Positions 1-58,989 of a stretch of 58,989 bases of DNA are shown here, in pieces. The notes below the pieces were generated by a model, which saw nothing but the letters and a program-made list of their open reading frames with translations, did not search any database and had not been told where the DNA came from. The stretch covers positions 1 through 58,989 of the forward strand of contig JBMCVZ010000001.1 in the NCBI GenBank assembly GCA_048621695.1, written 5' to 3'. How positions within the stretch are numbered: the stretch's first letter is position 1; each line of letters starts with the position of its first letter. Source of the stretch: Chloroflexota bacterium (GTDB lineage: Bacteria > Chloroflexota > Dehalococcoidia > GIF9 > AB-539-J10). Position numbers and translations under genes: made by a program.

Positions 1-313
1 AGGAGTAATATGGGTCGTTTGGCTCCCATAAGGCATAAGCATAGTAGTTTGGTTCGGCATAAGCTACGTCCGGTCTTTTCAGGTATTCTGTAACCTTTTC
101 CTGAACCTGCCCCTGGGGAATTTTAATTATCCTGAAAGGCTCTGCGTCTCCTTTGAATCCAACGATAATCTCATCCGGGGCATATTTTGTTTTGATTATA
201 TGAGGTTGGTGAAACTCCTTAATCTCCCCCTCGTCGGCGCTGGCTGGAATAACCCCGAATGTAAATAAAAGCGCCACGATTCCCACTATGGAAATAAGTT
301 TTTTCATTTTCAT
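1..313 (-). CDS. Subtilisin-like (S8) serine peptidase, N-terminal part only (runs off the window edge)
   Basis: It is absent from the ORF track because no stop lies in the window. The reverse complement of 313..1 reads MKMKKLISIVGIVALLFTFGVIPASADEGEIKEF...RPDVAYAEPNYYAYALWEPNDPYY. That gives a signal peptide, a propeptide-like stretch and the AEPN...PNDPYY junction typical of S8 peptidases. An AAGGAGAGG Shine-Dalgarno lies on the minus strand at 317-325. Confidence 0.55.
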   Translation of the reverse strand, partial: MKMKKLISIVGIVALLFTFGVIPASADEGEIKEFHQPHIIKTKYAPDEIIVGFKGDAEPFRIIKIPQGQVQEKVTEYLKRPDVAYAEPNYYAYALWEPNDPYYS

Positions 314-436
314 TGTCCTCTCCTTTTTCGTAGCTAATCTCCAGTACTAGCTCTTTTAAACGAGCTTTCGTCATCCTTAAGCTAACAATAGTAATGCTAC
401 TCTTCACATGGGGCGATGTCAAGAACCATTGGTGAT

Positions 437-1576
437 TTACACGGACTGCCAGCTCAGGAATGGATAGGTTTCCTGGGCAACTATGTTCCAGGTGTAGGCA
501 GGGTCAGCTGCACCTGGAGTGACGGCAGTTACATCCCATCCTGCCCCTGAGAAGGTGGTGATATCCCGCATTTCTGCCGTAGTCTTGCTCATTCCTCCGT
601 CGCTCTCTTCCATCCCGGAAGTTGCTATGTCCCAGAAGGAATTGCTGACAGTGCCATCGCGATTAGTTCCTACGAGACCGCCAACCCATATGCTGCCAGT
701 TACGCTGCCGATGGAATAAGAGTTACTTATGTTGCCCTGACTATATCCCACCAGACCACCGACATGCCACTCCCCAGTTACGCTGCCGGTAGCATAGGAG
801 TTGTGCACAATGCCCTGATTATCTCCCACCAGACCGCCGACATAGTCATCGCCAGTTGCGCTGCTTATGGAGTAGCAGCTGCTAACGGTGCCTCCCAAAT
901 TACCTCCCATTAGACCGCCGACAGCCCACTCGCCAGTGACACTGCCGTCGGAATAGGAGCTACTCACAGTGCCCTGAGAATCGCTAGCTCCTACCAGGCC
1001 GCCAACATCCCAGCGGCCGATCACCGTGACGGTGGAATAAGAATAACTGACATCACCGGCATTACCTCCCACCAGACCACCAACATAGTCGTCGCCACTC
1101 ACATTGCCGTCGGAATAGGAGTTGGTGACATAGCCCCAATTACCTCCCACCAGACCGCCAACAGCCCACTCGCCAGTCACCATGGCATTAACCACCCCGA
1201 TATTCTGGACGACGCCTTCTTCATCAACAGCACCGAAAAGACCCACCATGCTTTCGTCAGGGCGATTGATAAACACATCCCTTATCTCATAACCCCGGCC
1301 ATCGAAACTTCCGGTAAATCGATAGTCAGAAGTCCCGATTGGTTGCCAGCCCTTTCCCTGATTGGCTGCGTGACCGGCCAGTTCCGTATAACCGGCGCTG
1401 GTGGAATTGAGGTCGTTCATCAGAACATAATGGCCGTCCAAATTATATCTGATAGCGTGTAAATCATGCCAATTCCGTATTTCCGGGTAATCAGTGCCAG
1501 GACCGAGACCGGGATCGCATCCGACCATCCCTGCAATGAGAGCTATTCCGACCAAAAAGACGCTAAGCCTTGTCAT
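437..1576 (-). CDS. Secreted/lipoprotein GLUG-motif repeat protein
   Basis: The N-terminus MTRLSVFLVGIALIAGMVGC looks like a lipoprotein signal. The body has more than 10 reiterations of the pattern VGGLVG-x-N-x-G-x-V-x-(N/S)SY(S/A)-x-G-x-V-x-G, which is the GLUG motif pattern. Confidence 0.7.
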   Translation of the reverse strand: MTRLSVFLVGIALIAGMVGCDPGLGPGTDYPEIRNWHDLHAIRYNLDGHYVLMNDLNSTSAGYTELAGHAANQGKGWQPIGTSDYRFTGSFDGRGYEIRDVFINRPDESMVGLFGAVDEEGVVQNIGVVNAMVTGEWAVGGLVGGNWGYVTNSYSDGNVSGDDYVGGLVGGNAGDVSYSYSTVTVIGRWDVGGLVGASDSQGTVSSSYSDGSVTGEWAVGGLMGGNLGGTVSSCYSISSATGDDYVGGLVGDNQGIVHNSYATGSVTGEWHVGGLVGYSQGNISNSYSIGSVTGSIWVGGLVGTNRDGTVSNSFWDIATSGMEESDGGMSKTTAEMRDITTFSGAGWDVTAVTPGAADPAYTWNIVAQETYPFLSWQSV

Positions 1577-1824
1577 ATATATAAGACCCCAGTCCTCTCA
1601 AAATTATTAGGTTACCATGTATTGTATATCATACCCCACCCCCGCAAAGTCAACAGCCTTAAAGCCTTTGAAAATCTTACCCTGTGCCAATTTTTCCTGT
1701 CATCCGCAGGACCTTGAAGCTCTGTGTTAATCACATACCTCTTGATGAAGTTGCGAGGCTGACTCAAGTCAGCCTCGCATTAGAAAGGAGGAGGTGGAGT
1801 TGCAAGCACATGTATGCTGGGGTC

Positions 1825-2487
1825 TTAGGGCCCCGGCACGCCCTCGGGCAGGCCGGCCTCGTTGTCCTCACCGTTACCCGGTGGCACGCCATCGGGAGGA
1901 CCAGGTACGGAAGGTGTTGGTATTCCACCCAGTATATCTTCCAAGTGCTGCCGTACTTCATCTGCCATGCTGGGTATTTCAGAAGGGTCGACACCCATTT
2001 CCACTAGGGCGGTGACCGCCGCTCCGTGACCTGCTGCCGAAGCATTGATCGCTGCGGCTATGGCTGGCTGGGCTTGTTCTGGCACTTGCTCCCAGACATT
2101 CGCCAGCACTTCCAGGTGTATGGCAGTGGCTGCCGCTACAAGCTCTGCAGTGGTCTGGTTGTCTGTGCCAATCTGCTCCGCAATTTCGGCAATGATAGCG
2201 CCGTACTTGTCCGCGGTTGTGTTTAAGGCCTCTGTAGGTCCTTCTGCGGTCAGAACTTCCATCTCCCATATTCGCCTATCAGCGAAGTCCAGCTCTCGCC
2301 CTACCTTGGCAGCATCGTCTGCCGGCAAATTAAGTATCAGTCCCTCAATAGTCAGTTTTACCGGGTAAAGGGCATCACCAGGCAAACTATCCTGCGAAGC
2401 GTAAGCGGTACCCCCGGCGACAAGGGAAAGAGTCACCAAGATTGCGACAACGATACCCACCTTTTTCATCTTAAATCCTTTCTTCAT
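1825..2487 (-). CDS. Membrane-anchored DUF5667-like protein, paralog of the extracytoplasmic part of the adjacent anti-sigma factor
   Basis: It has an N-terminal TM/signal segment. ASQDSLPGDALYPVKLTIEGL...DFADRRIWEMEVL aligns with ASQGSLPGDTLYPVKAATEQL...GFANRRIVEIEAL of the 2845..4017 product. The C-terminal tail is Pro/Gly-rich. Confidence 0.55.
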   Translation of the reverse strand: MKKGFKMKKVGIVVAILVTLSLVAGGTAYASQDSLPGDALYPVKLTIEGLILNLPADDAAKVGRELDFADRRIWEMEVLTAEGPTEALNTTADKYGAIIAEIAEQIGTDNQTTAELVAAATAIHLEVLANVWEQVPEQAQPAIAAAINASAAGHGAAVTALVEMGVDPSEIPSMADEVRQHLEDILGGIPTPSVPGPPDGVPPGNGEDNEAGLPEGVPGP

Positions 2488-2801
2488 TTTAAACCTCCTT
2501 CGTACATTATTGGATTCATTTAGTTTTTATAACAAAACCATAATATTTACCATAGCAAACCTCCTCGCACGATTCGTTTGTTCTAACGAAACTGGAGCCA
2601 TTTTGTTACAAGCATAGCCTCATCTGACGCTGGGTCTTGGCAACGGGTCCGAACACCGGTCGTTTCGTCAGGGCACATCCACGCACCCGCCATATTCCAT
2701 AGTTCCAATTTGGCTGCCAGCTCCTCCCCCGAGGAGGACAACCTACCGTTCTGGAACCCATCCTCTGTATCACCTCGCAGCAGAGCGCTTTCAACCACGC
2801 C

Positions 2802-2835
2802 GGTGATGTGCCGCGCCACGCCGCGGCACATCACC
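2802..2835. repeat. Perfect 14-bp-stem inverted repeat (hairpin), 10 nt downstream of the anti-sigma gene stop
   Basis: The sequence is GGTGATGTGCCGCG-ccacgc-CGCGGCACATCACC. No U-tract follows on the minus strand, so it may be a stabiliser or terminator-like hairpin rather than a canonical intrinsic terminator. Confidence 0.4.
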
Positions 2836-2844
2836 TTCCTGCCT

Positions 2845-4017
2845 CTAGGGCCCAGGTGTCTCCGGTAATCCTGGTAGTTCCGGTAGTTCAGGAACCTCGA
2901 TACCCATGTCTTCCAATATCTCGACCGCCTCGTCATACCCCCTTATCGATACGTCCATCGCCCCTTCTATGGCTAGTTTGGCTTCGTCCGGCACCATGTC
3001 CCAGACGTCCGACAGTATGTCCAAGTGTATGAGTGTCGCCGCAGCTACACGCTCTGCCACCTCGGCTACGTCTTTGTCTAATTCCCGCGCAATTCCGGAA
3101 ATCTCTTCACCCGACTCTGCCATCGCCACGAACTGCTGCACGGCATTCTCCGCCTCTTCAATATCGCCCTCTTCGGCCATTGTCCGGGCCCTGTTCAACC
3201 TTTCTTCCCTGGCTTCCAAATTAATCTTTATAGCCGTCGCCGGCTCTTCCCAGGCCAGGGTCAATAGCGCACTCTCCTGTCCCATCAAGGACACCTCTCC
3301 TGCCCGCGTTATGGCCGCCTTTGCCTCCTCAGGTACTACGTCGCTCACCGCATCCAGCGCCGCAAGGTGCTTCGCTGTCGCCTCAGCCACCAACTCCGAT
3401 ACCTCCGCCGTGGACAGCCCTTTGCCTCTTGCTTCCTCTATGCTGTCCAGTGTCACACCCAAAGCATGGTCATATTTGTCCACAGCCAGATCCAGTTGCA
3501 CCGAACGCCCTGCTTCAACCAGGGCTTCAATCTCTACTATTCGCCTGTTGGCGAACCCCAGGCCCCGTTCCGCCCGGCCAACGTCGTCGCCCGGCAACCT
3601 CATTAGCAGTTGCTCGGTAGCGGCCTTCACCGGGTAAAGAGTGTCACCGGGCAGACTGCCCTGTGAAGCGTAGATCGTACCCCCGGCCAGGGCTAACAGG
3701 GCCAGTGCGATTGCGACAATCATACGCGCCATACTGAACCTACTTCTCTGCGGTATCTGATTGTTATAGCGAAACGATGGCCATCTTGTTACAGCCTGCC
3801 TCTCATGAATCTGCTCCATAAGCTGGTGCCGAGACCTTACCTTAAAGCCGGGAGAGGGATTGACATCTGGTGGTTCTTGAATTGCAAGAGCAATCCTCAG
3901 TAGCGGTTCCAATTGCTCACGCGCAGCTGGGTACCTCTCCAGACAGTCCTCGATGCTGGACCTGCCCGTCTTGATATCCTCGACACACTGTACAAGTATG
4001 TCTTCAAATTTTTTCAA
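2845..4017 (-). CDS. Anti-sigma factor (cytoplasmic N-domain, one TM, DUF5667-like helical ectodomain)
   Basis: It overlaps the upstream ECF sigma gene by 4 nt (ATGA). The N-terminus ILVQCVEDIKTGRSSIEDCLERYPAAREQLEPLL is typical of sigma-binding domains of this family. A TM segment (MARMIVAIALALLALAGG) is followed by the SLPGDxLYPVK motif. Confidence 0.6.
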   Translation of the reverse strand: MKKFEDILVQCVEDIKTGRSSIEDCLERYPAAREQLEPLLRIALAIQEPPDVNPSPGFKVRSRHQLMEQIHERQAVTRWPSFRYNNQIPQRSRFSMARMIVAIALALLALAGGTIYASQGSLPGDTLYPVKAATEQLLMRLPGDDVGRAERGLGFANRRIVEIEALVEAGRSVQLDLAVDKYDHALGVTLDSIEEARGKGLSTAEVSELVAEATAKHLAALDAVSDVVPEEAKAAITRAGEVSLMGQESALLTLAWEEPATAIKINLEAREERLNRARTMAEEGDIEEAENAVQQFVAMAESGEEISGIARELDKDVAEVAERVAAATLIHLDILSDVWDMVPDEAKLAIEGAMDVSIRGYDEAVEILEDMGIEVPELPELPGLPETPGP

Positions 4018-4586
4018 ATCTGTTGCACCTCCTTTTCCACGATTTTTCGGAGTTTGACCAGTGCCCGGTGCAAAATGACCCTGATATTCCCCTCTTTTTT
4101 GTTCAACAGAGAGGCAATTTCAGCGAACTCAAAACCCTCGATAAAACGCAGAATGACCACCTGTTGCTCGTCGCCCCGTAGCTGAAGAATTGCCCTCCGC
4201 AAACGCTGCTGCTCGAAACTGGCTTCAGCTGCATGCTCCGGGTTAGATGCTGGATCGCTAGCCAGAACTTCAACTTCGAGGTATGTCTTGTCTTTCTTGG
4301 TCCGGTAAAAATCTACCACCAGGTTGTGGCTGATGGTCATCAGCCAGGCAACGAATGGAGTTGCCTTTCTTTTGTACCTGTCAATTGCCTGCCATGCCTT
4401 AAAGAATACCTGCTGGGTCAGGTCTTCAGCGTCCTGTTCATTGCCTACCCGGTAATAAATGTGTCTATATACCCTATCGACATGCATGTCATACAGCCTC
4501 CCGAAAGCCTCAGCATCATGACCAATAGCTCTCTGGACCAATACGCCTTCATTTGATGTTGGTTCTTCAGAATAGTTCTGATTCAC
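4014..4586 (-). CDS. ECF (sigma-70 family group 4) RNA polymerase sigma factor
   Basis: Region 2 reads FGRLYDMHVDRVYRHIYYRVGNEQDAEDLTQQVFFKAW. Region 4 is an HTH (FEFAEIASLLNKKEGNIRVILHRALVKLR). The size is 190 aa. Confidence 0.85.
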   Translation of the reverse strand: MNQNYSEEPTSNEGVLVQRAIGHDAEAFGRLYDMHVDRVYRHIYYRVGNEQDAEDLTQQVFFKAWQAIDRYKRKATPFVAWLMTISHNLVVDFYRTKKDKTYLEVEVLASDPASNPEHAAEASFEQQRLRRAILQLRGDEQQVVILRFIEGFEFAEIASLLNKKEGNIRVILHRALVKLRKIVEKEVQQI

Positions 4587-4783
4587 CCCTTCGCCTCTTT
4601 CAACGAATAATCGGCTGAAATGTTACAGAAAGCCTGTTATTCAAGGGTTATTTGTCAGGAGCCTGTAGTAACTATGCCATGCCAGAGAGAGCACAATCAA
4701 GTTTGGAATTGCCACATATCCACTATAGACGATTGTTCAGTCGGGACTACTTATGAAGGCTCGGTAAACCACGGCTGACAACA

Positions 4784-5398
4784 TCATTTTACTTTCTTCT
4801 GTTGCCTGTCGTATATCATATCCTTGATTATGCCTTTGGACAGGATCTGTTTAATATCAGACAGATTACGAACCAGCATGAAAAGGTCGATAACCAGTAC
4901 ATAACGTACCAGCGGTAACGAGCCTTCAAACAACCAGGCAAACAGAGGCAACAGGCCAAATCCGATGAATAGAGCTGACATGAATTTACGGGTAGTAAAG
5001 AACGGAATGGCTATTATTGCCAGCGTAACAAGTATTGCCTCGGGGGCCAGCACGAAAAAAATACCCATAATGGTGGCTGAACCCCTGCCACCCTTGAAAC
5101 CTGCGAATACAGGAAAATTATGTCCTACCAGAGCGGCAAAACCAGTCCCTAAGGCCCAGAACTCCGAAAGGTTCAGAGCCTGGGCAATGAGTATAGCCCC
5201 CGCCCCCTTTGCGACATCAATGATAGCGACAAAAATACCTTCATGAGTACCAATTTGGCGCATGACATTAGCGGCGCCCATGTTGCCTGAACCGATGTTC
5301 CGAATATCTATGCCTTTCCTCGTCCGGGATACGATATAGGCTGTAGGAATAGAGCCTAAAAGATATCCGATGATTATGCTTGGAATACCTGGCAGCAT
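4784..5398 (-). CDS. plsY: Glycerol-3-phosphate acyltransferase PlsY
   Basis: The GSGNMGAANVMR and GHNFPVFAGFKGGRG motifs are present. The protein is polytopic and about 200 aa. Confidence 0.9.
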   Translation of the reverse strand: MLPGIPSIIIGYLLGSIPTAYIVSRTRKGIDIRNIGSGNMGAANVMRQIGTHEGIFVAIIDVAKGAGAILIAQALNLSEFWALGTGFAALVGHNFPVFAGFKGGRGSATIMGIFFVLAPEAILVTLAIIAIPFFTTRKFMSALFIGFGLLPLFAWLFEGSLPLVRYVLVIDLFMLVRNLSDIKQILSKGIIKDMIYDRQQKKVK

Positions 5399-5410
5399 GT
5401 CCTCACCCAG

Positions 5411-6286
5411 CTAAGTGGCGGATTGTCTGTCTCCAAACACACTAACAACGATGAGTCCAGGCCCTGTGTGTGTGCCGATAACAGGACTTGTACGCGAGAG
5501 GTAAATAGGAACTTGAGGATACTTCGCTTGAAGCCTCTGTATCAACCTGTTGGCCTCATCTAAGTCCGTGGCATACTCGACAGCTAACCCTTGGACGTTG
5601 CCGAAGCTTGTGACAAGGTTGTACAGGTGGTCTATCGCTTTAGCTCGGGAACGCTCTCGACCTAAAGGATACACCTCACCATCCTTCAGGCCGATGATTG
5701 GGTTTACCTTGAGTAATGAACCGAGAAAGGCTTGCGCTTTACCGATGCGTCCACCGCGTTCCAGATATTCAAGTGTATCGAAGGCAGCATACATATCTAC
5801 CCGGTGAATGGCTTGACGGGTCACATCCAGCACTTCATCAAGGCTAGCCCCACTTAGGGCTGATTTGGCGGCGGCAATTGCTATGAAACCCTGTGCCATA
5901 ACCGCCCATTGCGAGTCCAGGACCTCCACACGACATGGCTTCTTTGTTGACTCTGTGGCTTGCAACGCCGCCTGATAGGTAGCACTGAGCTTGGAACTCA
6001 AAGTGATAACCAGGATCTCCTTTGTTTTTTCGGCAAGTTTATTATATGCATCGGCAAAAGCTGCTGGTGGCGGCACAGATGTCGCAGGCAAAGCCTTGCT
6101 AGTCCTTAGTTTTTCGTAGAACTGGTCAGGACTCAGGTCGAGACCATCGCGATAGGCGTCGGTGCCAAAGCGGACAACAAGCGGAACCACTGTAATACCG
6201 AACTCCTCAGCCACCTGAGGGGGGAGGTCAGCAACACTATCAGTCACAATGGCTACATTAGGCACAGTAACTATCCTTTCCTCCAC
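5411..6286 (-). CDS. DegV family fatty-acid-binding protein
   Basis: It shows the VAIVTDSVADLP start, 291 aa length and overall DegV pattern. It sits 12 nt upstream of plsY, a lipid-metabolism pairing. Confidence 0.85.
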   Translation of the reverse strand: MEERIVTVPNVAIVTDSVADLPPQVAEEFGITVVPLVVRFGTDAYRDGLDLSPDQFYEKLRTSKALPATSVPPPAAFADAYNKLAEKTKEILVITLSSKLSATYQAALQATESTKKPCRVEVLDSQWAVMAQGFIAIAAAKSALSGASLDEVLDVTRQAIHRVDMYAAFDTLEYLERGGRIGKAQAFLGSLLKVNPIIGLKDGEVYPLGRERSRAKAIDHLYNLVTSFGNVQGLAVEYATDLDEANRLIQRLQAKYPQVPIYLSRTSPVIGTHTGPGLIVVSVFGDRQSAT

Positions 6287-6444
6287 GAGATGCGCCCGAC
6301 AATATCATTTTGCGGCCCCATGGGATTGAAATAGTCCGGCTCATCTGTAGATGCGGTACGGGTTGCTCGTAAACCACGGGAGGAAATAACACCACATCGT
6401 GGTGCGCTGCCAGGTTCAGAGGAGTCATTGGTCCAGCTATGATA

Positions 6445-6675
6445 TTATCTCCAGTCAGTTAGTTCGGCCTTTACCAGCATACTTCCCAGCGCAACTAACC
6501 AAAGTGATGAGGTGATTGCCAAGCCTAAAATCCACCAGCTCAATGTATTCTGCTGCTGGATATCGCCCATAATCATCATGGATAATAAATAAAGAAAGCC
6601 AATCCCAGCCGCTACTAACATAGAATGTGACACTACGCGCCATCCCTTTCGTGTTAGAAGCTTATTTAATATCAT
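6445..6675 (-). CDS. Small two-TM membrane protein, hypothetical
   Basis: There are two hydrophobic helices, and AAGGAGAG sits 4-5 nt upstream of the ATG. I recognise no family. Confidence 0.4.
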   Translation of the reverse strand: MILNKLLTRKGWRVVSHSMLVAAGIGFLYLLSMMIMGDIQQQNTLSWWILGLAITSSLWLVALGSMLVKAELTDWR

Positions 6676-6916
6676 CGCTCTCTCCTTCGCCTTCTATTGG
6701 TATTATACCCCACAGAGAATATCCTGAGAAGTAGGGAGAAACTTAGCTGGCATTAAAAGGTTGGTAAGTGCGGTCAAGCCTATCTTTCTCAACACTACAT
6801 TCTGCTGTCATTACTAGGACTGGGATTGCTGCATTCGCTCGCAAGGACGAAATCGACTTTATCGGCTCATAATAAGCCCCGCTTCCCAAATGGCTGTCGA
6901 TTGAGGTTTGGTTTTC

Positions 6917-7495
6917 TTACGATTTTAGGCGGTTAAGGTGACCTTGTAAAACTGAGCGGTAGCTTTGGTAAGTCCGGGAATCGAAGAGAACAAACACGAC
7001 ATCTTTGAGAGATGTCGCTTGCTTCTTAAGAAACGAAACGACGGTGCTTACCGCTATTTTTGCCGCTTCATCCACGGGATAGCCATAGGCGCCGGTGCTT
7101 ATGGAAGGGAAGGAGATGCTGGTCAACTTATTCTCGGTAGCCAATTTCAGGCACTCGGAATAAGCGCTCTCCAAAATCTCAGCTTCATTTCTGCCGCCAC
7201 CGTGCCAGACGGGACCAACGGTATGTATCACATAGCGGGCCTTGAGATTCCCTCCTGTGGTAATTACAGCTTTGCCTGTGGGCAATCTTCCTTGCTGGGC
7301 AACGATTTTCTTGCATTCCTCTAGTATTGCTGGCCCTCCAGCCCGGTGTATTGCCCCATCCACCCCTCCGCCACCCATTAAGCTGGAGTTGGCAGCATTA
7401 ACGATGGCATCGCTAGCTTGCTTGGTGATATCTCCCTGGATGACAGAAACCTTTGTTTTATTGACCGTCAATTCCATGGAACGGCGCACCTCCAT
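6917..7495 (-). CDS. Macro-domain protein (O-acetyl-ADP-ribose deacetylase / ADP-ribose binding, YmdB-like)
   Basis: The motifs are VIQGDITKQASDAIVNAANSSLMGGGGVDGAIHRAGGP and ISFPSISTGAYGYP. An alternative start at 7477 (MELTV) has a GGAGG upstream. Confidence 0.85.
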   Translation of the reverse strand: MEVRRSMELTVNKTKVSVIQGDITKQASDAIVNAANSSLMGGGGVDGAIHRAGGPAILEECKKIVAQQGRLPTGKAVITTGGNLKARYVIHTVGPVWHGGGRNEAEILESAYSECLKLATENKLTSISFPSISTGAYGYPVDEAAKIAVSTVVSFLKKQATSLKDVVFVLFDSRTYQSYRSVLQGHLNRLKS

Positions 7496-7678
7496 TTCTT
7501 ATCGAGGCTGTTAATTTTGATTCCCCGTAATTTGCGGGCATAGTGGTTTTCATCAGCACAAGCTTTTGAAGCCATGCAGGGCGGCATTTTTCATGCCGCC
7601 TCTTTCTGGCGCGGAATAAATTCCCGCCATACAAGGTTATACAAACACTCCTTGCTCTGTCGCCTAGAATGCACACGT

Positions 7679-7996
7679 TTAGTCGTGCCGATGAACCACG
7701 CCCACTATCTTCTCCACAGGAAGCACGAAAGCTACCCCGGTTCCCGGCTTGTCCAGTTCGCCGGCGTTGACGATTGCTTCAAGGATAGCATCTTTCTTGT
7801 CTGCATAGGTTATCGACAACACAATCTCCCTCTCTGGTTCGATGATGATTCCCAGAAATTTCTGTCTCTCGTGGACCCCCACTCCGCGACCCAGTATGAC
7901 GGTACCCCCTTCTGCCCCGGCCTGGCAGGAGGCCTCAAGGACTCTGTCGCCCCAGCCATTTCTGACAATGCTTACAATGAGAGCTATTTCCGCCAT
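7679..7996 (-). CDS. PII-like (GlnB superfamily) small regulatory protein, non-canonical
   Basis: It is 105 aa with a beta-alpha-beta pattern (IVSIVRNGWGDRVLEASCQAGAEGGTVILGRG...GVAFVLPVEKIVG). It begins 2 nt after the stop of the upstream DUF1538 gene. Confidence 0.65.
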   Translation of the reverse strand: MAEIALIVSIVRNGWGDRVLEASCQAGAEGGTVILGRGVGVHERQKFLGIIIEPEREIVLSITYADKKDAILEAIVNAGELDKPGTGVAFVLPVEKIVGVVHRHD

Positions 7997-7998
7997 AT

Positions 7999-8733
7999 TT
8001 ATTCCTCCTTTCTGCGTAGTTTAATGCGAACTATCAGTCCGAGCACCATAATGGTCAAGATAGGCGCCAGGGCTATTAAAGCTATTAGGCCAAAACCATC
8101 TATAATCGGGTCGCGTCCTTCAATTGCAGAGGCAATGCCGACAGCTATCGCCATAAGGAAGGTTACCGCCATCGGGCCGGTAGCTACACCACCGGCATCA
8201 AAGGCGATGGCGATGACACTCTTTTCGCTGAACCGGAGCATGCCTATAGCCAGCAGGTAACCGGGTATAATAATCCAGAGCAATGGAATCCCGTACACAA
8301 TTCTTGCCATCCCCAGGGCAACAAACAAGGCGACGCCGGAGGATATCGTATAGAGAACAATATTCTTGCGTATAGAGCCGGCTGAAGCCTCTTCAATCTG
8401 GTCGCCGAGTATGCGTACGGCAGGCTCCCCCCAGGTGGCCAGAAAACCCATCATGAGACCGAACGGTATTAAGGGCCATTGTACCCTGATAGCACCCAGA
8501 ATTTCACCCATGGACTGGCCGGCCGGGAAAAAGCCGATGCTCACACCCTGCAAGAACAGGGACAATCCTACTACGGCCAGTAGAGTTCCTTTAAGGAGAT
8601 TAAATACGTAGCTCCTTGGCAGCTTCAATACCAGAAACTGGAATATAATGAACAAGACCAGCAGCGGCAGCAAAGCCTTTATGACACTCAAAAAGATATG
8701 CCCGATTCCATCCCAGAGCATTAGCTCATTCAA
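7999..8733 (-). CDS. DUF1538 family polytopic membrane protein (copy 2)
   Basis: It has about 6-7 TM segments. It shares FDAGGVATGPMAVTF / FDSGGVTTGPMAVP and GFGLIAL motifs with the upstream paralog. The two genes overlap by 4 nt. Confidence 0.65.
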   Translation of the reverse strand: MNELMLWDGIGHIFLSVIKALLPLLVLFIIFQFLVLKLPRSYVFNLLKGTLLAVVGLSLFLQGVSIGFFPAGQSMGEILGAIRVQWPLIPFGLMMGFLATWGEPAVRILGDQIEEASAGSIRKNIVLYTISSGVALFVALGMARIVYGIPLLWIIIPGYLLAIGMLRFSEKSVIAIAFDAGGVATGPMAVTFLMAIAVGIASAIEGRDPIIDGFGLIALIALAPILTIMVLGLIVRIKLRRKEE

Positions 8734-9425
8734 TGCAGCACCATCCCCAGGACCATGACCCCGATTATAGGCCCGATTGAGGCCAGCCCGATTAAGCCGA
8801 AGCCGTCTGACAGGGCAGACCTTCCCGCCAGCACTGAGCTAAATCCCAGTCCCAGTGCCAGGATTATGGGCACCGCCATTGGCCCGGTGGTGACACCGCC
8901 TGAGTCAAAGGCCACCGGGACAAATTCAGCGGGAGTGAAGAAAGCCAGGATTAAGACGATAATATAGCCGGCTGCCAGCAGATACGCGATAGGAAAATTG
9001 AGTAGAATGCGGAGCATCGCCATGGCAACAAAGAAACCGACACCGATAGCGATGACGCCAATCAGAATATTCTCGGCAATAGCCCCCCGGGAGACCACAT
9101 CCACCTGCCCGGTCAGGACGATGACATCAGGCTCGGCGACTGTCGCGGCAAAGCCGATGAGAAAAGCAATCCCTATTATCAGGAATAGTGACTTCCGCTT
9201 GGGGAGTTCGGCACCGAGAGCTTTGCCCATCGTCAGGATTCCGATTTCAACTCCGACCAGAAAGAGTATCATGCCTGCGATAACCATTAGTGCCCCTATG
9301 ATGAACTGGAGAAAAAGGCGAGAGGGCATTTTAATAATGGCAAACTGGAGAATGACTACTGTCAGAACCAGCGGCAAAATCGCCGTGATAACTTCCAGCA
9401 CCCTGGCTTTAATATGGTTTCGCAT
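8730..9425 (-). CDS. DUF1538 family polytopic membrane protein (copy 1)
   Basis: It is a paralog of 7999..8733 with the same TM layout and the motifs TVAEPDV, FDSGGVTTGPMAVP and DGFGLIGLAS. Confidence 0.65.
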   Translation of the reverse strand: MRNHIKARVLEVITAILPLVLTVVILQFAIIKMPSRLFLQFIIGALMVIAGMILFLVGVEIGILTMGKALGAELPKRKSLFLIIGIAFLIGFAATVAEPDVIVLTGQVDVVSRGAIAENILIGVIAIGVGFFVAMAMLRILLNFPIAYLLAAGYIIVLILAFFTPAEFVPVAFDSGGVTTGPMAVPIILALGLGFSSVLAGRSALSDGFGLIGLASIGPIIGVMVLGMVLH

Positions 9426-9628
9426 AATTAATTATACCAAGGGTGTCAGTAACACCGAAAGAGCAAAGAGAGGTAGGTAAAGTGCCTGGTCAGGGTTGCT
9501 GTCTCGCGCCCCGGGTCTAGAGAAGAGATGTAAGGGAATTCCTAACTCAATAGCTAGAATTTCGTCCACAGCTTTATGATAATCAAGATGAAGGTCAAAT
9601 GTCAGAGCTTAAAAAGAAGGGAAAGTGC

Positions 9629-10717
9629 CTAGACGTTAAACAAGAAGGTAACTACGTCTCCATCCTGGATGATGTAATTTTTGCCTTCTGTCCTCAGCAG
9701 CCCTCTTTTTCGCGCCTCGGCTACATTGCCGCAGCTTTCCATATCACTGTAGCTGATAACCTCAGCTCGGATAAATCCCCTTTCCATATCGGAATGAATC
9801 TTTCCTGCCGCTTTCGGCGCTGGAGTTCCGCCGGGGATAGTCCAGGCCTTTAGCTCCGAGGAAACTGTGGTGAAGAAAGAAATCAGCCCCAAAAGACTAT
9901 AGGAAAGGTCGATAACCCGGTCGAGTGCTGGTTTACTCAGCCCCATAGCTTCACGGAATTCCTTGGCTTCAGTGTCGCTGAGCTGAGCTAGCTCCATCTC
10001 CAGCTTGCCGCAGAGGGCGACCACGGCAAACTGGGGGTAAAGGGAACTTATTTCGCCTTCCAATTGTGAAGCCTGTGATATTTGCTCCTCTCCTATATTA
10101 AGGACTACCAGCATGGGTTTGGCGGTAAGAAATTGATAGTTGGATAACATTTTGAGTTCTTCTTTAGCCAGGCCTTGTAGTCTTATTGGTATATCTTTCT
10201 CTAACTCCGTCTTCACCTTTTGAAGCAGAAGTTGCTCCTTTAAATAGGACTCCCGCTCTGCTGCTTTAGCTCCTTTCAAACTTGTCTCCAGTTTGTCAAG
10301 CCTTCTCTCCATAATAGCTAAATCGGAAATGGCGAGTTCTAAATCTAGGGAAGCTATGTCTCGTTTCGGCTCTATGCTCCCTTCAGGATGGGGAACCTTG
10401 TCATCTTCAAAAGCCCGGACTACCTGGAGCAGGGCATCAGCGGTAGTTAGATAGCTCAAGAATTCTCCCCCCGGTCCTTCTTTACCGAAGCCCTTGAGGG
10501 AACCGGCAATATCTGTGTAACTCACCTCTGCGGGAACAGTCTTTTTGGGCTGGAATATGCCTTCCAGCACTGATAATCGGGAATCGGGGACTTTAGCCAC
10601 GCCGGTATTGGGAGCCAGGGTAGGGGAATAAGCGGCAACTTCAGCCCTGCCTCTGGTCAGGGCATTAAAGATAGTCGTTTTGCCGCTCTTGGGTATGCCG
10701 ATAATGGCAACCTTCAT
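9629..10717 (-). CDS. ychF: Ribosome-binding ATPase YchF
   Basis: It has the P-loop GIPKSGKTTIFNALT, a coiled-coil insert, and the C-terminal TGS-like end EGKNYIIQDGDVVTFLFNV. The length is 362 aa. Confidence 0.9.
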   Translation of the reverse strand: MKVAIIGIPKSGKTTIFNALTRGRAEVAAYSPTLAPNTGVAKVPDSRLSVLEGIFQPKKTVPAEVSYTDIAGSLKGFGKEGPGGEFLSYLTTADALLQVVRAFEDDKVPHPEGSIEPKRDIASLDLELAISDLAIMERRLDKLETSLKGAKAAERESYLKEQLLLQKVKTELEKDIPIRLQGLAKEELKMLSNYQFLTAKPMLVVLNIGEEQISQASQLEGEISSLYPQFAVVALCGKLEMELAQLSDTEAKEFREAMGLSKPALDRVIDLSYSLLGLISFFTTVSSELKAWTIPGGTPAPKAAGKIHSDMERGFIRAEVISYSDMESCGNVAEARKRGLLRTEGKNYIIQDGDVVTFLFNV

Positions 10718-10793
10718 GATTATATCCTAGCATATTTTGCTTTGGGCGACTGATAAATAACATTCATTTGGCATTCCAGGCCTTTCTCCGGAT

Positions 10794-11165
10794 GTCATTG
10801 CGAGCCCTTCGTCTCTTGTCATTCTGAGTGTAGGGAAGAATCTTACTCCGCTCAGGGTAAACTCCGCGTGGCAATCTCATGTCCTTGACAGCCCCACCGG
10901 GATTGCTTCGGCACTGTCGTGCCTTGCAAAGACATGAAGTGGAGATTGCTTCGTCGGATAGGTCGGGACTCGCAATGGCGGAGCGGGGTGTCATTCTCAA
11001 CCGAAGCCCTGAGCGTAGCGAAAGGGCGGCGAAGAATCTAACTCCGCTCAGGCCTGCCCTGAGCCCAGTCGAAGGGGTAAGCTCCGCGAGGAATCCTTCG
11101 CATAGCTCAGAACGGTGTGTAGAGATTCTTCGTCATCCTGATGTATCGGGACTCCTCACAATGAC
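10794..11165. repeat. Cluster of REP/MITE-like short repeats (families A and B) in both orientations
   Basis: Family A units follow GTCATTGCGAG-N-CGAAGCAATCTC, and family B units follow GTCATTCTGAG...GAAGAATCT(T/A)ACTCCGCTCAGG. A units lie at 10901-10934 and 10943-10980, with an inverted unit at 11122-11165. A two-copy composite lies at 10818-10878 and 10989-11095. Confidence 0.8.
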
Positions 11166-11231
11166 ATTGCTAAGCGCTCCTTTTTGAGCTTCTGCTGGGA
11201 AAAGGTGGCGCTGTGATAGAATATCAGAGGG

Positions 11232-12224
11232 ATGCTCTACATTCTTTACGGTCGGGACGATTTCTCTCTAAATCAAGCTGTGGAGAAAATCAAAGTTAAC
11301 CTGGGCGACCGGGAAACGGTGGCGACCAACACCACCAGCTTAGAGGGAAAGAACCTAAATTTAAGTGAACTTAGAAATAAATGTAATGTTGCTCCTTTCT
11401 TATCTTCACATCGCCTGGTCATAGTTGATGGCTTATTAGGGCGCTTTGAGGTAAAGCCAGGTAAGCCACGGTCTGGCAGAAGCAAATCTAAAAATGGGCT
11501 GGGGGAATGGGAAGGTCTGGCTTCATACATCGGGCAAATGCCGGAAACAACTATGCTTATCTTGGTTGATGAGGAGGTGATGGGCCATAATCCTCTATTG
11601 AAGAAGCTTTCACCGTTAGCTGAAGTAAAAACCTTCCCTTTGTTGAAGGGCAAGGAATTGAAGGCCTGGGTGCGACAAAGGGTAAAGGAAGAAGGCGGCG
11701 ATATTACTCCCCAGGCCGTGAACTTGCTCGCTGAACTCATAGGTGGAGACTTATGGGCGATGAATGGTGAAATCCAGAAACTACTTCTTTATAGCCAGAA
11801 GCGCCCTATCAGCGAAGATGATGTTAGACAACTGGTAAGTCATGTCCAGGAGGCCAACATCTTTGCTCTGGTGGATGCAGTGGCTGAAGGGCGGACCGAG
11901 TTAGCCCAGCTGATACTGCATCGGCTGTACGATGACGGTGTAGCACCAACCTATATCCTGGTCATGATTACCAGACAATTCCGCTTGATAGCTCAAGCCA
12001 GAGACTTGGGAAAGGGTCTGTCCCGCCTGCAGATTCAGGATAGGTTGGGGTTGAAACAAAGCTATGTTGTAGATAAAACCCTTAGCCAGGCAAAGCTATA
12101 TGATTTTGAGGGCATAAAACGGGCTTATGACAAGCTTTTGGAAACCGACTTAGCCATTAAAACTGGCAAATATAGCGATAAATTAGCTCTAGAGCTCCTG
12201 GTAACCGAACTTGCCTGCCTATAA
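11232..12224 (+). CDS. holA: DNA polymerase III delta subunit
   Basis: The call rests on the 330 aa length, the N-terminus MLYILYGRDDFSLNQAVEKIK, and the C-terminal helical domain pattern of HolA. Confidence 0.75.
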   Translation: MLYILYGRDDFSLNQAVEKIKVNLGDRETVATNTTSLEGKNLNLSELRNKCNVAPFLSSHRLVIVDGLLGRFEVKPGKPRSGRSKSKNGLGEWEGLASYIGQMPETTMLILVDEEVMGHNPLLKKLSPLAEVKTFPLLKGKELKAWVRQRVKEEGGDITPQAVNLLAELIGGDLWAMNGEIQKLLLYSQKRPISEDDVRQLVSHVQEANIFALVDAVAEGRTELAQLILHRLYDDGVAPTYILVMITRQFRLIAQARDLGKGLSRLQIQDRLGLKQSYVVDKTLSQAKLYDFEGIKRAYDKLLETDLAIKTGKYSDKLALELLVTELACL

Positions 12225-12225
12225 T

Positions 12226-12304
12226 TCTCTCTCCTGGTGGGAGAGAGTTAGAGAGAGGGGGAAATTGACCCTCACCCAGACCCTCTCCCTTCGAGGGAGA
12301 GGGC
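12226..12304. repeat. Family C repeat (two GA/CT-rich hairpins)
   Basis: It contains TCTCTCC-tggtg-GGAGAGA and CCCTCTCCC-ttcga-GGGAGAGGG (12281-12303). A near-identical copy lies at 56031-56069. A reverse-oriented copy lies inside tsaD (54443-54497). Confidence 0.8.
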
Positions 12305-12547
12305 TTTATGCGAAGAGTGAAAGTCCTGAGCCCTATTGCTGTCACACTGAATTGACTGTCACTATACTTCAACCATTCATATGTGATTTGCTGAACACTT
12401 TGGCCACGGCACAGATGTTGCAAAGCCAATCTGAACGAGTCAATAAGCTGAGGTTTGATTTTTTACTTATCTCACAGCATACTGAAGCAGAAAAGGGTGT
12501 GTGGCAGTGAAGCGAGATTTGAAACTTAGTTTGGAGGTGGTGTTAAT

Positions 12548-13132
12548 ATGAGCGAGTCCTCTGAGCAAAGTCAGGCATTCACCCCTGTCCGCTATGAAAT
12601 AGTTATCACGGCGGAAGAGGCAATACTGGGAACCAAAAAGATACTTTCGCGGCAGGGTAAAAAGCTGGAGGTAAGTGTCCCTGCGGGAGTCAAAACCGGC
12701 AGCATAGTGAAGCTAGCCAATGCTCTGCAGGTAACCGACGGTCATCCCGGAGACATTTTGATTCGGATCAAGGTGAAAAAAGGGGAAATAGCTGCAAGGG
12801 TAATCGAGATTAACGATGATAGCTTTGAAGACGAGGTTTTGAAATGCAGTTTACCGGTCATGGTGGATTTCTGGGCACCCTGGTGTGGCCCGTGCCGGAT
12901 GATTGCGCCCATAACGGAGAAGCTGGCGAAGGAGTATGAAGGCAGGATGAAAGTGTGTAAGCTGAATGTGGATGAGAATCCCCAGACAGCTTCGAAATAC
13001 CGCGTCCTGAGTATACCTCAGATATTGTTCTTCAGGAATGGTGAGATTGTCGAGCAAAGCACTGGCGCAGTTCCTGAGTCTGTTCTTCAGTCAAAAGTGG
13101 AATCGGTATTACAGAAGCGACAGGCTCTTTAA
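12548..13132 (+). CDS. Thioredoxin with an N-terminal DnaJ-C-terminal-domain-like extension
   Basis: The C-terminal 105 aa is a canonical thioredoxin (VDFWAPWCGPCRMIAP...SIPQILFF). The N-terminal ~85 aa (AILGTKKILSRQGKKLEVSVPAGVKTGSIVKL...GDILIRIKV) matches the substrate-binding beta-sandwich pattern of the DnaJ CTD. A GGAGG RBS is present. Confidence 0.85.
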   Translation: MSESSEQSQAFTPVRYEIVITAEEAILGTKKILSRQGKKLEVSVPAGVKTGSIVKLANALQVTDGHPGDILIRIKVKKGEIAARVIEINDDSFEDEVLKCSLPVMVDFWAPWCGPCRMIAPITEKLAKEYEGRMKVCKLNVDENPQTASKYRVLSIPQILFFRNGEIVEQSTGAVPESVLQSKVESVLQKRQAL

Positions 13133-13260
13133 ATAGGCTAATGGAGTCCAGGTGTCTTTGCTAATGACTGGAAATCGCCGCTGAAAATACATCACAGACT
13201 GAGGCTATAATACCTAATGCATGGTAGGCTTAATCATTATTCTGTCCCTGGATTCTCGTC

Positions 13261-13402
13261 GAGATTGCTTCGCTCGCAACGGTCAGGTAAGCGAGTGTAA
13301 TTGACTGGCTTTTTTCACCCTCATCCTTCGATAACCTCAGGACAGGCTCTTAGTCCTCTGTCGTCGAACGGGAGGAGATTGCTTCGACGCGCTCGCAATG
13401 AC
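13261..13402. repeat. Family A (and B-like) REP units
   Basis: GAGATTGCTTCG-CTCGCAAC lies at 13261-13287 and GAGATTGCTTCGacgcgCTCGCAATGAC at 13375-13402. These units are absent from the paralogous upstream region of the intact activase gene. Confidence 0.7.
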
Positions 13403-13440
13403 ACAACGAGTTGCAGGAGAGGAGGCGCCTCTTTTAAGAA

Positions 13441-13680
13441 AGTGCGCTGTTTGCTACAATTGAGGCCAGCGTAGTGGGTTACCTTCTGGGGGAATATACT
13501 GGCTCTGGCAGAGTTGTTATCCCCAAAGAGCTTTATTGGATGGAATACAGAAACTCGCTGGCTCTTGACTACGGGTCACTTCACAGTTACACCGACATTG
13601 AAACTGTCATACAAAATGGAGGGCTTCGCCAGTCTGACCTTGAAATGCTGGGGTGCTCAACGAAGGGAATTAAGTTATGA
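13441..13680 (+). pseudogene. Decayed partial duplicate of the 5' UTR and N-terminal coding region of the activase gene at 16235
   Basis: 13441-13492 aligns with 16200-16252 (..GTTTGCTACAAT..). 13497-13620 aligns with 16413-16545 (GGCTCTGGCA-GTTATCCCCAAAGAGCT-TGGATGGAATACAG). 13617-13657 aligns with 16676-16716. The intervening activase segments are deleted. Confidence 0.7.
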
Positions 13681-15854
13681 ATCAATCAGAGTTTAAGCAC
13701 CATTTGACCGGGTATATAGCCCTGGGAGTGATGGTTCTAGTCACCAGCCTGTGGACATTCTGGGTCGTAAGAGCAATGTGTTACCAGGGGTGGTGGGACG
13801 CGTGGTACGTCCGCTTAATCTACTTAGCTCCGGCTATTGTGAGTCTGGGGTTGACATTAATAATGCTTGCACGACCCCGCGCAGGGGGCTCGTTGATTAT
13901 TGTCGTTGGTGGGGCTTTTACTGGCTGGTGGTGGCTCATCTCGGTCAATACCGGCCTGACCCTGAGTGATGCATTGGGCGTGCTGCCTTTCAGTGGTCTG
14001 TTCGTTGTCGCGGGAGTACTGTCTATTGTTGATGGTCACTACCGAAAGCGGTTGCGCTTCGAAGAAGGACGGTTGCCGTCAAAGGAGCGGCTCCCCCGCA
14101 AACTGCGCTACGTATTAGCCATCTCAATTCCGCTCGTGGTGGCTGTTGCTGCCTTAGTTTTAATTCCGCTCACTCAATTTCCTGAAATTGGTAATCAGCA
14201 GGACGGGACAGATGTTTACAGTGATAGTGACCAGTTTAGAAATACGTGTGTCCAATTTGTGCGCACAGTAGCTGAGAATCATCTTGATGGACAGCCCACA
14301 CAATACCCTGCGGAATTAGAAATTAAAGGCAATTGGGAGCTTGATATAACCATATATCACCAGGGAGAAATAAGAGGGGTTGGGGACTGTAAGGGTAAGA
14401 ACGAAATTTTATCCTTAACACTGGAAGAAGCCACGCGAAACGCACTAGAAGAAGCGCAACCGGAATTTACTAAGGAAGACCTTGAGGAGGTAAGATTTCT
14501 GGTTACTTTCTATTATCCTTCCCACTTCTTTACCCAAGTTGACAAGTTGTTTGAGCTTATACCTCGATTCGAGTATGACTATAGCCGTTCGTTTTGTCAC
14601 GATGACCTTCCATTTTCGTTTATAGAATATAGCGGGGAAGGGAAAGAACTTATTGAGGGCTTGGTCATAATACGCAGTGTGGATAAGGAATTGATGCTCC
14701 AGAAGATTGAACAGGGAAAAGAATTCTTAATCAGAGCAATGCATGAAGAAGAGTATGGTTTTTATAAAAGGTATGACACTTTAAATGATGACTTTGGGGA
14801 TAGGCTCCATACTGTGTATTCGGCTTCAATCATATATACGCTTTTGAAAATCTATGATTTCGACCAAGACGAACGGATATTGGAATATATACCGAAGTGG
14901 GGAGATTTCCTGCTTTCGATGCAAAGTAAAGATGAAGAAACGTATGGTGCATTTCATTATTCATACTATCCGGCAAGCGGCAAAAAACAATTGAGATTCC
15001 CTGTTGGTACCACAGCATTAAGCATATTCACGTTGTTAGATTTATACCAGCGAACGGGTGACTCTAGATATTTAGAATCGGCAAAGCTGGGTGGTGATTG
15101 GCTGACTACTATGCAGAAACCTGATGGTACTATGTACGCTCACAAAGTCCGATATGGGGAATGGCAATATGGTGAAAAAGAATCAATTCTTTATAATGGC
15201 CAAGTTCTTTCTGCACTTTCCCGGCTTTATAGAATTACCGGAGAGAAAAGATACTATGACAGTGCAGAAAGGATTGCCCAGCATTTCTCGGCAAGAGTTG
15301 AAGAAGAGGGTTGTTATCTGGGGGATGACTACCGCTGGAAAAACCCAATCTCAAGTGCCTGGATAGTGATGTCTTTGCTTGATTTCTACCAAATAAATCA
15401 AGAAGATTACTATAAGGACATGATTCTTAAATGCGGCGGCGAACTGGTGGAAAGACAAGCAAACGATGTAAATCATCCCCTCTACCATGGAAGCTGGCAC
15501 CGTGCGTATTCGACCAGTGGAAACGGCTGGCTAGCTGAAGTGATGATGGAAATGTACAGGTTTTGCCAGGAACAGAACGTGGACGGATGTGATAAATACA
15601 AAGAGGCAATAATAAGAGTGATACGATGGGTTATTCAGAACACATATTCGGAAGAAAATACCTTTTTCCTTAAAGAACCCGAGAAAGCAATAGGTGGTAT
15701 TTTCTGGAACTATGAGGATAGAGACGTTAGAACTGATTCGCTATGTCATGCCCTGAATGCGTATGCCGGCATGATGGACGGATGGGAAGAGGGAACGCTA
15801 CTTTCACTTCCAGAGAAGCCGATTGGAGTAACCTTGAGCCAGCTAAGAGGATGA
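13677..15854 (+). CDS. Membrane-anchored protein: ~5 N-terminal TM helices, a middle domain, and a C-terminal alpha/alpha-toroid (terpenoid cyclase/prenyltransferase-like) repeat domain
   Basis: The first ~170 aa are hydrophobic. The C-terminal ~400 aa carries repeats spaced ~55-60 aa apart: GDFLLSMQSKDEETYGAF, GGDWLTTMQKPDGTMY, CGGELVERQAN...GSWHRAY. The middle stretch ITIYHQGEIRGVGDCKG is faintly AMMECR1-like. The function is unknown. Confidence 0.6.
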   Translation: MNQSEFKHHLTGYIALGVMVLVTSLWTFWVVRAMCYQGWWDAWYVRLIYLAPAIVSLGLTLIMLARPRAGGSLIIVVGGAFTGWWWLISVNTGLTLSDALGVLPFSGLFVVAGVLSIVDGHYRKRLRFEEGRLPSKERLPRKLRYVLAISIPLVVAVAALVLIPLTQFPEIGNQQDGTDVYSDSDQFRNTCVQFVRTVAENHLDGQPTQYPAELEIKGNWELDITIYHQGEIRGVGDCKGKNEILSLTLEEATRNALEEAQPEFTKEDLEEVRFLVTFYYPSHFFTQVDKLFELIPRFEYDYSRSFCHDDLPFSFIEYSGEGKELIEGLVIIRSVDKELMLQKIEQGKEFLIRAMHEEEYGFYKRYDTLNDDFGDRLHTVYSASIIYTLLKIYDFDQDERILEYIPKWGDFLLSMQSKDEETYGAFHYSYYPASGKKQLRFPVGTTALSIFTLLDLYQRTGDSRYLESAKLGGDWLTTMQKPDGTMYAHKVRYGEWQYGEKESILYNGQVLSALSRLYRITGEKRYYDSAERIAQHFSARVEEEGCYLGDDYRWKNPISSAWIVMSLLDFYQINQEDYYKDMILKCGGELVERQANDVNHPLYHGSWHRAYSTSGNGWLAEVMMEMYRFCQEQNVDGCDKYKEAIIRVIRWVIQNTYSEENTFFLKEPEKAIGGIFWNYEDRDVRTDSLCHALNAYAGMMDGWEEGTLLSLPEKPIGVTLSQLRG

Positions 15855-16234
15855 GCCGTCTGGTAATACTATTAAACGATATTTTCAACGGCTAAATTCT
15901 CTCTATTACTGACTGCAAAAGAGCGCATCGTTAGAATATTCCTTACTGATCAGAAATTGACAACATAATCACATTACCCCAAAAGTGGGATCGTATGCCC
16001 ATACAGGTTAATGCTCAATGAAGAACTGGATGACACCTGCATTGGCTGGCAAACTGCCGTGCCCCGCTAGGTAGCTTGCTTACGCTCCACCAAGACAACT
16101 GTCCAACCAGGTAGTCCCTCCACCCTCGGTAGTATTATAGGAACATAATACCTGATGCGTAGCAAGCCTTATTTGTACGTTGTTAATGGGATTCGCAAGA
16201 AAGTGTGTTTTTTGCTACAATGGAGCGCCGAGCA

Positions 16235-19200
16235 ATGAATTATTTCCTGGGCGTAGATATTGGCTCTGTCAATGCCAAGCTGGCGCTCATAGATGAGAAC
16301 GCCAAGGTCATTCAGTTTGATACCGCGAAAGTAATCTCCGGCCCCAGAGCCGCAGTCAGCGCACTTATCGCCAGGCTGGGCGAGAGATTCAATCTCAAAG
16401 ATATTGTCGCCGCTGGTGTATGCGGCTCTGGCAAGGCTGTTATCCCCAAAGAGCTCAGCTGGATGGAATACAGCAGCTCACTGGCGATTGCCGCCGGGCT
16501 GCTTCACCGTTACTCCGACGTTAAGACTATTATACAGATCGGCGGCCAGAGTACCCTGGTGATAGAGCTGGAAGATGGCTTGAAGAAACCGTGGAATGTG
16601 GCATCCAATCCCCTTTGTGCTGCGGGCACGGGAAGATTCCTGGAGCAGCAGGCATACAGGATTGGTATCAGTATGGAGGACTTCGCCAGCCTGGCACTGA
16701 AATGCAAAGACACTCCCCCCAGGATAGCCGCCCGCTGCAGCGTCTTTGCCAAGACCGACCTCATTCACCTCCAGCAGAAGGGGGCACCTCTGGACGCCAT
16801 GCTCTACGCACTGTGTGAAAGCGTTGCCCGGATGGTTGCCTCTTTGAAGAAAGGGACTTTCCAGGAACCGGTCTGCTTTGTGGGTGGTGTTGCCGCCAAT
16901 CCCGCCGTGGCCAAATCCCTTAATGATATGATTTCTTCCAGAAACGGGCATCCCGTTGAGGTAATTATTCCCGAAGACTATCTTCACGTGGAGTCCCTGG
17001 GTTCGGCATTGCTGTCCATAGGGAAAACTTCCCAGGGGGTTATGCTGCCGGAAACGGACGTTAAGCAGCGCTATTTTGAAATGCCCAGGCTGGAAATTGT
17101 TGCCGTTCAGGACGGTAAGGATGGTCAGAGGATAGAAGAACCATGCGTTGGCTACCTCGGAGTTGATGTCGGTTCCACCAGCACCAAGGCGGTGGTAATG
17201 GATGAGTCCGGTACACGATTGCTGGGGAAGAATTACTTGATGACTGCTGGAAGACCGGTTGAGGCCATAAGGCAGGTCTTCAGGAACCTGCTTCGGGATG
17301 GTGCAGGCAAGGTCAAGATAGCTGGAGCTGGCGTTACCGGCTCGGGCAGATATCTGGTGGGCGGCTTCATCGGGGCGGACCTGATTAAGAACGAGATAAC
17401 GGCGCAGACCAGAGCTGCCGCTGAGTTGGACTCTGAAGCAGATATCATCGAGATCGGCGGCCAGGATTCCAAGCTGGTGATCAAGAGAAACGGAGTGGTC
17501 GTGGACTATCACATGAATAAAGCCTGTGCCGCCGGAACAGGAAGTTTCATTGACGAGCTAGCCGAGATGCTTGGCATTTCCGTGACCAATGGTCAGTTTG
17601 CAGACCTGGCATTTGCCGCCCCGCATACCATTGATTTGGGGACAAGATGTGCTGCCTTTATGGGGCAGGCGGTGTCCTCGGCACAGCAGGAAGGTGTGCC
17701 CCTGGAAATAATCACGGCCAGTCTGGCTAATTCTATAGCCAAGAACTATCTCTCCAAGGTGGTGGAGCATAGAAAACTGGGCGACAAGGTTATCCTCACT
17801 GGAGCGGTGTTCTACAATAAAGCTGTAGTTTCAGCCTTTCACCAGCAGCTTGCAGGTAAAACACTGACTGTTCCGGAGCACAAGGAAGTCAGCGGCGCCA
17901 TAGGCGCAGCCCTGCTGGCAAAGGAGGCCATGGTCGGTCAGGAATCGAAATTCAAGGGATTTCAGGAGGTTGTGGACAGCGAGTGTAAGCTTACTACGTT
18001 TGTGTGTAAGGGGTGTGACAACAACTGCACCATCACTCGCATGGAGATGCCCGGTGAAAAGCCCAGTTTCTATGGCAGCAGGTGCGACAAGTACGACGCT
18101 ATAGCCAGCCATGCAAAGCAAGAGACCTTCTTCGATAAGCGGGAACAGTTGCTCTTTCGAGAGTACAAAAAGGAGTCCGGCACAGGGCCGAAAGTGGGCA
18201 TTCCCAGAGGACTTCTGGTGTATGACTATGCTCCGCTACTTATCGGCTTTCTCAACGCACTGGATGCCAGGGTTGTCCTTACCAGCCAGACCAACAACGC
18301 AATTATGGACCAGGCCATCGAGCTAAGCTACACCGACAGCTGTTTTCCCATGAAGCTACTCCATGGACATGCGGCAATGCTCAAGGATACCGATTACATA
18401 CTCTACCCCTGTGCCATTCGCCTGGGTAGAAAGGATGGTGATGAGAGCCAGAAATATTCCTGTCCACTTGTCCAGGCCTCCCCGTTCATAATCCGCAATG
18501 TGCTTGACCTGGGTGAACGGCTGTTGATACCCATAATTGATTTCAGCTTGGGTGATGACGATGTGATAAAGAACCTTGCGGATGTTGCGGTGAAGATGGG
18601 GTTCAGCAGACAAAAAGGCAAGAAAGCAGCTCTGGCCGGATTTGAATCTCAGCGGAAGTTCGAGGCCGACCAGGCAGTGCTGGGTAGAGAACTATTGGAG
18701 CAACTGCACCAAGGCGACCAGTTGGGTGTGGTCCTCTTCGCCAGGTCTTATATGTCGCAGGATGCCGGGGCAAACTTGGGCATAGCGGAAAAGCTCGCTC
18801 AGCTTGGAGTGGTGCCCATACCGCTGGACTTCCTGCCCTTGAAGTCGGTAAATGCCAAGGACTACTCTGACCGTCCGTACTGGTTCTATGAGAACAAATA
18901 TATAGCCGGTGCCGAGATAACTGCGTCAGACCCCCAGCTTTATGGGTTGTGGCTGTCAAACTTCGGATGTGGTCCGAACTCCTTCATAATCCACATTGTG
19001 GAGGATATCATGGGGAATAAGCCTCTGGGACAGTTGGAGATAGACGAGCATGCTGCTGAGGCCGGTATAGTTACACGCCTCGAAGCCTTCGTCGATACCA
19101 TTCAAGGGTTTGCTCATTCTGCCCAGAAGGATGAAGCGCCACAAAAAGATATCTATCGTAGTGCATTTCCACCCGTCATTGATACCACCAAGACCTTTAT

Positions 19201-20371
19201 TATTCCCAGGATGGCGCCGCATATTGAGCTTGTAGGCGCACTTCTGGAGGGCAGTGGTTTCAGGGCAATTGTGCTTCCTGAGGCTAATGAACATAATCTA
19301 CTCTATGCCGATAAGGTAACTTCAGGCGTGGAATGTTTGCCCTATCGGGTAACCCTGGGTGACTTTCTTAGGTTCTGTTATGAAAATGGCACTGACTTGA
19401 AAAACGTCGAGGCAGTTATGGCCGGTGCGTATGGTCCCTGCCGCTTTGGGAAATATGCCCTGGAACAAATCAAGATATTCAGGGATGTGGGCATTGAAAT
19501 TCCCATACGGACCACTGTGTCGAATAATGCTTATCGGGATACTGAGATTAGCCCTCGTTTTGCGCGCCTCGCCTGGAAGGGCTGCGTGGCTATCGACTAT
19601 CTCCAAAAATCGCTCTGGCGCACCCGTCCTTATGAAAAGAGGCCGGGCTCGGCCGATGAACTGTTTGATGAATATCTTGGAAGAATTGTCAGTCGCGTCC
19701 GTAAAAAAGAAGGTTTCGACGATATCATGAGCCAGGCGAATCCTGATTTTAGGTCTCTAATTGACCCAGAACTACCCCGCAGGCCTCTGGTGGGCATCAA
19801 TGGTGAGATCTTTCTACGCTCCAACAGATTTAGCAACCAGGACCTGGTCAGGGAGTGCGAAAAGGCTGGACTGGAGGTCGTCGTTTCTTCCATAGGGGAA
19901 TGGATGAAATATATCTGCTACAGGCATGTTGAGGATGCTGTCCGGGACCGCAAATTCCTGAAGGCATTGATTAGCTATGTGATAAAGCGTGTCTGGGAAC
20001 ATGACGAGCATGCGGTAGTCAAACATTTCCAGAACTTGGTTGATGTGAGAGAACCGTCAACGGAGGAGGTACTGAGGTGGACAAGTGAGTGGCTTTCACC
20101 GAAATGCGGAAGTGAGGCAGTTCTCAGTATAGGTAGTGGAGTGGAATGGATGGAGAATCCTAAGTTTGCTGGTGTGATATCGGTAATGCCTCATGGCTGT
20201 ATGCCCGGTGGAATCGTGGCTGCCATGTCAGACAAGTTCAGTGCCTTGTATCGTAAGCCCTGGATCAATCTCACCTATGACGGTTTTGTGGAAAGCAATA
20301 ACCTTACGAAAATCAACAACTTTGCTGAGGTCATCAGATTTTGCAGCCAGGAAAGAAGAGATGACGCTTAG
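16235..20371 (+). CDS. Fusion of two BadF/BadG/BcrA/BcrD-type ATPase (2-hydroxyacyl-CoA dehydratase activase-like) domains with a DUF2229-type C-terminal region
   Basis: Two actin-fold ATPase modules begin at LGVDIGSVNAK and LGVDVGSTSTK, each with the cluster-bridging motif C(A)AGTG(R/S)F. They are followed by a Cys-rich linker (CKGCDNNC) and ~750 aa of dehydratase-component-like sequence. I prefer the ATG at 16235 (GGAG 9 nt upstream) over the track's 16205. Confidence 0.8.
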   Translation: MNYFLGVDIGSVNAKLALIDENAKVIQFDTAKVISGPRAAVSALIARLGERFNLKDIVAAGVCGSGKAVIPKELSWMEYSSSLAIAAGLLHRYSDVKTIIQIGGQSTLVIELEDGLKKPWNVASNPLCAAGTGRFLEQQAYRIGISMEDFASLALKCKDTPPRIAARCSVFAKTDLIHLQQKGAPLDAMLYALCESVARMVASLKKGTFQEPVCFVGGVAANPAVAKSLNDMISSRNGHPVEVIIPEDYLHVESLGSALLSIGKTSQGVMLPETDVKQRYFEMPRLEIVAVQDGKDGQRIEEPCVGYLGVDVGSTSTKAVVMDESGTRLLGKNYLMTAGRPVEAIRQVFRNLLRDGAGKVKIAGAGVTGSGRYLVGGFIGADLIKNEITAQTRAAAELDSEADIIEIGGQDSKLVIKRNGVVVDYHMNKACAAGTGSFIDELAEMLGISVTNGQFADLAFAAPHTIDLGTRCAAFMGQAVSSAQQEGVPLEIITASLANSIAKNYLSKVVEHRKLGDKVILTGAVFYNKAVVSAFHQQLAGKTLTVPEHKEVSGAIGAALLAKEAMVGQESKFKGFQEVVDSECKLTTFVCKGCDNNCTITRMEMPGEKPSFYGSRCDKYDAIASHAKQETFFDKREQLLFREYKKESGTGPKVGIPRGLLVYDYAPLLIGFLNALDARVVLTSQTNNAIMDQAIELSYTDSCFPMKLLHGHAAMLKDTDYILYPCAIRLGRKDGDESQKYSCPLVQASPFIIRNVLDLGERLLIPIIDFSLGDDDVIKNLADVAVKMGFSRQKGKKAALAGFESQRKFEADQAVLGRELLEQLHQGDQLGVVLFARSYMSQDAGANLGIAEKLAQLGVVPIPLDFLPLKSVNAKDYSDRPYWFYENKYIAGAEITASDPQLYGLWLSNFGCGPNSFIIHIVEDIMGNKPLGQLEIDEHAAEAGIVTRLEAFVDTIQGFAHSAQKDEAPQKDIYRSAFPPVIDTTKTFIIPRMAPHIELVGALLEGSGFRAIVLPEANEHNLLYADKVTSGVECLPYRVTLGDFLRFCYENGTDLKNVEAVMAGAYGPCRFGKYALEQIKIFRDVGIEIPIRTTVSNNAYRDTEISPRFARLAWKGCVAIDYLQKSLWRTRPYEKRPGSADELFDEYLGRIVSRVRKKEGFDDIMSQANPDFRSLIDPELPRRPLVGINGEIFLRSNRFSNQDLVRECEKAGLEVVVSSIGEWMKYICYRHVEDAVRDRKFLKALISYVIKRVWEHDEHAVVKHFQNLVDVREPSTEEVLRWTSEWLSPKCGSEAVLSIGSGVEWMENPKFAGVISVMPHGCMPGGIVAAMSDKFSALYRKPWINLTYDGFVESNNLTKINNFAEVIRFCSQERRDDA

Positions 20372-20453
20372 ATAGCCCTACCTCTTTTAAATTCTAGTAA
20401 ACTAGTACAAATCTCGACACAATTTCCTTATTATTGCGGGCTGTACCTTTGTA

Positions 20454-20552
20454 TCATTGCGAGCGAGCTGCCAGCCAGGGCCTGGCAGGAAGGAGTACGG
20501 CAATCCCTGCAGCTAAATTCTAAACCCTAATTTCTCAACTCTAAACAAATCC
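20454..20552. repeat. Family A unit (20454-20507) followed by family D low-complexity unit (20515-20552)
   Basis: The A unit is TCATTGCGAGCGAGC...GGCAATCCC. The D unit AAATTCTAAACCCTAATTTCTCAACTCTAAACAAATCC matches 55136-55173 at 34 of 38 positions by my count. Confidence 0.75.
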
Positions 20553-20667
20553 AAATACCAAAATTCAAACCTCTGAACTGTTTTAGGCATTCATATTTGG
20601 GCTCTGATATTGATTAGTATTTGGTACTTAGGATTTTGTATTCTTCTCTCCCATTAGACCTTCAACT

Positions 20668-22893
20668 TCAGGTATACTCGGGACCTCTGCCTCGCCGCCT
20701 TGTTGGCCATACCGCCAGCGCAACTGAAACCAGTACCAGCGAGGCTAATATGGCTGCCTTCTGCACTGGATTAGTGTTGACGGCTATGGCGCTTATGGCC
20801 ACGGCAGGCAACAGCCCGGCCCTCACCATTGGCTTCAGGCTGGGATGCTCAGTTATAAACTCAGCTATCGGTGGGCTGACTCTGTAATAGATGCCCACTA
20901 AAGCTTGTCCCAACGGGTCGGTCAGCAAGTATTCGTCCCTGAAATCACGGAGAATTTGTATTTCCTCAGCCATTGGCGTTCCGTAGGCTGCGGTGGCGAT
21001 GAAGCATACTTCAGGCACAGTGATGGTAAACTTAGCGTCTCTACCCACATCAAAGCCGATGGTCAACACTAGTTTTTCCCCGAAGCTCCCCAGCTTATCT
21101 GCCAGGTATGTAGCACTAAAGATGGTCAGATTTGCAGACGTGTCGGACATATCAGTCACGGTATAGTGGACGCCTTCCTCCAGAAGGTACTCATCATCAT
21201 CCACGATAGAGACTACTTCTTCGGCGCTACCCCAGGTGATGGTAGTTGACACATCATTCTGGTCAATGACGTCGTGATCGGCTGTTACCGGAAAGATGCT
21301 GGGCTGAACTCCAATAGGCACGATGGTGAAATTGACATCGGCACCAACGTCAAAGTCAATGGTCAGCTCTACGCTGTCCCCGATATCCATGTGCTTACCA
21401 TTAAGGTAAGGCTCCGCCAGGATGGTAAGCGTGGCCGTGTCTCCACTAGAAGTCAAAGTGTAGTCAGTGTCTTTTATTAGCATATAGTCATCATCATCCA
21501 CGATGGAAGTCAGGTTGTGGGCACTGCCCCAGGTGATTGTGGTTGTGGCATTGGTGGGACTGTCGAGGTCATATTCTTCTGTCAGCGGAGATACCTTCGG
21601 GTCAACTCCGACAGCTGTAATGGTAAAAGTGGCATTGGTACCGCGATCGAATTCTATGGTCAGCACCACTTCATCACCGATATCTGTGAGCTCATCTTTG
21701 AGATAATCGTCCAGGATGGTCAGCGTCGCCTCACCCCCGACGGTGTCCCCTTCCGTGTAATCAGTGTCTTTTATTAGCATATAGTCATCGTCATCCACGA
21801 TGGTAACTATGGGGGGCTCAGCAGTATTCCATATAATCGTGGTGCTAACATTAGCCCGATTATCTAGCTCGTAATCCTTTGCTTGCGGAGAGACCCCCGC
21901 ATTGGTTCCGGTAGCTGTGATGGTAAACGTGGCATTGCCTCCAACATCAAAGTCGATGGTCAGCACCACTTCATCACCGATATCTGTGAGCTCCTCTTCG
22001 AGATAATCGTCCAGGATGGTCAGCGTCGCCTCACCCCCGACGGTGTCCCCCACCGTATAATCATCCCCCCGATCCAAGTCATTGCCATTCTGAGTAATGG
22101 ATTCTATGTCAGAGGCACTACCCCACGTGATGGTGGTTTCGACATCATCCGGGTCCGGATCGTCGAGTTCGTAGTCGGCTGTTATCGGAGAGATAGATGG
22201 TTCAGTTCCGATTGCTGTGATGGTAAAAGTGGCATGTTCACCGGGATCGAATTCGATGGTCAGCACCACTTCGTCCCCGATATCTGTGAGCTCATCTTCG
22301 AGATAATCGTTCTGGATGGTCAGCGTCGCCTCACCTGCGACGGTGTCCCCCACCGTGTAGTCAGATCCCCTATCCAACTCGTGACCATTTCCAGTGATAG
22401 CAATATCATCTGGGTCGTCAGAGGCAATACCCCATGTAATGGTGGTTTGGACATCATCCGGATCTTCGAGGTCGTAGTCGCCTGTTGCTGGAGAGATGGA
22501 GGGCTGAGTACCAATTGCTGTAATGGTTAGTGAAGCAGCACCCACATCGAACTCGATGATTAGCTCGACGCTGTCCCCGATATCCGTGAGCTTGTCCTCC
22601 AGATAATTATTCAGGATGACTAGATGCTTGACGAGTACTATGTAGTCGTCATTTACGCTTATACCTTCGTCCAGCTCATTCTCGCCATCTCTAACCTCTA
22701 GTATATCCTCCGCGATGCCCCAATCGATAGTGGTTATCACTTCGGCTGGGTCGTCTAGGTCATATTCGAGCGTGTCAGGCGAGATGCTGGGGAATTCAGC
22801 TGCCGTCATAGGCACCGCCGTCGCCAAATTCAGGCCTAACGCCAACACTAGGACGCAAAAAATCTGTGTTATTGCTCTAAATTTTCCTCCCAT
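20668..22893 (-). CDS. Cell-surface protein with six tandem ~100-aa X2/Ig-like repeats and a C-terminal CFIATAAYG...TM anchor module
   Basis: The signal peptide begins at the ATG at 22893 (MGGKFRAITQIFCVLVLALGLNLATA) with AGGAGG 11 nt upstream. The track's 23028 start adds an unlikely 45 aa. The repeats have the form PSISP-x-DY(D/E)LD...TTITWG...DYT...ATLTI..DYL.DELTDIGDEVVLTIEFD.G..ATFTITA.G. The C-terminus is CFIATAAYGTPMAEEIQILRDFRDEYL... followed by a TM helix and RRRGRG. Confidence 0.75.
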   Translation of the reverse strand: MGGKFRAITQIFCVLVLALGLNLATAVPMTAAEFPSISPDTLEYDLDDPAEVITTIDWGIAEDILEVRDGENELDEGISVNDDYIVLVKHLVILNNYLEDKLTDIGDSVELIIEFDVGAASLTITAIGTQPSISPATGDYDLEDPDDVQTTITWGIASDDPDDIAITGNGHELDRGSDYTVGDTVAGEATLTIQNDYLEDELTDIGDEVVLTIEFDPGEHATFTITAIGTEPSISPITADYELDDPDPDDVETTITWGSASDIESITQNGNDLDRGDDYTVGDTVGGEATLTILDDYLEEELTDIGDEVVLTIDFDVGGNATFTITATGTNAGVSPQAKDYELDNRANVSTTIIWNTAEPPIVTIVDDDDYMLIKDTDYTEGDTVGGEATLTILDDYLKDELTDIGDEVVLTIEFDRGTNATFTITAVGVDPKVSPLTEEYDLDSPTNATTTITWGSAHNLTSIVDDDDYMLIKDTDYTLTSSGDTATLTILAEPYLNGKHMDIGDSVELTIDFDVGADVNFTIVPIGVQPSIFPVTADHDVIDQNDVSTTITWGSAEEVVSIVDDDEYLLEEGVHYTVTDMSDTSANLTIFSATYLADKLGSFGEKLVLTIGFDVGRDAKFTITVPEVCFIATAAYGTPMAEEIQILRDFRDEYLLTDPLGQALVGIYYRVSPPIAEFITEHPSLKPMVRAGLLPAVAISAIAVNTNPVQKAAILASLVLVSVALAVWPTRRRGRGPEYT

Positions 22894-23243
22894 GAGATTT
22901 TTGACCTCCTTCTTTCTTTGTTCCCTTATTTCTTTTGTTGACCAGTTCTCCTCTTCAGATATTTTTTCAAATACGCAGTGCCCTCTATGGGTAACCCCAC
23001 CAGTAATGTAGTCGTGTTTTTGCCTCAAAACCTCCGCAATGATCCGGGTCGTACTTAATGTCTAACCTACATTAAATTAATTATATCACCCCTGTACAGT
23101 CCTAACAATATAAAGGTGTGGTATGACGAAATTACATAAGCAAATTACGTCATATTTCTGAATAAAAATTAAGCTTGCGCTTTTCGTAAATGGATGTAGA
23201 AAGTGTCGTGATATTCCGGTTTCGTGATGTTAACGAAAGAATT

Positions 23244-23272
23244 TTGACAAATCGCGGTTTCCTTGCTATATT
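23244..23272 (+). promoter_or_regulatory. Sigma-70-type promoter candidate for the Wood-Ljungdahl operon
   Basis: The sequence is TTGACA-17 nt-TATATT, located 49 nt upstream of the acsE ATG in an AT-rich spacer. Confidence 0.5.
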
Positions 23273-23320
23273 GCACTGGTTTATCCAGGAAAATCAACCG
23301 GTAAATTGGAGGTACTCGAT

Positions 23321-24208
23321 ATGGTCATTATCGGAGAGAACATACATGTTATAGCTCAGGCAGTTTCCACAGCGATAAAGGAGAGAGAGGCCAAAGTAAT
23401 CCAGGATTTAGCTAAAGCCCAAACTGAAGCGGGAGCCGATTACATTGACTTGAATGTTGGCCCCATGAAGAAAGACCCTGAAGAAAATATGCAGTGGCTT
23501 GTCAACACAGTTCAAGAGGTTACCGATTTACCTTTATCCATAGATACTATGAATCCTGTAGCTATGGAGGCAGGGCTAAAAGCTTGCCGGAAGAGGCCTT
23601 TGCTTAACTCTGCTTCGGGAAAGACTAGCTCCAAGGAGCAAATGCTTCCCTTAGCTCAAAAATATAACTGCGATGTTGTGATTTCCGTGATGACGGACAA
23701 AGGAATGCCTCCAGATGTTGATTCTAAGATAGAGAGCATTATGGACACAGTGACCTATGCTAATGAATTGGGGATTCCTAACGAAGACATCTGGGTTGAC
23801 CCCATAATTCTTCCCGTAAGTACCGCCGGCGAAGGACAGAAGTTCGCTGTAGTCTGTTTGGAATTCATAAAGATACTCGAAGACGTTCTGCCCGAGATTA
23901 AATCAACTGTAGGGCTTTCCAACGTATCTAATGGAGTGCCCGCTGAACTCAGGCCGCTCCTTAACCGCACCTATATGGTTATGTTAGACAGAAACGGGCT
24001 TTATTCTGCCATCGCTGACCCTTTGGATAAGGAATTTATGGATTTGGTGAAGGGAAAGATGCCAGGAATAGTCGAACTTATTTATAAGACCATGGACGGT
24101 GAAGATATAGACCTCTCCTCCCTATCTCAAAAGGAAGTTGAATATGTTAAGACAGCCAAGGTTCTTACAGGAGAAAACTTGTACTCCGATGCCTGGCTTG
24201 AAAGTTAG
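23321..24208 (+). CDS. acsE: Methyltetrahydrofolate:corrinoid/iron-sulfur protein methyltransferase (pterin-binding TIM barrel)
   Basis: The motif is IGENIHVIAQAVSTAIKEREAKVIQDLAKAQTEAGADYIDLNVGP. The context is next to CFeSP genes. The ATG at 23321 follows the GGAGG at 23309-23313, and the track's 23306 start is a TTG inside the RBS. Confidence 0.85.
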   Translation: MVIIGENIHVIAQAVSTAIKEREAKVIQDLAKAQTEAGADYIDLNVGPMKKDPEENMQWLVNTVQEVTDLPLSIDTMNPVAMEAGLKACRKRPLLNSASGKTSSKEQMLPLAQKYNCDVVISVMTDKGMPPDVDSKIESIMDTVTYANELGIPNEDIWVDPIILPVSTAGEGQKFAVVCLEFIKILEDVLPEIKSTVGLSNVSNGVPAELRPLLNRTYMVMLDRNGLYSAIADPLDKEFMDLVKGKMPGIVELIYKTMDGEDIDLSSLSQKEVEYVKTAKVLTGENLYSDAWLES

Positions 24209-24218
24209 CACTCAGTTT

Positions 24219-24271
24219 GTCACCCTGAGCAATATCGAAGGGTCTAGGTTCTTCGCTACACTCAGAATGAC
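24219..24271. repeat. Family B palindromic element in the acsE-cdhD spacer
   Basis: The sequence is GTCACCCTGAG-N31-CTCAGAATGAC. Its termini are imperfect inverted copies of the GTCATTCTGAG word seen at 10818 and 10989. Confidence 0.7.
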
Positions 24272-24315
24272 AGGCGGGTTGTTGAATAACCTTGGAAAGT
24301 CAAGGAGGGTAATAA

Positions 24316-25221
24316 ATGGAATATAAAGCACCAGTTGAAGAGTATACCGGGGTAGTTAGAGAGGTAACTATCGGGAAGGGAAAAAAGAGCCTGAAGATTG
24401 GGGGAGAGAATATTCTCCCTCTTCATTTTTTTGACAAGGGGTCAAATCCCAATCCAGCAAAGTTTGCCCTGGAAGTTCTCGATATGGAACCTCAGGATTG
24501 GGCGGAACACCTGTTTCAGCCTTTCAAAGATGTTATATCCGACCCGGTAAAATGGGCCAAGAGATGTGAGGAACTCGGCCCTGATGCAGTGTTTCTGCGT
24601 CTTGCAAGCACCGACCCGGCAGTGAAGGATAGTTCTGCGGACGAAGCAGCGGCCTTGGCAAAAAAGGTAGCCGAGGCTATAAATATTCCTCTGATTATTT
24701 ATGGCTCCGGGGATGATAAGAAAGATGCCGAGGTCCTTCCTAAAGTTGCCGAGGCTTGCGATGGTATGAACCTCCTTATAGGACCGGTCCAGAAGGAAAA
24801 CTATGAGGTTGTGGGAAAGGCACTATTAGACCACGGACACAATGCTAGCGCACTAAGTCCTCTGGACATCAATTTGTTGAAGGAACTAAACGTAAAACTC
24901 TGTAAATTTTTCCCCGCTGAAAAGATAGTTATCGATCCTGAATCCGCAGCATTAGGTTATGGCATGGAATACAGCTTCTCTCTGATGGAAAGGGTGAAGC
25001 AAATTGGAATAATCACCAAGGATAATATGACGATGATGCCCATTATGGCTGACCTGGGGGGAGAGTGCTGGAAAACAAAACAGGCTAAGGAAAACGAGGA
25101 ACAAGGATTGCTCTGGGAAGGAATAACAGCCCTATCGCTTCTACTGGCTGGGGCAGATATCCTTGTCTTGCGACATCCCGAGACCTTGAATTTAATAAAG
25201 GAAACAACGGAGGTGAAGTAA
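24316..25221 (+). CDS. cdhD: ACDS delta subunit / corrinoid Fe-S protein small subunit
   Basis: The start MEYKAPVEEYTGVVREVTIGKG..LKIGGENILPLHFFD, the ~300 aa TIM-barrel size, and the position between acsE and cdhA support the call. An AGGAGGG RBS is present. Confidence 0.8.
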   Translation: MEYKAPVEEYTGVVREVTIGKGKKSLKIGGENILPLHFFDKGSNPNPAKFALEVLDMEPQDWAEHLFQPFKDVISDPVKWAKRCEELGPDAVFLRLASTDPAVKDSSADEAAALAKKVAEAINIPLIIYGSGDDKKDAEVLPKVAEACDGMNLLIGPVQKENYEVVGKALLDHGHNASALSPLDINLLKELNVKLCKFFPAEKIVIDPESAALGYGMEYSFSLMERVKQIGIITKDNMTMMPIMADLGGECWKTKQAKENEEQGLLWEGITALSLLLAGADILVLRHPETLNLIKETTEVK

Positions 25222-25223
25222 AG

Positions 25224-27533
25224 ATGGCAGTAGCGGAAAAAAAGTTGTCAAAAAAATTAGAGGAGATTCATGAGCGTATTAAGGCTGAGCTGCCATGGGA
25301 GCCAGTAGGTCCCACCCCCATGCCCGAGATGCCTGACCTCAGACAGTGGGACATGAGGTTATTAAAAACTTATGCGCCTTTTTACGCTCCATTCTGTGAT
25401 TTGTGTTGCTTTTGTACATACGGTAAGTGTGACCTCACTGAGGGAAGAAGAGGTGCCTGTGGTATTGACATAGCTACTCAACAAGCCAGGTTTGTACTTA
25501 TCGCATGCTTGATGGGATGTTCTGCCCACGCCGCTCACGGAGCTCATATTCTGGAATTCTTAATTGAAAGGCATGGCCCTGATAAAAAGATAGATTTGGG
25601 CGGATCAATCAATATCGAAGCACCTAATATAAGGACGGTCGTGGGCCTGAAGCCTGAGACCCTGGGAGACCTTCAAATAGCTCTAGACTATGTCTTCAAA
25701 GAAATTAGCCATCTTCTTGATTCTTGCCATACGGGGCAAGAGGGAAGCGCTCTAGACTACGAGTCTAAAGCATTGCACGCTAGCATGCTGGATCATGTGG
25801 GCATGGAAGCGGCTGATATCGCTCAAATAGTGGGATTCAATTATCCCACCTCACTTGCTGAGACACCCCTTGTTGAGATGGGTTGGGGGGCAATAGACAA
25901 GAGTAAGCCTGTAATTCTTGTATCGGGGCATAACCCTGCAACTTCGACGGTGGTAATTGACTACCTCAGGGAACACAACCTCGAAGACAAGGTTGAGGTC
26001 TGTGGACTTTGCTGCACCGCACTGGAAACAACCAGGTATTCGGACAAGGCTAAAATAGTTGGTCCTCTTTCCCGTGCGCTTTTCTTCATGAGAGCAGGCA
26101 TTGCCGATGTGATAATGACTGATGAGCAATGCATCAGGACAGATACGCCTCAGGAGGCAGCCAAGGTCGGTTCAGCACTTATCGCCTGTCTGGACAAGGC
26201 TATGTATGGACTTGAGGATGCCACTGAGCTGGATGCAGATGAGATAGTGAGGCGAATAGTGGATAGTAAAGAGCAATTCGCCATCCTGGACTCTCCCAAG
26301 GCAGCCGAGGTGGCAGTTAAAGTCGCCCTGGAACTAGCTCCCCAGAGAAAAAAGGAATGGGTAACAGAAGAAGAAGCCATAGAGCTGGCTAAGAAGTGCA
26401 CCGATTGCAAAATGTGTGAGCAGGTTTGCCCCAACCTTTTCAATATTGGTGCTGGCATAACTGAGGTCGCTAAAGGTAACTTTGACTTAATAAGACAGCA
26501 ATTCCTTAACTGTATTGGCTGCGGTAAATGTGAAGAGGAATGTCCCAATAATGTTCCTATCTTTAAGATAATGCAGACAGCAGCAAGCATGGAGACTTGG
26601 AAGTGCAGAGCTGGACGCGGTCCGGTTATGGATACCGAGATAAGAAACGTTGGTGCGCCTATAACTCTGGGCACAATCCCGGGAGTTATTGCCTTAGTAG
26701 GATGTTCTAATTACCCCGATATAGATGATATTGCTGATATGGTGGAAGAATTCGCCAAGAGAAAGTATATCGTGGTTCTCACAGGTTGTGCTGCCATGGT
26801 TGCCGGAATGAAAAAGGATGCTGATGGCAAGACAGTTTACGAGAAATACCCACCTGACTTTGATGGTGGCGGCGTAGTGAACATCGGCTCCTGTGTCGCC
26901 AATAGCCATATCTCTGGAGCAGCAATAAAAATAGCTAATATATTTGCGGCACTTCCCCTGAGAGGCAACTACGAGGTCATGGCCGATTATGTTCTCAACC
27001 GAGTAGGTGCCTGTGGAGTGGCTTGGGGAGCATATTCCCAGAAGGCGGCTTCCATTGGCACAGGATTTAACAGGCTGGGTGTGCCTGTTGTTTTGGGACC
27101 ACACTCCTCCAAGTATAGAAGGCTATACCTCTCCAGGAAGGAAGATGACGACTGGAAGGTAATGGATGCCAGGAAAAAGGAGATTGTGGATACCGTCGAG
27201 CCAGCACCTGAGCACCTAGCTTATGTTTGTGAGACCAAAGAGAAAGCTATGCCCATGATAGCCAAGCTTTGCATAAGGAGGAACGATACTCCCCAGGGGA
27301 GAGCGATAAAATTGAACCACTACATTTCCCTGTATAAGAAATATATTGGAGCCGGCCTTCCTGAAGATATTCAACTATTTGTCCGCAGGGACGCCGATAT
27401 TCCACTGGTCTATAAGAAAGAAGTGCGAGCACATTTACAGGAAATCGGCTGGCAGCCCAGGGAGCCTATTGGATTGCCTACCCTTATCGGCACTTATCCC
27501 ACTAAGGTTTCTGTGGATGCAGTAATACACTAG
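25224..27533 (+). CDS. cdhA: ACDS alpha subunit, archaeal-type Ni-CO dehydrogenase catalytic subunit
   Basis: It is 769 aa with the N-terminal Cys cluster CDLCCFCTYGKCDL. It carries the archaeal-type internal 2x[4Fe-4S] insert (CTDCKMCEQVCPN, CIGCGKCEEECPNN). It also has C-cluster region motifs (SGHN, GSCVANSH). Confidence 0.9.
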   Translation: MAVAEKKLSKKLEEIHERIKAELPWEPVGPTPMPEMPDLRQWDMRLLKTYAPFYAPFCDLCCFCTYGKCDLTEGRRGACGIDIATQQARFVLIACLMGCSAHAAHGAHILEFLIERHGPDKKIDLGGSINIEAPNIRTVVGLKPETLGDLQIALDYVFKEISHLLDSCHTGQEGSALDYESKALHASMLDHVGMEAADIAQIVGFNYPTSLAETPLVEMGWGAIDKSKPVILVSGHNPATSTVVIDYLREHNLEDKVEVCGLCCTALETTRYSDKAKIVGPLSRALFFMRAGIADVIMTDEQCIRTDTPQEAAKVGSALIACLDKAMYGLEDATELDADEIVRRIVDSKEQFAILDSPKAAEVAVKVALELAPQRKKEWVTEEEAIELAKKCTDCKMCEQVCPNLFNIGAGITEVAKGNFDLIRQQFLNCIGCGKCEEECPNNVPIFKIMQTAASMETWKCRAGRGPVMDTEIRNVGAPITLGTIPGVIALVGCSNYPDIDDIADMVEEFAKRKYIVVLTGCAAMVAGMKKDADGKTVYEKYPPDFDGGGVVNIGSCVANSHISGAAIKIANIFAALPLRGNYEVMADYVLNRVGACGVAWGAYSQKAASIGTGFNRLGVPVVLGPHSSKYRRLYLSRKEDDDWKVMDARKKEIVDTVEPAPEHLAYVCETKEKAMPMIAKLCIRRNDTPQGRAIKLNHYISLYKKYIGAGLPEDIQLFVRRDADIPLVYKKEVRAHLQEIGWQPREPIGLPTLIGTYPTKVSVDAVIH

Positions 27534-27565
27534 TAACAGGGAAAATGGCTTAAAAGGAGGAGAAA

Positions 27566-28117
27566 ATGAGTGCAGTAATACCACGGCATAGAGTAAATGT
27601 CTTGACGGGAATCAAATCTGCCAGACTGATCGAAGACCCCGCGGAGTATGCCACTCTGATTAAGAAGGCTAAGAGGCCACTTCTTGTGGTTGGTCCTCTA
27701 TTGCTGGCATCTACAGATGATGGCAAAATCCTTATGGAATATGCCCTGGATATCGCTGAGGCCTGCAATATTCCGATATGTTCAACAGCTCAGACTAAGG
27801 GGAAGATCGTGGAGTTGGGAGTACAGCCAGATTGCTTTTACGATGTAGTTGAGATAGCAAACGCTCTTAAAGACCCTGACTGGCAGGGAGTTAAGAAGGA
27901 AGGAAACCATGACCTGGTAATGTTTTTCGGTATACGGTCTGATCTTGGTAACCAGGGTCTTTCTACACTCAAACACTTCGCACCTCATCTAAAGACTATG
28001 ACGTTGTGCAAGCATTACTTCCCTCATGCCAACTACTCACTCCCTAATTTCAAGAAGGATGCGAAGTGGCTGGAGTTCTTAGAAGGATTGATAGCCAATT
28101 TAAAGAAAGGAGACTAA
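27566..28117 (+). CDS. cdhB: ACDS epsilon subunit
   Basis: It is a 183-aa protein directly after cdhA and before cdhC. That size and position match CdhB, which is known only from archaeal-type complexes. Confidence 0.7.
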   Translation: MSAVIPRHRVNVLTGIKSARLIEDPAEYATLIKKAKRPLLVVGPLLLASTDDGKILMEYALDIAEACNIPICSTAQTKGKIVELGVQPDCFYDVVEIANALKDPDWQGVKKEGNHDLVMFFGIRSDLGNQGLSTLKHFAPHLKTMTLCKHYFPHANYSLPNFKKDAKWLEFLEGLIANLKKGD

Positions 28118-28123
28118 AGGAAA

Positions 28124-29371
28124 ATGGAAGGCGAATTTCATGCAGATATAGGACCACAGTATGAAGGCGAGGTGATAAGGAAGGAAGACCTGTACATCGA
28201 GTTCGGTGGGCCAAAAGTAGCACATAAGTTTGAATTAGCAACAGTCAAAAGTCCTGATGAAATAGAGAATGAGAAAGTAGAGGTCATCGGCCCGGACATA
28301 GCTGATTTGAAACCTTACGATGCAGAAAAAGGCGGTGGCAGCTATCCTATTGGTATTCTGGTAGACGTTGCCGGAGGGGAATTGGACAAGGATGCCGAAG
28401 CCATCATTGAAAGAAGGATTCATATGTTCACCAATATGATTGAGGGTTGGTATCACATGAATCAGAGGCAGGATGTATGGATGAGGATAAATAAGGATGC
28501 CTATAAAAAGGGCTTTACTTCCCTGCGAGAACTGGGAGAAATTTATGTCTTGCTTTATACATCGGAAATGCCAATCATTGAGAGCATCCAGGTAACTATT
28601 ATCACCGATGAAAAGAAGATAGAAGAGCTTCTTCCCCACGCTTTGGAAGTTTATGCTGCCAGGGATGAACGTGCGAGGACCTTGAATGATGAGGATGTGG
28701 ATACCTTTTACGGCTGCGTTTTATGCCAGAGCTTCGCGCCAACGCATGTCTCTATCATAACTCCAAATAGAATTGCCAACTGTGGAGCGATAAACTGGTT
28801 CGACGGCAGAGCCGCTGCCAAGATTGACCCTGATGGGCCCATATTTGCCATACCAAAGGGAGAGCTTGTAGATTCGGTAAGAGGTGAATATTCAGGAGCG
28901 AATGCAGTTGAAGCTGAAAAATCTCTGGGAAACTACGATAGAGTATATCTCTATAGTGCATTTGAGCACCCCCATACATCTTGTGGCTGTTTCGAAGCAA
29001 TTGTATATTACATTCCCGAAACGGATGCCTTTGGAGTAGTGCATAGAGAATACAAGGGCGAAACTGTAATTGGAGAGACATTTTCCCATATGGCTGGTGA
29101 AACTTCTGGGGGAAAACAAATAGAGGGAAGATTGGGAACTGGACTGGAGCAATTGAGGTCTCCCAAGTTCATCCAGGCGGATGGTGGTCTGGCCAGAATA
29201 GTGTGGATGCCCAAGGAGCTAAAGGAAAGATTTAAAGATGCTCTGGAGGCGAAGGGACTCTACGACAAAATAGCCAGCGAGGATGACGCTAAAAATGTGG
29301 ATGAGCTTCTAGAGTTCTTAGAAAAAGCGGGCCATCCCTGGTTAAAAGGGGAAGTACAACTGCCAACATAA
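28124..29371 (+). CDS. cdhC: ACDS beta subunit (acetyl-CoA synthase, A-cluster), short archaeal-type form
   Basis: The motifs FYGCVLCQSFAPTHVSIITPNRIANCGAINWFDGRAA and HTSCGCFEA (Cys-Gly-Cys Ni site) are present. At 415 aa it lacks the long N-terminal domain of bacterial AcsB. Confidence 0.9.
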   Translation: MEGEFHADIGPQYEGEVIRKEDLYIEFGGPKVAHKFELATVKSPDEIENEKVEVIGPDIADLKPYDAEKGGGSYPIGILVDVAGGELDKDAEAIIERRIHMFTNMIEGWYHMNQRQDVWMRINKDAYKKGFTSLRELGEIYVLLYTSEMPIIESIQVTIITDEKKIEELLPHALEVYAARDERARTLNDEDVDTFYGCVLCQSFAPTHVSIITPNRIANCGAINWFDGRAAAKIDPDGPIFAIPKGELVDSVRGEYSGANAVEAEKSLGNYDRVYLYSAFEHPHTSCGCFEAIVYYIPETDAFGVVHREYKGETVIGETFSHMAGETSGGKQIEGRLGTGLEQLRSPKFIQADGGLARIVWMPKELKERFKDALEAKGLYDKIASEDDAKNVDELLEFLEKAGHPWLKGEVQLPT

Positions 29372-29375
29372 ATAT

Positions 29376-29421
29376 TAGTCAGTAGTCAGTAGTCAGCTAA
29401 CTGAAAGCTGAAAGCTGATAG
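29376..29421. repeat. Two back-to-back heptamer triplets in the cdhC-cdhE spacer
   Basis: (TAGTCAG)x3 lies at 29376-29396, then CTAA, then CTGAAAG-CTGAAAG-CTGATAG at 29401-21. The complementary word CTGACTA recurs at 55464-55477 and 56214-56230. Confidence 0.8.
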
Positions 29422-29440
29422 CTATCTAAGGAGGTTTGTT

Positions 29441-30811
29441 ATGCCGATTGCAGGTTCTGAGATTGTCAAAATGCTTCCCGGAAGGAGACCGTGTAAGGAC
29501 TGTGGCTTCCCTACTTGTTTTGCCTTTGCCATGAAGCTAGCATCAGGTGGAACCACTGTGGACAAATGCCCTTACCTCTCCGAGGAGACAAAAGCCAAGT
29601 TACTGGACCTTCTGGCGCCGCCGATAAAGCTTGTTACTATAGGCTCCGGGGATAAAGCGGTGAAAATAGGGAACGAAGAAGTGATATATCGACATGAGAA
29701 AACATTTGTCCATTCACCAGGCATCGCCCTCCTTATCTCAGATAAAGAAGACAAAGCCAAAATCGAGGAGAAAATAAGAAAGATAAAGGAATTGCAGTTC
29801 CCCTGGGTTGGCGTAAATCTAGAAGCTGACCTCTTAGCACTTCTTTTTGAATCAGGGGACAAGGACAAGTTTTTGGCTTTGGTTAAGAAAGCGTATGATT
29901 CAACGGACACGGGCGTAATCCTAATCTCGGAAGACATGGACGCCTTATTTGCTGCAAGGGATATATGTGCGGACAGGCGCCCACTTATTTACCCCATAAC
30001 CAAAGAAAACATCGATGAGGCCATTCCGAAGATTAAAGCAAATCTTACTCCCGTTGGCCTTCGTGGCCACAGTGTTGAAGAACTTGTCCCTCTAACCACC
30101 AAATTAAAAGATGCCGGGATTGAGGAACTTGTTTTAGACCCTGGCTCTAAGAATTTACTGGAGGCAATAAGAGACCAGACTTTTATCAGGAAGGCAGCGC
30201 TAAAGCAAGGTTTCAAGCCTCTTGGTTATCCCACTATTGGCCTTCCTTGCTTCATGGCCAAAGATGGGCTGAGGGAAATGCTAGTGGGCTCGACATTTAT
30301 AAATAAATGGGCCAGCATTATTGTCTTTTCTGATTTCGACCAGCATTCGCTGTTGCCTATTCTAGTGCAACGGCTTAACATCTATACCGATCCTCGTTTT
30401 CCTATGGCGGTGGAGGAGAAGTATTATGAGGTGGGAGAACCTGATGAATCCTCCCCGGTCCTTGTAACTTCGAACTGGGCTTTGACCTACTTCCTTGTCT
30501 CATCAGCTGTTGAGGCTACCAAAGTTCCTGCTTACGTTTGTGTTAAGGATGCGGAAGGACTTGGTGTCCTTACTGCCTGGGCGGCAGGTAAGTTTAGCGG
30601 CGATTCCGTAGGAACATTTATCAAGAAATGTGGCATCGAGGATAAGGTAAAACATAGAAAATTAGTTATCCCAGGGAAAGTGGCCAGAATCAAGGGTGAG
30701 CTTGAAGATGCTCTGGATCTTAAGTGGGAGATACTAATCGGTCCCCGGGAAACTACGGGAATAGGAGCTTTCCTGCCTGGGTTTGCTAAGCAACTTAAAG
30801 GCCAGTCCTGA
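29441..30811 (+). CDS. cdhE: ACDS gamma subunit / corrinoid Fe-S protein large subunit
   Basis: The N-terminal [4Fe-4S] motif is CKDCGFPTCFAFAMKLASGGTTVDKCPY. The length is 456 aa. An AGGAGG RBS is present. Confidence 0.85.
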   Translation: MPIAGSEIVKMLPGRRPCKDCGFPTCFAFAMKLASGGTTVDKCPYLSEETKAKLLDLLAPPIKLVTIGSGDKAVKIGNEEVIYRHEKTFVHSPGIALLISDKEDKAKIEEKIRKIKELQFPWVGVNLEADLLALLFESGDKDKFLALVKKAYDSTDTGVILISEDMDALFAARDICADRRPLIYPITKENIDEAIPKIKANLTPVGLRGHSVEELVPLTTKLKDAGIEELVLDPGSKNLLEAIRDQTFIRKAALKQGFKPLGYPTIGLPCFMAKDGLREMLVGSTFINKWASIIVFSDFDQHSLLPILVQRLNIYTDPRFPMAVEEKYYEVGEPDESSPVLVTSNWALTYFLVSSAVEATKVPAYVCVKDAEGLGVLTAWAAGKFSGDSVGTFIKKCGIEDKVKHRKLVIPGKVARIKGELEDALDLKWEILIGPRETTGIGAFLPGFAKQLKGQS

Positions 30812-30824
30812 GCTTGTCGAAGGA

Positions 30825-31316
30825 ATGATTACAGAGGAGCAAGCTAGCCAAGTAGTAGCTGATATTTTAAGCTCACATAAAAAAGAGAGGAAAAATTTAA
30901 TCCCACTATTGCAAGAGGTTCAGACAAGCCTGGGGTACCTACCCAGGGAAGCGATGCAAAAAATCGCTGGTTTCTTGGAGATGCCAGAGGTTGAGGTTTG
31001 GGGGGTTGCTACTTTCTATAATCAGTTTCGCTTTGTTCCGTTAGGAAAACGCCACACTGTGGTTTGTATGGGAACTGCCTGTCACTTAGCGGGGGGTAAA
31101 CTTATTTTGGATGCACTGGAACGCGAGTTGGATATCAAAGTAGGAGAGACTTCCGAGGATGGTAATTTTAGCTTGGAAAGGGTCGCTTGTATTGGATGTT
31201 GCATGCTTGCTCCCGTGATTGTAATAGGGGATAAAATTCATCCCAAAATGACTCCTTTTAAAGTGGAGGAGGCTTTAGTACCTTATAAACAAGAACCTCA
31301 GAACGAGAAGAGTTAA
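30825..31316 (+). CDS. NuoE/HydC-like [2Fe-2S] thioredoxin-fold subunit (copy 1)
   Basis: The motifs are LIPLLQEVQTSLGYLPREAMQKIA, VATFYNQFRF, CMGTACHLAGG and CIGCCMLAPV. I prefer the ATG at 30825 because the track start at 30783 overlaps cdhE. Confidence 0.85.
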   Translation: MITEEQASQVVADILSSHKKERKNLIPLLQEVQTSLGYLPREAMQKIAGFLEMPEVEVWGVATFYNQFRFVPLGKRHTVVCMGTACHLAGGKLILDALERELDIKVGETSEDGNFSLERVACIGCCMLAPVIVIGDKIHPKMTPFKVEEALVPYKQEPQNEKS

Positions 31317-31353
31317 GACAGACTCCTACGCCGCCTTTTTCTGTCTCAATCTC

Positions 31354-33267
31354 ATGTGTAGCATGGCTTTCGAGGAAATTAATAATCAAGCGAAGTCGGA
31401 ATGGGAAGCTCTGCAGAAAGGGAGCTATATCCTTATAGGTACAGCTACTTGTGGTCGGGCAGCGGGCGCCTTGGATGTAGTTGATGCCTTTAGCAAGGAA
31501 CTGGTGGGGAGGGGTCTGAAAGTCCCGATTATCCAGACTGGCTGCATAGAGTTATGCTATGCCGATCCCCTGGTTACTATATGTAAGCCCGATTCTCTTC
31601 GCGTCGTGTATAACAATGTAACTCCGGATGTTGTACCCCGCCTTGTGGAAGGCTACATTGTGGGCGATGACCCTTGCCTTGAGCTTGCCTTAGGCACACT
31701 TGAAGGAGACAGCGAAGAAGGTGTTTACATTCCAGAACTTCCCCGGTTTGAACATGAGCTTCGCCTTATACTGGGCCGCTGTGGCTACATTGATCCTGAG
31801 AACATAAACCACTATATCGCCAATGGTGGTTATAGCGGTTTGGAGAAAGCGTTAAAGATGCCGCCGGCGAAGATAATTGGAGAACTGAAGAAATCTGGGT
31901 TGCGAGGGCGTGGAGGGGCTGGATTTCCTACGCACCGGAAGTGGGAGCTATGCCGTAAGGCTAAAAGCAGGCCAAAATATGTCATATGCAATGCTGATGA
32001 AGGAGACCCCGGTGCTTTTATGGACCGGGTCGTTTTGGAAAGCGATCCGCATCAAGTTATTGAGGGCATGATTATTGCTGGCTATACCATAGGCGCTGGG
32101 CAAGGCTATATCTATGTCCGTGCTGAATACCCTTTAGCTATTGAACGTATCCAGATTGCCTTAAAGCAAGCCGAGGAGTTCGGTTTCTTGGGAGATAATA
32201 TCTTAGGTAGTGATTTTAGGTTTCACATCGAGATAGCAGCGGGAGCAGGTGCTTTTGTCTCTGGCGAAGAGACGGCTCTAATGGCAGCTGTTGAAGGAAA
32301 AATGAGCACGCCTAGGCCAAGACCACCTTATCCTGTTGAGCTTGGATTATGGAATAAACCTACCCTGTTAAACAATGTGAAGACCTTTGCTTATGTGCCT
32401 TTGATAATCAAGCGAGGGGGTGATTGGTTTGCCTCCATCGGCAGTGAGGGAAGCAAAGGCACGGCAGTGTTTACCCTGGCAGGCAAAGTCACCGATTCGG
32501 GATTGGCTGAAGTGCCTATGGGAACAACACTTCGTGAGCTTATTTATGATATCGGTGGTGGAATTGCTAAAGATAAACAGTTTAAAGCAGTACAGATAGG
32601 AGGACCCTCGGGAGGTTGTCTCCCCGAGACTTTGCTTGACATACCCATCGATTATGATTCCCTTCGAGAGGCTGGCTCAATGATGGGCTCAGGGGGTATG
32701 ATTGTCATGGATGAAGATAACTGCATGGTCGATGCCGCGAGGTTTTTTCTTGATTTCTCTACCAAGGAATCCTGTGGTAAATGCACCATGTGTCGCTTAG
32801 GCACTTTGCAGATGCTACACATTCTAGAGGATATCACGGCTGGTCGAGGTAAAATAGAGGATGTCGATCTTCTCCTCACGTTAGCCGAGGATGTCAAGAT
32901 AGGCTCGCTCTGCGGCCTAGGAAAAACAGCCCCAAATCCTGTCCTCACAACCCTGCGCTATTTCCGGGACGAATATGAAGCTCATGTCTTAGAGAAGCAC
33001 TGCCCTGCCAGAGTATGTCCTGAACTCACTGTATATTATATCCTTCCCGATAAGTGTGATAGAGCCTGTGAGCATTGTGTTTTGACCTGTCCCACAGAAG
33101 CAATTAAGGGTGGTAAAGGGGAAGTAAAAATCATAGACCAGGAAAAGTGCTCTAAGTGTGGTACATGCTTGGAAGTCTGCCCACCAGAGTATGATGCAGT
33201 GGTGAAGCTATCGCCTGTTAGCTCGCTGCCTTCCGAGAATTTATCTGAGAAGGGGGCTAAGAAATGA
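31354..33267 (+). CDS. NuoF/HydB-like NAD(P)H-binding FMN flavoprotein with N-terminal thioredoxin-like domain and C-terminal 2x[4Fe-4S] (copy 1)
   Basis: The motifs are GLRGRGGAGFPT, CNADEGDPGAFMDR, ESCGKCTMCRLG, and terminal ferredoxin motifs (CEHCVLTCP, CSKCGTCLEVCP). The length is 637 aa. Confidence 0.9.
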   Translation: MCSMAFEEINNQAKSEWEALQKGSYILIGTATCGRAAGALDVVDAFSKELVGRGLKVPIIQTGCIELCYADPLVTICKPDSLRVVYNNVTPDVVPRLVEGYIVGDDPCLELALGTLEGDSEEGVYIPELPRFEHELRLILGRCGYIDPENINHYIANGGYSGLEKALKMPPAKIIGELKKSGLRGRGGAGFPTHRKWELCRKAKSRPKYVICNADEGDPGAFMDRVVLESDPHQVIEGMIIAGYTIGAGQGYIYVRAEYPLAIERIQIALKQAEEFGFLGDNILGSDFRFHIEIAAGAGAFVSGEETALMAAVEGKMSTPRPRPPYPVELGLWNKPTLLNNVKTFAYVPLIIKRGGDWFASIGSEGSKGTAVFTLAGKVTDSGLAEVPMGTTLRELIYDIGGGIAKDKQFKAVQIGGPSGGCLPETLLDIPIDYDSLREAGSMMGSGGMIVMDEDNCMVDAARFFLDFSTKESCGKCTMCRLGTLQMLHILEDITAGRGKIEDVDLLLTLAEDVKIGSLCGLGKTAPNPVLTTLRYFRDEYEAHVLEKHCPARVCPELTVYYILPDKCDRACEHCVLTCPTEAIKGGKGEVKIIDQEKCSKCGTCLEVCPPEYDAVVKLSPVSSLPSENLSEKGAKK

Positions 33268-34031
33268 CCAAAACGGTTGCTATCGCAGGAAAAGGAGGTA
33301 CAGGTAAGACCACCATTGCTGCCTTATTAATCAAGCTACTTTCGCAAAAAGGGTTGGTGCTGGCTGTAGATGCTGACCCAAGTACGAATCTTAACCAGGC
33401 GCTGGGCTTGTCTCTGGAGGATAATAAGACTGTGGGCAGAATACGGGAAAAGATGACCGAGGATGTCTCTAAGGGTCGCTTTAGCCCCACCATTGCCAAG
33501 CAGGAATATCTATTTGGTGAGATAATGGAATCTTTAGTGGAGTCCAAGGGCTTTGATCTTTTAGCCATGGGACGTCCAGAAGGGCCTGGATGCTATTGTG
33601 CCTCTAATGAGTTTTTGCGCGTCTCATTAGATAAGCTAGTGAAAGATTATAAGTATAATTATATTGTTATGGACTGTGAGGCAGGCATGGAACACATTAG
33701 TCGCCAAACAACCAGGGATGTGGATGTATTGCTTATTATGTCTGACCCTACCATAAGAGGCATCACCACAGCTGCGCGTATGAAAGACCTCATTGGGGAA
33801 CTAAGGTCAAAGATAGACAAAGTCGGGCTTATAGTCAATCGTGTCAAAGGTGAGTTATCTCCAGAGATAAAAAAGGCAATCGATGAATCTGGCCTTCAGG
33901 TTATTGCACTTATACCAGAAGACTCTAATATGGCGGGTCTAGAAATGACGGGAAGACCCATCACTGAACTCCCCGGTGAATCTCCACTTCAATTGAAGGT
34001 CAAGGAGATGATTGACGGCTTGGGTTTATGA
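33264..34031 (+). CDS. cooC: CODH/ACS nickel-insertion ATPase CooC/AcsF family
   Basis: It has the deviant Walker A AIAGKGGTGKTT and the CxC metal motif (GPGCYCASN). It overlaps the nuoF-like stop by 4 nt (ATGA). Confidence 0.85.
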   Translation: MTKTVAIAGKGGTGKTTIAALLIKLLSQKGLVLAVDADPSTNLNQALGLSLEDNKTVGRIREKMTEDVSKGRFSPTIAKQEYLFGEIMESLVESKGFDLLAMGRPEGPGCYCASNEFLRVSLDKLVKDYKYNYIVMDCEAGMEHISRQTTRDVDVLLIMSDPTIRGITTAARMKDLIGELRSKIDKVGLIVNRVKGELSPEIKKAIDESGLQVIALIPEDSNMAGLEMTGRPITELPGESPLQLKVKEMIDGLGL

Positions 34032-34095
34032 TTGAGGAAATATCCTCCCGTGGTGGAGGATTTGCAAAAATAAGTCGAAAGGCAGGTAAGGACTT

Positions 34096-34959
34096 ATGGA
34101 TACAAAAGAATACCCGGCGATATGGTTGCAGACCGCTGGATGTACTGGGTGCTCAGTCTCTCTTCTCAACGTTATAAATCCCTCTATTAAAAATCTTTTG
34201 GTTGATGAAGTACTCCCAGGCAGTCATGTGAATCTAAGATTTCACCCTACTGTCATGGCGGGTTCGGGGGAGCCTGCCATCGAAGTTATGGTGGGTACTT
34301 CAGGGAAGAAAAAGGGAGGTTACATCCTGATTATAGAAGGGGCTATACCTACCGCTAAAGGTGGTATCCATGGAATCGTTGGTGAAAAGGATGGTAAGCC
34401 AATGACCATGAAATCATGGGTGGAAACATTAGCCAAGGATGCCCTGGCCGTCATTGCTTTGGGTAGCTGTGCTGCTTTTGGGGGAATTCCCGCTGCGTAT
34501 CCCAACCCTACCCAATGTCGCAGCGTCGGAGAGGTTGTTCAAGCCAAAGGCATCAGCACTCCGGTGGTAAATATCCCTGGTTGTCCACCACACCCTGACT
34601 GGTTTGTAGGCACAGTGGCAACCATCCTGCTTTCTAGTCTGCCCAAACCAGAGGATTTGGATGAACATAGTCGTCCTAAGGCTTTCTACGGGCAAACAAT
34701 CCACGAGAACTGTCCACGGCGAGCTTACTATGATGAAAACAAGTTTGCCAAGAAATTCGGCGAGCCCGGGTGTAATTATGAATTAGGATGCAGGGGGCCT
34801 ATAACCCACGCCGATTGTCCTCTGAGGTTGTGGAACAATAAAGTGAACTGGTGTGTTGGTTGTGGTGCCACTTGTATTGGCTGTACCGAGCCTGAATTCT
34901 TTGACATATCCCCGCTTTATGAAAAAGTGAGCGAAGCTGCTCTGCCAGAGGAGGTTTGA
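34096..34959 (+). CDS. [NiFe]-hydrogenase small subunit, cytoplasmic (no twin-arginine signal)
   Basis: The N-terminus is MDTKEYPAIWLQTAGCTGCSVSLLN. There are proximal, medial and distal cluster Cys motifs (GSCAAFGG, PGCPP, CPRRAYY..C..C, CVGCGATCIGCTEP). No RRxF leader is present. Confidence 0.85.
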   Translation: MDTKEYPAIWLQTAGCTGCSVSLLNVINPSIKNLLVDEVLPGSHVNLRFHPTVMAGSGEPAIEVMVGTSGKKKGGYILIIEGAIPTAKGGIHGIVGEKDGKPMTMKSWVETLAKDALAVIALGSCAAFGGIPAAYPNPTQCRSVGEVVQAKGISTPVVNIPGCPPHPDWFVGTVATILLSSLPKPEDLDEHSRPKAFYGQTIHENCPRRAYYDENKFAKKFGEPGCNYELGCRGPITHADCPLRLWNNKVNWCVGCGATCIGCTEPEFFDISPLYEKVSEAALPEEV

Positions 34960-34963
34960 ATCA

Positions 34964-36523
34964 ATGGGCAAGATCACAATTGATCCAGTAAGTCGTATTG
35001 AAGGACATCTTAAGGTGGAGGTCGTGGTTGAGGGTGGTAAGGTGAAAGAGGCCAAAAGTTCAGGAACGCTGTTCCGCGGCTTAGAGCTGATCATGAGAGG
35101 CAGGGATCCCCGTGATGCCCAGCGGATAGCTCAGCGTATCTGTGGAGTTTGCCCTACAAGCCATTCTACTGCCGCCGCTTTAAACCTGGATAGTGCTTTC
35201 GGCATCGCTGACAAAATCCCTGATAACGGAAGAACTATTCGTAATCTAATTCTGGGTGCAGCTCATATTGCTGACCACATCCTTCATTTCTACCATTTGG
35301 TGGCTCTTGATTATGTAGATGTGGCCAGGTTAGCAAAATACGAGGGGAATAATTCCACCTTAAACTCAATAAAAAACTTTATTGAACGAGGTGAATTAGG
35401 TCCTTTTGTACCTCGTTACGAAGGTGATTATCGGCTGCCGGATGAAGCTAATGAACAAGCAGTAGCTCACTACGTCTCGGCATTTGACATGCGTCGTAAG
35501 GGCCAGGAGATGCTTGCCCTGTTTGGCGGCAAGATGCCTCACAATATGGGCGTAATGCCAGGCGGAGTTGCCTCTATACCCACGGTTGATAATATGACAT
35601 CCTTCTTGTGGAGATTGAAGGAGCTTCAGGAGTTTATTGATAATGTTTACCTCCCCGATGTGCTGGCAGTAGCCCGGGTTTACTCGGATTACTTTGAGAT
35701 TGGCCACGGCTGCGATAATCTACTTGCTTATGGTTCTTATGAGCTGGATGGGAAAGAAGCTGACCTTACCAAGAGAAAAAGATTTTTTAAGCCAGGTATA
35801 ACCTCTACCAGTCTCAGGTTTAATGAATTTGATCCGGCTAAAATCACCGAGGAAGTGAAACATTCCTGGTATGCCAATTCTATCAGCGGCAAACATCCCT
35901 CCCAGGGAGATGTTGTTCTTGATGAAGAGAAGGAGGGAGCTTATTCCTGGCTGAAGTCACCTCGTTATGGTAAAGCAGTTTTCGAAGTTGGACCATTGGC
36001 CCGAATCATGGTCAACTATGCCAGTGGCGACCCGCGGGTCAAGAGCCTGGTTGATTCTGCCTTATCCCGGGCAGGCTTAACCCCCGGTAAGATGTTTTCT
36101 GTCATGGGGCGTAATCTTGCTCGAGCCTTGGAAACGAAACTCATAGCCGATGCTCTGGCAGACTGGGTTCTAGAGCTCAAGCCCGGTGAGCCAGCTTATA
36201 TAAGCTACGAACTCCCAGAAGAAGCCGCTGGAATGGGGCTGGTCGGTGCAGCCAGGGGTGCCCTAGGGCACTGGATAGAAATAAAGGAACGCAAGATTGC
36301 TAATTACCAGGTCATCACGCCTTCTACCTGGAATATTTCTCCCAAGGATGACGAAGACCAACCTGGACCCTTGGAGCAGTCTATGCTTGGAACTAGTATA
36401 AAGGATGAAGCTAATCCCTTTGAGATAGTGCGTATTGTGAGGTCTTTTGACCCTTGTCTCGCCTGTTCTGTACATTTGCTCAGTCCCAAAGGACATGACC
36501 TGGGGAAATTCAGGGTTTGTTAG
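34964..36523 (+). CDS. [NiFe]-hydrogenase large subunit (Cys-type)
   Basis: The N-terminal motifs are RIEGHLKVEV and QRICGVCPTSH. The C-terminal motif DPCLACSVH is followed by a 15-aa extension, the substrate for the maturation protease. Confidence 0.92.
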   Translation: MGKITIDPVSRIEGHLKVEVVVEGGKVKEAKSSGTLFRGLELIMRGRDPRDAQRIAQRICGVCPTSHSTAAALNLDSAFGIADKIPDNGRTIRNLILGAAHIADHILHFYHLVALDYVDVARLAKYEGNNSTLNSIKNFIERGELGPFVPRYEGDYRLPDEANEQAVAHYVSAFDMRRKGQEMLALFGGKMPHNMGVMPGGVASIPTVDNMTSFLWRLKELQEFIDNVYLPDVLAVARVYSDYFEIGHGCDNLLAYGSYELDGKEADLTKRKRFFKPGITSTSLRFNEFDPAKITEEVKHSWYANSISGKHPSQGDVVLDEEKEGAYSWLKSPRYGKAVFEVGPLARIMVNYASGDPRVKSLVDSALSRAGLTPGKMFSVMGRNLARALETKLIADALADWVLELKPGEPAYISYELPEEAAGMGLVGAARGALGHWIEIKERKIANYQVITPSTWNISPKDDEDQPGPLEQSMLGTSIKDEANPFEIVRIVRSFDPCLACSVHLLSPKGHDLGKFRVC

Positions 36524-36548
36524 TAAAAATTTAGAGGAAATTTAAGGA

Positions 36549-37028
36549 ATGGGAAAATTTGTTCTGGGAATAGGGAATGCCTTATTAAGGGACGAAGGGA
36601 TTGGTTGTCATGTAACACATGCATTAGAGGAAATCCCTCTAACTGATGTAAAAATAATGGATGGTGGCACGTGCCCTGACATATTGCAGTTTCTTGAGAA
36701 TACTGACAAATTGATCATAGTAGATGCTGTTAAGGGTGGGGGAACGCCTGGACAAATTTACCGTTTTCATCTTGAAGACATAACTCTGGAGCAAAAGCCA
36801 TGTCTATCTCTTCACGATGTGGGCTTGGTGGAAAGCTTTGTGCTGATGCAGCTTTGGCACCCGGATTTTATGGGGATAAGTGAAGCCGTAATTATTGGAG
36901 TCGAGCCCAGGGAGATAGACTGGGGATTAGAACTATCGCCGGAACTCCAAGGGAAAATGCCTCAAATAATAGATACAATTCTGGCAGAGCTGAATAATAC
37001 GAATCCTAAAGGAGAGGTAAAATGTTGA
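36549..37028 (+). CDS. Hydrogenase maturation endopeptidase (HyaD/HoxW family)
   Basis: The GIGNALLRDEGIG, DGGT and IVDA motifs are present. The length is 159 aa. Confidence 0.85.
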   Translation: MGKFVLGIGNALLRDEGIGCHVTHALEEIPLTDVKIMDGGTCPDILQFLENTDKLIIVDAVKGGGTPGQIYRFHLEDITLEQKPCLSLHDVGLVESFVLMQLWHPDFMGISEAVIIGVEPREIDWGLELSPELQGKMPQIIDTILAELNNTNPKGEVKC

Positions 37029-37672
37029 TTTCAGAGCAAAAACCTATAGAAGAAATCCTGAGCTATCTCGACGTGGATAAGGATATATTTCTCATTGGCT
37101 GTAAGGCTTGTGCTGAGGGATGGGGGAGTGGGGGAGAAAAACAAGTAGCAGAAATGGGGAAAAGTCTGCAGGAGCAAGGCAAAAATATTACAGGTTCAGT
37201 AGTTGTCGATATGCTGTGCGATAGAGCGTTAACCAAGTTGAAGCTCAGAACCTACAAAAAGGAAATTGCTGCTGCTGATTCTGTCCTGGTTCTGACCGAT
37301 GGGGCTGGAGTGCAGACTGTAGCGGAAGTATTGGATAAGGCAGTACATCCTGGTTGCAACACTCTGTCCTCAGGTGGTTCCCACGCCGAGTGGAAAGAAG
37401 CGGAGCGCTGCCTTGAGTGTGGTGATTGTATGCTGGAGTTTACTGGCGGCATTTGCCCCATTGCTCGATGTTCCAAGCATCTGCTCAATGGTCCCTGTGG
37501 CGGCTCACAAGATGGTAAATGTGAAGTTGACCCTGATATACCATGTGTCTGGCAGCAGATCATCGATCGCCTTACCAGACTAGGACAGCTTGATAAATTA
37601 GAGAGGCTTGTGACACCGAAGAATTGGAGCGTGAGCCTTACATCAGGGCCACCTGTGAAGAGGTTTCCCTAG
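37022..37672 (+). CDS. metV: Methylene-THF reductase small, Cys-rich subunit MetV (MTHFR C-terminal-like domain protein)
   Basis: The motif is CLECGDCMLEFTGGICPIARCSKHLLNGPCGGSQDGKCEV. It overlaps the protease gene by 7 nt and sits immediately upstream of metF. Confidence 0.8.
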   Translation: MLISEQKPIEEILSYLDVDKDIFLIGCKACAEGWGSGGEKQVAEMGKSLQEQGKNITGSVVVDMLCDRALTKLKLRTYKKEIAAADSVLVLTDGAGVQTVAEVLDKAVHPGCNTLSSGGSHAEWKEAERCLECGDCMLEFTGGICPIARCSKHLLNGPCGGSQDGKCEVDPDIPCVWQQIIDRLTRLGQLDKLERLVTPKNWSVSLTSGPPVKRFP

Positions 37673-37704
37673 ATGTGACTATGAGTTAAACAATTGGAGG
37701 CGTA

Positions 37705-38634
37705 ATGAAGACTAAAAGTAATTTGGAAATGGTTCTAGGGGCTGGACAGTTTGCAGTTACAGGTGAATTGGGACCGCCACAAAGCGCCGACTCTGAGACA
37801 ATTAGAAGAAAAGCGAAGATACTCAAGGGTCATGTAGACGCCGTTAATGTCACCGATGGCCAGACTGCAGTGGTGCGCATGTCATCTTGGGCAGCCTGTC
37901 TTATCGGTAAGGAAGAGGGTTTAGACCCTATTGTGCAGATGACTTGCCGTGACCGGAATCGTATTGCCCTTCAAATGGATATTTTAGGCATATCAGCACT
38001 GGGCCTCAATAATATGTTATGTCTCACGGGCGACCACCAGAAATTTGGCAATCATCCTACGGCCAAAGGTGTCTATGATCTCGATTCCATTCAATTTCTT
38101 AAGATGGTGAAGGACATGCGGGATGAGAGAAAGTTCCAGTGTGGCGAAGAGATGACGGTTGAGCCTCGCCTTTTCATCGGAGCTGCTGCCAATCCCTTTG
38201 CTGATCCCCTTGAGTTCAGGGCAGCACGCCTTGGTAAGAAAGTGGCGGCAGGGGCAGATTTCATCCAAACCCAGATTATCTACAATGTAGAGAAGTTCGC
38301 TGAATGGATGAAAATGGTACGGGACAGAGGATTACATGAGAAAGTAAAGATACTTGCTGGTGTTGCTCCCATAAAGTCAGTGGGTGCCGCAAAATATATG
38401 AAAAACAAAGTTCCTGGAATGGATGTGCCTGACAGCGTTGTTGAACGGCTCCAAGGAGTGCCTAAGGAGCAGGTGCCCAATGAGGGCATCAAGCTCTGCA
38501 TTGACATCATCAAGCAAGTACATGAAATTGAAGGTGTGGCGGGTATTCATCTCATGGCTATCGAATGGGAAGAAGTAGTGCCCGAAATAGTAGAGGCAGC
38601 TGGTCTTTTGCCCCGCCCCAAATCTGTACAGTAA
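37705..38634 (+). CDS. metF: 5,10-Methylenetetrahydrofolate reductase MetF
   Basis: It shows the MTHFR TIM-barrel pattern: FAVTGELGPPQSAD, AVNVTDGQTAVVRMSS, LCLTGDH, ADFIQTQIIYN. The length is 309 aa. Confidence 0.85.
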   Translation: MKTKSNLEMVLGAGQFAVTGELGPPQSADSETIRRKAKILKGHVDAVNVTDGQTAVVRMSSWAACLIGKEEGLDPIVQMTCRDRNRIALQMDILGISALGLNNMLCLTGDHQKFGNHPTAKGVYDLDSIQFLKMVKDMRDERKFQCGEEMTVEPRLFIGAAANPFADPLEFRAARLGKKVAAGADFIQTQIIYNVEKFAEWMKMVRDRGLHEKVKILAGVAPIKSVGAAKYMKNKVPGMDVPDSVVERLQGVPKEQVPNEGIKLCIDIIKQVHEIEGVAGIHLMAIEWEEVVPEIVEAAGLLPRPKSVQ

Positions 38635-39281
38635 TGAAAGATTCTAGTTCTTTATCAGACAGTCCCTGGGAACGGGGTTTCGATATCTCTTATAAGCTTG
38701 CTCGTGAGAGGCTGGCCAAAATCAATAATATAAAAGAGCAATGTCGCAAAAGTGGTGCTAGATATCTGGCACCCAACGAGATCGTTATTAATTATCTAAA
38801 TCAACCGTACCATATTACACTTCCCGACATTGATATATTACTGGAGGGCAGTGATGCGAAAGTCCCGCTGAGAGACAAAATCCTGATACTTCACTATTTC
38901 ACTGAAGCAAAGGGTAACCCGGCTGCTGGTAAATTGATTGCCTACAAACAGCTACCGGGAGGCATCAGTTATTTCCCGGCATTTTCCCGAAGAGCAATAA
39001 CTCCTCTTGTAAAGCACTTTGGCAAAAGTCCTGAGATGCTAATAAAGGCAGCGGCAAAGTTAGGAGGCCGCGAGACAGACTACGGGGATGTTTCTGTGAC
39101 CATTAATGCTTTCGACCATGTGCCCATAACCTTAGTGTTATGGAGGGGCGATGCGGAGCTGGCTCCCAATGGAAATATATTGTTCGATGCTAATATCTCT
39201 GATTATCTTTCCACTGAGGATGTAACTGTGCTTACCGAAACTCTTATCTGGAAGCTGGTGAAGGATATTCCATCTGCCTAA
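38634..39281 (+). CDS. DUF3786 domain protein
   Basis: The start MKDSSS... shares 1 nt with the metF stop (TAATG). The pattern ILILHYFTEAKGNPAAGKLIAYKQLPGGISYFPAF...GDVSV...VLWRGDAEL matches my memory of DUF3786, a family often found beside corrinoid and Wood-Ljungdahl genes. Confidence 0.6.
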   Translation: MKDSSSLSDSPWERGFDISYKLARERLAKINNIKEQCRKSGARYLAPNEIVINYLNQPYHITLPDIDILLEGSDAKVPLRDKILILHYFTEAKGNPAAGKLIAYKQLPGGISYFPAFSRRAITPLVKHFGKSPEMLIKAAAKLGGRETDYGDVSVTINAFDHVPITLVLWRGDAELAPNGNILFDANISDYLSTEDVTVLTETLIWKLVKDIPSA

Positions 39282-39508
39282 CCAAATACCTAATAAACTT
39301 GCGCTATCGCTTTGACGCGAAATTAACAATCCCGATGTCTATATTTGCGTTAGCGTCCCAATTTATGATACAGTCCAAGCCTTGAAGCTACTCTCTGGAA
39401 ATTGGTTGGTCGGAAATTTTGAAGGCAACTGTTTCAAACTCTGGGCTTTCCCTCTCCAAGGTCAAGGTGACATAATGTGCCTTATGTTCGTTGAGAAAGG
39501 AATAGGCA

Positions 39509-42500
39509 ATGACTGAAGAAGGCATAATTACATTGAATATTGATGGTAAGAACATAAAAGCTAGGCAGGGGCAGACGATATTGGAGGCTGCCAGAAACTC
39601 AGGAATCTACATTCCCAGTCTTTGTTACTATCCCGGTATAAAACCGCTACCCCAAGTAATTCCTGATGCGGCTTGCCAGCTTTGCGTAGTGGAGACAAAC
39701 AACAATATCGTGCTCTCCTGTGTTACTCCCGTCTCTGAGCGAATGGTAGTTAAGACAAAGACGCCAAAGTTACAAGAACTACAGCAGAAGAAATTGCTTG
39801 TCATTTTAGCTAGACAACCTGCAGATATCTGCTTTGAAAAAAGAAACTGCGAACTTCAGAAAGCCATCGACTATATCGGTTTAAAGGAGATACCTGTCCA
39901 TGTTTCCAGGTCTTTAGCTACTTTAGAGGATAATCCTTTCTTCGCTCGTGATTCAAGCTTTTGCATTTTATGCCATCGCTGTCTTCGGGTCTGCGATGAG
40001 ATAAGAGGACTAGGGGTGATCGAACCTGCCTTTCCATGTTACAAAGCTTGTCCTGCTGGTATAGACGTTCCTCGTTATATTCGCCTTATTGCCAAAGGGA
40101 GACCAAGCGCTGCCTTAGCAGTGATAAGAGAAAAGGTTCCCTTTCCTGCTGTATTGGGTAGAGTATGCGCTGCCCCATGCCAGAAGGAATGTCGGCGTGG
40201 CCTAGACGTGGATGAAACATTACAAATAAGAATTCTTAAGCGCTTTGCCGCTGACAATGGTGATGATAGCTGGAAAAAACAAGCAAAGTCCCTTCCACCA
40301 ACTGGCAAAAGCATAGCGGTAGTTGGGGCGGGACCAGCAGGGCTTACCTGTGCTTATTATCTGGCCAAGCTAGGACACAAGGTAACTGTATTTGAAGCTC
40401 TCCCCGAGCCCGGTGGAATGATGAGAGTGGGGATTCCGGAATATCGCCTTCCGCGGAATATACTCAGCGACGAGATTCGAGAAATTGAGATGGCGGGTGT
40501 GGAAATCAGACTGAACACTCGGGTCGAGTCCTTAGACTCCCTTTTTGAACAGGGATACCAGGCGATTTTTCTAGCCATCGGTGCTCACCAAGAAATGAAG
40601 CTGGGGGTAGAAGGAGAAGGCGTGCTTGGGGTAATTGGGTGTGTTGAATTCCTTCGCCGGTTTAATCTTGGAGAGGAAGTGGAGCTGGGGGATAGGGTAG
40701 GGGTGATTGGTGGAGGAAACGTTGCCCTAGATTCTGCACGCACTGTTATACGGCTTGGCGCTAGGAGAGTGACCATTTTCTACCGCAGGACAAAGAACGA
40801 GATGCCAGCCCAACTAGAAGAGATAGAACAAGCATTGGAGGAGGGAGTTGAAATCATCTTTCTCGTTGCTCCTTCGAAGATTTTCAGAGAGAATGATGAC
40901 CTGAAGCTGGAGTTGATCCGCATGGAGTTAGGAGAGCCTGATGCTAGTGGCAGACGCCGACCTGTTCCGATTAAGGGCACTGAGTTTATCGCTGAGCTTG
41001 ATACTTTAATTGCTGCCATTGGCGAACAACCAGATGTTCCTGCGGGCTTCCAGGTCGAAGTAAAGCGGGGGAATATTTTGAAGGTCAATGAAGACCTAAG
41101 CACGAGTCGAGAGGGCGTTTTTGCTGGAGGTGATTGTGAGAGTGGCCCAGCTTTGGTCATCGATGCTATTGCAGCGGGAAGAAAGGCAGCTCAGTCCATT
41201 GACCGTTATCTTGGTGGCAGAGGGGATATTACAGAGCATCTGGTGCCTGCCGAGGAGGCAATGGCCTGGTTAGAAGATATATCTACAGGAGAAAAATTGG
41301 CTACCATTTCTTATCTTGCGCCACAGACACGCATTGATGGTCTTTCTGAAGTGGAGCAGGGAATGAATTGGGAGACAGCCGTTGCCGAAGCTCAACGCTG
41401 CCTCCAGTGCCATGCTATTGCCCCCTTAAATGAGCGAACACTTCGCGAGGTCGACTGCAAATTCTGCGGTGCCTGCGTTGATTCTTGTCCTACTAATGCC
41501 CTTGTTGATTTGGCTACTCGCGGGCTGGCGGAGCCTGACCGTGTAGTTACCACAATTTGTCCCTATTGTGGTGTTGGCTGCCAGTTAAATCTTCTGGTCA
41601 AGGATGAAAAGATAATAGCTTCCACCCCTGATCCAGATGGTGTGGCTAATCATGGGCAGGCATGTGTTAAAGGTCGCTTTGGCATCGCCGAGTTCGTCCA
41701 TCATCCCGAGAGGCTGACCACTCCCTTGATAAGAAAGAATGGGGAGTTGAAAGAGGCATCCTGGGAAGAAGCACTGGAACTGGTGGCTAAAAAATTGAAG
41801 GGTTACACACCAGCTGAAGTAGGCATCATCGCCTCAGCAAAGTGTACCAATGAAGAAAACTATGTCATGCAAAAATTCGCTCGAGCAGTGCTGGGTACTA
41901 ATAATGTTGATCACTGCGCTCGGCTATGTCATGCCCCTACAGTGGCTGGCCTGGTGCAGAGCTTTGGCAGTGGAGCAATGACTAATTCAATCAATGAAAT
42001 TGGCGACGCCGCTTGTATTTTGGCTATCGGCACTAATACTACAGAAGATCATCCTGTGATTGGGCTTGAGGTGAAGAGAGCAGTAAATAATGGCGGGAAG
42101 CTCATCGTGGCCAACCCCCGCCAGATTGACCTGTGCCACTTCGCCAGCCTCTGGCTGCAGCATAATCCCGGCACAGATGTCGCCCTGCTCATGGGGATGA
42201 TGCGGGTTATAGTAGATGAGGGATTATTGGACTCGGCCTTTATCAAGGATAGATGTGAGAACTTCGATGCTTTCAAGGAGTCGCTAAAAGATTTTGACCT
42301 TGATACTGCTGAGCAAATTACTGGCGTGCCACAGGACAAAATAATCGAAGCTGCCCGTATTTTCGCCACTAATAGTCCTGCCACCATACTTTATTCCATG
42401 GGCATTACTCAGCATTCTCACGGCACTGACAACGTGCTGGCTACCGCCAATCTGGCAATGCTCACCGGCAATATGGGCAAGCCTTCAACCGGGGTCAATC

Positions 42501-43558
42501 CACTCAGAGGTCAGAACAATGTACAGGGTGCCTGCGATATGGGTGCCTTGCCTAATGTCTATCCTGGCTATCAATCAGTGGCCGATCCAGCTATTAGAGA
42601 GAAATTCGAAGCTGCTTGGGGCTTCGGATTACCACCATCCCCAGGGTTAACCTTAGTTGAGATTTTCGATGCCGCATACCGCAAAGAGATAAAGGCGATA
42701 TATCTGGTTGGTGAGAACCCGGCATTAAGTGACCCTGATACCCAGCATGTCTGGGAGGCGCTGTCTCGGCTTGATTTCTTTGTTGTTCAGGATATATTCC
42801 TTTCTGAGACAGCAAGACTTGCCCATGTTGTCTTGCCAGCGGCGAGTTTTGCTGAAAAGGATGGCACCTTCACTAACACCGAACGCCGGGTACAGAGAGT
42901 GCGGAAAGCTATCCAGCCCGTAGGCGATTCCAAACCTGACTGGTGGACCGTCTGCCAGTTGGCCAAAAAGTTGGATGCCAAGGGCTTTGACTACAGCCAC
43001 CCATCTGACATAATGGAGGAAATTCGCAATCTTACGCCCAGCTATGGTGGGATAGGTTATCAGAGATTAGAAAATGGTGGACTTCAGTGGCCTTGTCCTA
43101 TTGATGACCATCCAGGCACGCCGATATTACACACGAATATTTTTGTTAAAGGGAAGGGTAGATTCATACCACTAAAATACATCCCTCCTGAAGAGGTGCC
43201 AGATGAAAACTATCCTCTGATTCTCACCACAGGACGCAGCCTGTATCATTTCCACACTGGCACCATGACCCGCAAGGTGGCTGGACTTAACATTATAGAG
43301 CCTGAAGGGGTAGTGGAAATCAGCCCTCAGGATGCTTCGAAACTCGGTATAGATCAAGGGGGCAAGGTAAAAGTTATCTCTCGGCGTGGTGAAGTTATCA
43401 CTAAAGCTAAAATAACTGAAACAATGCCACCCGGCTTAGTGTTCATGGCTTTCCATTTCGCCGAAAGTGCTGCTAATATCCTCACCAATCCCAAGCTCGA
43501 CCCGGTGTCCAAAATTCCCGAGCTCAAAGTCTCAGCAGTCAAAGTTGAGAAACTGTAG
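39509..43558 (+). CDS. Formate dehydrogenase alpha subunit (Mo/W-bis-MGD, Cys-type) with a GltD/SfrB-like FAD/NAD(P)H module inserted in its N-terminal ferredoxin region
   Basis: Residues 1-170 carry a [2Fe-2S] site (SLCYYPG..CQLC..C) and one 4Fe-4S motif (CILCHRCLRVC). Residues ~177-570 are GltD-like (CPAGIDVPRYIRLI, VAVVGAGPAGLTCAYYLAKLGHKVTVFEALPEPGGMMRVGIPEYRLP, VIGGGNVALDSA, VFAGGD). These are followed by CKFCGACVDSCP, CPYCGVGCQL, the active-site region HCARLCHAPT, and a standard FdhA end (KVSAVKVEKL). Confidence 0.85.
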   Translation: MTEEGIITLNIDGKNIKARQGQTILEAARNSGIYIPSLCYYPGIKPLPQVIPDAACQLCVVETNNNIVLSCVTPVSERMVVKTKTPKLQELQQKKLLVILARQPADICFEKRNCELQKAIDYIGLKEIPVHVSRSLATLEDNPFFARDSSFCILCHRCLRVCDEIRGLGVIEPAFPCYKACPAGIDVPRYIRLIAKGRPSAALAVIREKVPFPAVLGRVCAAPCQKECRRGLDVDETLQIRILKRFAADNGDDSWKKQAKSLPPTGKSIAVVGAGPAGLTCAYYLAKLGHKVTVFEALPEPGGMMRVGIPEYRLPRNILSDEIREIEMAGVEIRLNTRVESLDSLFEQGYQAIFLAIGAHQEMKLGVEGEGVLGVIGCVEFLRRFNLGEEVELGDRVGVIGGGNVALDSARTVIRLGARRVTIFYRRTKNEMPAQLEEIEQALEEGVEIIFLVAPSKIFRENDDLKLELIRMELGEPDASGRRRPVPIKGTEFIAELDTLIAAIGEQPDVPAGFQVEVKRGNILKVNEDLSTSREGVFAGGDCESGPALVIDAIAAGRKAAQSIDRYLGGRGDITEHLVPAEEAMAWLEDISTGEKLATISYLAPQTRIDGLSEVEQGMNWETAVAEAQRCLQCHAIAPLNERTLREVDCKFCGACVDSCPTNALVDLATRGLAEPDRVVTTICPYCGVGCQLNLLVKDEKIIASTPDPDGVANHGQACVKGRFGIAEFVHHPERLTTPLIRKNGELKEASWEEALELVAKKLKGYTPAEVGIIASAKCTNEENYVMQKFARAVLGTNNVDHCARLCHAPTVAGLVQSFGSGAMTNSINEIGDAACILAIGTNTTEDHPVIGLEVKRAVNNGGKLIVANPRQIDLCHFASLWLQHNPGTDVALLMGMMRVIVDEGLLDSAFIKDRCENFDAFKESLKDFDLDTAEQITGVPQDKIIEAARIFATNSPATILYSMGITQHSHGTDNVLATANLAMLTGNMGKPSTGVNPLRGQNNVQGACDMGALPNVYPGYQSVADPAIREKFEAAWGFGLPPSPGLTLVEIFDAAYRKEIKAIYLVGENPALSDPDTQHVWEALSRLDFFVVQDIFLSETARLAHVVLPAASFAEKDGTFTNTERRVQRVRKAIQPVGDSKPDWWTVCQLAKKLDAKGFDYSHPSDIMEEIRNLTPSYGGIGYQRLENGGLQWPCPIDDHPGTPILHTNIFVKGKGRFIPLKYIPPEEVPDENYPLILTTGRSLYHFHTGTMTRKVAGLNIIEPEGVVEISPQDASKLGIDQGGKVKVISRRGEVITKAKITETMPPGLVFMAFHFAESAANILTNPKLDPVSKIPELKVSAVKVEKL

Positions 43559-43596
43559 GCACTTTATAAATAATAGCATTGCGATGCACCAGAGCC

Positions 43597-45123
43597 TCAG
43601 GTGTAGCAGAAGGGAAACAGCCTCTTAGGCTGCTCTAAACTATTGCTCTGATTATAAAGCTTTGTCGGCGTTTTGATTATTATTTGGGTGCCCTTTCCTA
43701 TTTGGGAGCTAACTTCAAGTTCTCCACCTATTAATTGGGCTCGTTCTACCATACCGGTGAGCCCCAACTTACCTCGACTGGCAAAATCACTTAGCTGCCG
43801 GGGAAGCTCAAAACCCTTGCCATTATCGCTAATCGTTATTCTGACCTCGTTTTCCCGGTATTCCATCGTAATGCTGGCTTGGGATGCCTCAGAATGGCGG
43901 TGAATATTATTTAAGGCTTCTTGAACAATGCGGAACAGAACTAGCTGTGTTTCTGGAGGGAGTGGTGGGACGGCATCTGCTTCGACCTGGATTTCGATTC
44001 CACTAAAGTTATGTGTTTCCTCAGCCAGCCATTTGATAGCCGCCAGCAAACCTAAATCATCCAGAATGCCTGGCCTGAGAGCCTGAGCATAGTGCTTAAT
44101 GCTTTGATAGGTTTGCTGGGACAGTTCATGTAGTTTCTCCAACTCATTTCTCAGCTCTTGAGGCAAATATCTCTCAGATTTAGCGGCAAGGTTATCTACG
44201 CCATGTGTTAGAAGCAATATTTGTTGAGAGGTGTCGTCATGAAGTTCACGAGCAAGGCGTTTCCGTTCTTCCTCCTGAGCTTGCAGAACCTGCCTGAGGT
44301 AGAACTGCACATTATCCTGTAATTTTCTCTCTTCGGTTATATCACGAGCCATATTCTGAAAAGCTTTGGGCTTGCCATCGCTAACAATAAGACGAGTGGA
44401 TAATTGAAAGATTGCTTCAGAGCCATCTTTTTTGATTGCCCGCTGCTCATAGCGGTGTTCCATAGCTTCGCCTCTCAATAGCCTATCTCTCACCTGTCTC
44501 GCTAAAGGCACTGCCTGTGGGGTAAGAAACTCGCGGACATTTTTGCCTGTAAATTCTGAAACCGAGTAGCCCGTGAGCCTTTCGCAGGCTTTATTGGCCA
44601 AAATGATATTGCCCTCTATATCGTGAATCCAGATAGCATCGCTGGCGTTAGCAAATAATTCCTCATAGTTTTGTTGCGACAATTCCAGATTCTTTATAGC
44701 CTCTTCTAATCTACCTTGCCGCTGTTTATCTTGATGGTAGGCTGCCATAAGTGCAATGGCTAAAGCGCCAATAACAAGGCTAGCAAGGCTTTCCAAGAGC
44801 GCATCTCCTAGATTAGGGCAAATCAAAAAGGTGCGAAGTAACATTACCAAAGCGCTTGATAGCCATACTGCGGCGCCCCCGATTATTCCCAGTGTCCAGC
44901 CTGCATATACTACTAACAAGAGATAAAGAAGTCGCTCCAAACTGTGCCGTAAAAGCTCTAGATCTGCGGGCACCGAGACCTCACCCAAGAAAGGTATTTG
45001 AAAAAGGAGCTGCGTAAAATGAGATATGGTTAGGAGAATGAACAAAACGATAATAATCCAGAGGTGTGGGTTTCCTAACCTCGGAGTTTGTCCTCGGTAT
45101 TCTCTAAGGTAACTAATCCCCAT
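43597..45123 (-). CDS. Sensor histidine kinase (membrane N-terminus, PAS, HisKA_3 H-box, HATPase)
   Basis: It has 4-5 TM helices, a PAS-like region (NASDAIWIHDIEGNIILANKACERLTGY), the H-box ERKRLARELHDDTSQQI, and N/G boxes (EALNNIHRH, DNGKGF, GLTGM). The start overlaps the regulator gene by 49 nt, so an internal alternative start is possible. Confidence 0.85.
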   Translation of the reverse strand: MGISYLREYRGQTPRLGNPHLWIIIVLFILLTISHFTQLLFQIPFLGEVSVPADLELLRHSLERLLYLLLVVYAGWTLGIIGGAAVWLSSALVMLLRTFLICPNLGDALLESLASLVIGALAIALMAAYHQDKQRQGRLEEAIKNLELSQQNYEELFANASDAIWIHDIEGNIILANKACERLTGYSVSEFTGKNVREFLTPQAVPLARQVRDRLLRGEAMEHRYEQRAIKKDGSEAIFQLSTRLIVSDGKPKAFQNMARDITEERKLQDNVQFYLRQVLQAQEEERKRLARELHDDTSQQILLLTHGVDNLAAKSERYLPQELRNELEKLHELSQQTYQSIKHYAQALRPGILDDLGLLAAIKWLAEETHNFSGIEIQVEADAVPPLPPETQLVLFRIVQEALNNIHRHSEASQASITMEYRENEVRITISDNGKGFELPRQLSDFASRGKLGLTGMVERAQLIGGELEVSSQIGKGTQIIIKTPTKLYNQSNSLEQPKRLFPFCYT

Positions 45124-45758
45124 TGTAATCCTTTGACTATTGCCTCACTGCGTGAGGCAACATTCAATTTGTTGAAGATATTAGTTAGGTGAGCTTTGAT
45201 AGTGCGCTGGCTGAGAAACAATTTTTCTGCTATCTCTTTGTTGCTCATTCCCGACGTGACTAAATTAAGTATCTCTGATTCCCGCTCACTCAGTAGGTCC
45301 GACGCCTTGTGCTTCCCAGCTGGCGCTGTTGTAGCTCGCTTTAGCAATTTGGCGATAATTTTGGGGTGGAGCACTGATTCACCTGATCTTATGGCCCGAA
45401 TAGCCCCAACCAAATCACGCCCCCTAGCGCTTTTCAGCAGATAGCCGGCAGCTCCGGCATCAAGTAATCCCAGTACATACTCGTCATCATCATAAGCAGT
45501 GAGGACTAGAATGGCTGTGTCAGGAGCAGACTCTTTGATCTTTCTGGTGGCTTCAATTCCATTGAGTTTGGGCATGACAATGTCCATCACCGCTACATTG
45601 GGCTTCAATTCTGAGGCAAACTTGACTGCTTCCTCGCCATCACCGACCTCAGCCACAACTTCTATGTCCTCCTCACCCTCTAGTGCTCGATGTAGGGCTT
45701 CACGCACCAAAGGGTGGTCGTCAGCAATCAAGACTGTTAACTTGTCTCTTGTTCCCAA
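45075..45758 (-). CDS. NarL/LuxR-family response regulator
   Basis: The receiver domain is VLIADDHPLVREAL...VAVMDIVMPKLNG. The C-terminal HTH is LSERESEILNLVTSGMSNKEIAEKLFLSQRTIKAHLTNIFNKL. Confidence 0.9.
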   Translation of the reverse strand: MGTRDKLTVLIADDHPLVREALHRALEGEEDIEVVAEVGDGEEAVKFASELKPNVAVMDIVMPKLNGIEATRKIKESAPDTAILVLTAYDDDEYVLGLLDAGAAGYLLKSARGRDLVGAIRAIRSGESVLHPKIIAKLLKRATTAPAGKHKASDLLSERESEILNLVTSGMSNKEIAEKLFLSQRTIKAHLTNIFNKLNVASRSEAIVKGLQWGLVTLENTEDKLRG

Positions 45759-45925
45759 TTTTCCAACTTGTCGAACCCATTATAAGCTCATGTGCACTTT
45801 AGGGCAAGCAGACTGCCCTTTTGGACGTAACTAAAATACTACTGCCAACTGTAACCTATGGACGATGGCTGACAATCAAGCAATTGCTAGACTTAGTTTA
45901 AAGCAAGAGGAAAGGATGGATAAGG

Positions 45926-46210
45926 ATGACTAAATGGATTCCAGTAACAAATGAAGAGGTTAAGGAAGGGGTTGTGTCAGAGAGAAGGGATTTACTCGCT
46001 GTTTTAAAGAGAGCGGCTAACGAATCGGAATTCTTGGCGCGATTAGCTGAGAATCCTCACGAGGCTCTAAAAGAGTATTACTCTTTGACTAACGAGGAGA
46101 GAGCTGCCTTAGCCAGCGGGGACATCAGGAAAATAGAATCATGGGTAGGTAAGCTAGATAAAGAGCTAGCTACCTGGCTGTGGTGCCGGCTATCTCAAGA
46201 GAAATGGTGA
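45926..46210 (+). CDS. Small helical protein, free-standing paralog of the C-terminal extension of the downstream FdhA
   Basis: It is 94 aa. Residues ~23-94 (LLAVLKRAANESEFLARLAENPHEALKEYYSLTNEERAALASGDIRKIESWVGKLDKELATWLWCRLSQEKW) align along their full length with the last 70 aa of the 48674..51637 product. The RBS is AAGGA. Confidence 0.6.
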   Translation: MTKWIPVTNEEVKEGVVSERRDLLAVLKRAANESEFLARLAENPHEALKEYYSLTNEERAALASGDIRKIESWVGKLDKELATWLWCRLSQEKW

Positions 46211-46225
46211 GTAGTGAGGTATGAA

Positions 46226-46735
46226 ATGGTGAATCATTCGGCAGTAGAAGACACTCAGGCGCTACTTGGGCGAGAGACGGTGATGCAAGAGCGCCTAAGC
46301 GAAATTCTATCCTCCTACGATGGTAAGAAAGAGGAGCTTATTCCTATCTTGCAGCAAGCGCAGCAGGCTTTTGGTTATCTGCCAGAGACGATAATGAAAA
46401 AAACAGCTAAATTCCTCAAACTGCCAGAAAGCACCGTCTTTGGGGTGGGCACATTTTATGCTCAATTCAAGCTTGTTCCAACAGGGAGAAACATTGTCAG
46501 GGTTTGTCGCGGCACTGCCTGCCATGTACGTGGCAGTGCACAGATACTTGGCGAAATAGAAAAGCAATTAGGCATTAGTGCAGGTGAAACTACGCCAGAT
46601 CTTGAATATTCGCTAGAGACGATAGCCTGCTTTGGTTCGTGCGCACTGGCACCAGTTGTGGTTACTAACAGCAAGGTGCATGGGAGGATGACGACTTCCA
46701 AGGCAAGGGATATGTTAAATAAGGAGGAACAGTGA
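46226..46735 (+). CDS. NuoE/HydC-like [2Fe-2S] subunit (copy 2)
   Basis: The motifs are LIPILQQAQQAFGYLPETIMKKTA, VGTFYAQFKL, CRGTACHVRGS and CFGSCALAPV. The start is uncertain among 46214, 46226 and 46283. Confidence 0.85.
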   Translation: MVNHSAVEDTQALLGRETVMQERLSEILSSYDGKKEELIPILQQAQQAFGYLPETIMKKTAKFLKLPESTVFGVGTFYAQFKLVPTGRNIVRVCRGTACHVRGSAQILGEIEKQLGISAGETTPDLEYSLETIACFGSCALAPVVVTNSKVHGRMTTSKARDMLNKEEQ

Positions 46736-48642
46736 GTTTCGAAGAAATCAAGAGCCAAGCTATACTGCAATGGGAAGCAATGCAGCAAAGCGAGAAAACT
46801 CGTATTTTAATTGGCATGGGAACTTGTGGGCGAGCAGCTGGTGCTGACGATATACTTGATGTTCTTAACCAAGAGTTAGCCCAGCAACATATTCAAGCTG
46901 ATATTCTTAAGGTTGGTTGCATCGGTCTTTGTTATGCTGAGCCCTTGATCGAAGTAATAAAACCAGGCATGCCTGGTGTCTTTTACGGCGATCTAACCCC
47001 CGAAATTATAGCTGAGATCGTCAAGGACTACTTAATTGACGGCAACCCTCGTCCTGAGTTAGCTTTGGGCACTCGTGGAGAAGGGACATTAGATGGTATT
47101 CCCAGGCTTTTTGAATTGCCAGTACTTAAACCTCAAGTGCGTATCTCTTTGCGCAATTGTGGAAATATCGATCCTGAAAGTATAGACCATTATATTGCTA
47201 ATGGTGGTTATGAAGGTCTGGCCAAGGCGTTGAGAATGAACCCCCAGGAAGTGATTGATGAGATAAGAAAATCGGGGTTGCGAGGTCGTGGTGGGGCTGG
47301 CTTTCCAACAGGAGTTAAATGGCAGTTCTGCCACGATGCTCCCGGTAATATCAAATATGTGATATGTAATGCTGATGAGGGGGACCCAGGGGCATTTATG
47401 GATCGAGCGCTTCTTGAAGGTGATCCGCATGCTGTGTTGGAAGGAATGCTCATTGGTGCTTATGCTATAGGTGCGACTGAAGGGTACATTTATATCCGAG
47501 CCGAGTATCCGCTAGCAATCCAAAGGTTACGGACTGCTATTAAGCAAATGGAGGAATATGGGTTATTAGGTGACGATATTATGGGCTCTGGCTTTAGATT
47601 CCATATCAAAATAAAAGAAGGAGCTGGGGCCTTTGTCTGTGGTGAGGAGACAGCGTTGCTGGCTTCTATTGAGGGCAAGAGGGGAATGCCACGGTCTCGT
47701 CCTCCTTTCCCTGCTGTCTCTGGATTATGGGGCAAGCCTACTAACATCAATAATGTGGAGACTTGGAGCAATGTCTCAGCTATTTTCCCGAAAGGTGCCG
47801 AATGGTATGCCGGCTACGGTACAGATAAGAGCAAGGGAACCAAGAACTTTTCTTTGGCAGGCAAAATTGTTCGCACTGGGCTTATGGAAGTCCCAATGGG
47901 AATTAGCTTGCGTGAGATAGTATATGACATAGGTGGGGGCATTCCTGGAGGGAAACGCCTTAAAGCAATCCAGACCGGAGGACCATCGGGTGGTTTCATA
48001 CCCGAGCGTTTGGTAGACCTGCCAGTCGATTACGAATCTCTGGCCGAGGCAGGGTCGATTATGGGCTCAGGTGGGATGGTAGTAATAGATGAGGGTACTT
48101 GTATGGTTGATATGACAAAGTTCTTCCTCACCTTTACCCAAGCTGAGTCATGTGGCAAATGCATACCATGCCGGTGGGGCAATAAACAAATCCTGGACAT
48201 ACTAGAGGATATAAGCAAAGGAAGAGGCAGGTCCGACGATATTGGATTGCTTCAAGAATTGGCGGAATCCGTCAAAGATGGTTCTTTATGCGGTTTAGGA
48301 CAAACTGCTCCTAACCCGGTTCTTACTAGTATCCGTTACTTCCGAGACGAGTATGAAGAGCACATCTTTGAAAAAAGCTGCTCGGCGCTTCACTGCCAAG
48401 CTCTTATATCTTACTACATTCTTCCTGACAAATGTAATGGCTGTATGATTTGTGCCAGAAACTGTCCTGTCCAAGCAATTGAGGGCAGCAAACGGATGGT
48501 GCATGTTATTGATCAGCATAAGTGCACAAAGTGTGGGAATTGCTTAGATGTCTGTCCATCTAAGTTCAGTGCGGTAGTTAAAGTTGCCGGGAAGCCTTTG
48601 GATATCCCTGAGAAGCCTATGCCTATAGCTGCCGAGGCTTAA
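46732..48642 (+). CDS. NuoF/HydB-like NAD(P)H-binding flavoprotein (copy 2)
   Basis: It has the same architecture and motifs as 31354..33267 (GLRGRGGAGFPT, CNADEGDPGAFMDR, ESCGKCIPCRWG, 2 terminal ferredoxin motifs). It overlaps the nuoE-like stop by 4 nt. Confidence 0.9.
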   Translation: MSFEEIKSQAILQWEAMQQSEKTRILIGMGTCGRAAGADDILDVLNQELAQQHIQADILKVGCIGLCYAEPLIEVIKPGMPGVFYGDLTPEIIAEIVKDYLIDGNPRPELALGTRGEGTLDGIPRLFELPVLKPQVRISLRNCGNIDPESIDHYIANGGYEGLAKALRMNPQEVIDEIRKSGLRGRGGAGFPTGVKWQFCHDAPGNIKYVICNADEGDPGAFMDRALLEGDPHAVLEGMLIGAYAIGATEGYIYIRAEYPLAIQRLRTAIKQMEEYGLLGDDIMGSGFRFHIKIKEGAGAFVCGEETALLASIEGKRGMPRSRPPFPAVSGLWGKPTNINNVETWSNVSAIFPKGAEWYAGYGTDKSKGTKNFSLAGKIVRTGLMEVPMGISLREIVYDIGGGIPGGKRLKAIQTGGPSGGFIPERLVDLPVDYESLAEAGSIMGSGGMVVIDEGTCMVDMTKFFLTFTQAESCGKCIPCRWGNKQILDILEDISKGRGRSDDIGLLQELAESVKDGSLCGLGQTAPNPVLTSIRYFRDEYEEHIFEKSCSALHCQALISYYILPDKCNGCMICARNCPVQAIEGSKRMVHVIDQHKCTKCGNCLDVCPSKFSAVVKVAGKPLDIPEKPMPIAAEA

Positions 48643-48673
48643 GTATTTTGTTAGTATTAAGGAAGGTGCCACG

Positions 48674-51637
48674 ATGAGTGCAATCGTTACAACCAAGGTT
48701 GAAGAAAAGGACATAGCCACCATCAGGCTGACTATTAATGAACAGGGAGTCGAAGCGGAAAAGGGAGTCACTGTACTTGAGGCAGCACTGAATGCTGGTA
48801 TCTATATTCCCACGCTATGTTATGATCCTGACCTCAAGCCCTATGGAGGTTGTCGGCTCTGCACGGTTGAGATTGAAGGAATGCGGGGCTTGGTCAGCTC
48901 GTGTACCACGCCAGCAACCGATGGTATGGTGGTACACACCGAGACAGAACGAGTAAATCGGTCACGCCGTATCACCATGGAGCTTATTATCGCTAATCAC
49001 CACGGCGATTGTCTAACCTGTGCCAAAAACCAAGACTGTGAGCTACTTAAGATTGCTCGATATCTAGGCATGGAACAAGAGCATATTGACCGTCTGAGAA
49101 AGGGCACTCAAGTGCTTCCTATGGATAAAAGCCATCCGGCATTTATCCGTGACCCGAATAAGTGTATTCTTTGTGGCAGGTGCGTGCGAGCGTGCCATGA
49201 AATAGCTGTCGTTGGCGCCATTGACATGGCCTTCCGGGGCAATTCTGCAAAGGTAGCCACCTTTGGTGATAAACCGATTGTCGAGTCTATCTGCAAGTCC
49301 TGCGGGGAATGTGTTGCCCGATGTCCTACAGGAGCATTGATACCCAAATGGGAAAAATTACCTGCTAAAGAAGTTAAAACCATCTGTCCCTACTGTGGAG
49401 TCGGCTGCTCCATCTACTTAGGTGTTCGTGATAATAAGATTGTTTCCGTGCGAGGTGACCCCGAGGGTCCAACTAACAAGGGCAGCCTGTGCGTTAAAGG
49501 GCGCTGGGGATACGATTTTGTTAGTCATCCAGAAAGATTAACAGCGCCCCTTATCCGATTACCAGGCGTTGCCCGGCAAGCAGGTCACAACGGGAAAGTG
49601 CAAGAAATCTTCCGTGAAGCTAGCTGGGATGAGGCTCTTAAGCTGGTGGCAAACAAGCTACTTGAACTCAAGCATGGTCACGGAGCAGATAGTATCGCTA
49701 CCTTAAGCTCAGCTAAGTGCACCAATGAAGATAACTATGCTATGCAGAAATTCGTTCGCTCTGTGATTGGGACTAATAACATTGACCATTGTGCTCGGTT
49801 ATGCCATGCCTCTACTGTCGTTGGGGGTATCGCTGCCTTCGGTCAAGGGGCAATGAGTAATTCTTATTCCGATTTTGAGAAGACCGGACTTTTCTTCGTC
49901 ATCGGCTCTAACACTACGGAATGCCATCCAGTTATTGGCGCAATAATTAAGAGAAGAGTCAAGTTTGACGGAGCTAAGCTTATTGTGGCTGACCCGCGCT
50001 CTACGGAGCTTGGCGAATATGCCACTGCCAAGCTTGTACACAAGCCAGGGACAGATGTTGCCCTTATCAACGGACTAATGCATGTTATCATTAGAGATGG
50101 CCTTGAGGATAGGGAATTTATCCGAAAGCGCACTGAAGGTTTTGAGGATATGCGCCAGCTTGTGGAACGATTTACTCCTGACGTGGTAGAGGCCATAACG
50201 GGGGTTCCCAAAGCTGATTTGGAAGCGGCCGCCCACCTTTTCGGTGCGGCGAAAAGCGCTTGTATCCTCTACGGAATGGGTATCACCCAGCATACCACCG
50301 GCACAGATAATGTTAAAAGTGTGGCAAATTTGCTGCTACTGACCGGCAATATTGGCAGGGAAGGCACGGGTTTCAGCCCTCTTCGGGGCCAAAACAATGT
50401 GCAGGGTGCTTGCGATATGGGTGCCTTACCTAACGTCTATCCCGGCTATCAAAAGGTTGATGATCCTGCTGTGAGAATGAAGTTCGAAACTGCTTGGGGA
50501 GCTAAATTGAGCGACCATACGGGGCTGACAGTTACCGAAGTGGCTAATGCTATACTCAGGGGAGACATTAAAGGACTCTATGTCATGGGTGAGAATCCTA
50601 TGTTAAGTGAACCTCACCTTGAGCATACCAGGCAGGCAATGGAGAAACTCGAATTCCTGGTAGTGCAAGATATCTTTCTCTCCGAGACTGCTTGGTTAGC
50701 TGACGTTGTTTTCCCAGCTGCTGCCTACGCTGAAAAAGATGGAAGCTTTACCAATACTGAGAGGCGAGTTCAGAGAATAAGGCGGGCCCTTATGCCGCCC
50801 GGGGAAGCAAAGGCTGACTGGGAGATTATATCTGCTTTGGCGAAAAAGATGGAAAAACCGTTTGACTACCAGAGTGCCAGCCAGATTACGGAAGAAATTG
50901 CCTCCCTGACTCCTATTTATGGTGGTGTCCTTTTCGACCGCCTTGACAATGGCAGTTTGCAGTGGCCTTGCTTGGATACCGCACACCCTGGAACGAAATT
51001 CCTTTACCAGGATGGGTTCGCACGGGGACGGGGCAAATTCCATGCTGTAGACTACGCACCACCGGCAGAATCGATATCCAAAGGTTTTCCGCTGGTTCTC
51101 ACTACAGGACGGGTGCTGGAACATTGGCACACCGGCACCATGAGTCGTCGCTCTAACGTACTCAGTGAACTTAACCCTAACGGTGTAGTTGAAATGAGCC
51201 CCAGCGATGCATTGAAGCTTGGCCTTATTGAGGGAGATTCAATAGTAGTTGCCTCAGAGAGGGGTCGATTGGAGGCACCATTGCATATTACGGAAGAGCT
51301 ACCTCCTGGAGTCGTCTTTATGCCCTTCCACTGGCATGAGGCGGCAGTGAATATCCTTACCAATGATGCTCTTGACCCAGTGGCTAAGATTCCGGAGTAC
51401 AAAGTCTCTGCTGTAAATGCTGTATTAGCGGTGCTCGATAGAGCTGCCCAGGATAATGCCTTTCTGGCTCGACTAGCGGAAAATCCCGCAGGGGCTCTGA
51501 AAGAGTACGAACTGACAGCGGAAGAAAAAGCTGCGCTGATGAGCGGAGACATACGCAAGATAGAATCATGGCTGGGCAAGCTGGATGAGCGCCTTAAGAC
51601 GTGGCTTATGCTGCGATTATCTCAAGAGAAATGGTAG
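48674..51637 (+). CDS. fdhA: Formate dehydrogenase alpha subunit (NuoG-like N-terminus, Mo/W-bis-MGD, Cys-type) with a 70-aa C-terminal extension
   Basis: It has a [2Fe-2S] site (TLCYDP..CRLC), a His-ligated cluster motif (HHGDCLTCAKNQDC), 2x4Fe-4S, CPYCGVGCS, and the active site HCARLCHAST. The normal end ..KVSAVNAV is followed by an extra domain encoded at 51425-51634. Confidence 0.9.
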   Translation: MSAIVTTKVEEKDIATIRLTINEQGVEAEKGVTVLEAALNAGIYIPTLCYDPDLKPYGGCRLCTVEIEGMRGLVSSCTTPATDGMVVHTETERVNRSRRITMELIIANHHGDCLTCAKNQDCELLKIARYLGMEQEHIDRLRKGTQVLPMDKSHPAFIRDPNKCILCGRCVRACHEIAVVGAIDMAFRGNSAKVATFGDKPIVESICKSCGECVARCPTGALIPKWEKLPAKEVKTICPYCGVGCSIYLGVRDNKIVSVRGDPEGPTNKGSLCVKGRWGYDFVSHPERLTAPLIRLPGVARQAGHNGKVQEIFREASWDEALKLVANKLLELKHGHGADSIATLSSAKCTNEDNYAMQKFVRSVIGTNNIDHCARLCHASTVVGGIAAFGQGAMSNSYSDFEKTGLFFVIGSNTTECHPVIGAIIKRRVKFDGAKLIVADPRSTELGEYATAKLVHKPGTDVALINGLMHVIIRDGLEDREFIRKRTEGFEDMRQLVERFTPDVVEAITGVPKADLEAAAHLFGAAKSACILYGMGITQHTTGTDNVKSVANLLLLTGNIGREGTGFSPLRGQNNVQGACDMGALPNVYPGYQKVDDPAVRMKFETAWGAKLSDHTGLTVTEVANAILRGDIKGLYVMGENPMLSEPHLEHTRQAMEKLEFLVVQDIFLSETAWLADVVFPAAAYAEKDGSFTNTERRVQRIRRALMPPGEAKADWEIISALAKKMEKPFDYQSASQITEEIASLTPIYGGVLFDRLDNGSLQWPCLDTAHPGTKFLYQDGFARGRGKFHAVDYAPPAESISKGFPLVLTTGRVLEHWHTGTMSRRSNVLSELNPNGVVEMSPSDALKLGLIEGDSIVVASERGRLEAPLHITEELPPGVVFMPFHWHEAAVNILTNDALDPVAKIPEYKVSAVNAVLAVLDRAAQDNAFLARLAENPAGALKEYELTAEEKAALMSGDIRKIESWLGKLDERLKTWLMLRLSQEKW

Positions 51638-51652
51638 CTCCTACTATCATTT

Positions 51653-52261
51653 CTATTCTCTCGACCATCTCCTCTCGGCTGCCAGCTTCCTTGCCCTGCC
51701 CAGATCAGCCTGGCTATTTACGTTGAAAAAGCTTAAGTGCTCAGGGTCAAATCTATTGATCTCGTCCTCTTCAACGTATTTCACCTTTACCTTGCTATAA
51801 AGCTTTCTAATCCTCTGTTCATCTTGCTCAAGTAGCCCGCGGATGGGAATTAAACAATTCTTGGAATAAACCGCGCAAAGGGGCTCCAATTTATTCTTTG
51901 TCCGCGGAACAACGACATCAAATATAGAACAAACTCGGGCCATATATTCAAGCAAGCCAACGCTTAGAAATGGTGTATCACAGCCAACAACGATAGCCCG
52001 CGAACCAGATGAGGCCATTAGACCCGAGTAAATGCCCGTAAGCGGACCCTTTCCAGGATAAATATCGGCCACTGTTTTTGTCCTTACAGCCGAGGAGCAG
52101 GGAATTGCTTCGCCATGAGCAGTCGCTATGATGATTTCTGTGCTGACTGTAGCAAGGCGGTCGATCACCCATTGGATAAGAGTCTTACCGTCAATAACTT
52201 GAAGCGCCTTGCTTTGACCGAGCCTCGAACTTTTACCACCGGCGAGAATAATAGAAGTCAT
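51653..52261 (-). CDS. mobA: Molybdenum cofactor guanylyltransferase MobA
   Basis: The motif is MTSIILAGGKSSRLGQSKAL...DGKTLIQWVIDRL. The ATG at 52261 is preferred over the TTG at 52267. It is convergent with fdhA. Confidence 0.85.
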   Translation of the reverse strand: MTSIILAGGKSSRLGQSKALQVIDGKTLIQWVIDRLATVSTEIIIATAHGEAIPCSSAVRTKTVADIYPGKGPLTGIYSGLMASSGSRAIVVGCDTPFLSVGLLEYMARVCSIFDVVVPRTKNKLEPLCAVYSKNCLIPIRGLLEQDEQRIRKLYSKVKVKYVEEDEINRFDPEHLSFFNVNSQADLGRARKLAAERRWSRE

Positions 52262-52435
52262 ATCCAAAACGCCTGAAATACAAAGCTACGCTAGCATACT
52301 GGACAGCATCAGGCAAGCCGTTGTTGCTTGCGTAATCTTTCCTTCTCTATTAGAATACTAACATAGGCACATGAAAAACCTTTACTGCAGGTTTCTAGCC
52401 AAATCGAGATAGGTAGTTTTCCATAACAGACCATC

Positions 52436-52900
52436 ATGGAAAAATTTTACAAGATAAAAGTAAAAGAGGTAATGATACCCGTGAATGATACCCCATTTAT
52501 TAAAGAGAATGCGGTTTGGGCGGACTTTTTTACCAAGCTCTCCCTTAGGGCACACGCATGGGTGGTTGACAATATTAAGGACATGAAAGTGGTGGGGGTA
52601 GTAACGGAACACGATATGCTGCGTTGTATTATTCCTCCTGGAGAGAAGAAAGTGAAAATATTCGGAATTCCCAGGGCTGAGATATTGCATAAAGAAAGTG
52701 TAGTTCAGGACGTTATGACACATAATCCTGTTGTGTGTTCGCCGGAAGAAACTGTGGCTGACGTTTTGAAAAAGTTTTCCTCCTTTGATATCCGCAGATT
52801 AGCAGTTGTGGATGAAAATAAAAGACTCTTGGGAGAAATAACAATCCAGGTCCTGGTGAAAGAATACAGACATAAGCATAAGTTCATGAACATGGTATGA
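52436..52900 (+). CDS. CBS-pair domain protein
   Basis: It has two CBS repeats (VKEVMIPVN..., VQDVMTHNPVVCSPEETVADVLKKFSSFDIRRLAVVDENKRLLGEIT). It overlaps the downstream antiporter gene by 4 nt. Confidence 0.8.
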   Translation: MEKFYKIKVKEVMIPVNDTPFIKENAVWADFFTKLSLRAHAWVVDNIKDMKVVGVVTEHDMLRCIIPPGEKKVKIFGIPRAEILHKESVVQDVMTHNPVVCSPEETVADVLKKFSSFDIRRLAVVDENKRLLGEITIQVLVKEYRHKHKFMNMV

Positions 52901-54063
52901 ATATCTATGTGCTTGTCGCTCTAATTCTCATACTTGGATTTATACTCGGCAAGATATTACGCAAACTACGTTTAACAGAAATTCTAGCATATATCCTCGC
53001 GGGTATTATCATAGGACAGGTTCTGAATTTCACCCCACCCGAACAATTCACTACCATTATCACCGGAGTCACACTTGCTCTTGTAGCCTACATAATAGGA
53101 CTGAGTTTCTCCTTCATTTTTCTAAAAAGAATGGGAAAGCAACTGGTCATCATATTGATTGTGCAGGTGTTCATGACTTTTATTGCGACATTGGCTTTTG
53201 TGTATCTATTAACGAGAGATCTCCCGCTTTCCATCATTTTGGGTTCGCTTGCTCCTGCCACTGCTCCGGCAGGAACAATAGCAGTTTTCAGGGATTTAAG
53301 GGCAAAGGGAACACTTACGGACCTGACTATTGCTCTTGTGGGACTGGATGACGCGCTTGTCATACTTATTTATTCTGTGGGGATTCGGTTGACAAAGATG
53401 TCATTGGGCGCAGAGGCAAGCACTTCCTTCTCCTTTGCTAACCCATTATGGGAAATTTTTGGTGGCTTGGCACTGGGAGCGGCAATTGGAGTTGCTATTT
53501 CCTACGTCATGAAGAAAATACATCTCTCTTCTGACAATATCTTCCTTATTTCTATCGCGGCTGCTATTCTCTGTTGGGGTCTTGCGGAAATGATTGGAGT
53601 TTCGGCAATTCTCACATGTATGGCCTTAGGAACCGCCGTGATTAACCTAAATGTCCAAATCGGCAATCGCTCAAACGAATTAGTAGATAATATCATGACG
53701 CCGGTATTTGTTTTATTTTTCGCTGTTATTGGTATGCAGATGGAATTCTCACTTTTTACTCTCATGTGGCCGCTTATAATCGTGTATGTTGTTGGTAGAA
53801 GTATTGGCAAGATAGCAGGGTGTAGCCTTGGAGCTGCCATATCAAGGTCTGAGCCAAAAATTAAGAAATATCTTGGCCTTGCCATGCTAGATCAAGCAGG
53901 TGTCGCCATGGGTCTTGCTTTCCTGGCAGCTCAAGCATTATCAGGGTATGAACTCGGAGGCACAATAATCACACTTATGGCGACCACAACGGTAGTTCAT
54001 GGACTCATTGCACCGCCTCTAATACAATATGCTGTTAGGAAGGCAGGAGAAGGACGTATATAG
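52897..54063 (+). CDS. Cation:proton antiporter (CPA family Na+/H+ or K+/H+ exchanger)
   Basis: It has about 11-12 TM helices and resembles the Na_H_exchanger family (LRLTEILAYILAGIIIGQ, LGSLAPATAP...). The length is 388 aa. Confidence 0.75.
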   Translation: MNIYVLVALILILGFILGKILRKLRLTEILAYILAGIIIGQVLNFTPPEQFTTIITGVTLALVAYIIGLSFSFIFLKRMGKQLVIILIVQVFMTFIATLAFVYLLTRDLPLSIILGSLAPATAPAGTIAVFRDLRAKGTLTDLTIALVGLDDALVILIYSVGIRLTKMSLGAEASTSFSFANPLWEIFGGLALGAAIGVAISYVMKKIHLSSDNIFLISIAAAILCWGLAEMIGVSAILTCMALGTAVINLNVQIGNRSNELVDNIMTPVFVLFFAVIGMQMEFSLFTLMWPLIIVYVVGRSIGKIAGCSLGAAISRSEPKIKKYLGLAMLDQAGVAMGLAFLAAQALSGYELGGTIITLMATTTVVHGLIAPPLIQYAVRKAGEGRI

Positions 54064-54069
54064 TAGTCC

Positions 54070-55086
54070 ATGAAAATCCTGGGTATTGAAACCTCCTGTG
54101 ATGAAACTGCTGCTGCCGTAGTGGAGAACGGCAGCAAAGTTATCTCCGATGTTGTATCTTCACAGATAGACATTCATGCTCGCTATGGCGGCGTAGTCCC
54201 CGAGGTCGCCTCAAGGCAGCACCTCCTCGCTATTATCCCTGTTATCAGCCAGGCAATGACCGAAGTCTCCTGGCAGGATATCGATGGTATTGCTGTGACT
54301 TTCGGCCCGGGGCTGGCCGGGTCGCTGTTGGTCGGTGTTAATGTGGCCAAGGCAATCGCCTTGGCTAAAAGATTACCTATTACCGGGGTTAACCATCTTG
54401 AGGCACATATCTATGCTAATTGGCTGGATTTCTCACTTGAGTCCTCTCCCTCGACGGGAGAGGGAACGGTGAGGGTGAATTGCAAAGTGAAATTCCCCTG
54501 CCTCTGCCTCGTTGTCTCCGGTGGACACAGCGATTTAGTATTGATGAAGGGACATGGGCAATTTGAGAAATTGGGACGGACCCGGGATGACGCTGCTGGC
54601 GAAGCCTTTGACAAAGCGGCTAGAATCCTGGGCCTGGGCTACCCCGGGGGTCCAGCTATTGAACAGGCAGGTCTCTCTGGAATCCCTTGCTTGCCTCTCC
54701 CCCGAGCCTGGCTCAAAGAAAGCCATGATTTCAGCTTCAGCGGCTTGAAAACCGCTTTGTGGCATCTTGTTCACAAAGGAGGAGTCTCAGTGCCTAACGC
54801 TGCAGCAAGCTTCCAGTTGGCTATAGTCGATGTTTTAGTTTCCAAAACAATTGAGGCAGCAAAGCAAATGAAGGCGGAGCAAATTTTGCTGAGCGGTGGG
54901 GTGGCAGCCAATGAGACGTTAACTCAACATTTCCTTGACAATTCGCCAGTCCCGGTTCTTATTCCCCCTCCTCGTTTATGTACAGATAATGCAGCTATGG
55001 TGGCCGCTTGTGGCTATTACCGCTTCCAGGCTGGCAAGATAAGCGGTTATGACCTGGATGTAATGCCCAGCCTCAGCCTTGGTTAA
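54070..55086 (+). CDS. tsaD: tRNA N6-adenosine threonylcarbamoyltransferase TsaD
   Basis: The motifs are [51 protein letters not shown] and GYPGGPAIE. It contains an in-frame repeat-derived insert (see findings). Confidence 0.92.
54443..54497. repeat. Family C repeat copy lying in frame inside tsaD
   Basis: CCTCTCCCTCGACGGGAGAGGGAACGGTGAGGGTGAATT...ATTCCCC matches the reverse complement of 12250-12304 (CCCTCTCCCTCGAAGGGAGAGGGTCTGGGTGAGGGTCAATTTCCCC). It encodes ..[19 protein letters not shown]... Confidence 0.75.
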
Positions 55087-55135
55087 CCCCTTTAATTTTG
55101 AGGCGTGAAGGAATCCCCTCCTTCACGATCATAGG

Positions 55136-55173
55136 AAATTCTAAATACTAATTTCTAAGCTCTAAACAAATCC
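55136..55173. repeat. Family D low-complexity unit (second copy)
   Basis: AAATTCTAAATACTAATTTCTAAGCTCTAAACAAATCC matches 20515-20552 at 34 of 38 positions. Confidence 0.75.
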
Positions 55174-55973
55174 CTTCAAAATGCAAAGATAAAAGTGCAA
55201 AATGACAGAGCAACAGTAAATAGAAAATTGAAATGCAAGAAGCAAAGACAGTGGTAGTAAAAAGAATCCAGAATCCGGTAGCCACCGGGGAAATTTTTTT
55301 AAACGCCGAATTCTGGCTACTAACTACCAGTTTCTAAATTTTCCGGCAGGACTATTTGGCTATTTTCTACTTTATTCAACCGTACTCATTTTGCCTTTGG
55401 ACCCGGGCTGGAAATCCCTTTTCCTAGGACTTGGGGGCTATAGCAGGAAAACCTTTTGAATTTTGACTACTGACTGCTGGTTTCCCGCTTTGGTACTTTT
55501 TGGTGATAGACAGGCTGTAGAGCTTCTATTAACATTTTAATAGGTGTACAAACCTCCCCCTCTTAAGATAGGAGGGGTCAGGTCCCAACTTTGTCGAGAA
55601 TGCTCGATAAAATCGGCCGGAGTTACGAATTCCCCTCTTAAGGTAAGAGGGGTTAGGGGAGTTATGAATTCGTGAAGGAATACTTTCCTTACAGGATAAC
55701 CAGTCTAGGGAGTAACAAATTGGAGAAGGACGGAAAACGCCTCCAGAATCAAGTCGTAACTCTTAAAACGGCAATCGAGGAGGCGATAAGCAAGGGGCAA
55801 AAATCCATGGACGGCCTTAGCGATATTTCAAGGTCCAGGCTGGTTTCCAATAAGGATGTTGTCCTCACCCACATGAACGCAGGTTCGGAGGTTGTCGGCT
55901 AGGTCGACGGCTTTTTGAGCTTACGCCCAGTATTCCTCCCTTACGTCGGAATAGGCTCCGCAATCGCCTTGTT

Positions 55974-56069
55974 GTCATTGCGAGGAGTCCCGATGAATCG
56001 GGACGACGTGGCAATCTCACCTTATAGTTCTCTCTCCCCTGGCGGGAGAGAGTTAGAGTGAGGGGGATT
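55974..56069. repeat. Family A unit (55974-56018) followed by family C unit (56031-56069)
   Basis: GTCATTGCGAGGAGTCCCGATGAATCGGGACGACGTGGCAATCTC is close to the reverse complement of 11122-11165. TCTCTCCCCTGGCGGGAGAGAGTTAGAGTGAGGGGGATT is close to 12226-12264. Confidence 0.8.
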
Positions 56070-56181
56070 TCGTTTGTCATTTGGATTTTGACATTTGAGT
56101 CTTTTCAGTCTTTGCATTTTAACTTGTCATTTTTGTTTTTTGTCTTTGATTTTTAATATCGTTCAGGATTTGATATCACCT

Positions 56182-56230
56182 ATCTCTAATCTCTAATTCC
56201 TAATTCCTGCCTCCTGACTACTGTCTACTA
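56182..56230. repeat. Heptamer-periodic low-complexity tract
   Basis: The tract reads ATCTCTA-ATCTCTA-ATTCCTA-ATTCCTG-CCTCCTG-ACTACTG-TCTACTA. It contains the CTGACTA word complementary to the cdhC-cdhE spacer heptamer. Confidence 0.65.
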
Positions 56231-56596
56231 GTTTTCTGAACGTGCTTATCGAGCCGCAGAGGTAGCGGCTGCCTATTAAGCAGCGGGCCGCTGGTTCGGA
56301 TCTCTCCAGGGACGCCACTAAGTCAGGCAAAGGAACCGCTTTTCTAGGTAACCGACAACTCAGGTAACAATCTGACGAAGTGTTTATGAGCGAACTTTTT
56401 TGACTTCCACAATCCAATATGTGAGGGCAAGAAAACCTTCACAGCATAGTTTATATCCCGAGTAATTCTCCTCTGGGTCTAACGGACGAGCGCATTTATT
56501 CGCGTATAGGTTTCCCATTCACCGCCTAAGTTCAGCTTACATTGTTAGCCTGCTATATTAAACTTGCATAATTCACTATATATTTACAGTACCTAC

Positions 56597-56625
56597 TTGA
56601 CAAATGACTAACCATGTGTTATACT
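56597..56625 (+). promoter_or_regulatory. Near-consensus sigma-70 promoter for the island genes
   Basis: The sequence is TTGACA-17 nt-TATACT, followed by AGGAGG (56641-56646) and the ATG at 56654. Confidence 0.5.
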
Positions 56626-56653
56626 TACATTAGTATGTTCAGGAGGTATCAAC

Positions 56654-57328
56654 ATGGTTACTATATCAAGCCTTCCGCAGATATTAACTCCAGACGAGAT
56701 AGCCGATTATCTGAAAGTAAGTTCCAATGCTGTTCTGAAAGAATTGGAGGGTGGATACCTGAGAGGATTTAAAATAGGCTCAGAGTGGCGTTGCACTGAT
56801 GTGGCGTTGCTAGATTATATAGGAAAGAACGTAAACTCGTTATTGATTAATAGGGGAGCTTCAAAAGAACTTGAATGTGAGCCAACCAGCTTCACGGAAA
56901 TTGGAGAATTCGACTACCAGTGGCCTCTTGCGAGTGAGCATTTTGAAAATGGATATGAAACCACATGTAAAATTAACGGTCGTACATATACATTCAAAAT
57001 TGGCTTTACTGATCGAAAAGCAGCAGGGCAAATGCGCCGTCGCGTTGTGGTATGGATAGATAACTGGCCTTTGGTCGAATTTGCTGGAAGCAATAACTAC
57101 GAATCTGATGGGTTACTTGCCAGCGTTATTAAGGTTGAAGGCGGAAAGCAGCTTCGCCCATCAGGAAAAATGCCTGATGAATATAAAGATTTTCATATTG
57201 CAAAGTATGATTCCATAGTGCAAGGGCCATATGCCAGCCGAAACTTGGCGGTCATAGTGTCAAAAGATGACCTGGAATCAATGCTTCATCATGCAATCAT
57301 TAGAGCGAAATTGAAGAACCGCATATGA
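56654..57328 (+). CDS. Excisionase-family (MerR-like) HTH protein with an uncharacterised ~150-aa C-terminal domain
   Basis: The N-terminus LTPDEIADYLKVSSNAVLKELEGGYLRGFKIGSEWRCTDVALLDYI follows the excisionase/HTH_17 pattern. I do not recognise the remainder. Confidence 0.6.
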   Translation: MVTISSLPQILTPDEIADYLKVSSNAVLKELEGGYLRGFKIGSEWRCTDVALLDYIGKNVNSLLINRGASKELECEPTSFTEIGEFDYQWPLASEHFENGYETTCKINGRTYTFKIGFTDRKAAGQMRRRVVVWIDNWPLVEFAGSNNYESDGLLASVIKVEGGKQLRPSGKMPDEYKDFHIAKYDSIVQGPYASRNLAVIVSKDDLESMLHHAIIRAKLKNRI

Positions 57329-57396
57329 TCCGTATAGAAAATTAATGATTGCACGTATCGTGAAGTTGACGAAAAAGAGATTTTGAGGGAGAAGCC

Positions 57397-58011
57397 ATGG
57401 AAAATGAATTATCCAATATGGATATAGCGTTATTTGCTCTCTATAAAAAGGGGGGTGTTTCTCAGAAAGTTCACACGGAAGAGGTCGCGTGGGAAGCATA
57501 CCAACTCGCAAAAGAAAGATTCTCGTGGAGATTGCTAAAATTCAGACAAATGGGATTTCCGGATAAAACGCCGGTACGCTTTGCTTTAGAACAGGCGAAA
57601 AAGAAAGAAAATGGCAAGCTTGTTTCTGGTAGATCAGGCGGTGATGCTGGTGGAGAACTAGAAGGTTGGTGTTTTACTTCGCAGGGAGCAATTTGGATTA
57701 AAGAAAATGAAACGCGTATCTCAGAAAATTTAAAGCAAAAAGTACCAAATGTACCCAAACGCGAAGCAGAACGATTTATAAAGAAAATAAAAATCGATGC
57801 CTTCTTTAGATACTTTCAAGAAAAAGGGAATTTGGACGAGGCGTCGCAATATATGTTTACTGATATGTTAGTTTGCGCTCCAGATGCATCTAAAAAAATT
57901 ATAAGGCAGAAATTCGAACAATTGTATTCTAATGCCGAATTAGTTAATGATTTAGAAATACTGGATTTTCTAGGGGCATGTAAGGGAAAATTTAACGATT
58001 TAGTCACGTAA
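57397..58011 (+). CDS. Hypothetical protein (possible N-terminal winged-helix)
   Basis: It is a clean ORF with a GAGGGAG RBS and a Lys/Glu-rich composition like its neighbours. No family is recognised. Confidence 0.45.
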   Translation: MENELSNMDIALFALYKKGGVSQKVHTEEVAWEAYQLAKERFSWRLLKFRQMGFPDKTPVRFALEQAKKKENGKLVSGRSGGDAGGELEGWCFTSQGAIWIKENETRISENLKQKVPNVPKREAERFIKKIKIDAFFRYFQEKGNLDEASQYMFTDMLVCAPDASKKIIRQKFEQLYSNAELVNDLEILDFLGACKGKFNDLVT

Positions 58012-58028
58012 CCAAAAGGAGGCTGAAA

Positions 58029-58955
58029 ATGAAGTTGGGTGTTCCTATCGATGTTAAGATTACAACAAGGCATTTTGCTTTCAGTAGGCAGTTTGCTATT
58101 AGAGATGTTTATGATGCGCTTGTTGAATTAATAACCAATTCAGATGACAGTTATCACCGGTTATATAAAAAACAGCTTAGAGGTGACGATGGAGGGCCTA
58201 TTTTAATCGAGATTTGTGAACAGAGGAAAGGAGAATCTTCTTCAATAATCATCTATGATAAGGCTGAGGGAATGACATTAGAGACCATGAGTGAAAAATT
58301 CGGTGATGTTGGTAGTCGCCGCAGCGAAGAAGGTGATAGAGGATTCATGGGTAGAGGTGCTAAGGATTGTACTGAGTTGGGTGGAATGATTATTGAATCT
58401 ATAAAAGAGGGGAAATATTATAAATGTGAATTGACTACTAAGCCTCAGTTTATCCCTTGGGAAAATGCTAGAAGTGTTAACAAAGAAATGAGAGAGAGAT
58501 TAGGTATTGAGCGAGGAAATGGTACAGTAATTAGATTACAAATCGAGGCACAACATAGAATTCCACATGTGGCAACGATAATGCGGGATTTACCATGGCA
58601 TTATGCATTAAGAGATATTTTGTCTGAATATAGCCCAACTAAGCTTTTGATTAGAAATTCAAATGACCCGAGGATGAAACCAGAGAAAATTGTATATAGG
58701 CAACCTGTGGCAGAATTGGTATGTGATGAAAGTTTTATAGTCCCGAGTTATCCGCAAGCAAAAGCAAAACTTAAGATTTGGAGAGCCAAGGAACCATTTG
58801 AGGATCCGAGTGAGCGTTTCAGACGATCTGGTTTATTGATCAAAAGTGAGAGAGCAATTCATGAATGCAGCCTTCTTTATTCCGGGTTGGAAAAAGAGCC
58901 TTATGCAAAAAGATATTTTGGAAGATTAGAATGCTATTGGACTGCACCCCTATGA
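58029..58955 (+). CDS. GHKL-superfamily (Hsp90/MORC/HATPase_c_3-like) ATPase
   Basis: The N-box is DALVELITNSDDSY, the G1 box is IIYDKAEGMT, and the G2-like motif is RGFMGRGAKD. An AGGAGG RBS is present. The stop lies only 34 nt before the window end, and 308 aa is short for this family. Confidence 0.6.
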   Translation: MKLGVPIDVKITTRHFAFSRQFAIRDVYDALVELITNSDDSYHRLYKKQLRGDDGGPILIEICEQRKGESSSIIIYDKAEGMTLETMSEKFGDVGSRRSEEGDRGFMGRGAKDCTELGGMIIESIKEGKYYKCELTTKPQFIPWENARSVNKEMRERLGIERGNGTVIRLQIEAQHRIPHVATIMRDLPWHYALRDILSEYSPTKLLIRNSNDPRMKPEKIVYRQPVAELVCDESFIVPSYPQAKAKLKIWRAKEPFEDPSERFRRSGLLIKSERAIHECSLLYSGLEKEPYAKRYFGRLECYWTAPL

Positions 58956-58989
58956 CTGGACAGATAAGGTTAGGAGAGGCTGGCGGGGT

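Follow-up and report, generated by a model that had tools for sequence, protein, structure and literature searches.

What supplies electrons to the methylene-THF reductase encoded in this locus, and do its hydrogenase and NuoE/NuoF neighbours belong to the same enzyme? MetVF-type reductases have reportedly lost NADH binding and require an external donor, and none of their four recognised classes is hydrogenase-linked (PMC9430772, PMC8760232).

The gene run and its hydrogenase

In the window, that is, the whole 58,989-base stretch of DNA analysed, which comes from a Chloroflexota (Dehalococcoidia-like) metagenome-assembled genome, the block lies on the plus strand and encodes, in order, a NuoE-like subunit (30825..31316, with ATG at 30825 inside a longest ORF that begins with TTG at 30783; PF01257), a NuoF-like subunit (31354..33267; PF01512, PF10589, Fer4), CooC (33264..34031; PF01656), the small subunit (SSU; 287 aa, 34096..34959; PF01058, PF14720) and large subunit (LSU; 519 aa, 34964..36523; PF00374, 512 bits) of a [NiFe]-hydrogenase, a maturation endopeptidase of the HycI/HybD family (36549..37028; PF01750, TIGR00072), MetV (216 aa with 12 Cys, 37022..37672; PF12225; here MetV_H), MetF, the catalytic subunit of methylene-tetrahydrofolate reductase (309 aa, 37705..38634; PF02219, 152 bits), and a DUF3786 protein (38634..39281; PF12654). 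This is the order given in the original prediction, and the junctions that it listed are exact: NuoF and CooC overlap by 4 nt, SSU and LSU are 4 nt apart, protease and MetV overlap by 7 nt, and the last A of the MetF stop codon is the first base of the DUF3786 start codon (TAATG). Genes for a pterin-binding methyltransferase and archaeal-type CODH/ACS subunits (CdhD, CdhA, CdhB, CdhC and CdhE; 23306..30811; PF00809, PF03599, PF03063, PF02552, PF03598/PF19436, PF04060) form one gene run with the block on the same strand. Judging from the overlaps only, the NuoE-to-MetF block may be translationally coupled; promoter and terminator scans were indistinguishable from those of shuffled sequence. The arrangement appears best explained as modules juxtaposed within one Wood-Ljungdahl super-operon.

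The closest PDB match of the SSU is the small subunit of the D. baculatum [NiFeSe] enzyme (1cc1_S, 276 bits), in which every Cys/His cluster ligand faces a Cys or His of the SSU. Residue 3 of the SSU aligns to residue 5 of the mature template, no Tat motif was found in the SSU, and the region upstream has no open frame able to hold a Tat signal; the SSU is therefore cytoplasmic, as predicted, and its C-terminal tail is short. The LSU belongs to NCBIfam NF033181 (700 bits, cutoff 600). In the PDB it comes closest to periplasmic group 1 enzymes (1h2a_L and 5jsu_B, ~441 bits), and group 3 enzymes reach only ~100 bits, confined to the N-terminus; the subunit is group-1-like. It carries Cys rather than Sec, in a DPCLACSVH motif followed by a 15-aa C-terminal extension. 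With its active-site motifs intact, the ligands of all three clusters kept, this extension and its own endopeptidase, the hydrogenase looks catalytic.

Conservation of the hydrogenase-MetVF unit

Among 80 species-level genomes recovered with the LSU, 61 keep the order SSU-LSU-(protease)-MetV-MetF at LSU identities of 55 to 89%, with MetF present 3' of MetV and no more than 4.5 kb downstream of the LSU in 54 of these 61 loci. The flanking genes differ from locus to locus, and retention of the order while the flanks vary supports the functional link between a cytoplasmic [NiFe]-hydrogenase and MetVF that had been proposed. The longer synteny envisaged in that proposal did not extend as far, NuoEF being found upstream in only 6 of the 61. 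Carriers are labelled Dehalococcoidia, Anaerolineae, Actinomycetota, Nitrospira, Planctomycetota, Spirochaetota, Bipolaricaulia, Fraserbacteria, Poribacteria and others, these taxonomy labels of metagenome-assembled genomes being supplied by the submitters and in part unreliable; the unit is found in metagenome contigs as well. The endopeptidase immediately follows the LSU in 35 of 63 MetVF-linked loci.

Cell location correlated perfectly with MetVF linkage in the loci compared. None of the 61 MetVF-linked loci encodes an SSU with a Tat signal, and in a sister clade with the order LSU-protease-SSU all 14 members with a readable SSU carry RRxF, with no MetVF within 10 kb of these 14 loci. The SSU tail past the last Cys motif spans 22 to 34 aa in nearly all MetVF-linked members (45 aa in one) and 65 to 93 aa in the Tat clade.

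A further common partner did not emerge when all flanking ORFs of 63 loci were clustered: beyond SSU, LSU, MetV, MetF and protease, the next-commonest families (response regulators, FolD, CdhE, CooC, DUF3786, NuoEF and Fhs) occur in at most 13 of the 63. Neither NuoEF nor HdrA/MvhD was present in the fetched flanks of 43 of the 61 loci, and these 43 comprise no more than the four to five genes. HdrA and MvhD genes lie upstream of the same unit in five loci (L004, L023, L031, L036 and L040), and one locus (L052) holds an orphan LSU with no adjoining SSU or MetV. Neither the 145 loci surveyed nor the 120 nearest homologues of MetV included a natural hydrogenase::MetV fusion, and a sequence search found no solved structure for MetV. 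In a neighbour-joining tree, all MetV copies that immediately follow a hydrogenase group in a single clade, separate from MvhD-linked copies, RnfC2-linked copies and tandem second copies.

Two sibling contigs (L095 and L098) have an RnfC2-type NADH module fused to a MetV-like domain in the slot of the hydrogenase, the order being Cdh-NuoEF-CooC-[MetV-like::RnfC_N-Complex1_51K-SLBB-Fer4 fusion]-MetV-MetF-DUF3786. In the Acetobacterium woodii MetVF enzyme, electrons enter from NADH through RnfC2; in the window the hydrogenase is proposed to fill that role.

The NuoEF module and the connector question

The NuoE of the window is a NuoE/HydC-like [2Fe-2S] subunit of the BfuC type. NuoF, a NuoF/HydB-like flavoprotein of the BfuB type, carries a thioredoxin-like domain at its N-terminus and a 2x[4Fe-4S] domain at its C-terminus. 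Its best PDB hit, at 738 bits, is 7t2r_B, the HydB subunit of the bifurcating NiFe HydABCSL; this match covers the full length of NuoF, as do those to 9n5u_B, deposited under the name NfnB, and to 8oh5_B, deposited under the name HoxF and taken by us to be from the Stn complex. CooC is of the type of nickel-insertion ATPases for CODH, with a CxC nickel motif (GPGCYC). The order CdhE-NuoE-NuoF-CooC, with NuoEF 72 to 82% identical to that of the window, recurs in four contigs that lack hydrogenase and MetVF there (L094, L097, L099 and L101); CooC is located 3' of Cdh-NuoEF in the first three, and DUF3786 directly 3' of CooC in all four. By gene context, NuoE/NuoF/CooC forms a module of its own, linked to archaeal-type CODH/ACS genes and not a part of the hydrogenase-MetVF core, contrary to the placement of NuoE/NuoF within the unit by the original prediction.

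That prediction had also found no Hdr, MvhD, RnfC or HoxU/NuoG-like gene. Homologues of HdrA, MvhD and RnfC were indeed undetectable within the window, Pfam included, but NuoG/HoxU-like domains are encoded in two ORFs, so the premise of a missing connector does not hold. The first, three genes past MetF (39509..43558, plus strand; PF13510, PF14691, PF07992, PF04879, PF00384, PF01568), encodes a 1349-aa StnC-like/FdhA fusion of a NuoG/HoxU-like Fe-S N-terminus of the [2Fe-2S]/[4Fe-4S] type (PF13510, E 1e-15), an NfnB/GltD-like flavoprotein and a formate dehydrogenase alpha subunit (TIGR01591, 892 bits, cutoff 666; Cys-His active-site motif ARLCHAP). Over residues 7 to 168 it matches NuoG chains of complex I as well as HydA1, and over residues 175 to 636 the PDB chains 9bov_A, 8oh5_C and 9n5u_A; its identity to a HoxU-like protein that stands alone in a relative (L104) is 37%. 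The second, a 987-aa FdhA (48674-51637), has a full NuoG-like N-terminus, 48% identical to the same HoxU-like protein, and with a second NuoE-NuoF pair constitutes an ordinary Bfu/NAD-type formate dehydrogenase set (46214..51637, plus strand; Pfam). The 1349-aa fusion is a candidate BfuA/StnC-type partner of NuoEF, and the window NuoEF probably works with it.

These results bear on the proposal of a single H2- and/or NAD(P)H-linked complex that comprises NuoE/NuoF, hydrogenase and MetVF and carries out flavin-based electron bifurcation, the C-terminal ferredoxin-like domain of NuoF replacing NuoG/HoxU. The HydB-type NuoF lies 0.8 kb upstream of the hydrogenase in the same tight gene run, NuoEF adjoins hydrogenase-MetVF in the window lineage and is followed by no stand-alone BfuA gene, unlike in L104 and L125, and NuoEF-CooC-SSU-LSU-protease-MetV-MetF is retained in close Dehalococcoidia relatives (L001, L006, L038, L086, L087, L090, L126 and L133), as well as in L024 with two distant CooC-like genes (27 to 29% identical) replacing CooC. 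However, each module occurs independently of the other, as the 43 loci with neither NuoEF nor Hdr in their flanks and the six contigs with CdhE-NuoEF-CooC but no hydrogenase attest, the CODH maturation factor CooC sits between NuoF and hydrogenase, and a NuoG/HoxU-like module is on offer in the StnC-like/FdhA ORF. Since NAD+ and methylene-THF are both downhill acceptors from H2, bifurcation would also be thermodynamically unnecessary, and we consider such a complex improbable.

Electron path and direction

We consider it reasonably probable that SSU, LSU, MetV and MetF constitute a four-subunit cytoplasmic H2:methylene-THF oxidoreductase with a dedicated maturation protease; complex, electron path and direction are inferred from gene context. 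The Ni-Fe site of the LSU would oxidise H2, and the three Fe-S clusters of the SSU would pass electrons to the Fe-S centres of the hydrogenase-specific MetV paralogue and on to the MetF flavin, where methylene-THF would be reduced to methyl-THF. With H2 electrons reaching MetF through SSU and MetV, the hydrogenase would take the electron-input role of RnfC2 in the A. woodii enzyme. Thermodynamics favours the direction from H2 to methylene-THF: for E0' values of -414 and about -200 mV, ΔG0' is ~ -41 kJ/mol, and the reaction is still exergonic at ~1 Pa H2. Uncoupled, it would waste ~41 kJ/mol, unexpected in energy-limited acetogens.

Mere co-regulation would make the enzyme a general cytoplasmic H2-uptake or H2-evolving hydrogenase using a diffusible carrier, e.g., ferredoxin, and adjoining metVF only because Wood-Ljungdahl genes cluster. 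FolD, Fhs, Acs/Cdh and Fdh genes are indeed present in many loci, and reduced ferredoxin can serve as donor to MetVF enzymes in vitro (PMC9430772). This is nevertheless unlikely, since the hydrogenase-MetV-MetF adjacency alone is invariant while all other Wood-Ljungdahl neighbours vary, these genes have no conserved ferredoxin-like acceptor subunit next to them, and the dedicated MetV_H clade, the 43 loci of four to five genes and the RnfC2 swap at the identical position all argue against it.

The same complex might run in reverse, oxidising methyl-THF and evolving H2 in syntrophic acetate or methyl-group oxidation. H2 production has been proposed for a [NiFe]-hydrogenase adjoining metF in 'Ca. 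Syntrophonatronum acetioxidans' (PMC6295475). The one literature precedent found in the library searched, a passing mention of metF beside a [NiFe]-hydrogenase, may concern the same module. L104 has genes for methyltransferase and corrinoid proteins close to Cdh, and the variants with HdrA/MvhD might use reduced ferredoxin for confurcation; but uncoupled proton reduction from a -200 mV couple requires H2 below ~0.01 Pa (calculated from standard potentials), and the window variant has no HdrA/MvhD or other coupling module beside the core, making reversal quite unlikely.

A regulatory H2 sensor controlling methyl-branch gene expression is very unlikely. Sensor kinases with cNMP domains and response regulators do occur in or beside several loci (L004, L013, L016, L023 and L036), as does a kinase/LuxR pair in the window (43597-45758; Pfam), but regulators are in a minority of loci (response regulators in 13 of 63), the nearest relatives are catalytic group 1 enzymes, and the LSU has a cleavable C-terminal extension and its own endopeptidase, neither of which, to our knowledge, occurs in group 2b sensors. 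Genome comparison lends no support to the alternative first raised, in which one hydrogenase would serve ACDS as well as MetFV, and H2 (-414 mV) cannot drive CO2 to CO (about -520 mV) without bifurcation.

If the H2:methylene-THF oxidoreductase reading is true, it would add a fifth electron-input class of MetVF reductase, an undescribed enzyme that would deliver H2 electrons straight into one Wood-Ljungdahl step, here and in ~60 other uncultivated bacterial species.

Gene order and identity of the hydrogenase

The products of the window genes, whose NCBI annotation is generic, were assigned by Pfam and NCBIfam; the window is a whole MAG contig that NCBI labels Chloroflexota, and its closest relatives carry Dehalococcoidia labels. 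Every gene between 23306 and 43558 is encoded on the + strand, with short gaps in between. A pterin-binding methyltransferase (23306-24208) is followed by the archaeal-type CODH/ACS (ACDS) subunits, named CdhD, CdhA, CdhB, CdhC and CdhE (24316-30811), by a NuoE-like protein carrying PF01257 (30825-31316), a NuoF-like protein (31354-33267) and CooC (33264-34031), and then by the small subunit (SSU; PF01058 and PF14720; 34096-34959) and the large subunit (LSU; 34964-36523) of a [NiFe]-hydrogenase, the latter scoring 512 bits against PF00374 and 700 bits against NF033181 (cutoff 600). A maturation endopeptidase (36549-37028) precedes an adjacent pair of MetVF type, MetV (PF12225, 117 bits; 37022-37672) and MetF (PF02219, 152 bits; 37705-38634), separated by 32 nt. 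DUF3786 (38634-39281) and a 1349-aa fusion protein (39509-43558) complete the run. The junctions listed in the original prediction are exact, namely, a 4-nt overlap of NuoF and CooC, a 4-nt spacer between the hydrogenase subunits, a 7-nt overlap of protease and MetV, and a TAATG overlap at 38634. Scanning 24200-44000 for promoter and terminator consensus sequences gave the same result as shuffled sequence.

Directly upstream of this Wood-Ljungdahl gene run, the stretches 16205-20371 and 20668-23028 encode a 1388-aa protein with two BadF/BcrA/BcrD ATPase domains and DUF2229 (CoA-enzyme activase type) and, on the opposite strand to it, a 786-aa protein with five CBM_X2 repeats. Downstream of 43558, a histidine kinase and a LuxR-type regulator lie on the - strand, followed by a second NuoE-NuoF pair and a 987-aa formate dehydrogenase (46214-51637, all assigned by Pfam). 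Immediately before the second NuoE, an ORF of 94 aa (45926-46210) is 67% identical to a short stretch of this FdhA (48674-51637), and a small ORF of the same type also precedes the second NuoE in two relative loci, L115 and L123 (L numbers denote species-level genomes or metagenome contigs with homologous genes).

The LSU carries both nickel-binding motifs, an N-terminal QRICGVCPTSH (RxCGxC) and a C-terminal DPCLACSVH (DPCxxCxxH) with Cys in place of Sec, followed by a 15-residue C-terminal extension, and the protease gene is next to it. In a PDB sequence search, its closest solved structures were periplasmic group 1 (1a/1b) enzymes, at about 441 bits, whereas group 3 enzymes (Mvh, Frh, Hox, and HydL of HydABCSL) reached only about 100 bits, over the N-terminus only. 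The SSU contains both domains that hold the proximal, medial and distal Fe-S clusters and aligns end to end with the mature Desulfovibrio baculatum [NiFeSe] small subunit (1cc1_S), with every Cys/His cluster ligand being Cys or His. Since the SSU starts 3 residues ahead of the mature-chain alignment and the upstream frame is closed, it has no Tat signal; the RRxF motif is absent from that upstream frame, as it is in all 61 MetVF-linked genomes described below. Neither a cytochrome b/c gene nor a membrane anchor was found beside the unit, and the C-terminal tail of the SSU is short. Intact motifs and ligands, the extension with its protease and the missing Tat signal thus indicate that the window hydrogenase is, as read from its sequence, a catalytic-looking, cytoplasmic, group-1-like heterodimer without a cytochrome partner. 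It shares with the periplasmic group 1a/1b [NiFe] and [NiFeSe] enzymes that are the best matches for both subunits (D. baculatum 1cc1, D. vulgaris Hildenborough 5jsu and D. vulgaris Miyazaki 1h2a) the active-site motifs, the ligands of three Fe-S clusters and the C-terminal extension with its endopeptidase, but it differs from them in having Cys for Sec, in lacking the Tat signal, the long C-terminal tail and the cytochrome, in being cytoplasmic and in having MetVF as its genetic partner.

Membership in Hox (group 3d) or the HydABCSL type of Acetomicrobium mobile would agree with a neighboring NuoF nearest to HydB (7t2r_B) and a HoxE/HydC-like NuoE, but the window LSU is of another type, matching 7t2r_D at 100 bits and 5xf9_D at 96 bits over the N-terminus only, the SSU carries PF14720, the C-terminal domain of group 1, there is no neighboring HydA/HoxU gene, and NuoEF is tied to Cdh. 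That the hydrogenase is a regulatory H2 sensor of group 2b, a type with a partner kinase and neither extension nor endopeptidase, is very unlikely in view of the 15-aa extension and the dedicated protease; the kinase of the window lies 5 kb past MetF and on the other strand. The 90%-identity protein cluster holding the window SSU also contains large subunits of 519 and 534 aa, which may be an artefact of the clustering or may reflect some SSU-LSU ORFs being fused or mis-called.

Conservation of the hydrogenase-MetVF unit

One genome per GTDB species was scanned with an LSU alignment, and the 80 loci obtained (55-89% identity) were annotated by tblastn with the window proteins and tallied. The link between hydrogenase and MetVF proved strong: MetV lay directly downstream of the LSU or of its protease in 61 of the 80 loci, 54 of which also had MetF. 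Another 15 loci, L052 counted in, showed the order LSU-protease-SSU with no MetVF within 10 kb, and 4 were truncated. The unit was seen on metagenome contigs as well. No MetVF-linked SSU had a Tat signal, and RRxF was present in all 14 LSU-protease-SSU members with a readable SSU; among the loci, the location of the hydrogenase correlates perfectly with its partner. The LSU-protease-SSU members formed one monophyletic group in a neighbor-joining (NJ) tree, and the SSU tail measured 65 to 93 aa in this Tat clade versus 22 to 34 aa (one of 45 aa) in MetVF-linked loci. The only irregular case in an otherwise invariant linkage was L052, in which an orphan LSU (10001-11557), 64% identical to that of the window and without adjacent SSU or MetV, is followed after 0.6 kb by a classical group 1 hydrogenase of Tat type.

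When all ORFs of 63 MetVF-linked loci were clustered, the LSU family was found in 63, MetV in 60, SSU in 57, MetF in 51 and the protease in 35, and any other family in at most 13 loci, with no further partner conserved beside the unit. The minor families comprised response regulators, FolD, CdhE, CooC, DUF3786, NuoEF, Fhs, sensor kinases with a cNMP domain, an EtfA-like protein and a membrane CCG protein. Such kinases, in which the cNMP-binding domain is N-terminal, are inserted in or just after the unit in several lineages (L016 8073-9239, L023 12729-13910, L036 11627-13510, L013 13642-14784, L004 13296-15326), often together with one or two receiver-only response regulators. The expectation that loci without a protease gene would have an LSU without extension was true for only about 6 loci (e.g., L043, L044, L047 and L049-L051) and was dropped, as 25 protease-less loci retain the extension. 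In L051 (1264-3408), the LSU ends exactly at the C-terminal His, and MetV follows in the same reading frame after one stop codon; hydrogenase::MetV fusion proteins were found neither among 145 loci nor among the 120 closest MetV homologues.

All loci together supplied 88 MetV copies for an NJ tree, in which those encoded immediately after a hydrogenase grouped without exception in a single clade, separate from MvhD-linked, RnfC2-linked and second tandem copies, indicating that the hydrogenase has its own MetV paralogue. Two tandem MetVs lie between protease and MetF in L006 (12059-13436), L008, L009, L011, L087 and L133, the hydrogenase-linked copy coming first and the second being only about 42% identical to the window MetV. 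The window itself has the hydrogenase-type copy only. This MetV contains 12 Cys. It matched no PDB chain in a sequence search, so that there is no structural template for the interface, and the homologues at hand for structure modelling were all at least 85% identical. Profile-profile comparison of its N-terminal domain with MvhD gave a probability of 3.9%, lending no support to an MvhD-like docking domain.

Genes for RnfC2, HdrA, HdrBC and MvhD had no match in the window beside metVF at an E value of 1e-8; an RnfC2-type gene is present in the relative L095, and HdrA/MvhD are present in L004. Overall, HdrA/MvhD occurred in 7 of the 61 genome loci, and HdrA-MvhD precede the unit in L004, L023, L031, L036 and L040. 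In these (L004 770-13171), two HdrA-like genes (1011 and 945 aa) and MvhD/FlpD genes, without HdrBC, lie directly upstream of the Tat-less hydrogenase and MetVF. Immediately ahead of the HdrA- and FlpD-like genes are short ORFs (63, 48 and 66 aa), which suggest that in-frame TGA (selenocysteine) codons split the gene calls. Such a gene arrangement looks like Mvh-Hdr in which MetVF stands for HdrBC, and H2-dependent bifurcation to ferredoxin is conceivable in these variants. They resemble both type IV HdrABC-MvhD-MetVF (Moorella thermoacetica, Sporomusa ovata) and methanogen MvhAGD-HdrABC in pairing HdrA and MvhD with the hydrogenase-MetVF unit, whereas the window has no HdrA, HdrBC or MvhD and its LSU is group-1-like, with its best Mvh-type match (9sw2_F) at only 104 bits.

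NuoEF, CODH/ACS and the slot occupied by the hydrogenase

The original prediction suggested that NuoEF may share a complex with the hydrogenase. This grouping found no support, as NuoEF segregates with Cdh and 43 of the 61 genome loci, many with the full 10 kb on both sides, have neither NuoEF nor HdrA/MvhD in the fetched flanks. NuoEF was upstream of the unit in 6 of the 61 loci and downstream, next to Fdh, in 5, and the conserved neighbor of NuoF is CdhE rather than the hydrogenase. The linkage of CdhE to NuoEF, with or without hydrogenase, is seen in the window (24316-34031) and in L094, L097, L099, L101, L104, L125 and L161.

Metagenome contigs scanned with the window NuoF, and annotated in the same way, showed the operon frame Cdh-NuoE-NuoF-CooC-[X]-DUF3786 in three states. 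In the window and in L086, L087, L090, L126 and L133, X is SSU-LSU-protease-MetV-MetF; L136 has the same order from NuoF to MetF on a contig that stops short of Cdh and DUF3786. In L095 (12091-14118) and L098, X is a 675-aa fusion of a MetV-like domain (PF12225) with RnfC_N, Complex1_51K, SLBB and 2x[4Fe-4S], followed by MetV-MetF. By its domain composition, this protein is an Acetobacterium-type NADH input module fused to a MetV-like domain, and it sits in the slot of the hydrogenase. The hydrogenase is thus replaceable by RnfC2, which is the strongest single argument that it is the electron-input module of MetVF. In L094, L097, L099 and L101, X is empty, showing that NuoEF-CooC is independent of the hydrogenase.

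The window NuoF is a full-length protein of BfuB/HydB type, with 7t2r_B (738 bits) as its best PDB match, followed by 9n5u_B, 9bov_B, 8oh5_B and 7q4v_B. It has the N-terminal [2Fe-2S] and C-terminal 2x[4Fe-4S] sites of BfuB, and the NuoE-like protein corresponds to BfuC. While gene order and junctions were described correctly in the original prediction, its statement that no NuoG/HoxU-like connector is present was wrong, since fused modules of this kind occur at the N-termini of ORF 39509-43558 (37% identical to a stand-alone HoxU-like protein) and of the second Fdh (48% identical). In the window, this module exists in fused forms only; in the more distant relatives L104 (63% identity) and L125 (57%), the gene next after the Cdh-linked NuoEF, its start codon overlapping the preceding stop, encodes a stand-alone HoxU/NuoG-like Fe-S protein of 225 aa.

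ORF 39509-43558 combines an Fe-S N-terminus, an NfnB/GltD-like flavoprotein and a molybdopterin domain, the layout of 8oh5_C, 9bov_A and 9n5u_A, which match its residues 175-636. These chains are deposited as "Formate dehydrogenase-O major subunit," "Molybdopterin oxidoreductase" and "NfnA," and we take the three entries to be Stn and Bfu-type NfnABC transhydrogenases, 8oh5 presumably being the Sporomusa Stn enzyme. The Fdh part, whose PDB matches include 7qv7, scores above the FdhA equivalog cutoff (TIGR01591, 892 bits) and has the Cys-His motif ARLCHAP, so that the molybdopterin domain is likely an active formate dehydrogenase. NuoE, NuoF and the 1349-aa ORF together reproduce the three-subunit layout of Stn and NfnABC, but their genes are non-contiguous in the window, and the molybdopterin domain is FdhA-like with its Cys-His motif; the BfuA candidate would be this StnC-like ORF, which is not adjacent to NuoF. 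The fusion is conserved in L001, L010, L019, L024, L115 and L133. The most plausible place for NuoEF, in our view, is on the CODH/ACS or Fdh side of the pathway, an assignment made uncertain by L006, L009 and L087, which retain NuoEF without an ORF of the 1349-aa type in the fetched flank.

On Dehalococcoidia-like contigs, the BfuB/BfuC-type NuoF and NuoE stand right after CdhE, the gamma-type, FeS-domain subunit of the archaeal-type CODH/ACS, which hints that an electron module, either NAD(P)H-linked or bifurcating, is attached to ACDS. To our knowledge, no such module has been described.

Hydrogen as the proposed electron input to MetVF

Reviews distinguish four methylene-THF reductase classes, MetF, MetVF, MetVF-RnfC2 and MetVF-HdrABC-MvhD, none of them hydrogenase-linked, and there is continuing debate over the donor that the MetVF type uses physiologically (PMC9430772, PMC8760232). 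Type II MetVF (Clostridium ljungdahlii, Eubacterium callanderi, Thermoanaerobacter kivui) has, as the window does, a MetF-MetV core without an NAD(P)H-binding subunit (PMC9430772), but it has no adjacent hydrogenase and uses reduced ferredoxin in vitro, whereas the proposed donor in the window is H2 via the bound hydrogenase. The NADH-dependent type III MetF-MetV-RnfC2 of Acetobacterium woodii likewise joins a MetVF core to one adjacent, dedicated electron-input module, and in the siblings L095 and L098 an RnfC2-type gene takes exactly the slot of the hydrogenase; the window input, however, would be a [NiFe]-hydrogenase heterodimer using H2 instead of an FMN/NADH subunit, and its MetV belongs to a separate clade. 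A further parallel, by analogy only, is the hydrogen-dependent CO2 reductase (HDCR) known from A. woodii and T. kivui, in which Fe-S subunits wire an [FeFe]-hydrogenase directly to a Wood-Ljungdahl reductase, there a formate dehydrogenase, and soluble carriers are bypassed; the window pairs a [NiFe]-hydrogenase with MetVF.

H2-dependent methylene-THF reduction was shown in S. ovata membranes and credited to hydrogenases that are periplasmic and contain cytochrome b, together with a quinone-linked chain (PMC9430772), an arrangement that differs from the cytoplasmic hydrogenase-MetVF of the window. In the open-access full text, we found no description of an SSU-LSU-MetV-MetF unit. The nearest record is a passing remark on "Ca. 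Syntrophonatronum acetioxidans," in which metF lies beside a [NiFe]-hydrogenase and a role in H2 production was suggested (PMC6295475), a pair that may or may not correspond to the window unit. The "cytoplasmic [NiFe] hydrogenase" expressed in Syntrophaceticus schinkii (SSCH_370002-6) is not the window module, as its 254-aa SSU and 437-aa LSU are followed by HypA and HypB.

We infer that SSU, LSU, MetV and MetF form one complex. In such a complex, the Ni-Fe site would oxidize H2, and electrons would pass through the three SSU clusters and the Fe-S centers of MetV (12 Cys) to the MetF flavin, which would reduce methylene-THF. The window enzyme is, in our judgment, probably an H2:methylene-THF oxidoreductase. 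With standard potentials of -414 and about -200 mV, as used in PMC8760232 and PMC6295475, we computed a deltaG0' of about -41 kJ/mol, and still about -13 kJ/mol at 1 Pa H2. The uncoupled reverse reaction would need H2 below about 0.01 Pa, so that operation as H2 uptake is favored for the window variant. The cost would be that no energy is conserved at the methylene-THF step; in return, the enzyme could exert a pull on H2 even where its partial pressure is very low.

Alternatively, in lineages that encode a flavoprotein next to the core, namely NuoEF (BfuBC) in the window and HdrA-MvhD in L004, L023 and L036, flavin-based bifurcation driven by H2 might have the hydrogenase-MetVF unit as its exergonic arm. 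An H2 electron pair running downhill to methylene-THF would then cover the uphill cost of reducing ferredoxin or, directly, the adjacent CODH/ACS. We regard this as improbable. If true, it would locate the energy coupling long sought at the methylene-THF step, and one operon would link this physically with CO2 reduction. The variants with HdrA/MvhD offer a natural candidate for a bifurcating methylene-THF reductase that depends on H2.

The route of electrons to methylene-THF in acetogens, and whether energy is conserved at this very exergonic step, is a long-standing question. Since none of the four known classes has a hydrogenase link, the direct H2:methylene-THF oxidoreductase proposed here would represent, within the open-access literature, a fifth electron-input variant of MetVF together with a cytoplasmic branch of group-1-like hydrogenases. 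If this is true, the fifth class would provide a directly testable answer for many uncultivated Wood-Ljungdahl bacteria, among them Dehalococcoidia, Anaerolineae, Planctomycetota, Actinomycetota and Bipolaricaulia. The group 1 [NiFe]-hydrogenases, otherwise periplasmic, would also gain a cytoplasmic branch that is specific to its partner, and metagenome surveys that call such genes respiratory H2 uptake would be misreading them.

Follow-up and report, generated by a model that had tools for sequence, protein, structure and literature searches.

A formate dehydrogenase with a GltD/NfnL-type module inserted inside its ferredoxin fold in a Dehalococcoidia Wood-Ljungdahl gene cluster

The 58,989-nt stretch of contig JBMCVZ010000001.1 analyzed here (the window) encodes a fused formate dehydrogenase (FDH), whose arrangement we call Type Q, and a conventional FdhA paralog with which we mainly compared it (Table 1). 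The fused gene is a single unbroken frame of 1,349 codons for amino acids. Its Pfam and NCBIfam matches, as scored, greatly exceed chance expectation, and the predicted product is a genuine FdhA-type FDH carrying an internal GltD/NfnL-type module. Locus L001 and many Type Q loci share the MetV-MetF-DUF3786 order found upstream. Downstream, the histidine kinase-response regulator pair (HK-RR) follows Type Q genes as well as the NuoE-NuoF-FdhA trios of relatives. NuoE1/NuoF1 are encoded about 6 kb upstream of the fused gene in the same conserved cluster; the window's annotated ORFs include no NuoG/HoxU-like gene besides the two FDH genes.

Table 1. The fused formate dehydrogenase gene, its parts and its neighbors (nucleotide positions in the window; aa, residues of the 1,349-aa product)
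Feature	Position	Strand	Residues and basis
NuoE1/NuoF1	30783-33267		HydB/HydC-like: thioredoxin-like N-terminus, C-terminal Fe-S motifs
MetV	37022-37672	+	Conserved upstream neighbor; Pfam
MetF	37705-38634	+	Conserved upstream neighbor; Pfam
DUF3786	38565-39281	+	Conserved upstream neighbor; Pfam
Fused FDH, Type Q	39509-43558	+	Intact ORF, domain matches, >120 full-length homologue clusters
[2Fe-2S] domain	39509-39793	+	aa 1-95; ligands C39, C56, C59, C71; Fer2_4 at aa 7-85
Putative His-ligated [4Fe-4S] site remnant	39794-39946	+	aa 96-146; only C108 and C114 left
Ferredoxin fold, first half	39947-40033	+	aa 147-175; C152, C155, C158, C162
Inserted GltD/NfnL-type NADPH-FAD-2x[4Fe-4S] module, circularly permuted	40034-41416	+	aa 176-636; boundaries by BLASTP against paralog
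Fer4_20 head	40034-40261	+	aa 176-251 (Pfam); C177, C181, C220, C224, C228, K244
FAD and NADPH Rossmann domains	40310-41179	+	aa 268-557; Pyr_redox_2, E = 5e-33 (Pfam)
Permuted Fer4_20 tail	41339-41416	+	aa 611-636, EAQRC631LQC634; C-terminal end of module
Ferredoxin fold, second half	41417-41533	+	aa 637-675; C650, C653, C656, C660-P; Fer4 at aa 649-665
Molybdopterin-enzyme [4Fe-4S] domain	41540-41689	+	aa 678-727; C684, C687, C691, C719, K721; Molybdop_Fe4S4, E = 9e-19 (Pfam); cysteines invariant
Mo/W-bisPGD catalytic core and cap	41711-43531	+	aa 735-1341; C807-H808, R1000; Molybdopterin at aa 735-1154, E = 2e-80, Molydop_binding at aa 1237-1341 (Pfam); TIGR01591 Fdh-alpha (NCBIfam), 892 bits
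Histidine kinase and LuxR-type response regulator	43597-45758	-	Conserved downstream; Pfam; mark syntenic place
NuoE2	46214-46735	+	Comparison system; Pfam, NCBIfam
NuoF2	46732-48642	+	Comparison system; Pfam, NCBIfam
Conventional FdhA (paralog)	48674-51637	+	Comparison system, Fdh-Bfu type with NuoE2/NuoF2; Pfam, NCBIfam

In BLASTP alignments, aa 7-175 match residues 17-188 of the paralog (34% identity) and aa 637-1344 match residues 194-914 (54%), which leaves aa 176-636, 461 residues, as the extra segment. The sequence-only reading had recognized this insert but gave it about 400 residues, aa 177-570, an end that overlooked a linker and the C-terminal 'EAQRCLQC' piece of the module. It correctly saw the insert as internal: the segment splits the 2x[4Fe-4S] ferredoxin fold in two, following CILCHRCLRVC (aa 152-162) and preceding CKFCGACVDSCP (aa 650-661). 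When it is removed in silico, Fer4_7 matches across the junction over positions 2-52 of 52 and Fer4_Nqo3 over positions 5-66 of 67; since excision restores full dicluster-ferredoxin matches, the insertion lies within the ferredoxin fold.

The Fer4_20 head covers profile positions 31-108 only, while the tail by itself covers positions 4-29; placing the tail before the head yields a single match over positions 4-108 and raises the score from 66.6 to 98.8 bits. Judged by these matches, the module is circularly permuted, with both ends in one Fe-S domain, and we propose that this is what makes it insertable into a loop. The motifs CPAGIDVP (aa 181-188), GAGPAGL (the GxGxxG FAD motif, aa 273-279), GGGNVALD (aa 401-408) and VFAGGD (aa 537-542) were all located as previously described, and YRRT (aa 425-428) comes after the NADPH motif GxGxxA, which is taken as NADP(H)-specific (PMC7483475, PMC12054007). 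With its Fe-S cysteines also in place, the module is complete at the motif level. Its best PDB matches are residues 103-568 of 9bov_A and residues 103-566 of 8oh5_C, the NADPH-binding proteins Csac NfnA and StnC, with which all of aa 176-636 aligns. K244 aligns with the cluster-ligating lysine K170 of StnC (PMC10482914), R313 falls opposite StnC R239, and the NADPH site keeps the sequence 'GGGN.A.D...YRRT' (PMC10482914; PMC11829005).

The host part differs from the paralog at two further sites, both of which had been noticed before. The [2Fe-2S] loop, C-x10-C in the paralog and every conventional FdhA relative examined, is C-x16-C in the fused protein; 36 of the 37 Type Q loci share the length of 16, which makes this a clade-specific 6-residue insertion. 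The His-ligated motif is degenerate (QPADICFEKRNC at aa 103-114, against HHGDCLTCAKNQDC in the paralog), and Pfam NADH-G_4Fe-4S_3, present in the paralog, finds no match in the 1,349-aa protein. Divergent Type Q relatives retain H-x3-C-x2-C-x5-C and a second 4-Cys motif, and the cluster has decayed in the subclade of the window gene. Of the FDH active site, C807-H808, R1000 and K721 are all there, and the catalytic core shares 88% identity with the conventional NuoEF-linked FdhA of locus L046 and 54% with the window paralog. In divergent Type Q members, an in-frame TGA (selenocysteine) stands at the ligand position.

The fused gene is real and conserved in uncultured Dehalococcoidia. The same architecture occurs in more than 120 protein clusters from JGI, ENA, NCBI and Logan assemblies (78-100% identity; 1342-1384 aa, bar one truncated 1299-aa entry) and in 35 complete loci from different MAGs. 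The Fe-S ligand cysteines and C807 are kept in at least 119 of 120 homologues. The sequence-only reading had cautioned that a sequencing or assembly frameshift might have joined separate fdhB-like and fdhA genes. We found no support for such an error and reject it as having a negligible chance of being correct, given this recurrence in independent assemblies; moreover, the fold halves match only once rejoined, and a gene-to-gene fusion would not yield an insert inside a fold. The literature searched contained no experimental study of any member of the Type Q clade.

In relatives with an orthologous catalytic core, the same chromosomal place reads DUF3786-NuoE-NuoF(+/-GltD)-FdhA-HK-RR; in the window and its close relatives it reads DUF3786-[fused FDH]-HK-RR, and the dedicated, FDH-adjacent NuoEF pair is lost. 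This comparison of gene order points to replacement of a three-gene NuoE + NuoF(+/-GltD) + FdhA enzyme by the fused gene in the Wood-Ljungdahl cluster, the GltD module apparently standing in for two separate partner subunits, in agreement with the earlier suggestion that it supplants a NuoEF-type diaphorase. The other NuoEF pair, after CdhD (NuoE1/NuoF1 in the window), occurs in both genome kinds and is therefore not simply a relocated FDH pair. Some relatives' FDH operons unite NuoEF and GltD, either as a NuoF::GltD fusion or with a separate beta subunit. Among divergent Type Q loci, the fused gene of L025 and of L027 has nothing but housekeeping genes on its flanks, and that of L030, L033 and L037 is adjoined by NuoE/NuoF on the opposite strand, in divergent orientation.

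Fusions of GltD modules with FDH-like proteins are already known; what is new here is the insertion layout. The closest solved module relatives are BfuA subunits of Nfn-Bfu enzymes: StnC of Sporomusa ovata StnABC (PDB 8OH5; PMC10482914) and NfnA of Caldicellulosiruptor saccharolyticus NfnABC (9BOV/9BP5) and of Thermococcus sibiricus (9N5U) (PMC11829005). Like the window protein, they hold a GltD/NfnL-type NADPH-FAD-2x[4Fe-4S] module inside a NuoG/FdhA-like protein, with the same permutation ('PC...CP' start, 'EA.RCL.C' end), an aligned proximal-cluster lysine and an identical NADPH-site sequence. However, their module directly follows the [2Fe-2S] domain and enters the chain via the A3 cluster, whereas the window protein has lost A3 and carries the module between its two 4Fe-4S motifs. 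The solved proteins also have a dead Fdh-like domain and require BfuB/BfuC, whereas the window protein has an intact FDH site and no adjacent BfuBC genes. One-chain FDHs with GltD are not rare: a different arrangement, Type S, is found in a cultured Vibrio (WP_182797120.1, 1409 aa, annotated as formate dehydrogenase subunit alpha), in Deltaproteobacteria MAGs and in a Stygiella incarcerata transcript. In these examples, too, a single polypeptide has Fer2, a GltD module and an FDH core whose active-site motifs are intact (43-51% overall identity to the window protein), but the module is at the StnC position, past Fer2 and ahead of the His-type cluster as well as the two 4Fe-4S motifs. In a neighbor-joining tree without bootstrap, their modules fall outside the single group that holds all Type Q modules.

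The module had also been likened to GltD/SfrB, which holds for the motifs but not for the layout: SfrB/PRK12814 proteins (Geobacter SfrAB type) share Fer2 and a GltD module with the window protein but carry GltD immediately behind the [2Fe-2S] domain, in a separate subunit, and comparison with the NF009454 profile gave positions 103-590 at 528 bits against a cut-off of 916. A precedent for the layout is type III HdrA, where a GltD domain within a ferredoxin domain alters the electron donor (PMC12054007), although its host is unrelated and lacks a molybdopterin site, and its insert carries GxGxxG, read as NADH-specific by the authors (PMC12054007). NuoEF-dependent FDHs (Fdh-Bfu/FdsABG type; positions 46214-51637, and locus L083) have the same FdhA core and type of N-terminal Fe-S domain and occupy the fused gene's place in relatives, but receive electrons via separate NuoE/NuoF (FMN, NADH, possibly ferredoxin), have no GltD insert, and keep the His-ligated cluster and C-x10-C loop. 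The only biochemically characterized FDH using NADPH via a GltD/SfrB-like protein in the literature searched is the NADP-FDH of Moorella thermoacetica (alpha, sfrA2/fdhF3; beta, sfrB2; EC 1.17.1.10), which like the window gene belongs to the Wood-Ljungdahl pathway (PMC13040438); compared by description only, it has two subunits, selenocysteine and tungsten where the window protein has one chain and cysteine.

The best reading, to which we give about two chances in three, is that this gene of the Wood-Ljungdahl cluster encodes a single-chain CO2/formate oxidoreductase that is NADP(H)-linked and works without NuoEF. It would be a cytoplasmic Cys-type Mo/W-bisPGD FDH with its own NADP(H) module, one polypeptide coupling NADPH/NADP+ to CO2/formate. 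We infer cofactor binding, ligand assignment, NADPH specificity and electron path as follows. By homology, electrons would pass from NADPH to FAD, to a proximal [4Fe-4S] cluster (C181, C220, C224, K244), to a distal one (C177, C228, C631, C634), to the two ferredoxin-fold clusters (C152/155/158 with C660; C650/653/656 with C162), to the [4Fe-4S] cluster held by C684, C687, C691 and C719, and finally to the Mo/W center (C807, H808, R1000). The module could sit in the host's ferredoxin-fold loop because it both starts and ends in the distal-cluster domain, which would turn that cluster toward the host chain, and the layout would skip the His-ligated cluster that links module and chain in StnC/NfnA-type proteins.

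That the enzyme needs no partner subunits, and in which direction it works physiologically, are likewise points that we infer. The FDH equivalog score, the insert boundaries, the excision and permutation tests, the StnC/NfnA alignment, the ligand conservation, the 35 loci, the synteny, L025/L027 and the 88% core identity all favor the self-contained enzyme, with the GltD-like beta subunit of the Moorella NADP-FDH, sfrB2, as precedent (PMC13040438). Counting against it are a fully conserved [2Fe-2S] domain with no obvious use there, NuoE1-NuoF1 without a NuoG/HoxU-like partner, the NuoE/NuoF genes of three divergent loci, a mean pLDDT of 43 in the sole structure prediction run, and the fact that NADPH-driven CO2 reduction is uphill at standard conditions (redox potentials in Table 1 of PMC9304861). 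The [2Fe-2S] domain hands electrons to a NuoF-like subunit in all NuoG-like proteins (PMC11829005), as via A1 in StnC and NfnA, which need BfuBC partners (PMC10482914; PMC11829005). The protein may instead be a BfuA-like subunit of a larger complex, docking on the HydBC/BfuBC-like NuoE1/NuoF1 through this domain. Such a complex, StnABC-like with a live FDH site, would link formate/CO2 to NAD(H)/ferredoxin as well as to NADP(H), perhaps through electron bifurcation. The two FDH genes are the only NuoG/HoxU-like candidates for that pair in the window, relatives' operons unite NuoEF with GltD, and the NuoE/NuoF genes beside the fused gene in L030, L033 and L037 fit this reading too. We consider this unlikely, though the most serious alternative: L082 and L083 have the CdhD-side pair in addition to an FdhA-adjacent NuoEF, so that this pair belongs to the CODH/ACS section and did not arise by relocation of an FDH partner; it is precisely the FDH-adjacent pair that Type Q genomes lack; L025 and L027 have no redox partner near the gene; and the [2Fe-2S] loop carries its clade-specific insertion, which might affect docking.

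A self-contained NADP-linked enzyme could also run oxidatively, yielding NADPH from formate. This direction is downhill (PMC9304861, Table 1), a formate/nitrite transporter gene lies just past the conserved HK-RR pair in L083, and the second, NuoEF-linked FDH of the window could handle the opposite reaction. The gene nonetheless directly follows metV-metF-DUF3786 in a CODH/ACS cluster and the Moorella enzyme serves acetogenesis by reducing CO2 (PMC13040438), which makes oxidation improbable to us, although sequence cannot reveal reaction direction. That the FDH-like part is dead, leaving an NADPH-oxidizing electron-input subunit only, is suggested by StnC, which is annotated as a formate dehydrogenase and lacks FDH activity (PMC7483475), and by the active-site motifs missing in 27 of 34 Type S representatives. 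We regard it as very improbable here given the TIGR01591 score well above its cut-off of 666, the presence of all active-site residues and cluster ligands, and the core's identity to the paralog and to conventional FdhA; the selenocysteine codon of divergent members is itself unlikely to have been retained in a dead enzyme.

We report that the fused formate dehydrogenase (FDH) gene of this window encodes a GltD/NfnL-type module inside the N-terminal ferredoxin region of an FDH, in a layout that is real and conserved and that arranges a known kind of fusion in a new way. Judging from its sequence, the most likely role of the protein (hereafter the query) is that of an NADP(H)-linked formate dehydrogenase/CO2 reductase independent of NuoEF. 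BLASTP against the conventional paralog FdhA2 aligns query residues 7-175 with paralog residues 17-188 and residues 637-1344 with 194-914, and because these blocks flank it, the extra piece spans aa 176-636 (nt 40034-41416, 461 residues); the sequence-only reading had rightly seen an extra segment but, at about 400 residues, had drawn it too small. When this piece is excised in silico, the flanks give a full-length Fer4_7 match (2-52 of 52) and a Fer4_Nqo3 match (5-66 of 67), both absent from the native protein, and the module is therefore located inside a 2x[4Fe-4S] fold, in agreement with the earlier proposal of an internal insert. The motifs quoted in that reading all lie where it had placed them, and two of its further observations also hold: the paralog's His-ligated cluster motif is cut down to C108 and C114 in the query, and the [2Fe-2S] loop is 6 residues longer than that of the paralog.

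Domains of the fused FDH (aa, Pfam) and genes of the window (nt), in order along the protein and the contig
Feature	Position	Remark
Fer2_4	aa 7-85	Pfam
Fer4_20	aa 176-251	Pfam, 67 bits (66.6)
Pyr_redox_2	aa 268-557	Pfam, 115 bits
Fer4	aa 649-665	Pfam, one copy
Molybdop_Fe4S4	aa 678-727	Pfam
Molybdopterin	aa 735-1154	Pfam
Molydop_binding	aa 1237-1341	Pfam
Protein with CoA-enzyme activase pattern	16205-20371	1388 aa
AcsE-like gene and archaeal-type CdhD/A/B/C/E	23306-30811	
NuoE1-NuoF1	30783-33267	
CooC, cytoplasmic NiFe hydrogenase small and large subunits, HycI		in this order after NuoF1
MetV, MetF, DUF3786		in this order after HycI, followed by the fused FDH
Fused FDH	39509-43558 (+)	single uninterrupted ORF, 1349 aa
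Histidine kinase (HK) and LuxR-type regulator		convergent, downstream of the fused FDH
94-aa ORF	45926-46210	upstream of NuoE2
NuoE2	46214-46735	
NuoF2	46732-48642	636 aa
FdhA2 (paralog)	48674-51637 (+)	conventional FdhA
MobA		after FdhA2

The earlier concern that separate genes had been joined artificially can be set aside, as the same layout recurs in independent assemblies. Among 5.8 billion proteins searched, more than 120 clusters matched the query at 78-100% identity, all with the same domain set and, bar one shortened 1299-aa entry, 1342-1384 aa long; they derive from independent JGI, ENA, NCBI and Logan assemblies, which rules out an assembly or frameshift artefact. Named homologues come from Dehalococcoidia or Chloroflexota MAGs, where they are annotated as 'formate dehydrogenase subunit alpha'. 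We also scanned one genome per GTDB species, which gave 235 relatives, and classed the best 79 of these by the order of five query segments: Fer2 (F), 4Fe-4S motif A (A), GltD (G), 4Fe-4S motif B (B) and Mo core (M). The layout of the query, with the module between the two 4Fe-4S motifs (Type Q), accounts for 35 complete loci among these best 79 of 235, nearly all from Dehalococcoidia or Chloroflexota MAGs, with two (L027 and L032) labelled Deltaproteobacteria or Desulfobacteraceae. A long [2Fe-2S] loop is present throughout Type Q (16 residues in 36/37 loci), whereas conventional FdhA has C-x10-C. The cores of divergent Type Q members are 57-68% identical, and an in-frame TGA occurs at the metal-ligand position in divergent relatives ('CAR[LV]*H'; L002 at 3925-3927, and L025, L027, L030-L033, L036 and L037); the window's subclade has Cys at this position and has lost the His-type cluster. 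Gene callers cut the TGA-bearing genes to ~800-840 aa (e.g., the representative protein P0122, 825 aa), and database counts of the Type Q architecture are therefore likely underestimates. About 300 nt into the FDH gene, L025, L030, L033, L036 and L037 encode H-x3-C-x2-C-x5-C followed by C-x10-C-x2-C-x5-C, a double motif also found in the separate 729-aa beta subunit of L067 (5675-7864) and absent from the window's protein, which suggests that an extra Fe-S cluster may sit beside the His-ligated one.

The catalytic part matches the FDH alpha equivalog TIGR01591 (NCBIfam) over aa 682-1346 with 892.1 bits against a cut-off of 666.25, and carries C807-H808 in CARLCH, R1000 in LRGQNNVQG and K721 in CVKGR, which we take to be the counterparts of U140/H141, R333 and K44 in E. 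coli FdhH. The metal ligand C807 and all Fe-S ligand cysteines are kept in at least 119/120 homologues, with C807 showing no variation across the 120. By profile and by these Cys-His/Arg/Lys residues the query is classified as an FdhA/FdhF-type metal-dependent FDH, with predicted catalysis and a predicted Mo/W-bisPGD. With active-site motifs intact and TIGR01591 above cut-off, a dead FDH domain of the pterin-free, degenerate Fdh-like kind is rejected.

The inserted module carries a GxGxxG motif for FAD (GAGPAGL, aa 273-279) and a GxGxxA motif for NADPH (GGGNVA, aa 401-406) followed by YRRT (aa 425-428). Its closest solved structures are Csac NfnA (9bov_A, residues 103-568), S. ovata StnC (8oh5_C, residues 103-566) and T. 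sibiricus NfnA (9n5u_A), after which come NfnB/NfnL, GltD and DPD. R313 aligns with StnC R239 and K244 with StnC K170, a Lys that serves as an unusual ligand to the FAD-proximal cluster. Val occupies the query position that matches C114, the alternate Cys ligand in StnC. The StnC structure has FAD and NADPH bound and two [4Fe-4S] clusters in its GltD-like domain (PMC10482914). It is from the GxGxxA and YRRT motifs and the homology to NADPH-bound StnC that we infer NADPH-linked CO2 reduction or formate oxidation by the query. An AlphaFold2 model of aa 1-760, built on a 21-sequence alignment (all >=76% identical), had a mean pLDDT of 43 and a pTM of 0.28, a confidence too low for use.

The module is circularly permuted. 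Its Fer4_20 match begins only at profile position 31, and the first 30 positions, with the canonical 'EA.RC..C' pair, are located at the module's far end (aa 611-636). Residues 596-640 alone match profile positions 4-29, and pasting aa 606-636 before aa 176-262 gives a single colinear match over positions 4-108, raising the score from 66.6 to 98.8 bits. Every module of the subfamily ends in 'EA.RCL.C', also in proteins that terminate there. The [4Fe-4S] ligand sets look complete, in permuted order: seven Cys and one Lys, with the first C-x2-C pair C-terminal (C631, C634). Going by homology to the DPD/GltD pattern, C631, C634, C177 and C228 presumably hold the distal cluster and C181, C220, C224 and K244 the proximal one. 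Permutation puts the N- and C-termini in one Fe-S domain, so that the module could be placed in a loop and point its distal cluster at the host, suggesting a structural reason why this GltD module has been inserted into many Fe-S proteins, StnC/NfnA and type III HdrA among them.

The order of segments in Type Q is Fer2 - His region - motif A - GltD - motif B - Mo. In Type S, which includes StnC, both NfnA structures, the PRK12814/SfrB profile and some one-chain FDHs, GltD comes right after the [2Fe-2S] domain and is followed by the His-type cluster and both 4Fe-4S motifs; in Type B both motifs precede it, and it belongs to a separate ~700-aa beta subunit (the representatives P0175 and P0257, and the L067 beta subunit). 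The query thus reads F-A-G-B-M where StnC/NfnA (BfuA) reads F-G-A-B-M, and query aa 113-170 align behind the module in 8oh5_C (residues 572-631) and 9bov_A (600-629). Unlike Nfn-Bfu BfuA, it has no neighbouring BfuB (NuoF-like) or BfuC (NuoE-like) genes, and its active-site motifs are intact where the Fdh-like domain of BfuA is degenerate and pterin-free; module position, gene neighbours and intact FDH motifs place it outside StnC/NfnA. In Moorella-type NADP-dependent FDH (EC 1.17.1.10) the alpha and GltD/SfrB-like beta chains are separate, whereas the query is one ORF; the two-gene form occurs in relatives, for instance in L067 with FdhA and its 729-aa beta subunit. SfrB/PRK12814 (NF009454) was rejected at 527.7 bits against a cut-off of 916, matching in two separate stretches rather than as a colinear Fer2-GltD, with ~75 extra residues between Fer2 and GltD in the query. 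NuoEF-dependent FDHs (Fdh-Bfu/FdsA type) differ from the query, which has no adjacent NuoE/NuoF genes and no match to PF10588 (NADH-G_4Fe-4S_3), a domain present in the paralog.

When query aa 1-1200 were searched and the top 150 representatives at 50% identity classed, 34 clusters were Type S and two Type Q, and 7/34 Type S clusters keep the FDH active site. These active members include a cultured Vibrio 'formate dehydrogenase subunit alpha' (WP_182797120.1, 1409 aa, cluster of 522 members), Deltaproteobacteria MAGs and a Stygiella transcript, so one-chain FDHs with GltD are not rare, and the new element is the Type Q insertion site. The Stygiella protein (P0127, 1589 aa, Type S with intact active-site motifs and ~200 aa extra at the C-terminus) comes from the transcriptome of the anaerobic jakobid Stygiella incarcerata and may be eukaryotic or a contaminant. 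On the Type Q layout or a characterised one-chain NADPH FDH, the literature searched yielded nothing beyond a general list of GltD-DMSOR fusions (PMC6147048) and the work on Stn/Nfn-Bfu, and we found no experimental work on the Type Q clade. In Csac NfnABC, electrons follow FAD-A7-A6-A3-A2 and then A1 and B1 or the Fdh-like branch A4-A5 (PMC11829005). The Type Q module would be held between the ligand motifs of the A2/A4 pair, an anchoring that would make the A3 bridge unneeded; in the window's subclade, A3 is decayed.

Gene order supports the proposal of the sequence-only reading that the insert takes the place of the NuoEF diaphorase. Relatives with cores 70-88% identical to the query carry NuoE-NuoF-FdhA, NuoE-NuoF::GltD(1026 aa)-FdhA or NuoE-NuoF-FdhA(Sec)-beta(GltD), and NuoEF-type loci in the same syntenic place (L044, L048, L066) lie between DUF3786 on the upstream side and HK(-), RR(-) and the 94-aa ORF on the downstream side. 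This FDH-adjacent NuoEF pair is absent from Type Q genomes, and in L025 and L027 the Type Q gene stands among housekeeping genes. NuoE1/NuoF1 of the window is not the FDH pair moved elsewhere, since L082 and L083 also carry NuoEF after CdhD (L083: CdhC-CdhD-NuoE-NuoF-CooC-x-MetF-DUF3786-NuoE-NuoF-FdhA-HK-RR). Synteny is the strongest available support for the fused gene having replaced a NuoEF-dependent enzyme. A NuoF (FMN/NADH)::GltD (FAD/NADPH) fusion of 1026-1046 aa lies directly upstream of a conventional FdhA in L044 (1318-4398), L082 (6898-9978) and L001 (17277-20417), and such an FDH would have two different nucleotide sites; the corresponding NuoF2 of the window has no GltD.

A self-contained enzyme leaves the [2Fe-2S] domain, which is fully conserved, with no evident role. 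NuoE1/NuoF1 has no NuoG/HoxU-like partner or connector among the annotated ORFs of the window, and at three divergent loci NuoEF adjoins the Type Q gene on the opposite strand. These three points therefore keep in view a StnABC-like complex with a live FDH site, which we consider unlikely next to the missing FDH-adjacent pair. It is quite improbable, in our estimate, that the [2Fe-2S] domain is kept because the fused protein docks on the HydBC/BfuBC-like pair NuoE1/NuoF1 as a hybrid 'Fdh-Nfn-Bfu', perhaps with an electron link to the adjacent cytoplasmic NiFe hydrogenase as well; if true, one complex would join CO2/formate with NADPH, NADH and ferredoxin, and the literature searched contained no Bfu enzyme whose A subunit has two catalytic or nucleotide input sites.

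The relatives form a natural series with cores up to 88% identical (NuoE+NuoF+FdhA; NuoE+NuoF::GltD+FdhA; FdhA with a separate GltD-type beta; FdhA with GltD inserted), which shows the exchange of electron-input modules. No faster biological catalysts of CO2 reduction are known than metal-dependent FDHs, and those that are soluble and nucleotide-linked depend on separate diaphorase subunits. A natural single-gene NADPH-to-Mo/W enzyme would make a compact candidate for work on CO2 reduction and cofactor regeneration, and in the ecology of subsurface Dehalococcoidia it would imply an NADPH-linked first or last step of the Wood-Ljungdahl pathway.

The gene is itself a mosaic. From ~aa 719 onward, the core is 88% identical to the conventional NuoEF-linked FdhA of L046, and the N-terminal Fe-S domain of that FdhA is only 41-48% identical to the query. 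Identity switches near 'CVKGRFGIAEFVHH' (aa 719; window 41663-43558 against L046 3813-6485), a breakpoint that suggests recombination between FDH genes. The N-terminal Fe-S region of His-cluster-bearing Type Q proteins is closest to the L067 beta subunit (44-50%), and that of the query and L027 to FdhA N-termini (43-46%). In NJ trees of core and module, both lacking bootstrap support and indicative only, arrangement types are interspersed by core, so that core phylogeny does not follow them, and all Type Q modules cluster together, nearest to NuoF-fused and beta-subunit modules sharing a 'VPRY' signature. Catalytic cores and input modules have evidently recombined, and the core, being mosaic with an apparent breakpoint near aa 719, cannot serve to date the insertion.

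The fused FDH gene is the last of a Wood-Ljungdahl cluster, and gene order is the same in an 83% identical relative. The CODH/ACS set is archaeal-type in a bacterial contig, with a CdhA carrying a ferredoxin insert, CdhB epsilon, CdhC, two CdhD-like proteins and an AcsE-like pterin-binding protein. NuoE1/NuoF1, located between CdhD/E and CooC, resemble HydC/HydB, with a thioredoxin-like N-terminus and Fe-S motifs at the C-terminus, and the hydrogenase after CooC (within 30783-36523) is of the NiFe(Se) type, its small subunit lacking the signal-peptide part of the profile. This NuoE1/NuoF1-CooC-hydrogenase arrangement is kept in L001, L082 and L083, and the NuoE1/NuoF1 region could be a Bfu-type module serving CODH/ACS or hydrogenase. 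Rfam at gathering thresholds matched no family across window 1-58989 (no tRNA, riboswitch, including Moco, or other known RNA), and scans around the gene counted 7 promoter-like sites (5.4 expected) and 9 terminator-like sites (4.4 expected, sd 2.2), at or near background.

Just upstream of the Wood-Ljungdahl cluster, the 1388-aa protein has DUF2229 alongside two BcrAD/BadFG ATPase domains. The 94-aa ORF, kept after the HK-RR pair in many relatives, is a clear homologue of the C-terminal tail of the paralog FdhA (aa 916-987, 51419-51634); the two share the pattern 'FLARLAENP..ALKEY.LT.EE.AAL.SGDIRKIESW.GKLD..L.TWL..RLSQEKW' and give weak matches to PF14407 (Frankia_peptide).

Follow-up and report, generated by a model that had tools for sequence, protein, structure and literature searches.

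A small helical module encoded both as a free gene and as a C-terminal tail of formate dehydrogenase in Dehalococcoidia: a putative docking pair

Soluble NAD-linked formate dehydrogenases and FocA channels occupy a central place in anaerobic C1 metabolism and are under investigation for CO2 reduction. FdsD of Rhodobacter capsulatus is a small helical subunit on FdsA. Transporters and enzymes can also take part in sensing together with two-component systems, as is the case of DctA/DcuB with DcuS and of BceAB with BceS. The described protein closest to the module reported here is Os1348 of Pseudomonas sp. Os17 (PDB 6LK7), a six-helix protein that forms a stable homodimer, is tied to antibiotic activity and was proposed to be a bacteriocin precursor (PMC7726476); its dimer interface is defined by helices 1, 4, 5 and 6. 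A literature search on 'Os1348' returned this Pseudomonas paper alone. Os1348 founded NCBIfam family NF038399 and is its sole studied member (6LK7); the family's only link to date is with a putative precursor of a peptide antibiotic. A search combining NHLP and formate dehydrogenase returned no paper.

The window analysed here, a 58,989-nucleotide stretch of a Dehalococcoidia contig, carries two copies of a module of this family in one formate dehydrogenase operon. One is a free gene (product F) and the other is a tail (T) at the C-terminus of the catalytic subunit FdhA. Free-plus-fused pairs of this kind are found repeatedly among uncultured Dehalococcoidia, both with formate dehydrogenases and with formate channels.

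Two module copies in one formate dehydrogenase operon

The features of the locus are collected in Table 1; positions and sequences of both module copies agree with those of an earlier sequence-only reading of this DNA. FdhA scored 840.4 bits over residues 236-915 against TIGR01591, above the equivalog threshold of 666, and the tail lies outside the model. Its active site carries Cys377, as opposed to TGA (selenocysteine) in 15 related loci. The end of the FdhA core, KIPEYKVSAV, is conserved and the module starts three residues further on, with no linker. A second FdhA in the window (39509-43558) ends in KVSAVKVEKL without extension, that is, normally, as had been noticed from the sequence. Translation of nuoE likely starts at the ATG at 46226, and the gene lies 3-15 nt past the stop codon of the F gene.

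Table 1. Features of the module-carrying locus
Feature	Position	Strand	Basis and remarks
Sensor histidine kinase	43597..45123	-	Pfam: PAS, HisKA_3, HATPase
NarL/LuxR-type response regulator (REC + GerE)	45075..45758	-	Pfam; divergent from the F gene
Divergent control region	45759..45925	.	Between the response-regulator gene and the F gene; alignment of 11 related intergenic regions
Free module gene (F-type)	45926..46210	+	ORF and translation, 94 aa
nuoE-like [2Fe-2S] subunit	46214..46735	+	PF01257, E 1e-47
nuoF-like FMN/NAD(H) subunit with C-terminal 2x[4Fe-4S] domain	46732..48642	+	PF01512, PF10589
fdhA, 987 aa	48674..51637	+	TIGR01591, Pfam; NuoG-like N-terminus plus Mo/W-bisPGD formate dehydrogenase catalytic subunit
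Tail module (T-type)	51425..51637	+	FdhA residues 918-987 (70 residues) plus stop codon
MobA-like molybdenum cofactor guanylyltransferase	51653..52267	-	PF12804; convergent on fdhA

The 11 aligned intergenic regions were drawn from loci of both the formate dehydrogenase and the FocA type. They share an inverted repeat, GGGCA-N7-TGCCC (45802-45818 in the window), a ACGATGGCAG box and a ribosome-binding site. The histidine kinase gene is syntenic in related loci; the N-terminal stretch of its product gave no Pfam match and is a candidate membrane domain. The mobA gene is syntenic in L009-L011, L063 and L070.

F consists of a variable, disordered N-terminal stretch of about 20 residues followed by a 72-aa module, predicted to have six helices, that ends in WLWCRLSQEKW. 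By BLASTP, the 94-aa product and FdhA residues 918-987 are identical at 53/71 positions (75%), with one 1-residue gap (E 4e-34), which reproduces the 53 of about 72 counted previously by hand. In both copies, RLSQEKW is the last stretch before the stop codon.

The near-identity of the last 20 or so nucleotides, also pointed out before, was found again: 19 of the last 21 coding nucleotides are the same, and the 3′ ends have in common the 18-nt string TATCTCAAGAGAAATGGT. Such a string could suggest that the small ORF arose recently as a partial, non-functional copy of the fdhA 3′ end. Over the last 40 codons, however, only 80/120 nucleotides and 18/40 third positions match, and dS between the two copies is saturated; the brief 3′ identity is therefore no sign of recent copying. 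In the tree, F and T copies formed separate clades. FdhA tails, that of the window included, are monophyletic (support 100/81), FocA tails are monophyletic as well, and the two groups of tails are sister clades (96/94). The F phylogeny tracks the species tree and not the cargo. Estimates of dN/dS were about 0.1 for F (0.10-0.12) and 0.07 for the FdhA tail, with 0.07-0.16 across classes. More than 1255 intact F homologues were collected, mostly of 94 aa, and the start codon and GAAAGGAGG-type ribosome-binding site of the F gene are kept in relatives. Low dN/dS, saturated dS and separate clades thus indicate that the F/T pair is an old and selected feature made of ancient paralogues. The recent pseudogenised duplicate, which the sequence-only reading had itself named as a danger to its case, is refuted by these data and deserves practically no credence.

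Family and fold of the module

The profile search suggested by the sequence-only reading identified the module as a member of NF038399 ('Os1348 family NHLP clan protein'; 63-position domain model, curated cut-off 40 bits). F scored 43.0 bits (residues 22-81) and the FdhA tail 56.0 bits, whereas FocA tails of relatives remained below the cut-off, at 32-34 bits. The guess of an NHLP- or LigA-like helical module was thus borne out by NCBIfam, with Pfam matches under threshold. These were PF14407 (Frankia_peptide; 21.8-23.1 bits for the module copies, gathering cut-off 48) and PF07746 (LigA; 16.5 bits, gathering cut-off 25.3); likewise, TIGR04509 gave 16.5 bits for a cut-off of 34. Weak matches to the module in other parts of Chloroflexota, at 30-55 bits, belong to other NHLP-clan domains that lack the QEKW end, many of them N-terminal on long low-complexity proteins, and not to this subfamily.

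The best PDB match by sequence profile was 6LK7, at a statistically weak E of 0.014. Six helices span residues 16-91 in the AF2 monomer of F, a model of moderate quality (pLDDT 69) in which residues 1-17 fall below pLDDT 50. Foldseek again ranked 6LK7 first, with a non-significant E of 1.0 (TM 0.42/0.58, 30% identity over 56 columns). A full-length FdhA model built from 54 homologues (mean pLDDT 59.6, pTM 0.46) was too poor for placing the tail.

Membership of NF038399, the weak PF14407 and TIGR04509 matches and the antibiotic link of Os1348 (PMC7726476) raise the question whether the free gene could encode a precursor of a RiPP or bacteriocin, a role that has been put forward for Os1348 and for further peptides of the NHLP clan. 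A precursor of NHLP type has a leader followed by a C-terminal core, usually with a Gly-Gly type cleavage site. In F, only the variable N-terminal stretch lies outside the domain; the domain occupies the extreme C-terminus (invariant QEKW, then stop) and no core peptide follows. The operon lacks genes for a maturase, a protease or an exporter; nearby genes encode HK, RR, NuoE, NuoF, FdhA and MobA in the window, and FocA, Acs and SatP in relatives. In addition, the same domain is found within a 987-aa enzyme and a membrane channel, and strong purifying selection acts on the whole domain, not on a leader. We consider a precursor role very improbable.

Pairing of free and fused copies in relatives

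The earlier reading had also proposed a survey of FdhA C-termini and adjacent small ORFs. The tail is present on 268 FdhA homologues, and the F gene is directly upstream of nuoE in all 38 FdhA::T operons for which upstream sequence was available. Among formate channel (FocA/FNT) genes preceded by F, 17/18 carry a T tail. Five FdhA genes of related loci have no T, and none of the three with a readable start region has an adjacent free gene. In a class-wide sample, the module was found in 35/401 genomes, nearly always as F plus T. No case of T without F in the same operon was observed in the surveyed loci.

F also heads acetate operons (Acs-SatP). Intact F genes without T in the operon were found nine times before Acs-SatP and twice alone with a two-component system, so F must also function without T. 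Other F genes without a nearby T drift: they are highly divergent before a receiver-fused Acs (REC::Acs), and only a half-module is left before CRP-Acs in L060, L061, L064 and L066. In most genomes, only one of FdhA::T and FocA::T is present. One MAG, JAWOGR01 (L008 plus L070), has both; bridging of formate dehydrogenase to FocA through the tails is at most a possibility. Several conserved positions distinguish FocA tails from FdhA tails, yet the F genes of the two operons of this MAG encode identical module sequences, and no sign of compensatory change was seen.

These associations bear on whether the module is an FdsD-like subunit for maturation or stabilisation of the molybdopterin (bis-MGD) site of FdhA. 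Like FdsD, it is small and all-helical, it belongs to an NAD-type formate dehydrogenase operon and mobA adjoins. FdsD itself was not detected in five related genomes, a weak negative as control genomes gave no match either. T is, however, also fused to FocA and F heads Acs-SatP operons, neither of which involves a molybdenum cofactor. Neither module copy matched the FdsD profile PF11390 at E <= 1, and there was no FdsD chain among the fold matches. An FdsD-like role is therefore improbable. The chaperone role offered by the sequence-only reading found no support, a cofactor chaperone being hard to square with fusion to a cofactor-less channel. Its concern that the module might be a known accessory domain of formate dehydrogenase can be set aside, given the missing FdsD match and the silent literature.

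The position of the F gene suggests another explanation. Among the 63 free genes having an annotated upstream neighbour, 54 are divergent from a NarL-type response regulator gene, and most others are preceded by another gene of their operon; cargo makes no difference to the conservation of the control region. F occurs with a two-component system but no tailed enzyme (L006, L043), and F genes precede receiver-fused Acs in some loci. REC proteins of other taxa (P0262, P0292, P0335, P0368 and P0389) carry an F-like module (WLWCRLSQEKW) as their output domain. F might thus serve above all the neighbouring two-component system, as one of its components or as a connector, and bind for instance the PAS domain of the kinase or a receiver domain, with T acting separately by dimerising FdhA, gating FocA or titrating F as feedback. 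This arrangement would not account for the constant presence of F in operons with T, nor for the tendency of F genes lacking a T partner to diverge or decay. An ordinary regulated operon would moreover also show its first gene next to a regulator, and module-NuoE fusions suggest a place in the enzyme complex. We regard the connector explanation as unlikely, though deserving serious attention.

The module-NuoE fusions occur in two lineages (P0334/P0392 and P0357). That of P0334 is real: it was recovered on 4 contigs, all <= 3.5 kb, and in P0392 at 80% identity; L092 is an ordinary, unfused operon. Two modules in tandem are found in one chain in P0242 and P0247, and further fusions join the module to an HTH and to an FeS protein. 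Terminal fusions to partners as unrelated as REC, HTH and FeS proteins are typical of a docking or dimerisation domain. The free-plus-fused pairing and the tandem modules may be taken as indirect signs of Os1348-type dimer formation, and the paired use of the module would fit the stable Os1348 homodimer.

Membership of a family with a homodimer of known structure (6LK7), pairing at operon and genome level, the two clades, selection, the drift of T-less F, tandems and fusions together argue for a homotypic docking pair: F would bind T, and the pair would serve formate enzymes as an accessory or regulatory element. Set against it are the intact T-less F genes, the lack of compensatory change, the moderate AF2 model and the non-significant fold matches; on balance we lean towards docking, with limited assurance. 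What the data show is homology, family membership, conservation, the strict co-occurrence of T with F, the fusions and the synteny; from these we infer physical contact between F and T, as well as its effect. F would bind T on FdhA in a heterodimer equivalent to the Os1348 homodimer, and the NuoEF-FdhA enzyme would gain a small accessory subunit. The same F would, in sister operons, bind the T tail of a FocA-type formate channel. The adjacent NarL-type two-component system would drive a regulon for formate and acetate use to which the pair would belong and of which F would almost always be the first gene; most likely, the pair would couple enzyme or channel to signalling or to some partner. 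The docking or oligomerisation module proposed by the sequence-only reading is thus favoured, without its restriction to FDH-NuoEF, F being found also with tailed formate channels, acetate operons and the two-component system; the filament formation that it had envisaged gained no support.

Comparison with known systems

Taken together, the data point to F and T as a so far undescribed accessory of formate metabolism with a docking or regulatory role. A strongly conserved, unrecognised domain pair on formate dehydrogenase and FocA would be a new part of both machines, and a family annotated as 'peptide precursor-like' would gain a different role. A 70-residue tag with its 94-residue partner would also give a handle on the assembly or regulation of formate and acetate use in uncultured subsurface Dehalococcoidia, and may serve as a natural heterodimerising tag. 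More tentatively, and with some doubt on our part, T could be a tag in a dedicated docking code, carried by formate enzymes and channels and bound by F-type modules whether free, REC-fused or NuoE-fused. The two-component system could then control or sense formate oxidation and transport directly at the protein level, beyond transcription. If true, this would amount to a new output domain for signalling, paired with its own enzyme tag.

The window copies pass the family model of Os1348; like it, F is a small protein, and six helices are predicted for it. Os1348 occurs by itself, in a gene cluster whose other members include acetyltransferase, peptidase-like and SagB-like genes, whereas the window has a free-plus-fused pair and no modification genes nearby. 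SQEKW is nearly invariant in the window module family, whereas the last six residues are disordered in Os1348.

SonA, bound to SonM in the borosin system (PDB 7LTC, 9CH7), has a similar fold, small and helical (target-normalised TM 0.64-0.68), and LigA-like or NHLP-type precursor domains such as SonA on SonM dock one protein onto another. The sequence similarity to the window module is nevertheless sub-threshold (E ~1, and Pfam LigA as above), and SonA carries a methylated core peptide, whereas the window has neither core peptide nor methyltransferase.

FdsD (FdsABGD, PF11390) offers a functional analogy only, as a small helical accessory in a formate dehydrogenase operon with NuoE- and NuoF-like subunits; no match to the window module was found in sequence or fold, and we know of no FdsD fused to formate channels or receiver domains. 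To our knowledge, DcuS-DctA/DcuB and BceS-BceAB use no dedicated docking domain pair. The window locus may nonetheless be likened to them, since a metabolic protein is encoded together with a sensor system and, in other taxa, the module family is also fused to receiver domains.

Two copies of the module in one operon

The sequence-only reading had described a ~70-aa helical module that occurs as a free protein of 94 aa (F) and as a C-terminal tail of FdhA (T), the two matching end to end at about 53 of ~72 positions. This is borne out by alignment of the free protein with FdhA residues 918-987 (53/71 identities, one gap, E 4e-34). As also reported, both copies end in RLSQEKW, directly followed by the stop codon, and the other FdhA of the window carries no extension. 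In the tailed FdhA, the module starts three residues past the end of the conserved core; there is therefore no linker. The near-identity of the 3′ ends is real, with an 18-nt string common to both copies. It is nevertheless no sign of recent copying: over the last 40 codons 80/120 nt are shared, third positions match at only 18/40 and dS is saturated.

Features of the formate dehydrogenase operon and its surroundings in the window
Feature	Position	Remark
Second FdhA, without tail	39509-43558	adjoining GltD-FdhA fusion; C-terminus KVSAVKVEKL
Inverted repeat GGGCA-N7-TGCCC	45802-45818	between regulator gene and free module gene
Free module gene, 94 aa	45926-46210	heads operon; nuoE next
nuoE	46214/46226-46735	downstream of free module gene
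nuoF	46732-48642	between nuoE and fdhA; plain NuoF, 636 aa
fdhA with tail, 987 aa	48674-51637	last gene of the nuoE-nuoF-fdhA series
FdhA codon 377	49802-49804	active-site Cys (CARLCHAS)

At the FdhA active site, 15 related tailed fdhA genes carry an in-frame TGA (CARL*H; L020, L022, L026, L027, L030-L032, L034-L036, L039, L040, L042, L050, L058) where the window has Cys, so that the tail is present on both selenocysteine and cysteine forms. Gene callers split the Sec-type genes into pieces of 376 aa and ~606 aa.

The window comes from an uncultured member of the Dehalococcoidia. The free protein has >1255 homologues at E <= 1e-3, some labelled 'Os1348 family NHLP clan protein' by NCBI; of the 120 closest homologues listed, more are 94 aa long than any other length. 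The tail was found on 268 FdhA homologues. Pairwise dN/dS had medians of 0.07-0.08 in FdhA tails, 0.11-0.16 in FocA tails and 0.10-0.12 in the free module, and the ATG and ribosome-binding site of the free gene align across relatives. These homologues, dN/dS values and aligned start signals show a real gene under purifying selection, and not the pseudogenised duplicate that had been envisaged as a refutation.

Gene neighbourhoods and module phylogeny

Gene context was surveyed in 76 loci from species-representative genomes. Type A loci have the order of the window: divergent kinase and regulator genes, then the free gene, nuoE, nuoF and tailed fdhA. Among the 38 tailed fdhA operons having sufficient upstream sequence, the free gene is a called ORF directly 5′ of nuoE in 37 and a tblastn match in the last (L052). 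No free gene was seen beside tail-less fdhA (L055, L065, L070, L078) in the flanks that can be read. Type B loci open with the kinase, regulator and free gene of type A, and next comes a FocA/FNT formate channel (PF01226), which bears the module on its cytoplasmic C-terminus behind a linker of ~50 residues; 17 of 18 channels are tailed, the exception (L075) being riddled with frameshifts. In two close relatives (L063, L070), the FocA gene lies between the regulator and mobA-tsaD, the exact site of nuoEF-fdhA in the window.

Of the 63 free genes whose upstream neighbour is annotated, 54 are divergent from a NarL-type regulator gene. FDH-type and FocA-type loci alike conserve the intergenic region, inverted repeat included; the repeat and a nearby ACGATGGCAG box are kept in 11 loci regardless of downstream cargo, and are candidate binding sites of the regulator.

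Some variations accompany these layouts. Many operons that are identical in other respects encode a NuoF of ~1010-1040 aa whose C-terminus is fused to a GltD-like NAD(P)H module (L006:2183-5224, L008, L010, L012, L013, L034, L038, L043, L045, L046, L048, L054, L057, L058). Two free genes in tandem precede nuoE in some genomes (L058:648-1609, recent duplicates; G529, G584, G676). The complete Chloroflexota chromosome CP070642.1 encodes, immediately 3′ of its tailed FocA gene, a periplasmic formate dehydrogenase that has a Tat signal and an in-frame TGA (L068:14069-15823).

In a tree of 144 modules (paired support values), FdhA tails (100/81) and FocA tails (100/96) are each monophyletic and form sister clades (96/94). 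Free modules fall outside both and cluster according to organism rather than cargo; in a MAG that has an FDH operon as well as a FocA operon (contigs L008 and L070), the free modules of the two are identical. F modules typically end in WLWCRLSQEKW and have an extra residue in EYYxLT. There are thus two old classes, F and T, and the T tag has moved between formate dehydrogenase and formate channel.

Distribution and other contexts

Only 304 clusters among 1.84 billion representative proteins match the module at E <= 1e-3, most of them small proteins with the module C-terminal. Larger matches comprise FdhA and FocA fragments, REC-module and REC-REC-module proteins (one ending F-type), two modules placed behind an HTH or an FeS protein, and module-NuoE fusions in two lineages. 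One such fusion (P0334) is real, because it occurs on four contigs, too short to reach fdhA, and has a relative at 80% identity. An even sampling across the class found the module in 35/401 genomes (24/222 genera), nearly always with one or two F and a single T; singletons lie at contig ends. Within the window's genus, two of the five other genomes have the pair and three lack it; the F/T pair is an accessory trait. Other Chloroflexota carry distant NHLP-like domains only.

Free genes also occur alone with a two-component system (L006, L043) and, in nine cases, 5′ of acs-satP acetate operons, seven of these forming a divergent clade. In this clade, where checked, acetyl-CoA synthetase (~800 aa; L025:7676-10087) has an N-terminal phospho-receiver (REC) domain; counterparts exist in L026, L028, L037, L039, L041 and L042. 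Its gene follows a divergent free gene, precedes satP and adjoins its own NarL-type two-component system, an arrangement suggesting that a metabolic enzyme is under direct phospho-control. In four loci, degenerate ORFs of 63-75 aa covering the first module half only (L060:1104-1331, L061:4274-4501, L064:4311-4508, L066:4361-4552) lie between the regulator gene and CRP-acs-satP, with an intact free gene further along, before tailed FocA; the short ORFs resemble free modules that are decaying or have been shortened.

Family and possible role of the F/T pair

The module had been likened to LigA-type or NHLP-like domains. This likeness holds: both copies pass the curated 40-bit cut-off of NCBIfam NF038399, 'Os1348 family NHLP clan protein' (43 and 56 bits), LigA, Frankia_peptide (both Pfam) and TIGR04509 scoring only under their cut-offs. 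In a profile search with the module the best solved relative is Os1348 (PDB 6LK7, E 0.014); RiPP precursors with a LigA domain, SonA among them, come next. Modelled with AF2, the free protein (pLDDT 69 overall, ~77 in the module) has six helices, residues 1-17 being disordered; Foldseek ranked 6LK7 first and SonA after, every E-value being non-significant. The domain family and one structure were already known and the free gene auto-named by NCBI; we found no paper linking the Os1348/NHLP family to formate metabolism. Os1348 is reported to be a six-helix monomer forming a stable homodimer via helices 1, 4, 5 and 6, and was proposed without proof to be a bacteriocin precursor (PMC7726476). A RiPP-precursor role is rejected here: a core peptide and maturases are both lacking, and the domain belongs to a 987-aa enzyme.

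The data fit a putative homotypic docking domain that would work as an F:T pair: F is present wherever T occurs, the F and T classes are both old and separate, some single chains hold tandem modules, the family founder is a homodimer, and unrelated proteins bear the module at their termini. Fusion to NuoE suggests that F would be located in the enzyme complex; a signalling role is suggested by the two-component tie, by REC fusions elsewhere and by F genes that lack any T, and the two roles are not exclusive. An FdsD-like role, in which the module would serve the enzyme's cofactor, is unlikely, because the same tag is borne by a cofactor-less channel.

Follow-up and report, generated by a model that had tools for sequence, protein, structure and literature searches.

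Few short bacterial repeats are as widely conserved as triplex motifs of the BoxC kind, which have so far been treated as intergenic. Palindromes that are read in frame as part of proteins are, to our knowledge, known mainly from Rickettsia and have been regarded as a peculiarity of that genus. The repeat variously named BoxC, PIT, or TM_ECO in Escherichia coli was described by Bachellier in the 1990s, by Hoyne and Maher (2000), and by Holder et al. (2015, NAR 43:10126, PMC4666352). The triplex motif (TM) is defined by a pyrimidine block, a complementary purine block, and a G-rich third block of 6 to 15 nt each, separated by loops of 1 to 6 nt, and the third block is the strand able to form the triplex (PMC4666352). 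A further mark of the family is a stable triplex that the single strand forms in vitro. All 23 of the 23 copies in E. coli K-12 are "always intergenic," and the E. coli copies form inverted pairs of type A and type B (PMC4666352). The E. coli element showed neither promoter nor terminator activity, nor a stable triplex in vivo, and purine-motif triplexes fail to form in RNA (PMC4666352). The Rickettsia palindromic elements (RPE; Ogata et al. 2000, Science 290:347; Ogata et al. 2002, Genome Res 12:808; reviewed in PMC10969869) are the other relevant system. Small nonautonomous repeats of the in-frame-fusion MITE kind (ERIC, Correia/NEMIS, and cyanobacterial elements) are also occasionally translated (PMC10969869).

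Here, we describe a short repeat that lies within the tRNA-modification gene tsaD in a metagenome-assembled genome (MAG) of an uncultured bacterium of the Dehalococcoidia (Chloroflexota). The window, that is, the whole stretch of DNA analyzed, comprises 58,989 nt (GenBank assembly GCA_048621695.1, contig JBMCVZ010000001.1). The tsaD product scores 375.5 bits against TIGR03723, above the curated cutoff of 296.1, and the residues H109, H113, S150-G152, and H153, which are invariant in the alignment, are present. The only other tsaD match in the assembly is a weak one on contig C53 (30.5 bits, query residues 47 to 116), and near-complete genomes that carry the long allele have a single tsaD. The gene described here is the sole full match, although a MAG that is 58% complete could conceivably have a second, insert-free tsaD as well. 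The spacing between the conserved ANWL and FPCLCL blocks is 66 nt in this gene, 33 to 39 nt in most of the genus, and 18 to 21 nt in sister families of the order. The features of the gene, of the insert, and of the related copies in the window are as follows.

54070..55086, + strand: tsaD coding sequence, 338 aa (open reading frame and TIGR03723 profile)
54427..54492, + strand: variable segment that encodes the loop (residues D120-K141) and separates the conserved blocks ANWL and FPCLCL
54430..54441, + strand: decayed left arm TTCTCACTTGAG (comparison with other long alleles)
54442-54479, + strand: full copy of the dispersed repeat, CCTCTCCC-TCGAC-GGGAGAGG-GAAC-GGTGAGGGTGAA (sequence and profile match)
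54443..54450, + strand: pyrimidine block CCTCTCCC, predicted left stem of the hairpin (sequence and RNA fold)
54451..54455, + strand: predicted hairpin loop TCGAC (sequence and RNA fold)
54456..54463, + strand: purine block GGGAGAGG, predicted right stem of the hairpin (sequence and RNA fold)
54464..54467, + strand: second loop or spacer, GAAC (sequence)
54468..54479, + strand: third, G-rich block GGTGAGGG plus TGAA (profile; architecture as in PMC4666352, Table 1)
54480..54492, + strand: TTGCAAAGTGAAA, with TTGCAAA in the long allele and GTGAAA (V-K) as host sequence common to short alleles
12222..12262, + strand: sister-subfamily copy TCTCTCTCC-TGGTG-GGAGAGAG-TTAG-AGAGAGGGGGAAA (sequence)
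12261..12307, - strand: intergenic copy of the same family, with which the tsaD insert was originally compared (nhmmer E = 4.8e-13)
56026..56072, + strand: intergenic sister-subfamily copy CTCTCCCCTGGCGGGAGAG ... AGTGAGGGGGA (nhmmer 17 bits, E = 0.0024)

Judged by its sequence, the tsaD insert is a BoxC/PIT/G/C-rich intrastrand triplex motif repeat. Positions 54443-54475 carry the three blocks of the TM definition and both loops (CCTCTCCC / TCGAC / GGGAGAGG / GAAC / GGTGAGGG). When compared with the E. coli TM sequences of PMC4666352, the tsaD copy is identical to TM_ECO no. 2 at 30 of 34 aligned bases, and a copy on contig C9 of the same genome is identical to an E. coli TM copy at 34 of 35. 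Rfam contained no match to the repeat. We built an nhmmer profile from 14 copies of this genome, leaving the tsaD copy out, and searched the whole genome; the profile found the tsaD copy at C1:54441-54481 on the + strand (E = 4e-9, 35.5 bits) among 16 matches at an E value of ≤4e-9. The hairpin pattern occurs 13 times in the 750-kb assembly, compared with 0 times for a reversed control pattern. Across the genus, the family is multicopy in 49 of 52 genomes (range, 0 to 41 copies; reversed control, 0 to 1), and the exact hairpin is present in 100 of 301 Chloroflexota genomes.

These results bear out the central proposal of an earlier, sequence-only reading of this DNA, namely, that a copy of an intergenic repeat lies in frame within tsaD and occupies a loop flanked by conserved blocks that are intact (E = 4e-9, open frame, TIGR03723 score of 375.5). 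That reading had made its proposal depend on a significant alignment to the intergenic copies, which the same E value provides, and on the loop not being shared by distant orthologs, which indeed lack it. The match had been drawn from 54443 to 54497; the repeat itself stands, at 54442-54479, whereas the terminal ATTCCCC (54491-54497) consists of host V-K-F-P codons found in all orthologs. By repeat search, 54440-54464 pairs with 12281-12305 at 92% complementarity. The copies at 12222..12262 and 12261-12307 lie tail to tail, resembling the inverted type A and type B pairs of E. coli, and further inverted subtype pairs are found on contigs C8:12197 and C11:16206. The copy at 56031-56069, which had been placed in the same family, is related but belongs to the sister subfamily (17 bits, E = 0.0024).

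In 6 of the 7 other long-allele species, the left arm is CCCTCACCTGAA (CCATCACCTGAA in one), an inverted copy of the third block, such that left arm and third block form a double-armed palindrome; double-armed copies are present at 7 other sites in the genus. The long allele exceeds the outgroup by 45 to 48 nt, matching the size of a double-armed element. The hairpin loop varies among long alleles (TCGAC, TTGAA, GTTCA, and GCCAA). RNA folding of 54442-54464 predicts a 9-bp stem with 8 Watson-Crick pairs and one G.U pair (z = -2.05), in agreement with the 9-bp-stem hairpin potential that had been pointed out before. The family thus described resembles BoxC/TM_ECO in its architecture (CCCTCTCCC, loop, GGGAGAGGG, loop, GGGTGAGGG), in being multicopy and dispersed with two subtypes in inverted pairs, in having no adjacent transposase, and in occupying loci that are locally unstable and variable in length. 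It differs in that double-armed copies also occur, in which the third block flanks one hairpin on both sides; in its host, an uncultured anaerobic Chloroflexota genus with assemblies of 1 to 2.6 Mb; and, unlike in E. coli K-12, in that the proportion of good copies located in frame within conserved genes is about one-quarter to one-third.

As a separate observation, an intergenic location describes the E. coli copies rather than defining the BoxC/TM family, and it is in this respect that the tsaD case departs from them.

The label "REP/MITE-like," under which the insert had first been reported, is replaced by BoxC/PIT/TM (PMC4666352). The element is not a REP, having no GTAG head, and is probably not a MITE; terminal inverted repeats of the MITE type are missing. 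Shared with REP/RAYT systems (REPtrons) are the short dispersed palindromes and the presence in the genome of a RAYT-like Y1 transposase gene (C28:3057-3374), which scores 66.6, below the NCBIfam cutoff of 80, and which has a degenerate copy of the family 74 nt away (nhmmer E = 9.9e-5). A link to this gene was rejected because it is flanked by different, GTAG-headed hairpin repeats (GTAGTTGC...). A Y1_Tnp match is found in just 17 of the 52 genus genomes. No target-site duplication was seen at the filled versus empty sites of the PmbA-like and adenine deaminase genes, of which few pairs were examined, and at the adenine deaminase site host bases were partly replaced. The likeness to in-frame-fusion MITEs is that of a small nonautonomous repeat that is occasionally translated.

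The copy in tsaD has counterparts in other genes. Counting copies genome-wide and looking for further in-frame insertions, as had been suggested, gave 16 strong copies, of which at least 5, including the one in tsaD, lie in frame within genes; the others are in an adenine deaminase gene, in DUF1015 (two copies), and in a PmbA-like gene. The PmbA-like gene has a 54-nt in-frame insert in this genome only (0 of 23 orthologs). At the adenine deaminase site, 5 species have a copy, 3 species and the outgroup have none, and the remaining species of the genus have a second, unrelated repeat family in the same place. One relative has copies in SecA, CarA, and PyrK-like genes and in the linker between AroK and AroB. 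In-frame copies in housekeeping genes are a general habit of this genus. We found no literature on BoxC/TM or REP repeats inside Dehalococcoidia genes.

Among known kinds, the tsaD case best fits, by analogy, the RPE of Rickettsia. In both systems, short palindromes are found in frame in unrelated housekeeping genes (here those for TsaD, adenine deaminase, and the PmbA-like, DUF1015, SecA, CarA, and PyrK-like proteins), the extra peptide segments are compatible with fold and function, and their presence varies between related species. The repeat described here would work like an RPE without being a member of that family, and no sequence relation is claimed: it measures approximately 35 to 47 bp and has BoxC/TM sequence, whereas RPE measure approximately 100 to 150 bp and have sequence families of their own. 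RPE hosts are obligate intracellular alphaproteobacteria. The genus studied here is free-living with small genomes. In addition, RPE peptides are described as conserved, whereas the BoxC/TM copies here use three different frames and both orientations.

Because the insert adds a multiple of three nucleotides and its reading frame is free of stop codons, the repeat would be translated and leave TsaD intact. The peptide derived from it would extend from approximately S125 to N137 and be rich in Ser, Pro, Gly, and Glu. The TsaD loop is 15 to 16 residues longer than in Thermotoga maritima TsaD and the sister families, and phmmer places a 16-residue gap relative to T. maritima TsaD (6N9A/6NAK) precisely at the insert. 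It is located between the HxxxH metal-ligand helix and the strand that opens the second ASKHA subdomain, and the metal and tRNA ligands named for TmTsaD all lie outside the inserted loop. An AlphaFold2 model (pLDDT of 93.5 overall) has coil at residues 119 to 143, with a mean pLDDT of 55 to 61 across residues 121 to 140 and values of <50 at 125 to 128 and 132 to 134. In this model, the translated insert is a disordered or floppy surface loop of TsaD. The suggestion that the element had been "tolerated or exapted" is therefore supported for tolerance, by a low-pLDDT coil in a confident fold and by intact motifs; nothing so far supports exaptation.

The insert is old and common to many species, contrary to the possibility that it might be specific to this strain. 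The long allele is found in 8 of 45 full-length tsaD genes from species genomes of the genus and in 64 of the 120 closest protein clusters (JGI/ENA/NCBI/Logan), each with its own sequence. In one lineage (L005), the element has decayed below profile detection, and one relative (G060) has a frameshift within the same loop. This distribution is not cleanly explained either by "one insertion plus losses" or by "many insertions," because the gene tree computed with the loop masked rejects a single origin of the long allele (AU p = 3.7e-7; at least 7 changes needed), yet long alleles are alike outside the element core too, and the short alleles share a PPGEK motif that is not derivable from the long form by deletion. 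In a tree of 120 proteins, well-supported branches force only one long-allele change. A recent horizontal sweep was rejected, since the long loops share 67 to 95% identity and are no more alike than their host genes. The 60-nt flanks of the loop continue to cluster with the short-allele sister in four sister pairs, and no imported tract was found. The short allele (SSPPGEKGR) was rejected as a decayed element at ≤2.5 bits with the profile, despite its by-eye likeness to the sister subfamily. The upstream gene was set aside as a species-tree marker, since synteny is too patchy.

We consider it highly probable that a BoxC/TM copy entered the loop-coding part of tsaD in the history of the genus and is translated with TsaD left intact, as one case of a habit of the genus. 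The repeat would have been copied into this part of the gene at some point in that history. Other copies of the family, and members of a second repeat family unrelated to it, are found in frame within loops and linkers of numerous housekeeping genes. Selection would keep only those copies that leave the frame open in permissive loops, and the loop itself would be neutral or tolerated rather than useful. The family might spread by copy-and-paste without a transposase of its own, for which candidate routes are template switching or gap repair at stalled forks, or short-patch conversion; this mechanism is conjecture, since neither a target duplication nor a transposase was found as a signature of insertion. 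Structural constraint may maintain the stems, or else conversion by copies located elsewhere.

The hairpin stems are conserved at the nucleotide level, synonymous sites included. Among the 8 long alleles, 13 of 16 stem columns are invariant, compared with 18 of 50 other loop columns, and 5 of 6 third-codon stem positions are invariant, compared with 18% of four-fold sites in the rest of the gene (P = 0.0009). Such synonymous-site conservation is also compatible with a function, in which case "merely tolerated" may be wrong. Exaptation would mean that the insert is kept for its peptide loop, which might contact a partner or tRNA, for example, or for its nucleic acid structure, which might, for example, pause translation between the two ASKHA subdomains, affect mRNA stability, or act as a hot spot of recombination or mutation that diversifies the loop. 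Stems that are nearly invariant where 82% of four-fold sites have changed, a long allele kept in 64 of the 120 closest clusters, a hairpin exactly at the subdomain boundary, and the predicted stability of the RNA hairpin all speak for such a role. We nevertheless regard it as unlikely. Most of the genus and all outgroups lack the insert, the third block and hairpin loop drift freely and the L005 element has decayed, and the inserted peptide is unstructured in the AlphaFold2 model. The inactivity of the E. coli element as promoter, terminator, or stable in vivo triplex and the failure of purine-motif triplexes in RNA (PMC4666352) also argue against it, and gene conversion by the many other copies could give the same stem conservation.

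An assembly artifact, by which a repeat was misjoined to tsaD on a contig of a metagenome bin, is very improbable: repeats and hairpins are classic sources of misassembly, and the G060 frameshift falls in exactly the same loop, but the frame is open, the flanks are collinear with orthologs, and the long loop recurs at the same codon, with different substitutions each time, in the genomes of eight species and in dozens of assemblies obtained independently from four sources. The converse idea, that the loop is ancestral low-complexity protein sequence to which the intergenic copies are merely similar, draws on the C/T and G/A runs of the blocks and on the TCCTCTCC and GGGAGA-like words in short alleles, but is practically dismissed by the genome-wide profile match (E = 4e-9), three blocks and both spacers in register with the E. 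coli repeat, outgroups without the segment, a fresh insert of the same element in the PmbA-like gene of this genome only, and the failure of the profile to recognize any short allele (≤2.5 bits).

Beyond the insertion into tsaD as one case of a genus habit, it is possible, if rather doubtful, that BoxC/TM repeats are active, transposase-independent "loop makers" that copy themselves repeatedly into coding DNA, with the hairpin kept by selection or biased conversion even in essential genes, in Dehalococcoidia and perhaps in other phyla with such repeats. If so, there would be hot spots at which sister species come to differ by segments gained, swapped, and lost in protein loops, the coding palindromes of Rickettsia would have a second, phylum-spanning counterpart, and the extreme conservation of the motif would be explained independently of function. 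The tsaD case joins the triplex motif with Rickettsia-like coding palindromes, in that the motif would be translated as part of TsaD, SecA, CarA, and further core enzymes. It also carries a warning for the annotation of MAGs and for phylogenetics, as repeat-derived loops are homoplastic and able to mislead alignments. Fresh insertions and filled and empty sister pairs offer natural material for how BoxC/TM repeats move, for whether hairpin- and triplex-prone sequence in an essential reading frame is tolerated or used, and for how new surface loops originate in old proteins.

The tsaD gene of the window carries, in frame, a copy of a dispersed intergenic repeat, as the sequence-only reading had held. 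We gathered repeat copies from the whole assembly of this organism (genome G000; 750 kb, 85 contigs, 58% complete, 47% GC), built an nhmmer profile from 14 of them with the tsaD copy left out, and searched it against the whole genome. The profile matched the tsaD copy at 54441-54481 (+ strand; E = 4e-9, 35.5 bits), so its alignment to the other copies is formally significant. The reading frame is open, and its product scores 375.5 bits with NCBIfam TIGR03723, against a cut-off of 296.1. The features at this locus are as follows.

54070-55086, + strand: tsaD, open reading frame of 338 aa
54427-54492, + strand: variable loop-coding segment between two conserved tsaD blocks
54443-54475, + strand: repeat core CCTCTCCC / TCGAC / GGGAGAGG / GAAC / GGTGAGGG, read from sequence

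A repeat search paired 54440-54464 with 12281-12305 at 92% complementarity. With at most one mismatch, the hairpin pattern occurs 13 times in G000 and its reversal not once; across 52 species genomes of the genus the counts per genome are 0 to 41, versus 0 to 1 for the reversed control. RNA folding recovered the proposed 9-bp stem (8 Watson-Crick pairs and one G.U; 54442-54464, z = -2.05), and the DNA fold gave z = -2.5. Two details of the sequence-only reading needed correction: ATTCCCC, which it counted as repeat, is made of host codons (V-K-F-P) found in every ortholog, and the copy at 56031-56069 belongs to a sister subfamily (17 bits).

By its sequence, the tsaD element is the BoxC repeat of E. 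coli, later described anew under the name "potential intrastrand triplex" (PIT) element and called TM_ECO, for triplex motif, by Holder et al. 2015 (PMC4666352). The tsaD copy matches TM_ECO no. 2 at 30 of 34 aligned bases, and a copy on contig C9 of G000 matches the E. coli element at 34 of 35. According to that study, the isolated single strand of TM_ECO forms a stable triplex, not demonstrated in vivo; the element has neither promoter nor terminator activity and no transposase nearby, and its loci in E. coli K-12 have elevated local variability in the form of small deletions and mutations (PMC4666352). The type A and type B copies of K-12 often form inverted pairs (PMC4666352), as do the copies at 12222-12307 of the window; however, K-12 copies are "always located intergenically" (PMC4666352), whereas G000 also has copies in frame inside genes. 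The exact hairpin was present in 100 of 301 sampled genomes of the phylum, in up to 51 copies, with the control almost empty, and Rfam gave no match for the repeat. The earlier REP label was ruled out, as the repeat lacks a GTAG head. A RAYT link was rejected as well: the sole RAYT-like gene of G000 (contig C28, 3057-3374; NF047646, 66.6 bits with the cut-off at 80) has a different repeat on its flanks, one headed by GTAG. In this C28 region (2940-3540, outside the window), a 132-aa RAYT-like Y1 transposase has GTAG-headed hairpin repeats on both sides (GTAGTTGCCCAATTTATTGGGCA / GTAGTTGCCTGATTTATCAGGC), resembling a classical REP-RAYT unit distinct from the triplex-motif family.

The repeat was inserted into a loop. 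A phmmer search against solved structures gave a full-length alignment of the protein to T. maritima TsaD (6N9A, 6NAK; E = 3e-80), broken by one 16-residue gap that falls exactly at the repeat. The distance from the ANWL block to the FP block is 18-21 nt in nine species from four other families of the order, 33-39 nt in most of the genus, and 66 nt in eight species including G000. Six of the seven other alleles with the repeat (long alleles) have a second, left arm, giving in full form the double-armed palindrome CCCTCACC-TGAAT-CCTCTCCC-TTGAA-GGGAGAGG-GAAyG-GTGAGGG; in one of these six, G061, the left arm is CCATCACC, and in the window it has decayed to TTCTCACTTGAG. Double-armed copies, found at seven further places in the genus, measure 45-47 nt, the length of the long allele minus the outgroup loop. 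Within 54468-54502, the third block and tail (GGTGAGGGTGAATT) are predicted to pair with host codons immediately downstream (AAATTCCCCTGCC) in a second hairpin. The host site thus resembles the C-rich inverted partner (GGGTGAATTTCCCCCTC) of composite intergenic copies, which may hint at a homology-guided target or else be coincidence.

Collectively, we consider it very probable that the repeat is tolerated in TsaD as a surface loop. In an AlphaFold2 model (42 homologs as input; overall pLDDT 93.5, pTM 0.91), residues 119-143 are a coil between helix 109-118, which bears the HxxxH ligands, and strand 144-149, with a mean pLDDT of 55-61 at residues 121-140 and values below 50 at 125-128 and 132-134. 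The metal and tRNA ligands that a 2026 cryo-EM study (PMC13276492) names in T. maritima TsaD (His109, His113, His137, Asp158, Lys166, Arg169, Ser208, Gly211, Lys213, and Asp296) all fall outside this loop. Of the two options in the sequence-only reading, "tolerated or exapted," the first is thus best supported and the second found no support. That the hairpin or the peptide has a function seems possible but unlikely. The stems are far better conserved than neutral sites: across the eight long alleles, 13 of 16 stem columns do not vary, versus 18 of 50 in the rest of the loop, and 5 of 6 third-codon stem positions are invariant, versus 18% of four-fold sites elsewhere in tsaD (binomial P = 0.0009). 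This conservation reflects either structural constraint or renewal of the copy by conversion from other copies.

The long allele is widespread and old. Among the 120 closest 90%-identity clusters from a 5.8-billion-protein collection, a sample biased toward long alleles, whose scores the loop raises, 64 had the long loop and 56 the short one. Since these 64 come from four sources (JGI, ENA, NCBI, and Logan assemblies) and the allele occurs in eight species, the insert is not strain-specific and very probably not an assembly artefact. Most long loops (58) are 22 aa in length; one has 23 aa, two have 18 aa and lack the left arm, and three (clusters P0032, P0042, and P0094) reach 32 aa through an additional 10-aa insertion nested inside the hairpin loop (e.g., ..SSPSTCSPYDSGRRAGEGT..). 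Pairwise identity of the eight species-level loops (67-95%) lies between the third-position and whole-gene identities of their genes, which indicates an old allele.

Its history was examined on single-gene trees from MAG data. On a maximum likelihood tree of the tsaD codon alignment with the loop removed, the long allele needs at least seven changes, and a single clade of long alleles was rejected (AU test, p = 3.7e-7, delta lnL 235). Long alleles are sister to short ones with strong support in G000+G010 (98/92), G017+G013 (100/100), G054+G059 (95/86), and G058+G047 (95/90), and in these pairs the sequence flanking the loop, 60 nt per side, still matches the short-allele sister and not other long alleles. 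On the 120-protein tree, allele state is strongly clustered (7 changes versus 40 with shuffled labels), and well-supported branches alone force only one change. Short alleles share the motif CCACCTGGCGAAAAG (PPGEK), which cannot be obtained from the long form by deletion, and the repeat profile did not recognise them. Three histories are considered: conversion of very short patches between species that occur together, insertion of the double-armed element more than once at a single hot spot, and sorting of a long-standing polymorphism. The loop is hypervariable in length (33, 36, 39, 42, 54, and 66 nt), which fits the local instability reported for the E. coli motifs. In G060 (locus L037, C4:18838-19826) a 41-nt loop causes a frameshift, and the resulting TGA falls exactly within the variable loop; either this site, mixed or hairpin-forming, was misassembled or the gene is broken. 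Upstream, the gap between a 388-aa membrane-protein gene and tsaD is only a few nt in the window (54061-54069; 6 nt between ORFs), compared with about 160-180 nt in those relatives where the gene is retained (loci L002, L004, L006, and others); many relatives lack it.

In-frame copies are not confined to tsaD. At least 5 of 16 strong copies of G000 lie in frame within conserved genes. Two relatives with near-complete genomes, G057 and G004, have 30 perfect copies, 7 of them inside genes.

G000, C13:6407-7777: PmbA-like metalloprotease, 54-nt insert, element in opposite orientation (..SSPSPDLSRQGRGT..)
G000, C6:6207-7934: adenine deaminase (TIGR01178, 604 bits), element in frame (..KIPLPRRERLGEGE..)
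G000, C33: DUF1015 protein, two copies
G057/G004: SecA, wing/scaffold domain
G057/G004: CarA, interdomain linker
G057/G004: PyrK-like subunit, inside the gene
G057/G004: AroK-AroB reading frame, linker
G057/G004: RecG, possibly in the N-terminus
G057/G004: adenine deaminase, inside the gene
G057/G004: 709-aa ORF that lacks a Pfam match, inside the ORF

The PmbA-like insert is missing from all orthologs examined (0 of 13 in the genus, 0 of 10 in the outgroup), indicating a recent event in the G000 lineage; no target duplication is visible at the site. In adenine deaminase, five genus species carry the element in frame, three genus species and the outgroup have an empty site, and the remaining genus species have another repeat (tgtcattgcgagcgaagcgaagcaatctc, SLRAKRSNL) or its decayed remnant at the identical site. 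In DUF1015 orthologs, various inserts derived from repeats occur at three loops, which the outgroup lacks. At locus L241 (G057, C9:48219-51252), a reverse-orientation copy forms, within a single open frame, a 13-residue junction between shikimate kinase and 3-dehydroquinate synthase domains; the copy may have caused a gene fusion or may occupy a pre-existing linker.

A second dispersed family, tgtcattgcgag...gcgaagcaatctc, often with an inner hairpin, occurs in the window as two sets.

55973-56008 and 11131-11166: inverted pair I1
10817-10843 and 24246-24272: I5

It too lies in frame in genus genes (loci L174-L180, L137-L147). Its translation is VIASEAKQS or SLRAKRSNL in DUF1015 orthologs and SLRAKRSNL in adenine deaminase orthologs, where it lies at the exact site held by the triplex motif in other species. 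In the adenine deaminase of G001 (locus L169), a nested 27-nt fragment of a further repeat (EPVLSLSKD) interrupts the triplex-motif element.

The in-frame copies use different frames and both orientations, the pattern expected if copies were inserted and then filtered for open frames in permissive loops. The adenine deaminase frame is open only because the hairpin loop is TCGAN; the common TTGAC would give TGA. The same pattern has been described for Rickettsia palindromic elements (Ogata 2000, 2002, reviewed in PMC10969869), to which these copies are unrelated. The repeat itself is already known as BoxC/PIT/TM. What is new is its position and frequency: within this uncultured Dehalococcoidia genus it occurs in frame in TsaD and in many further core genes, with fresh cases alongside ancient ones.
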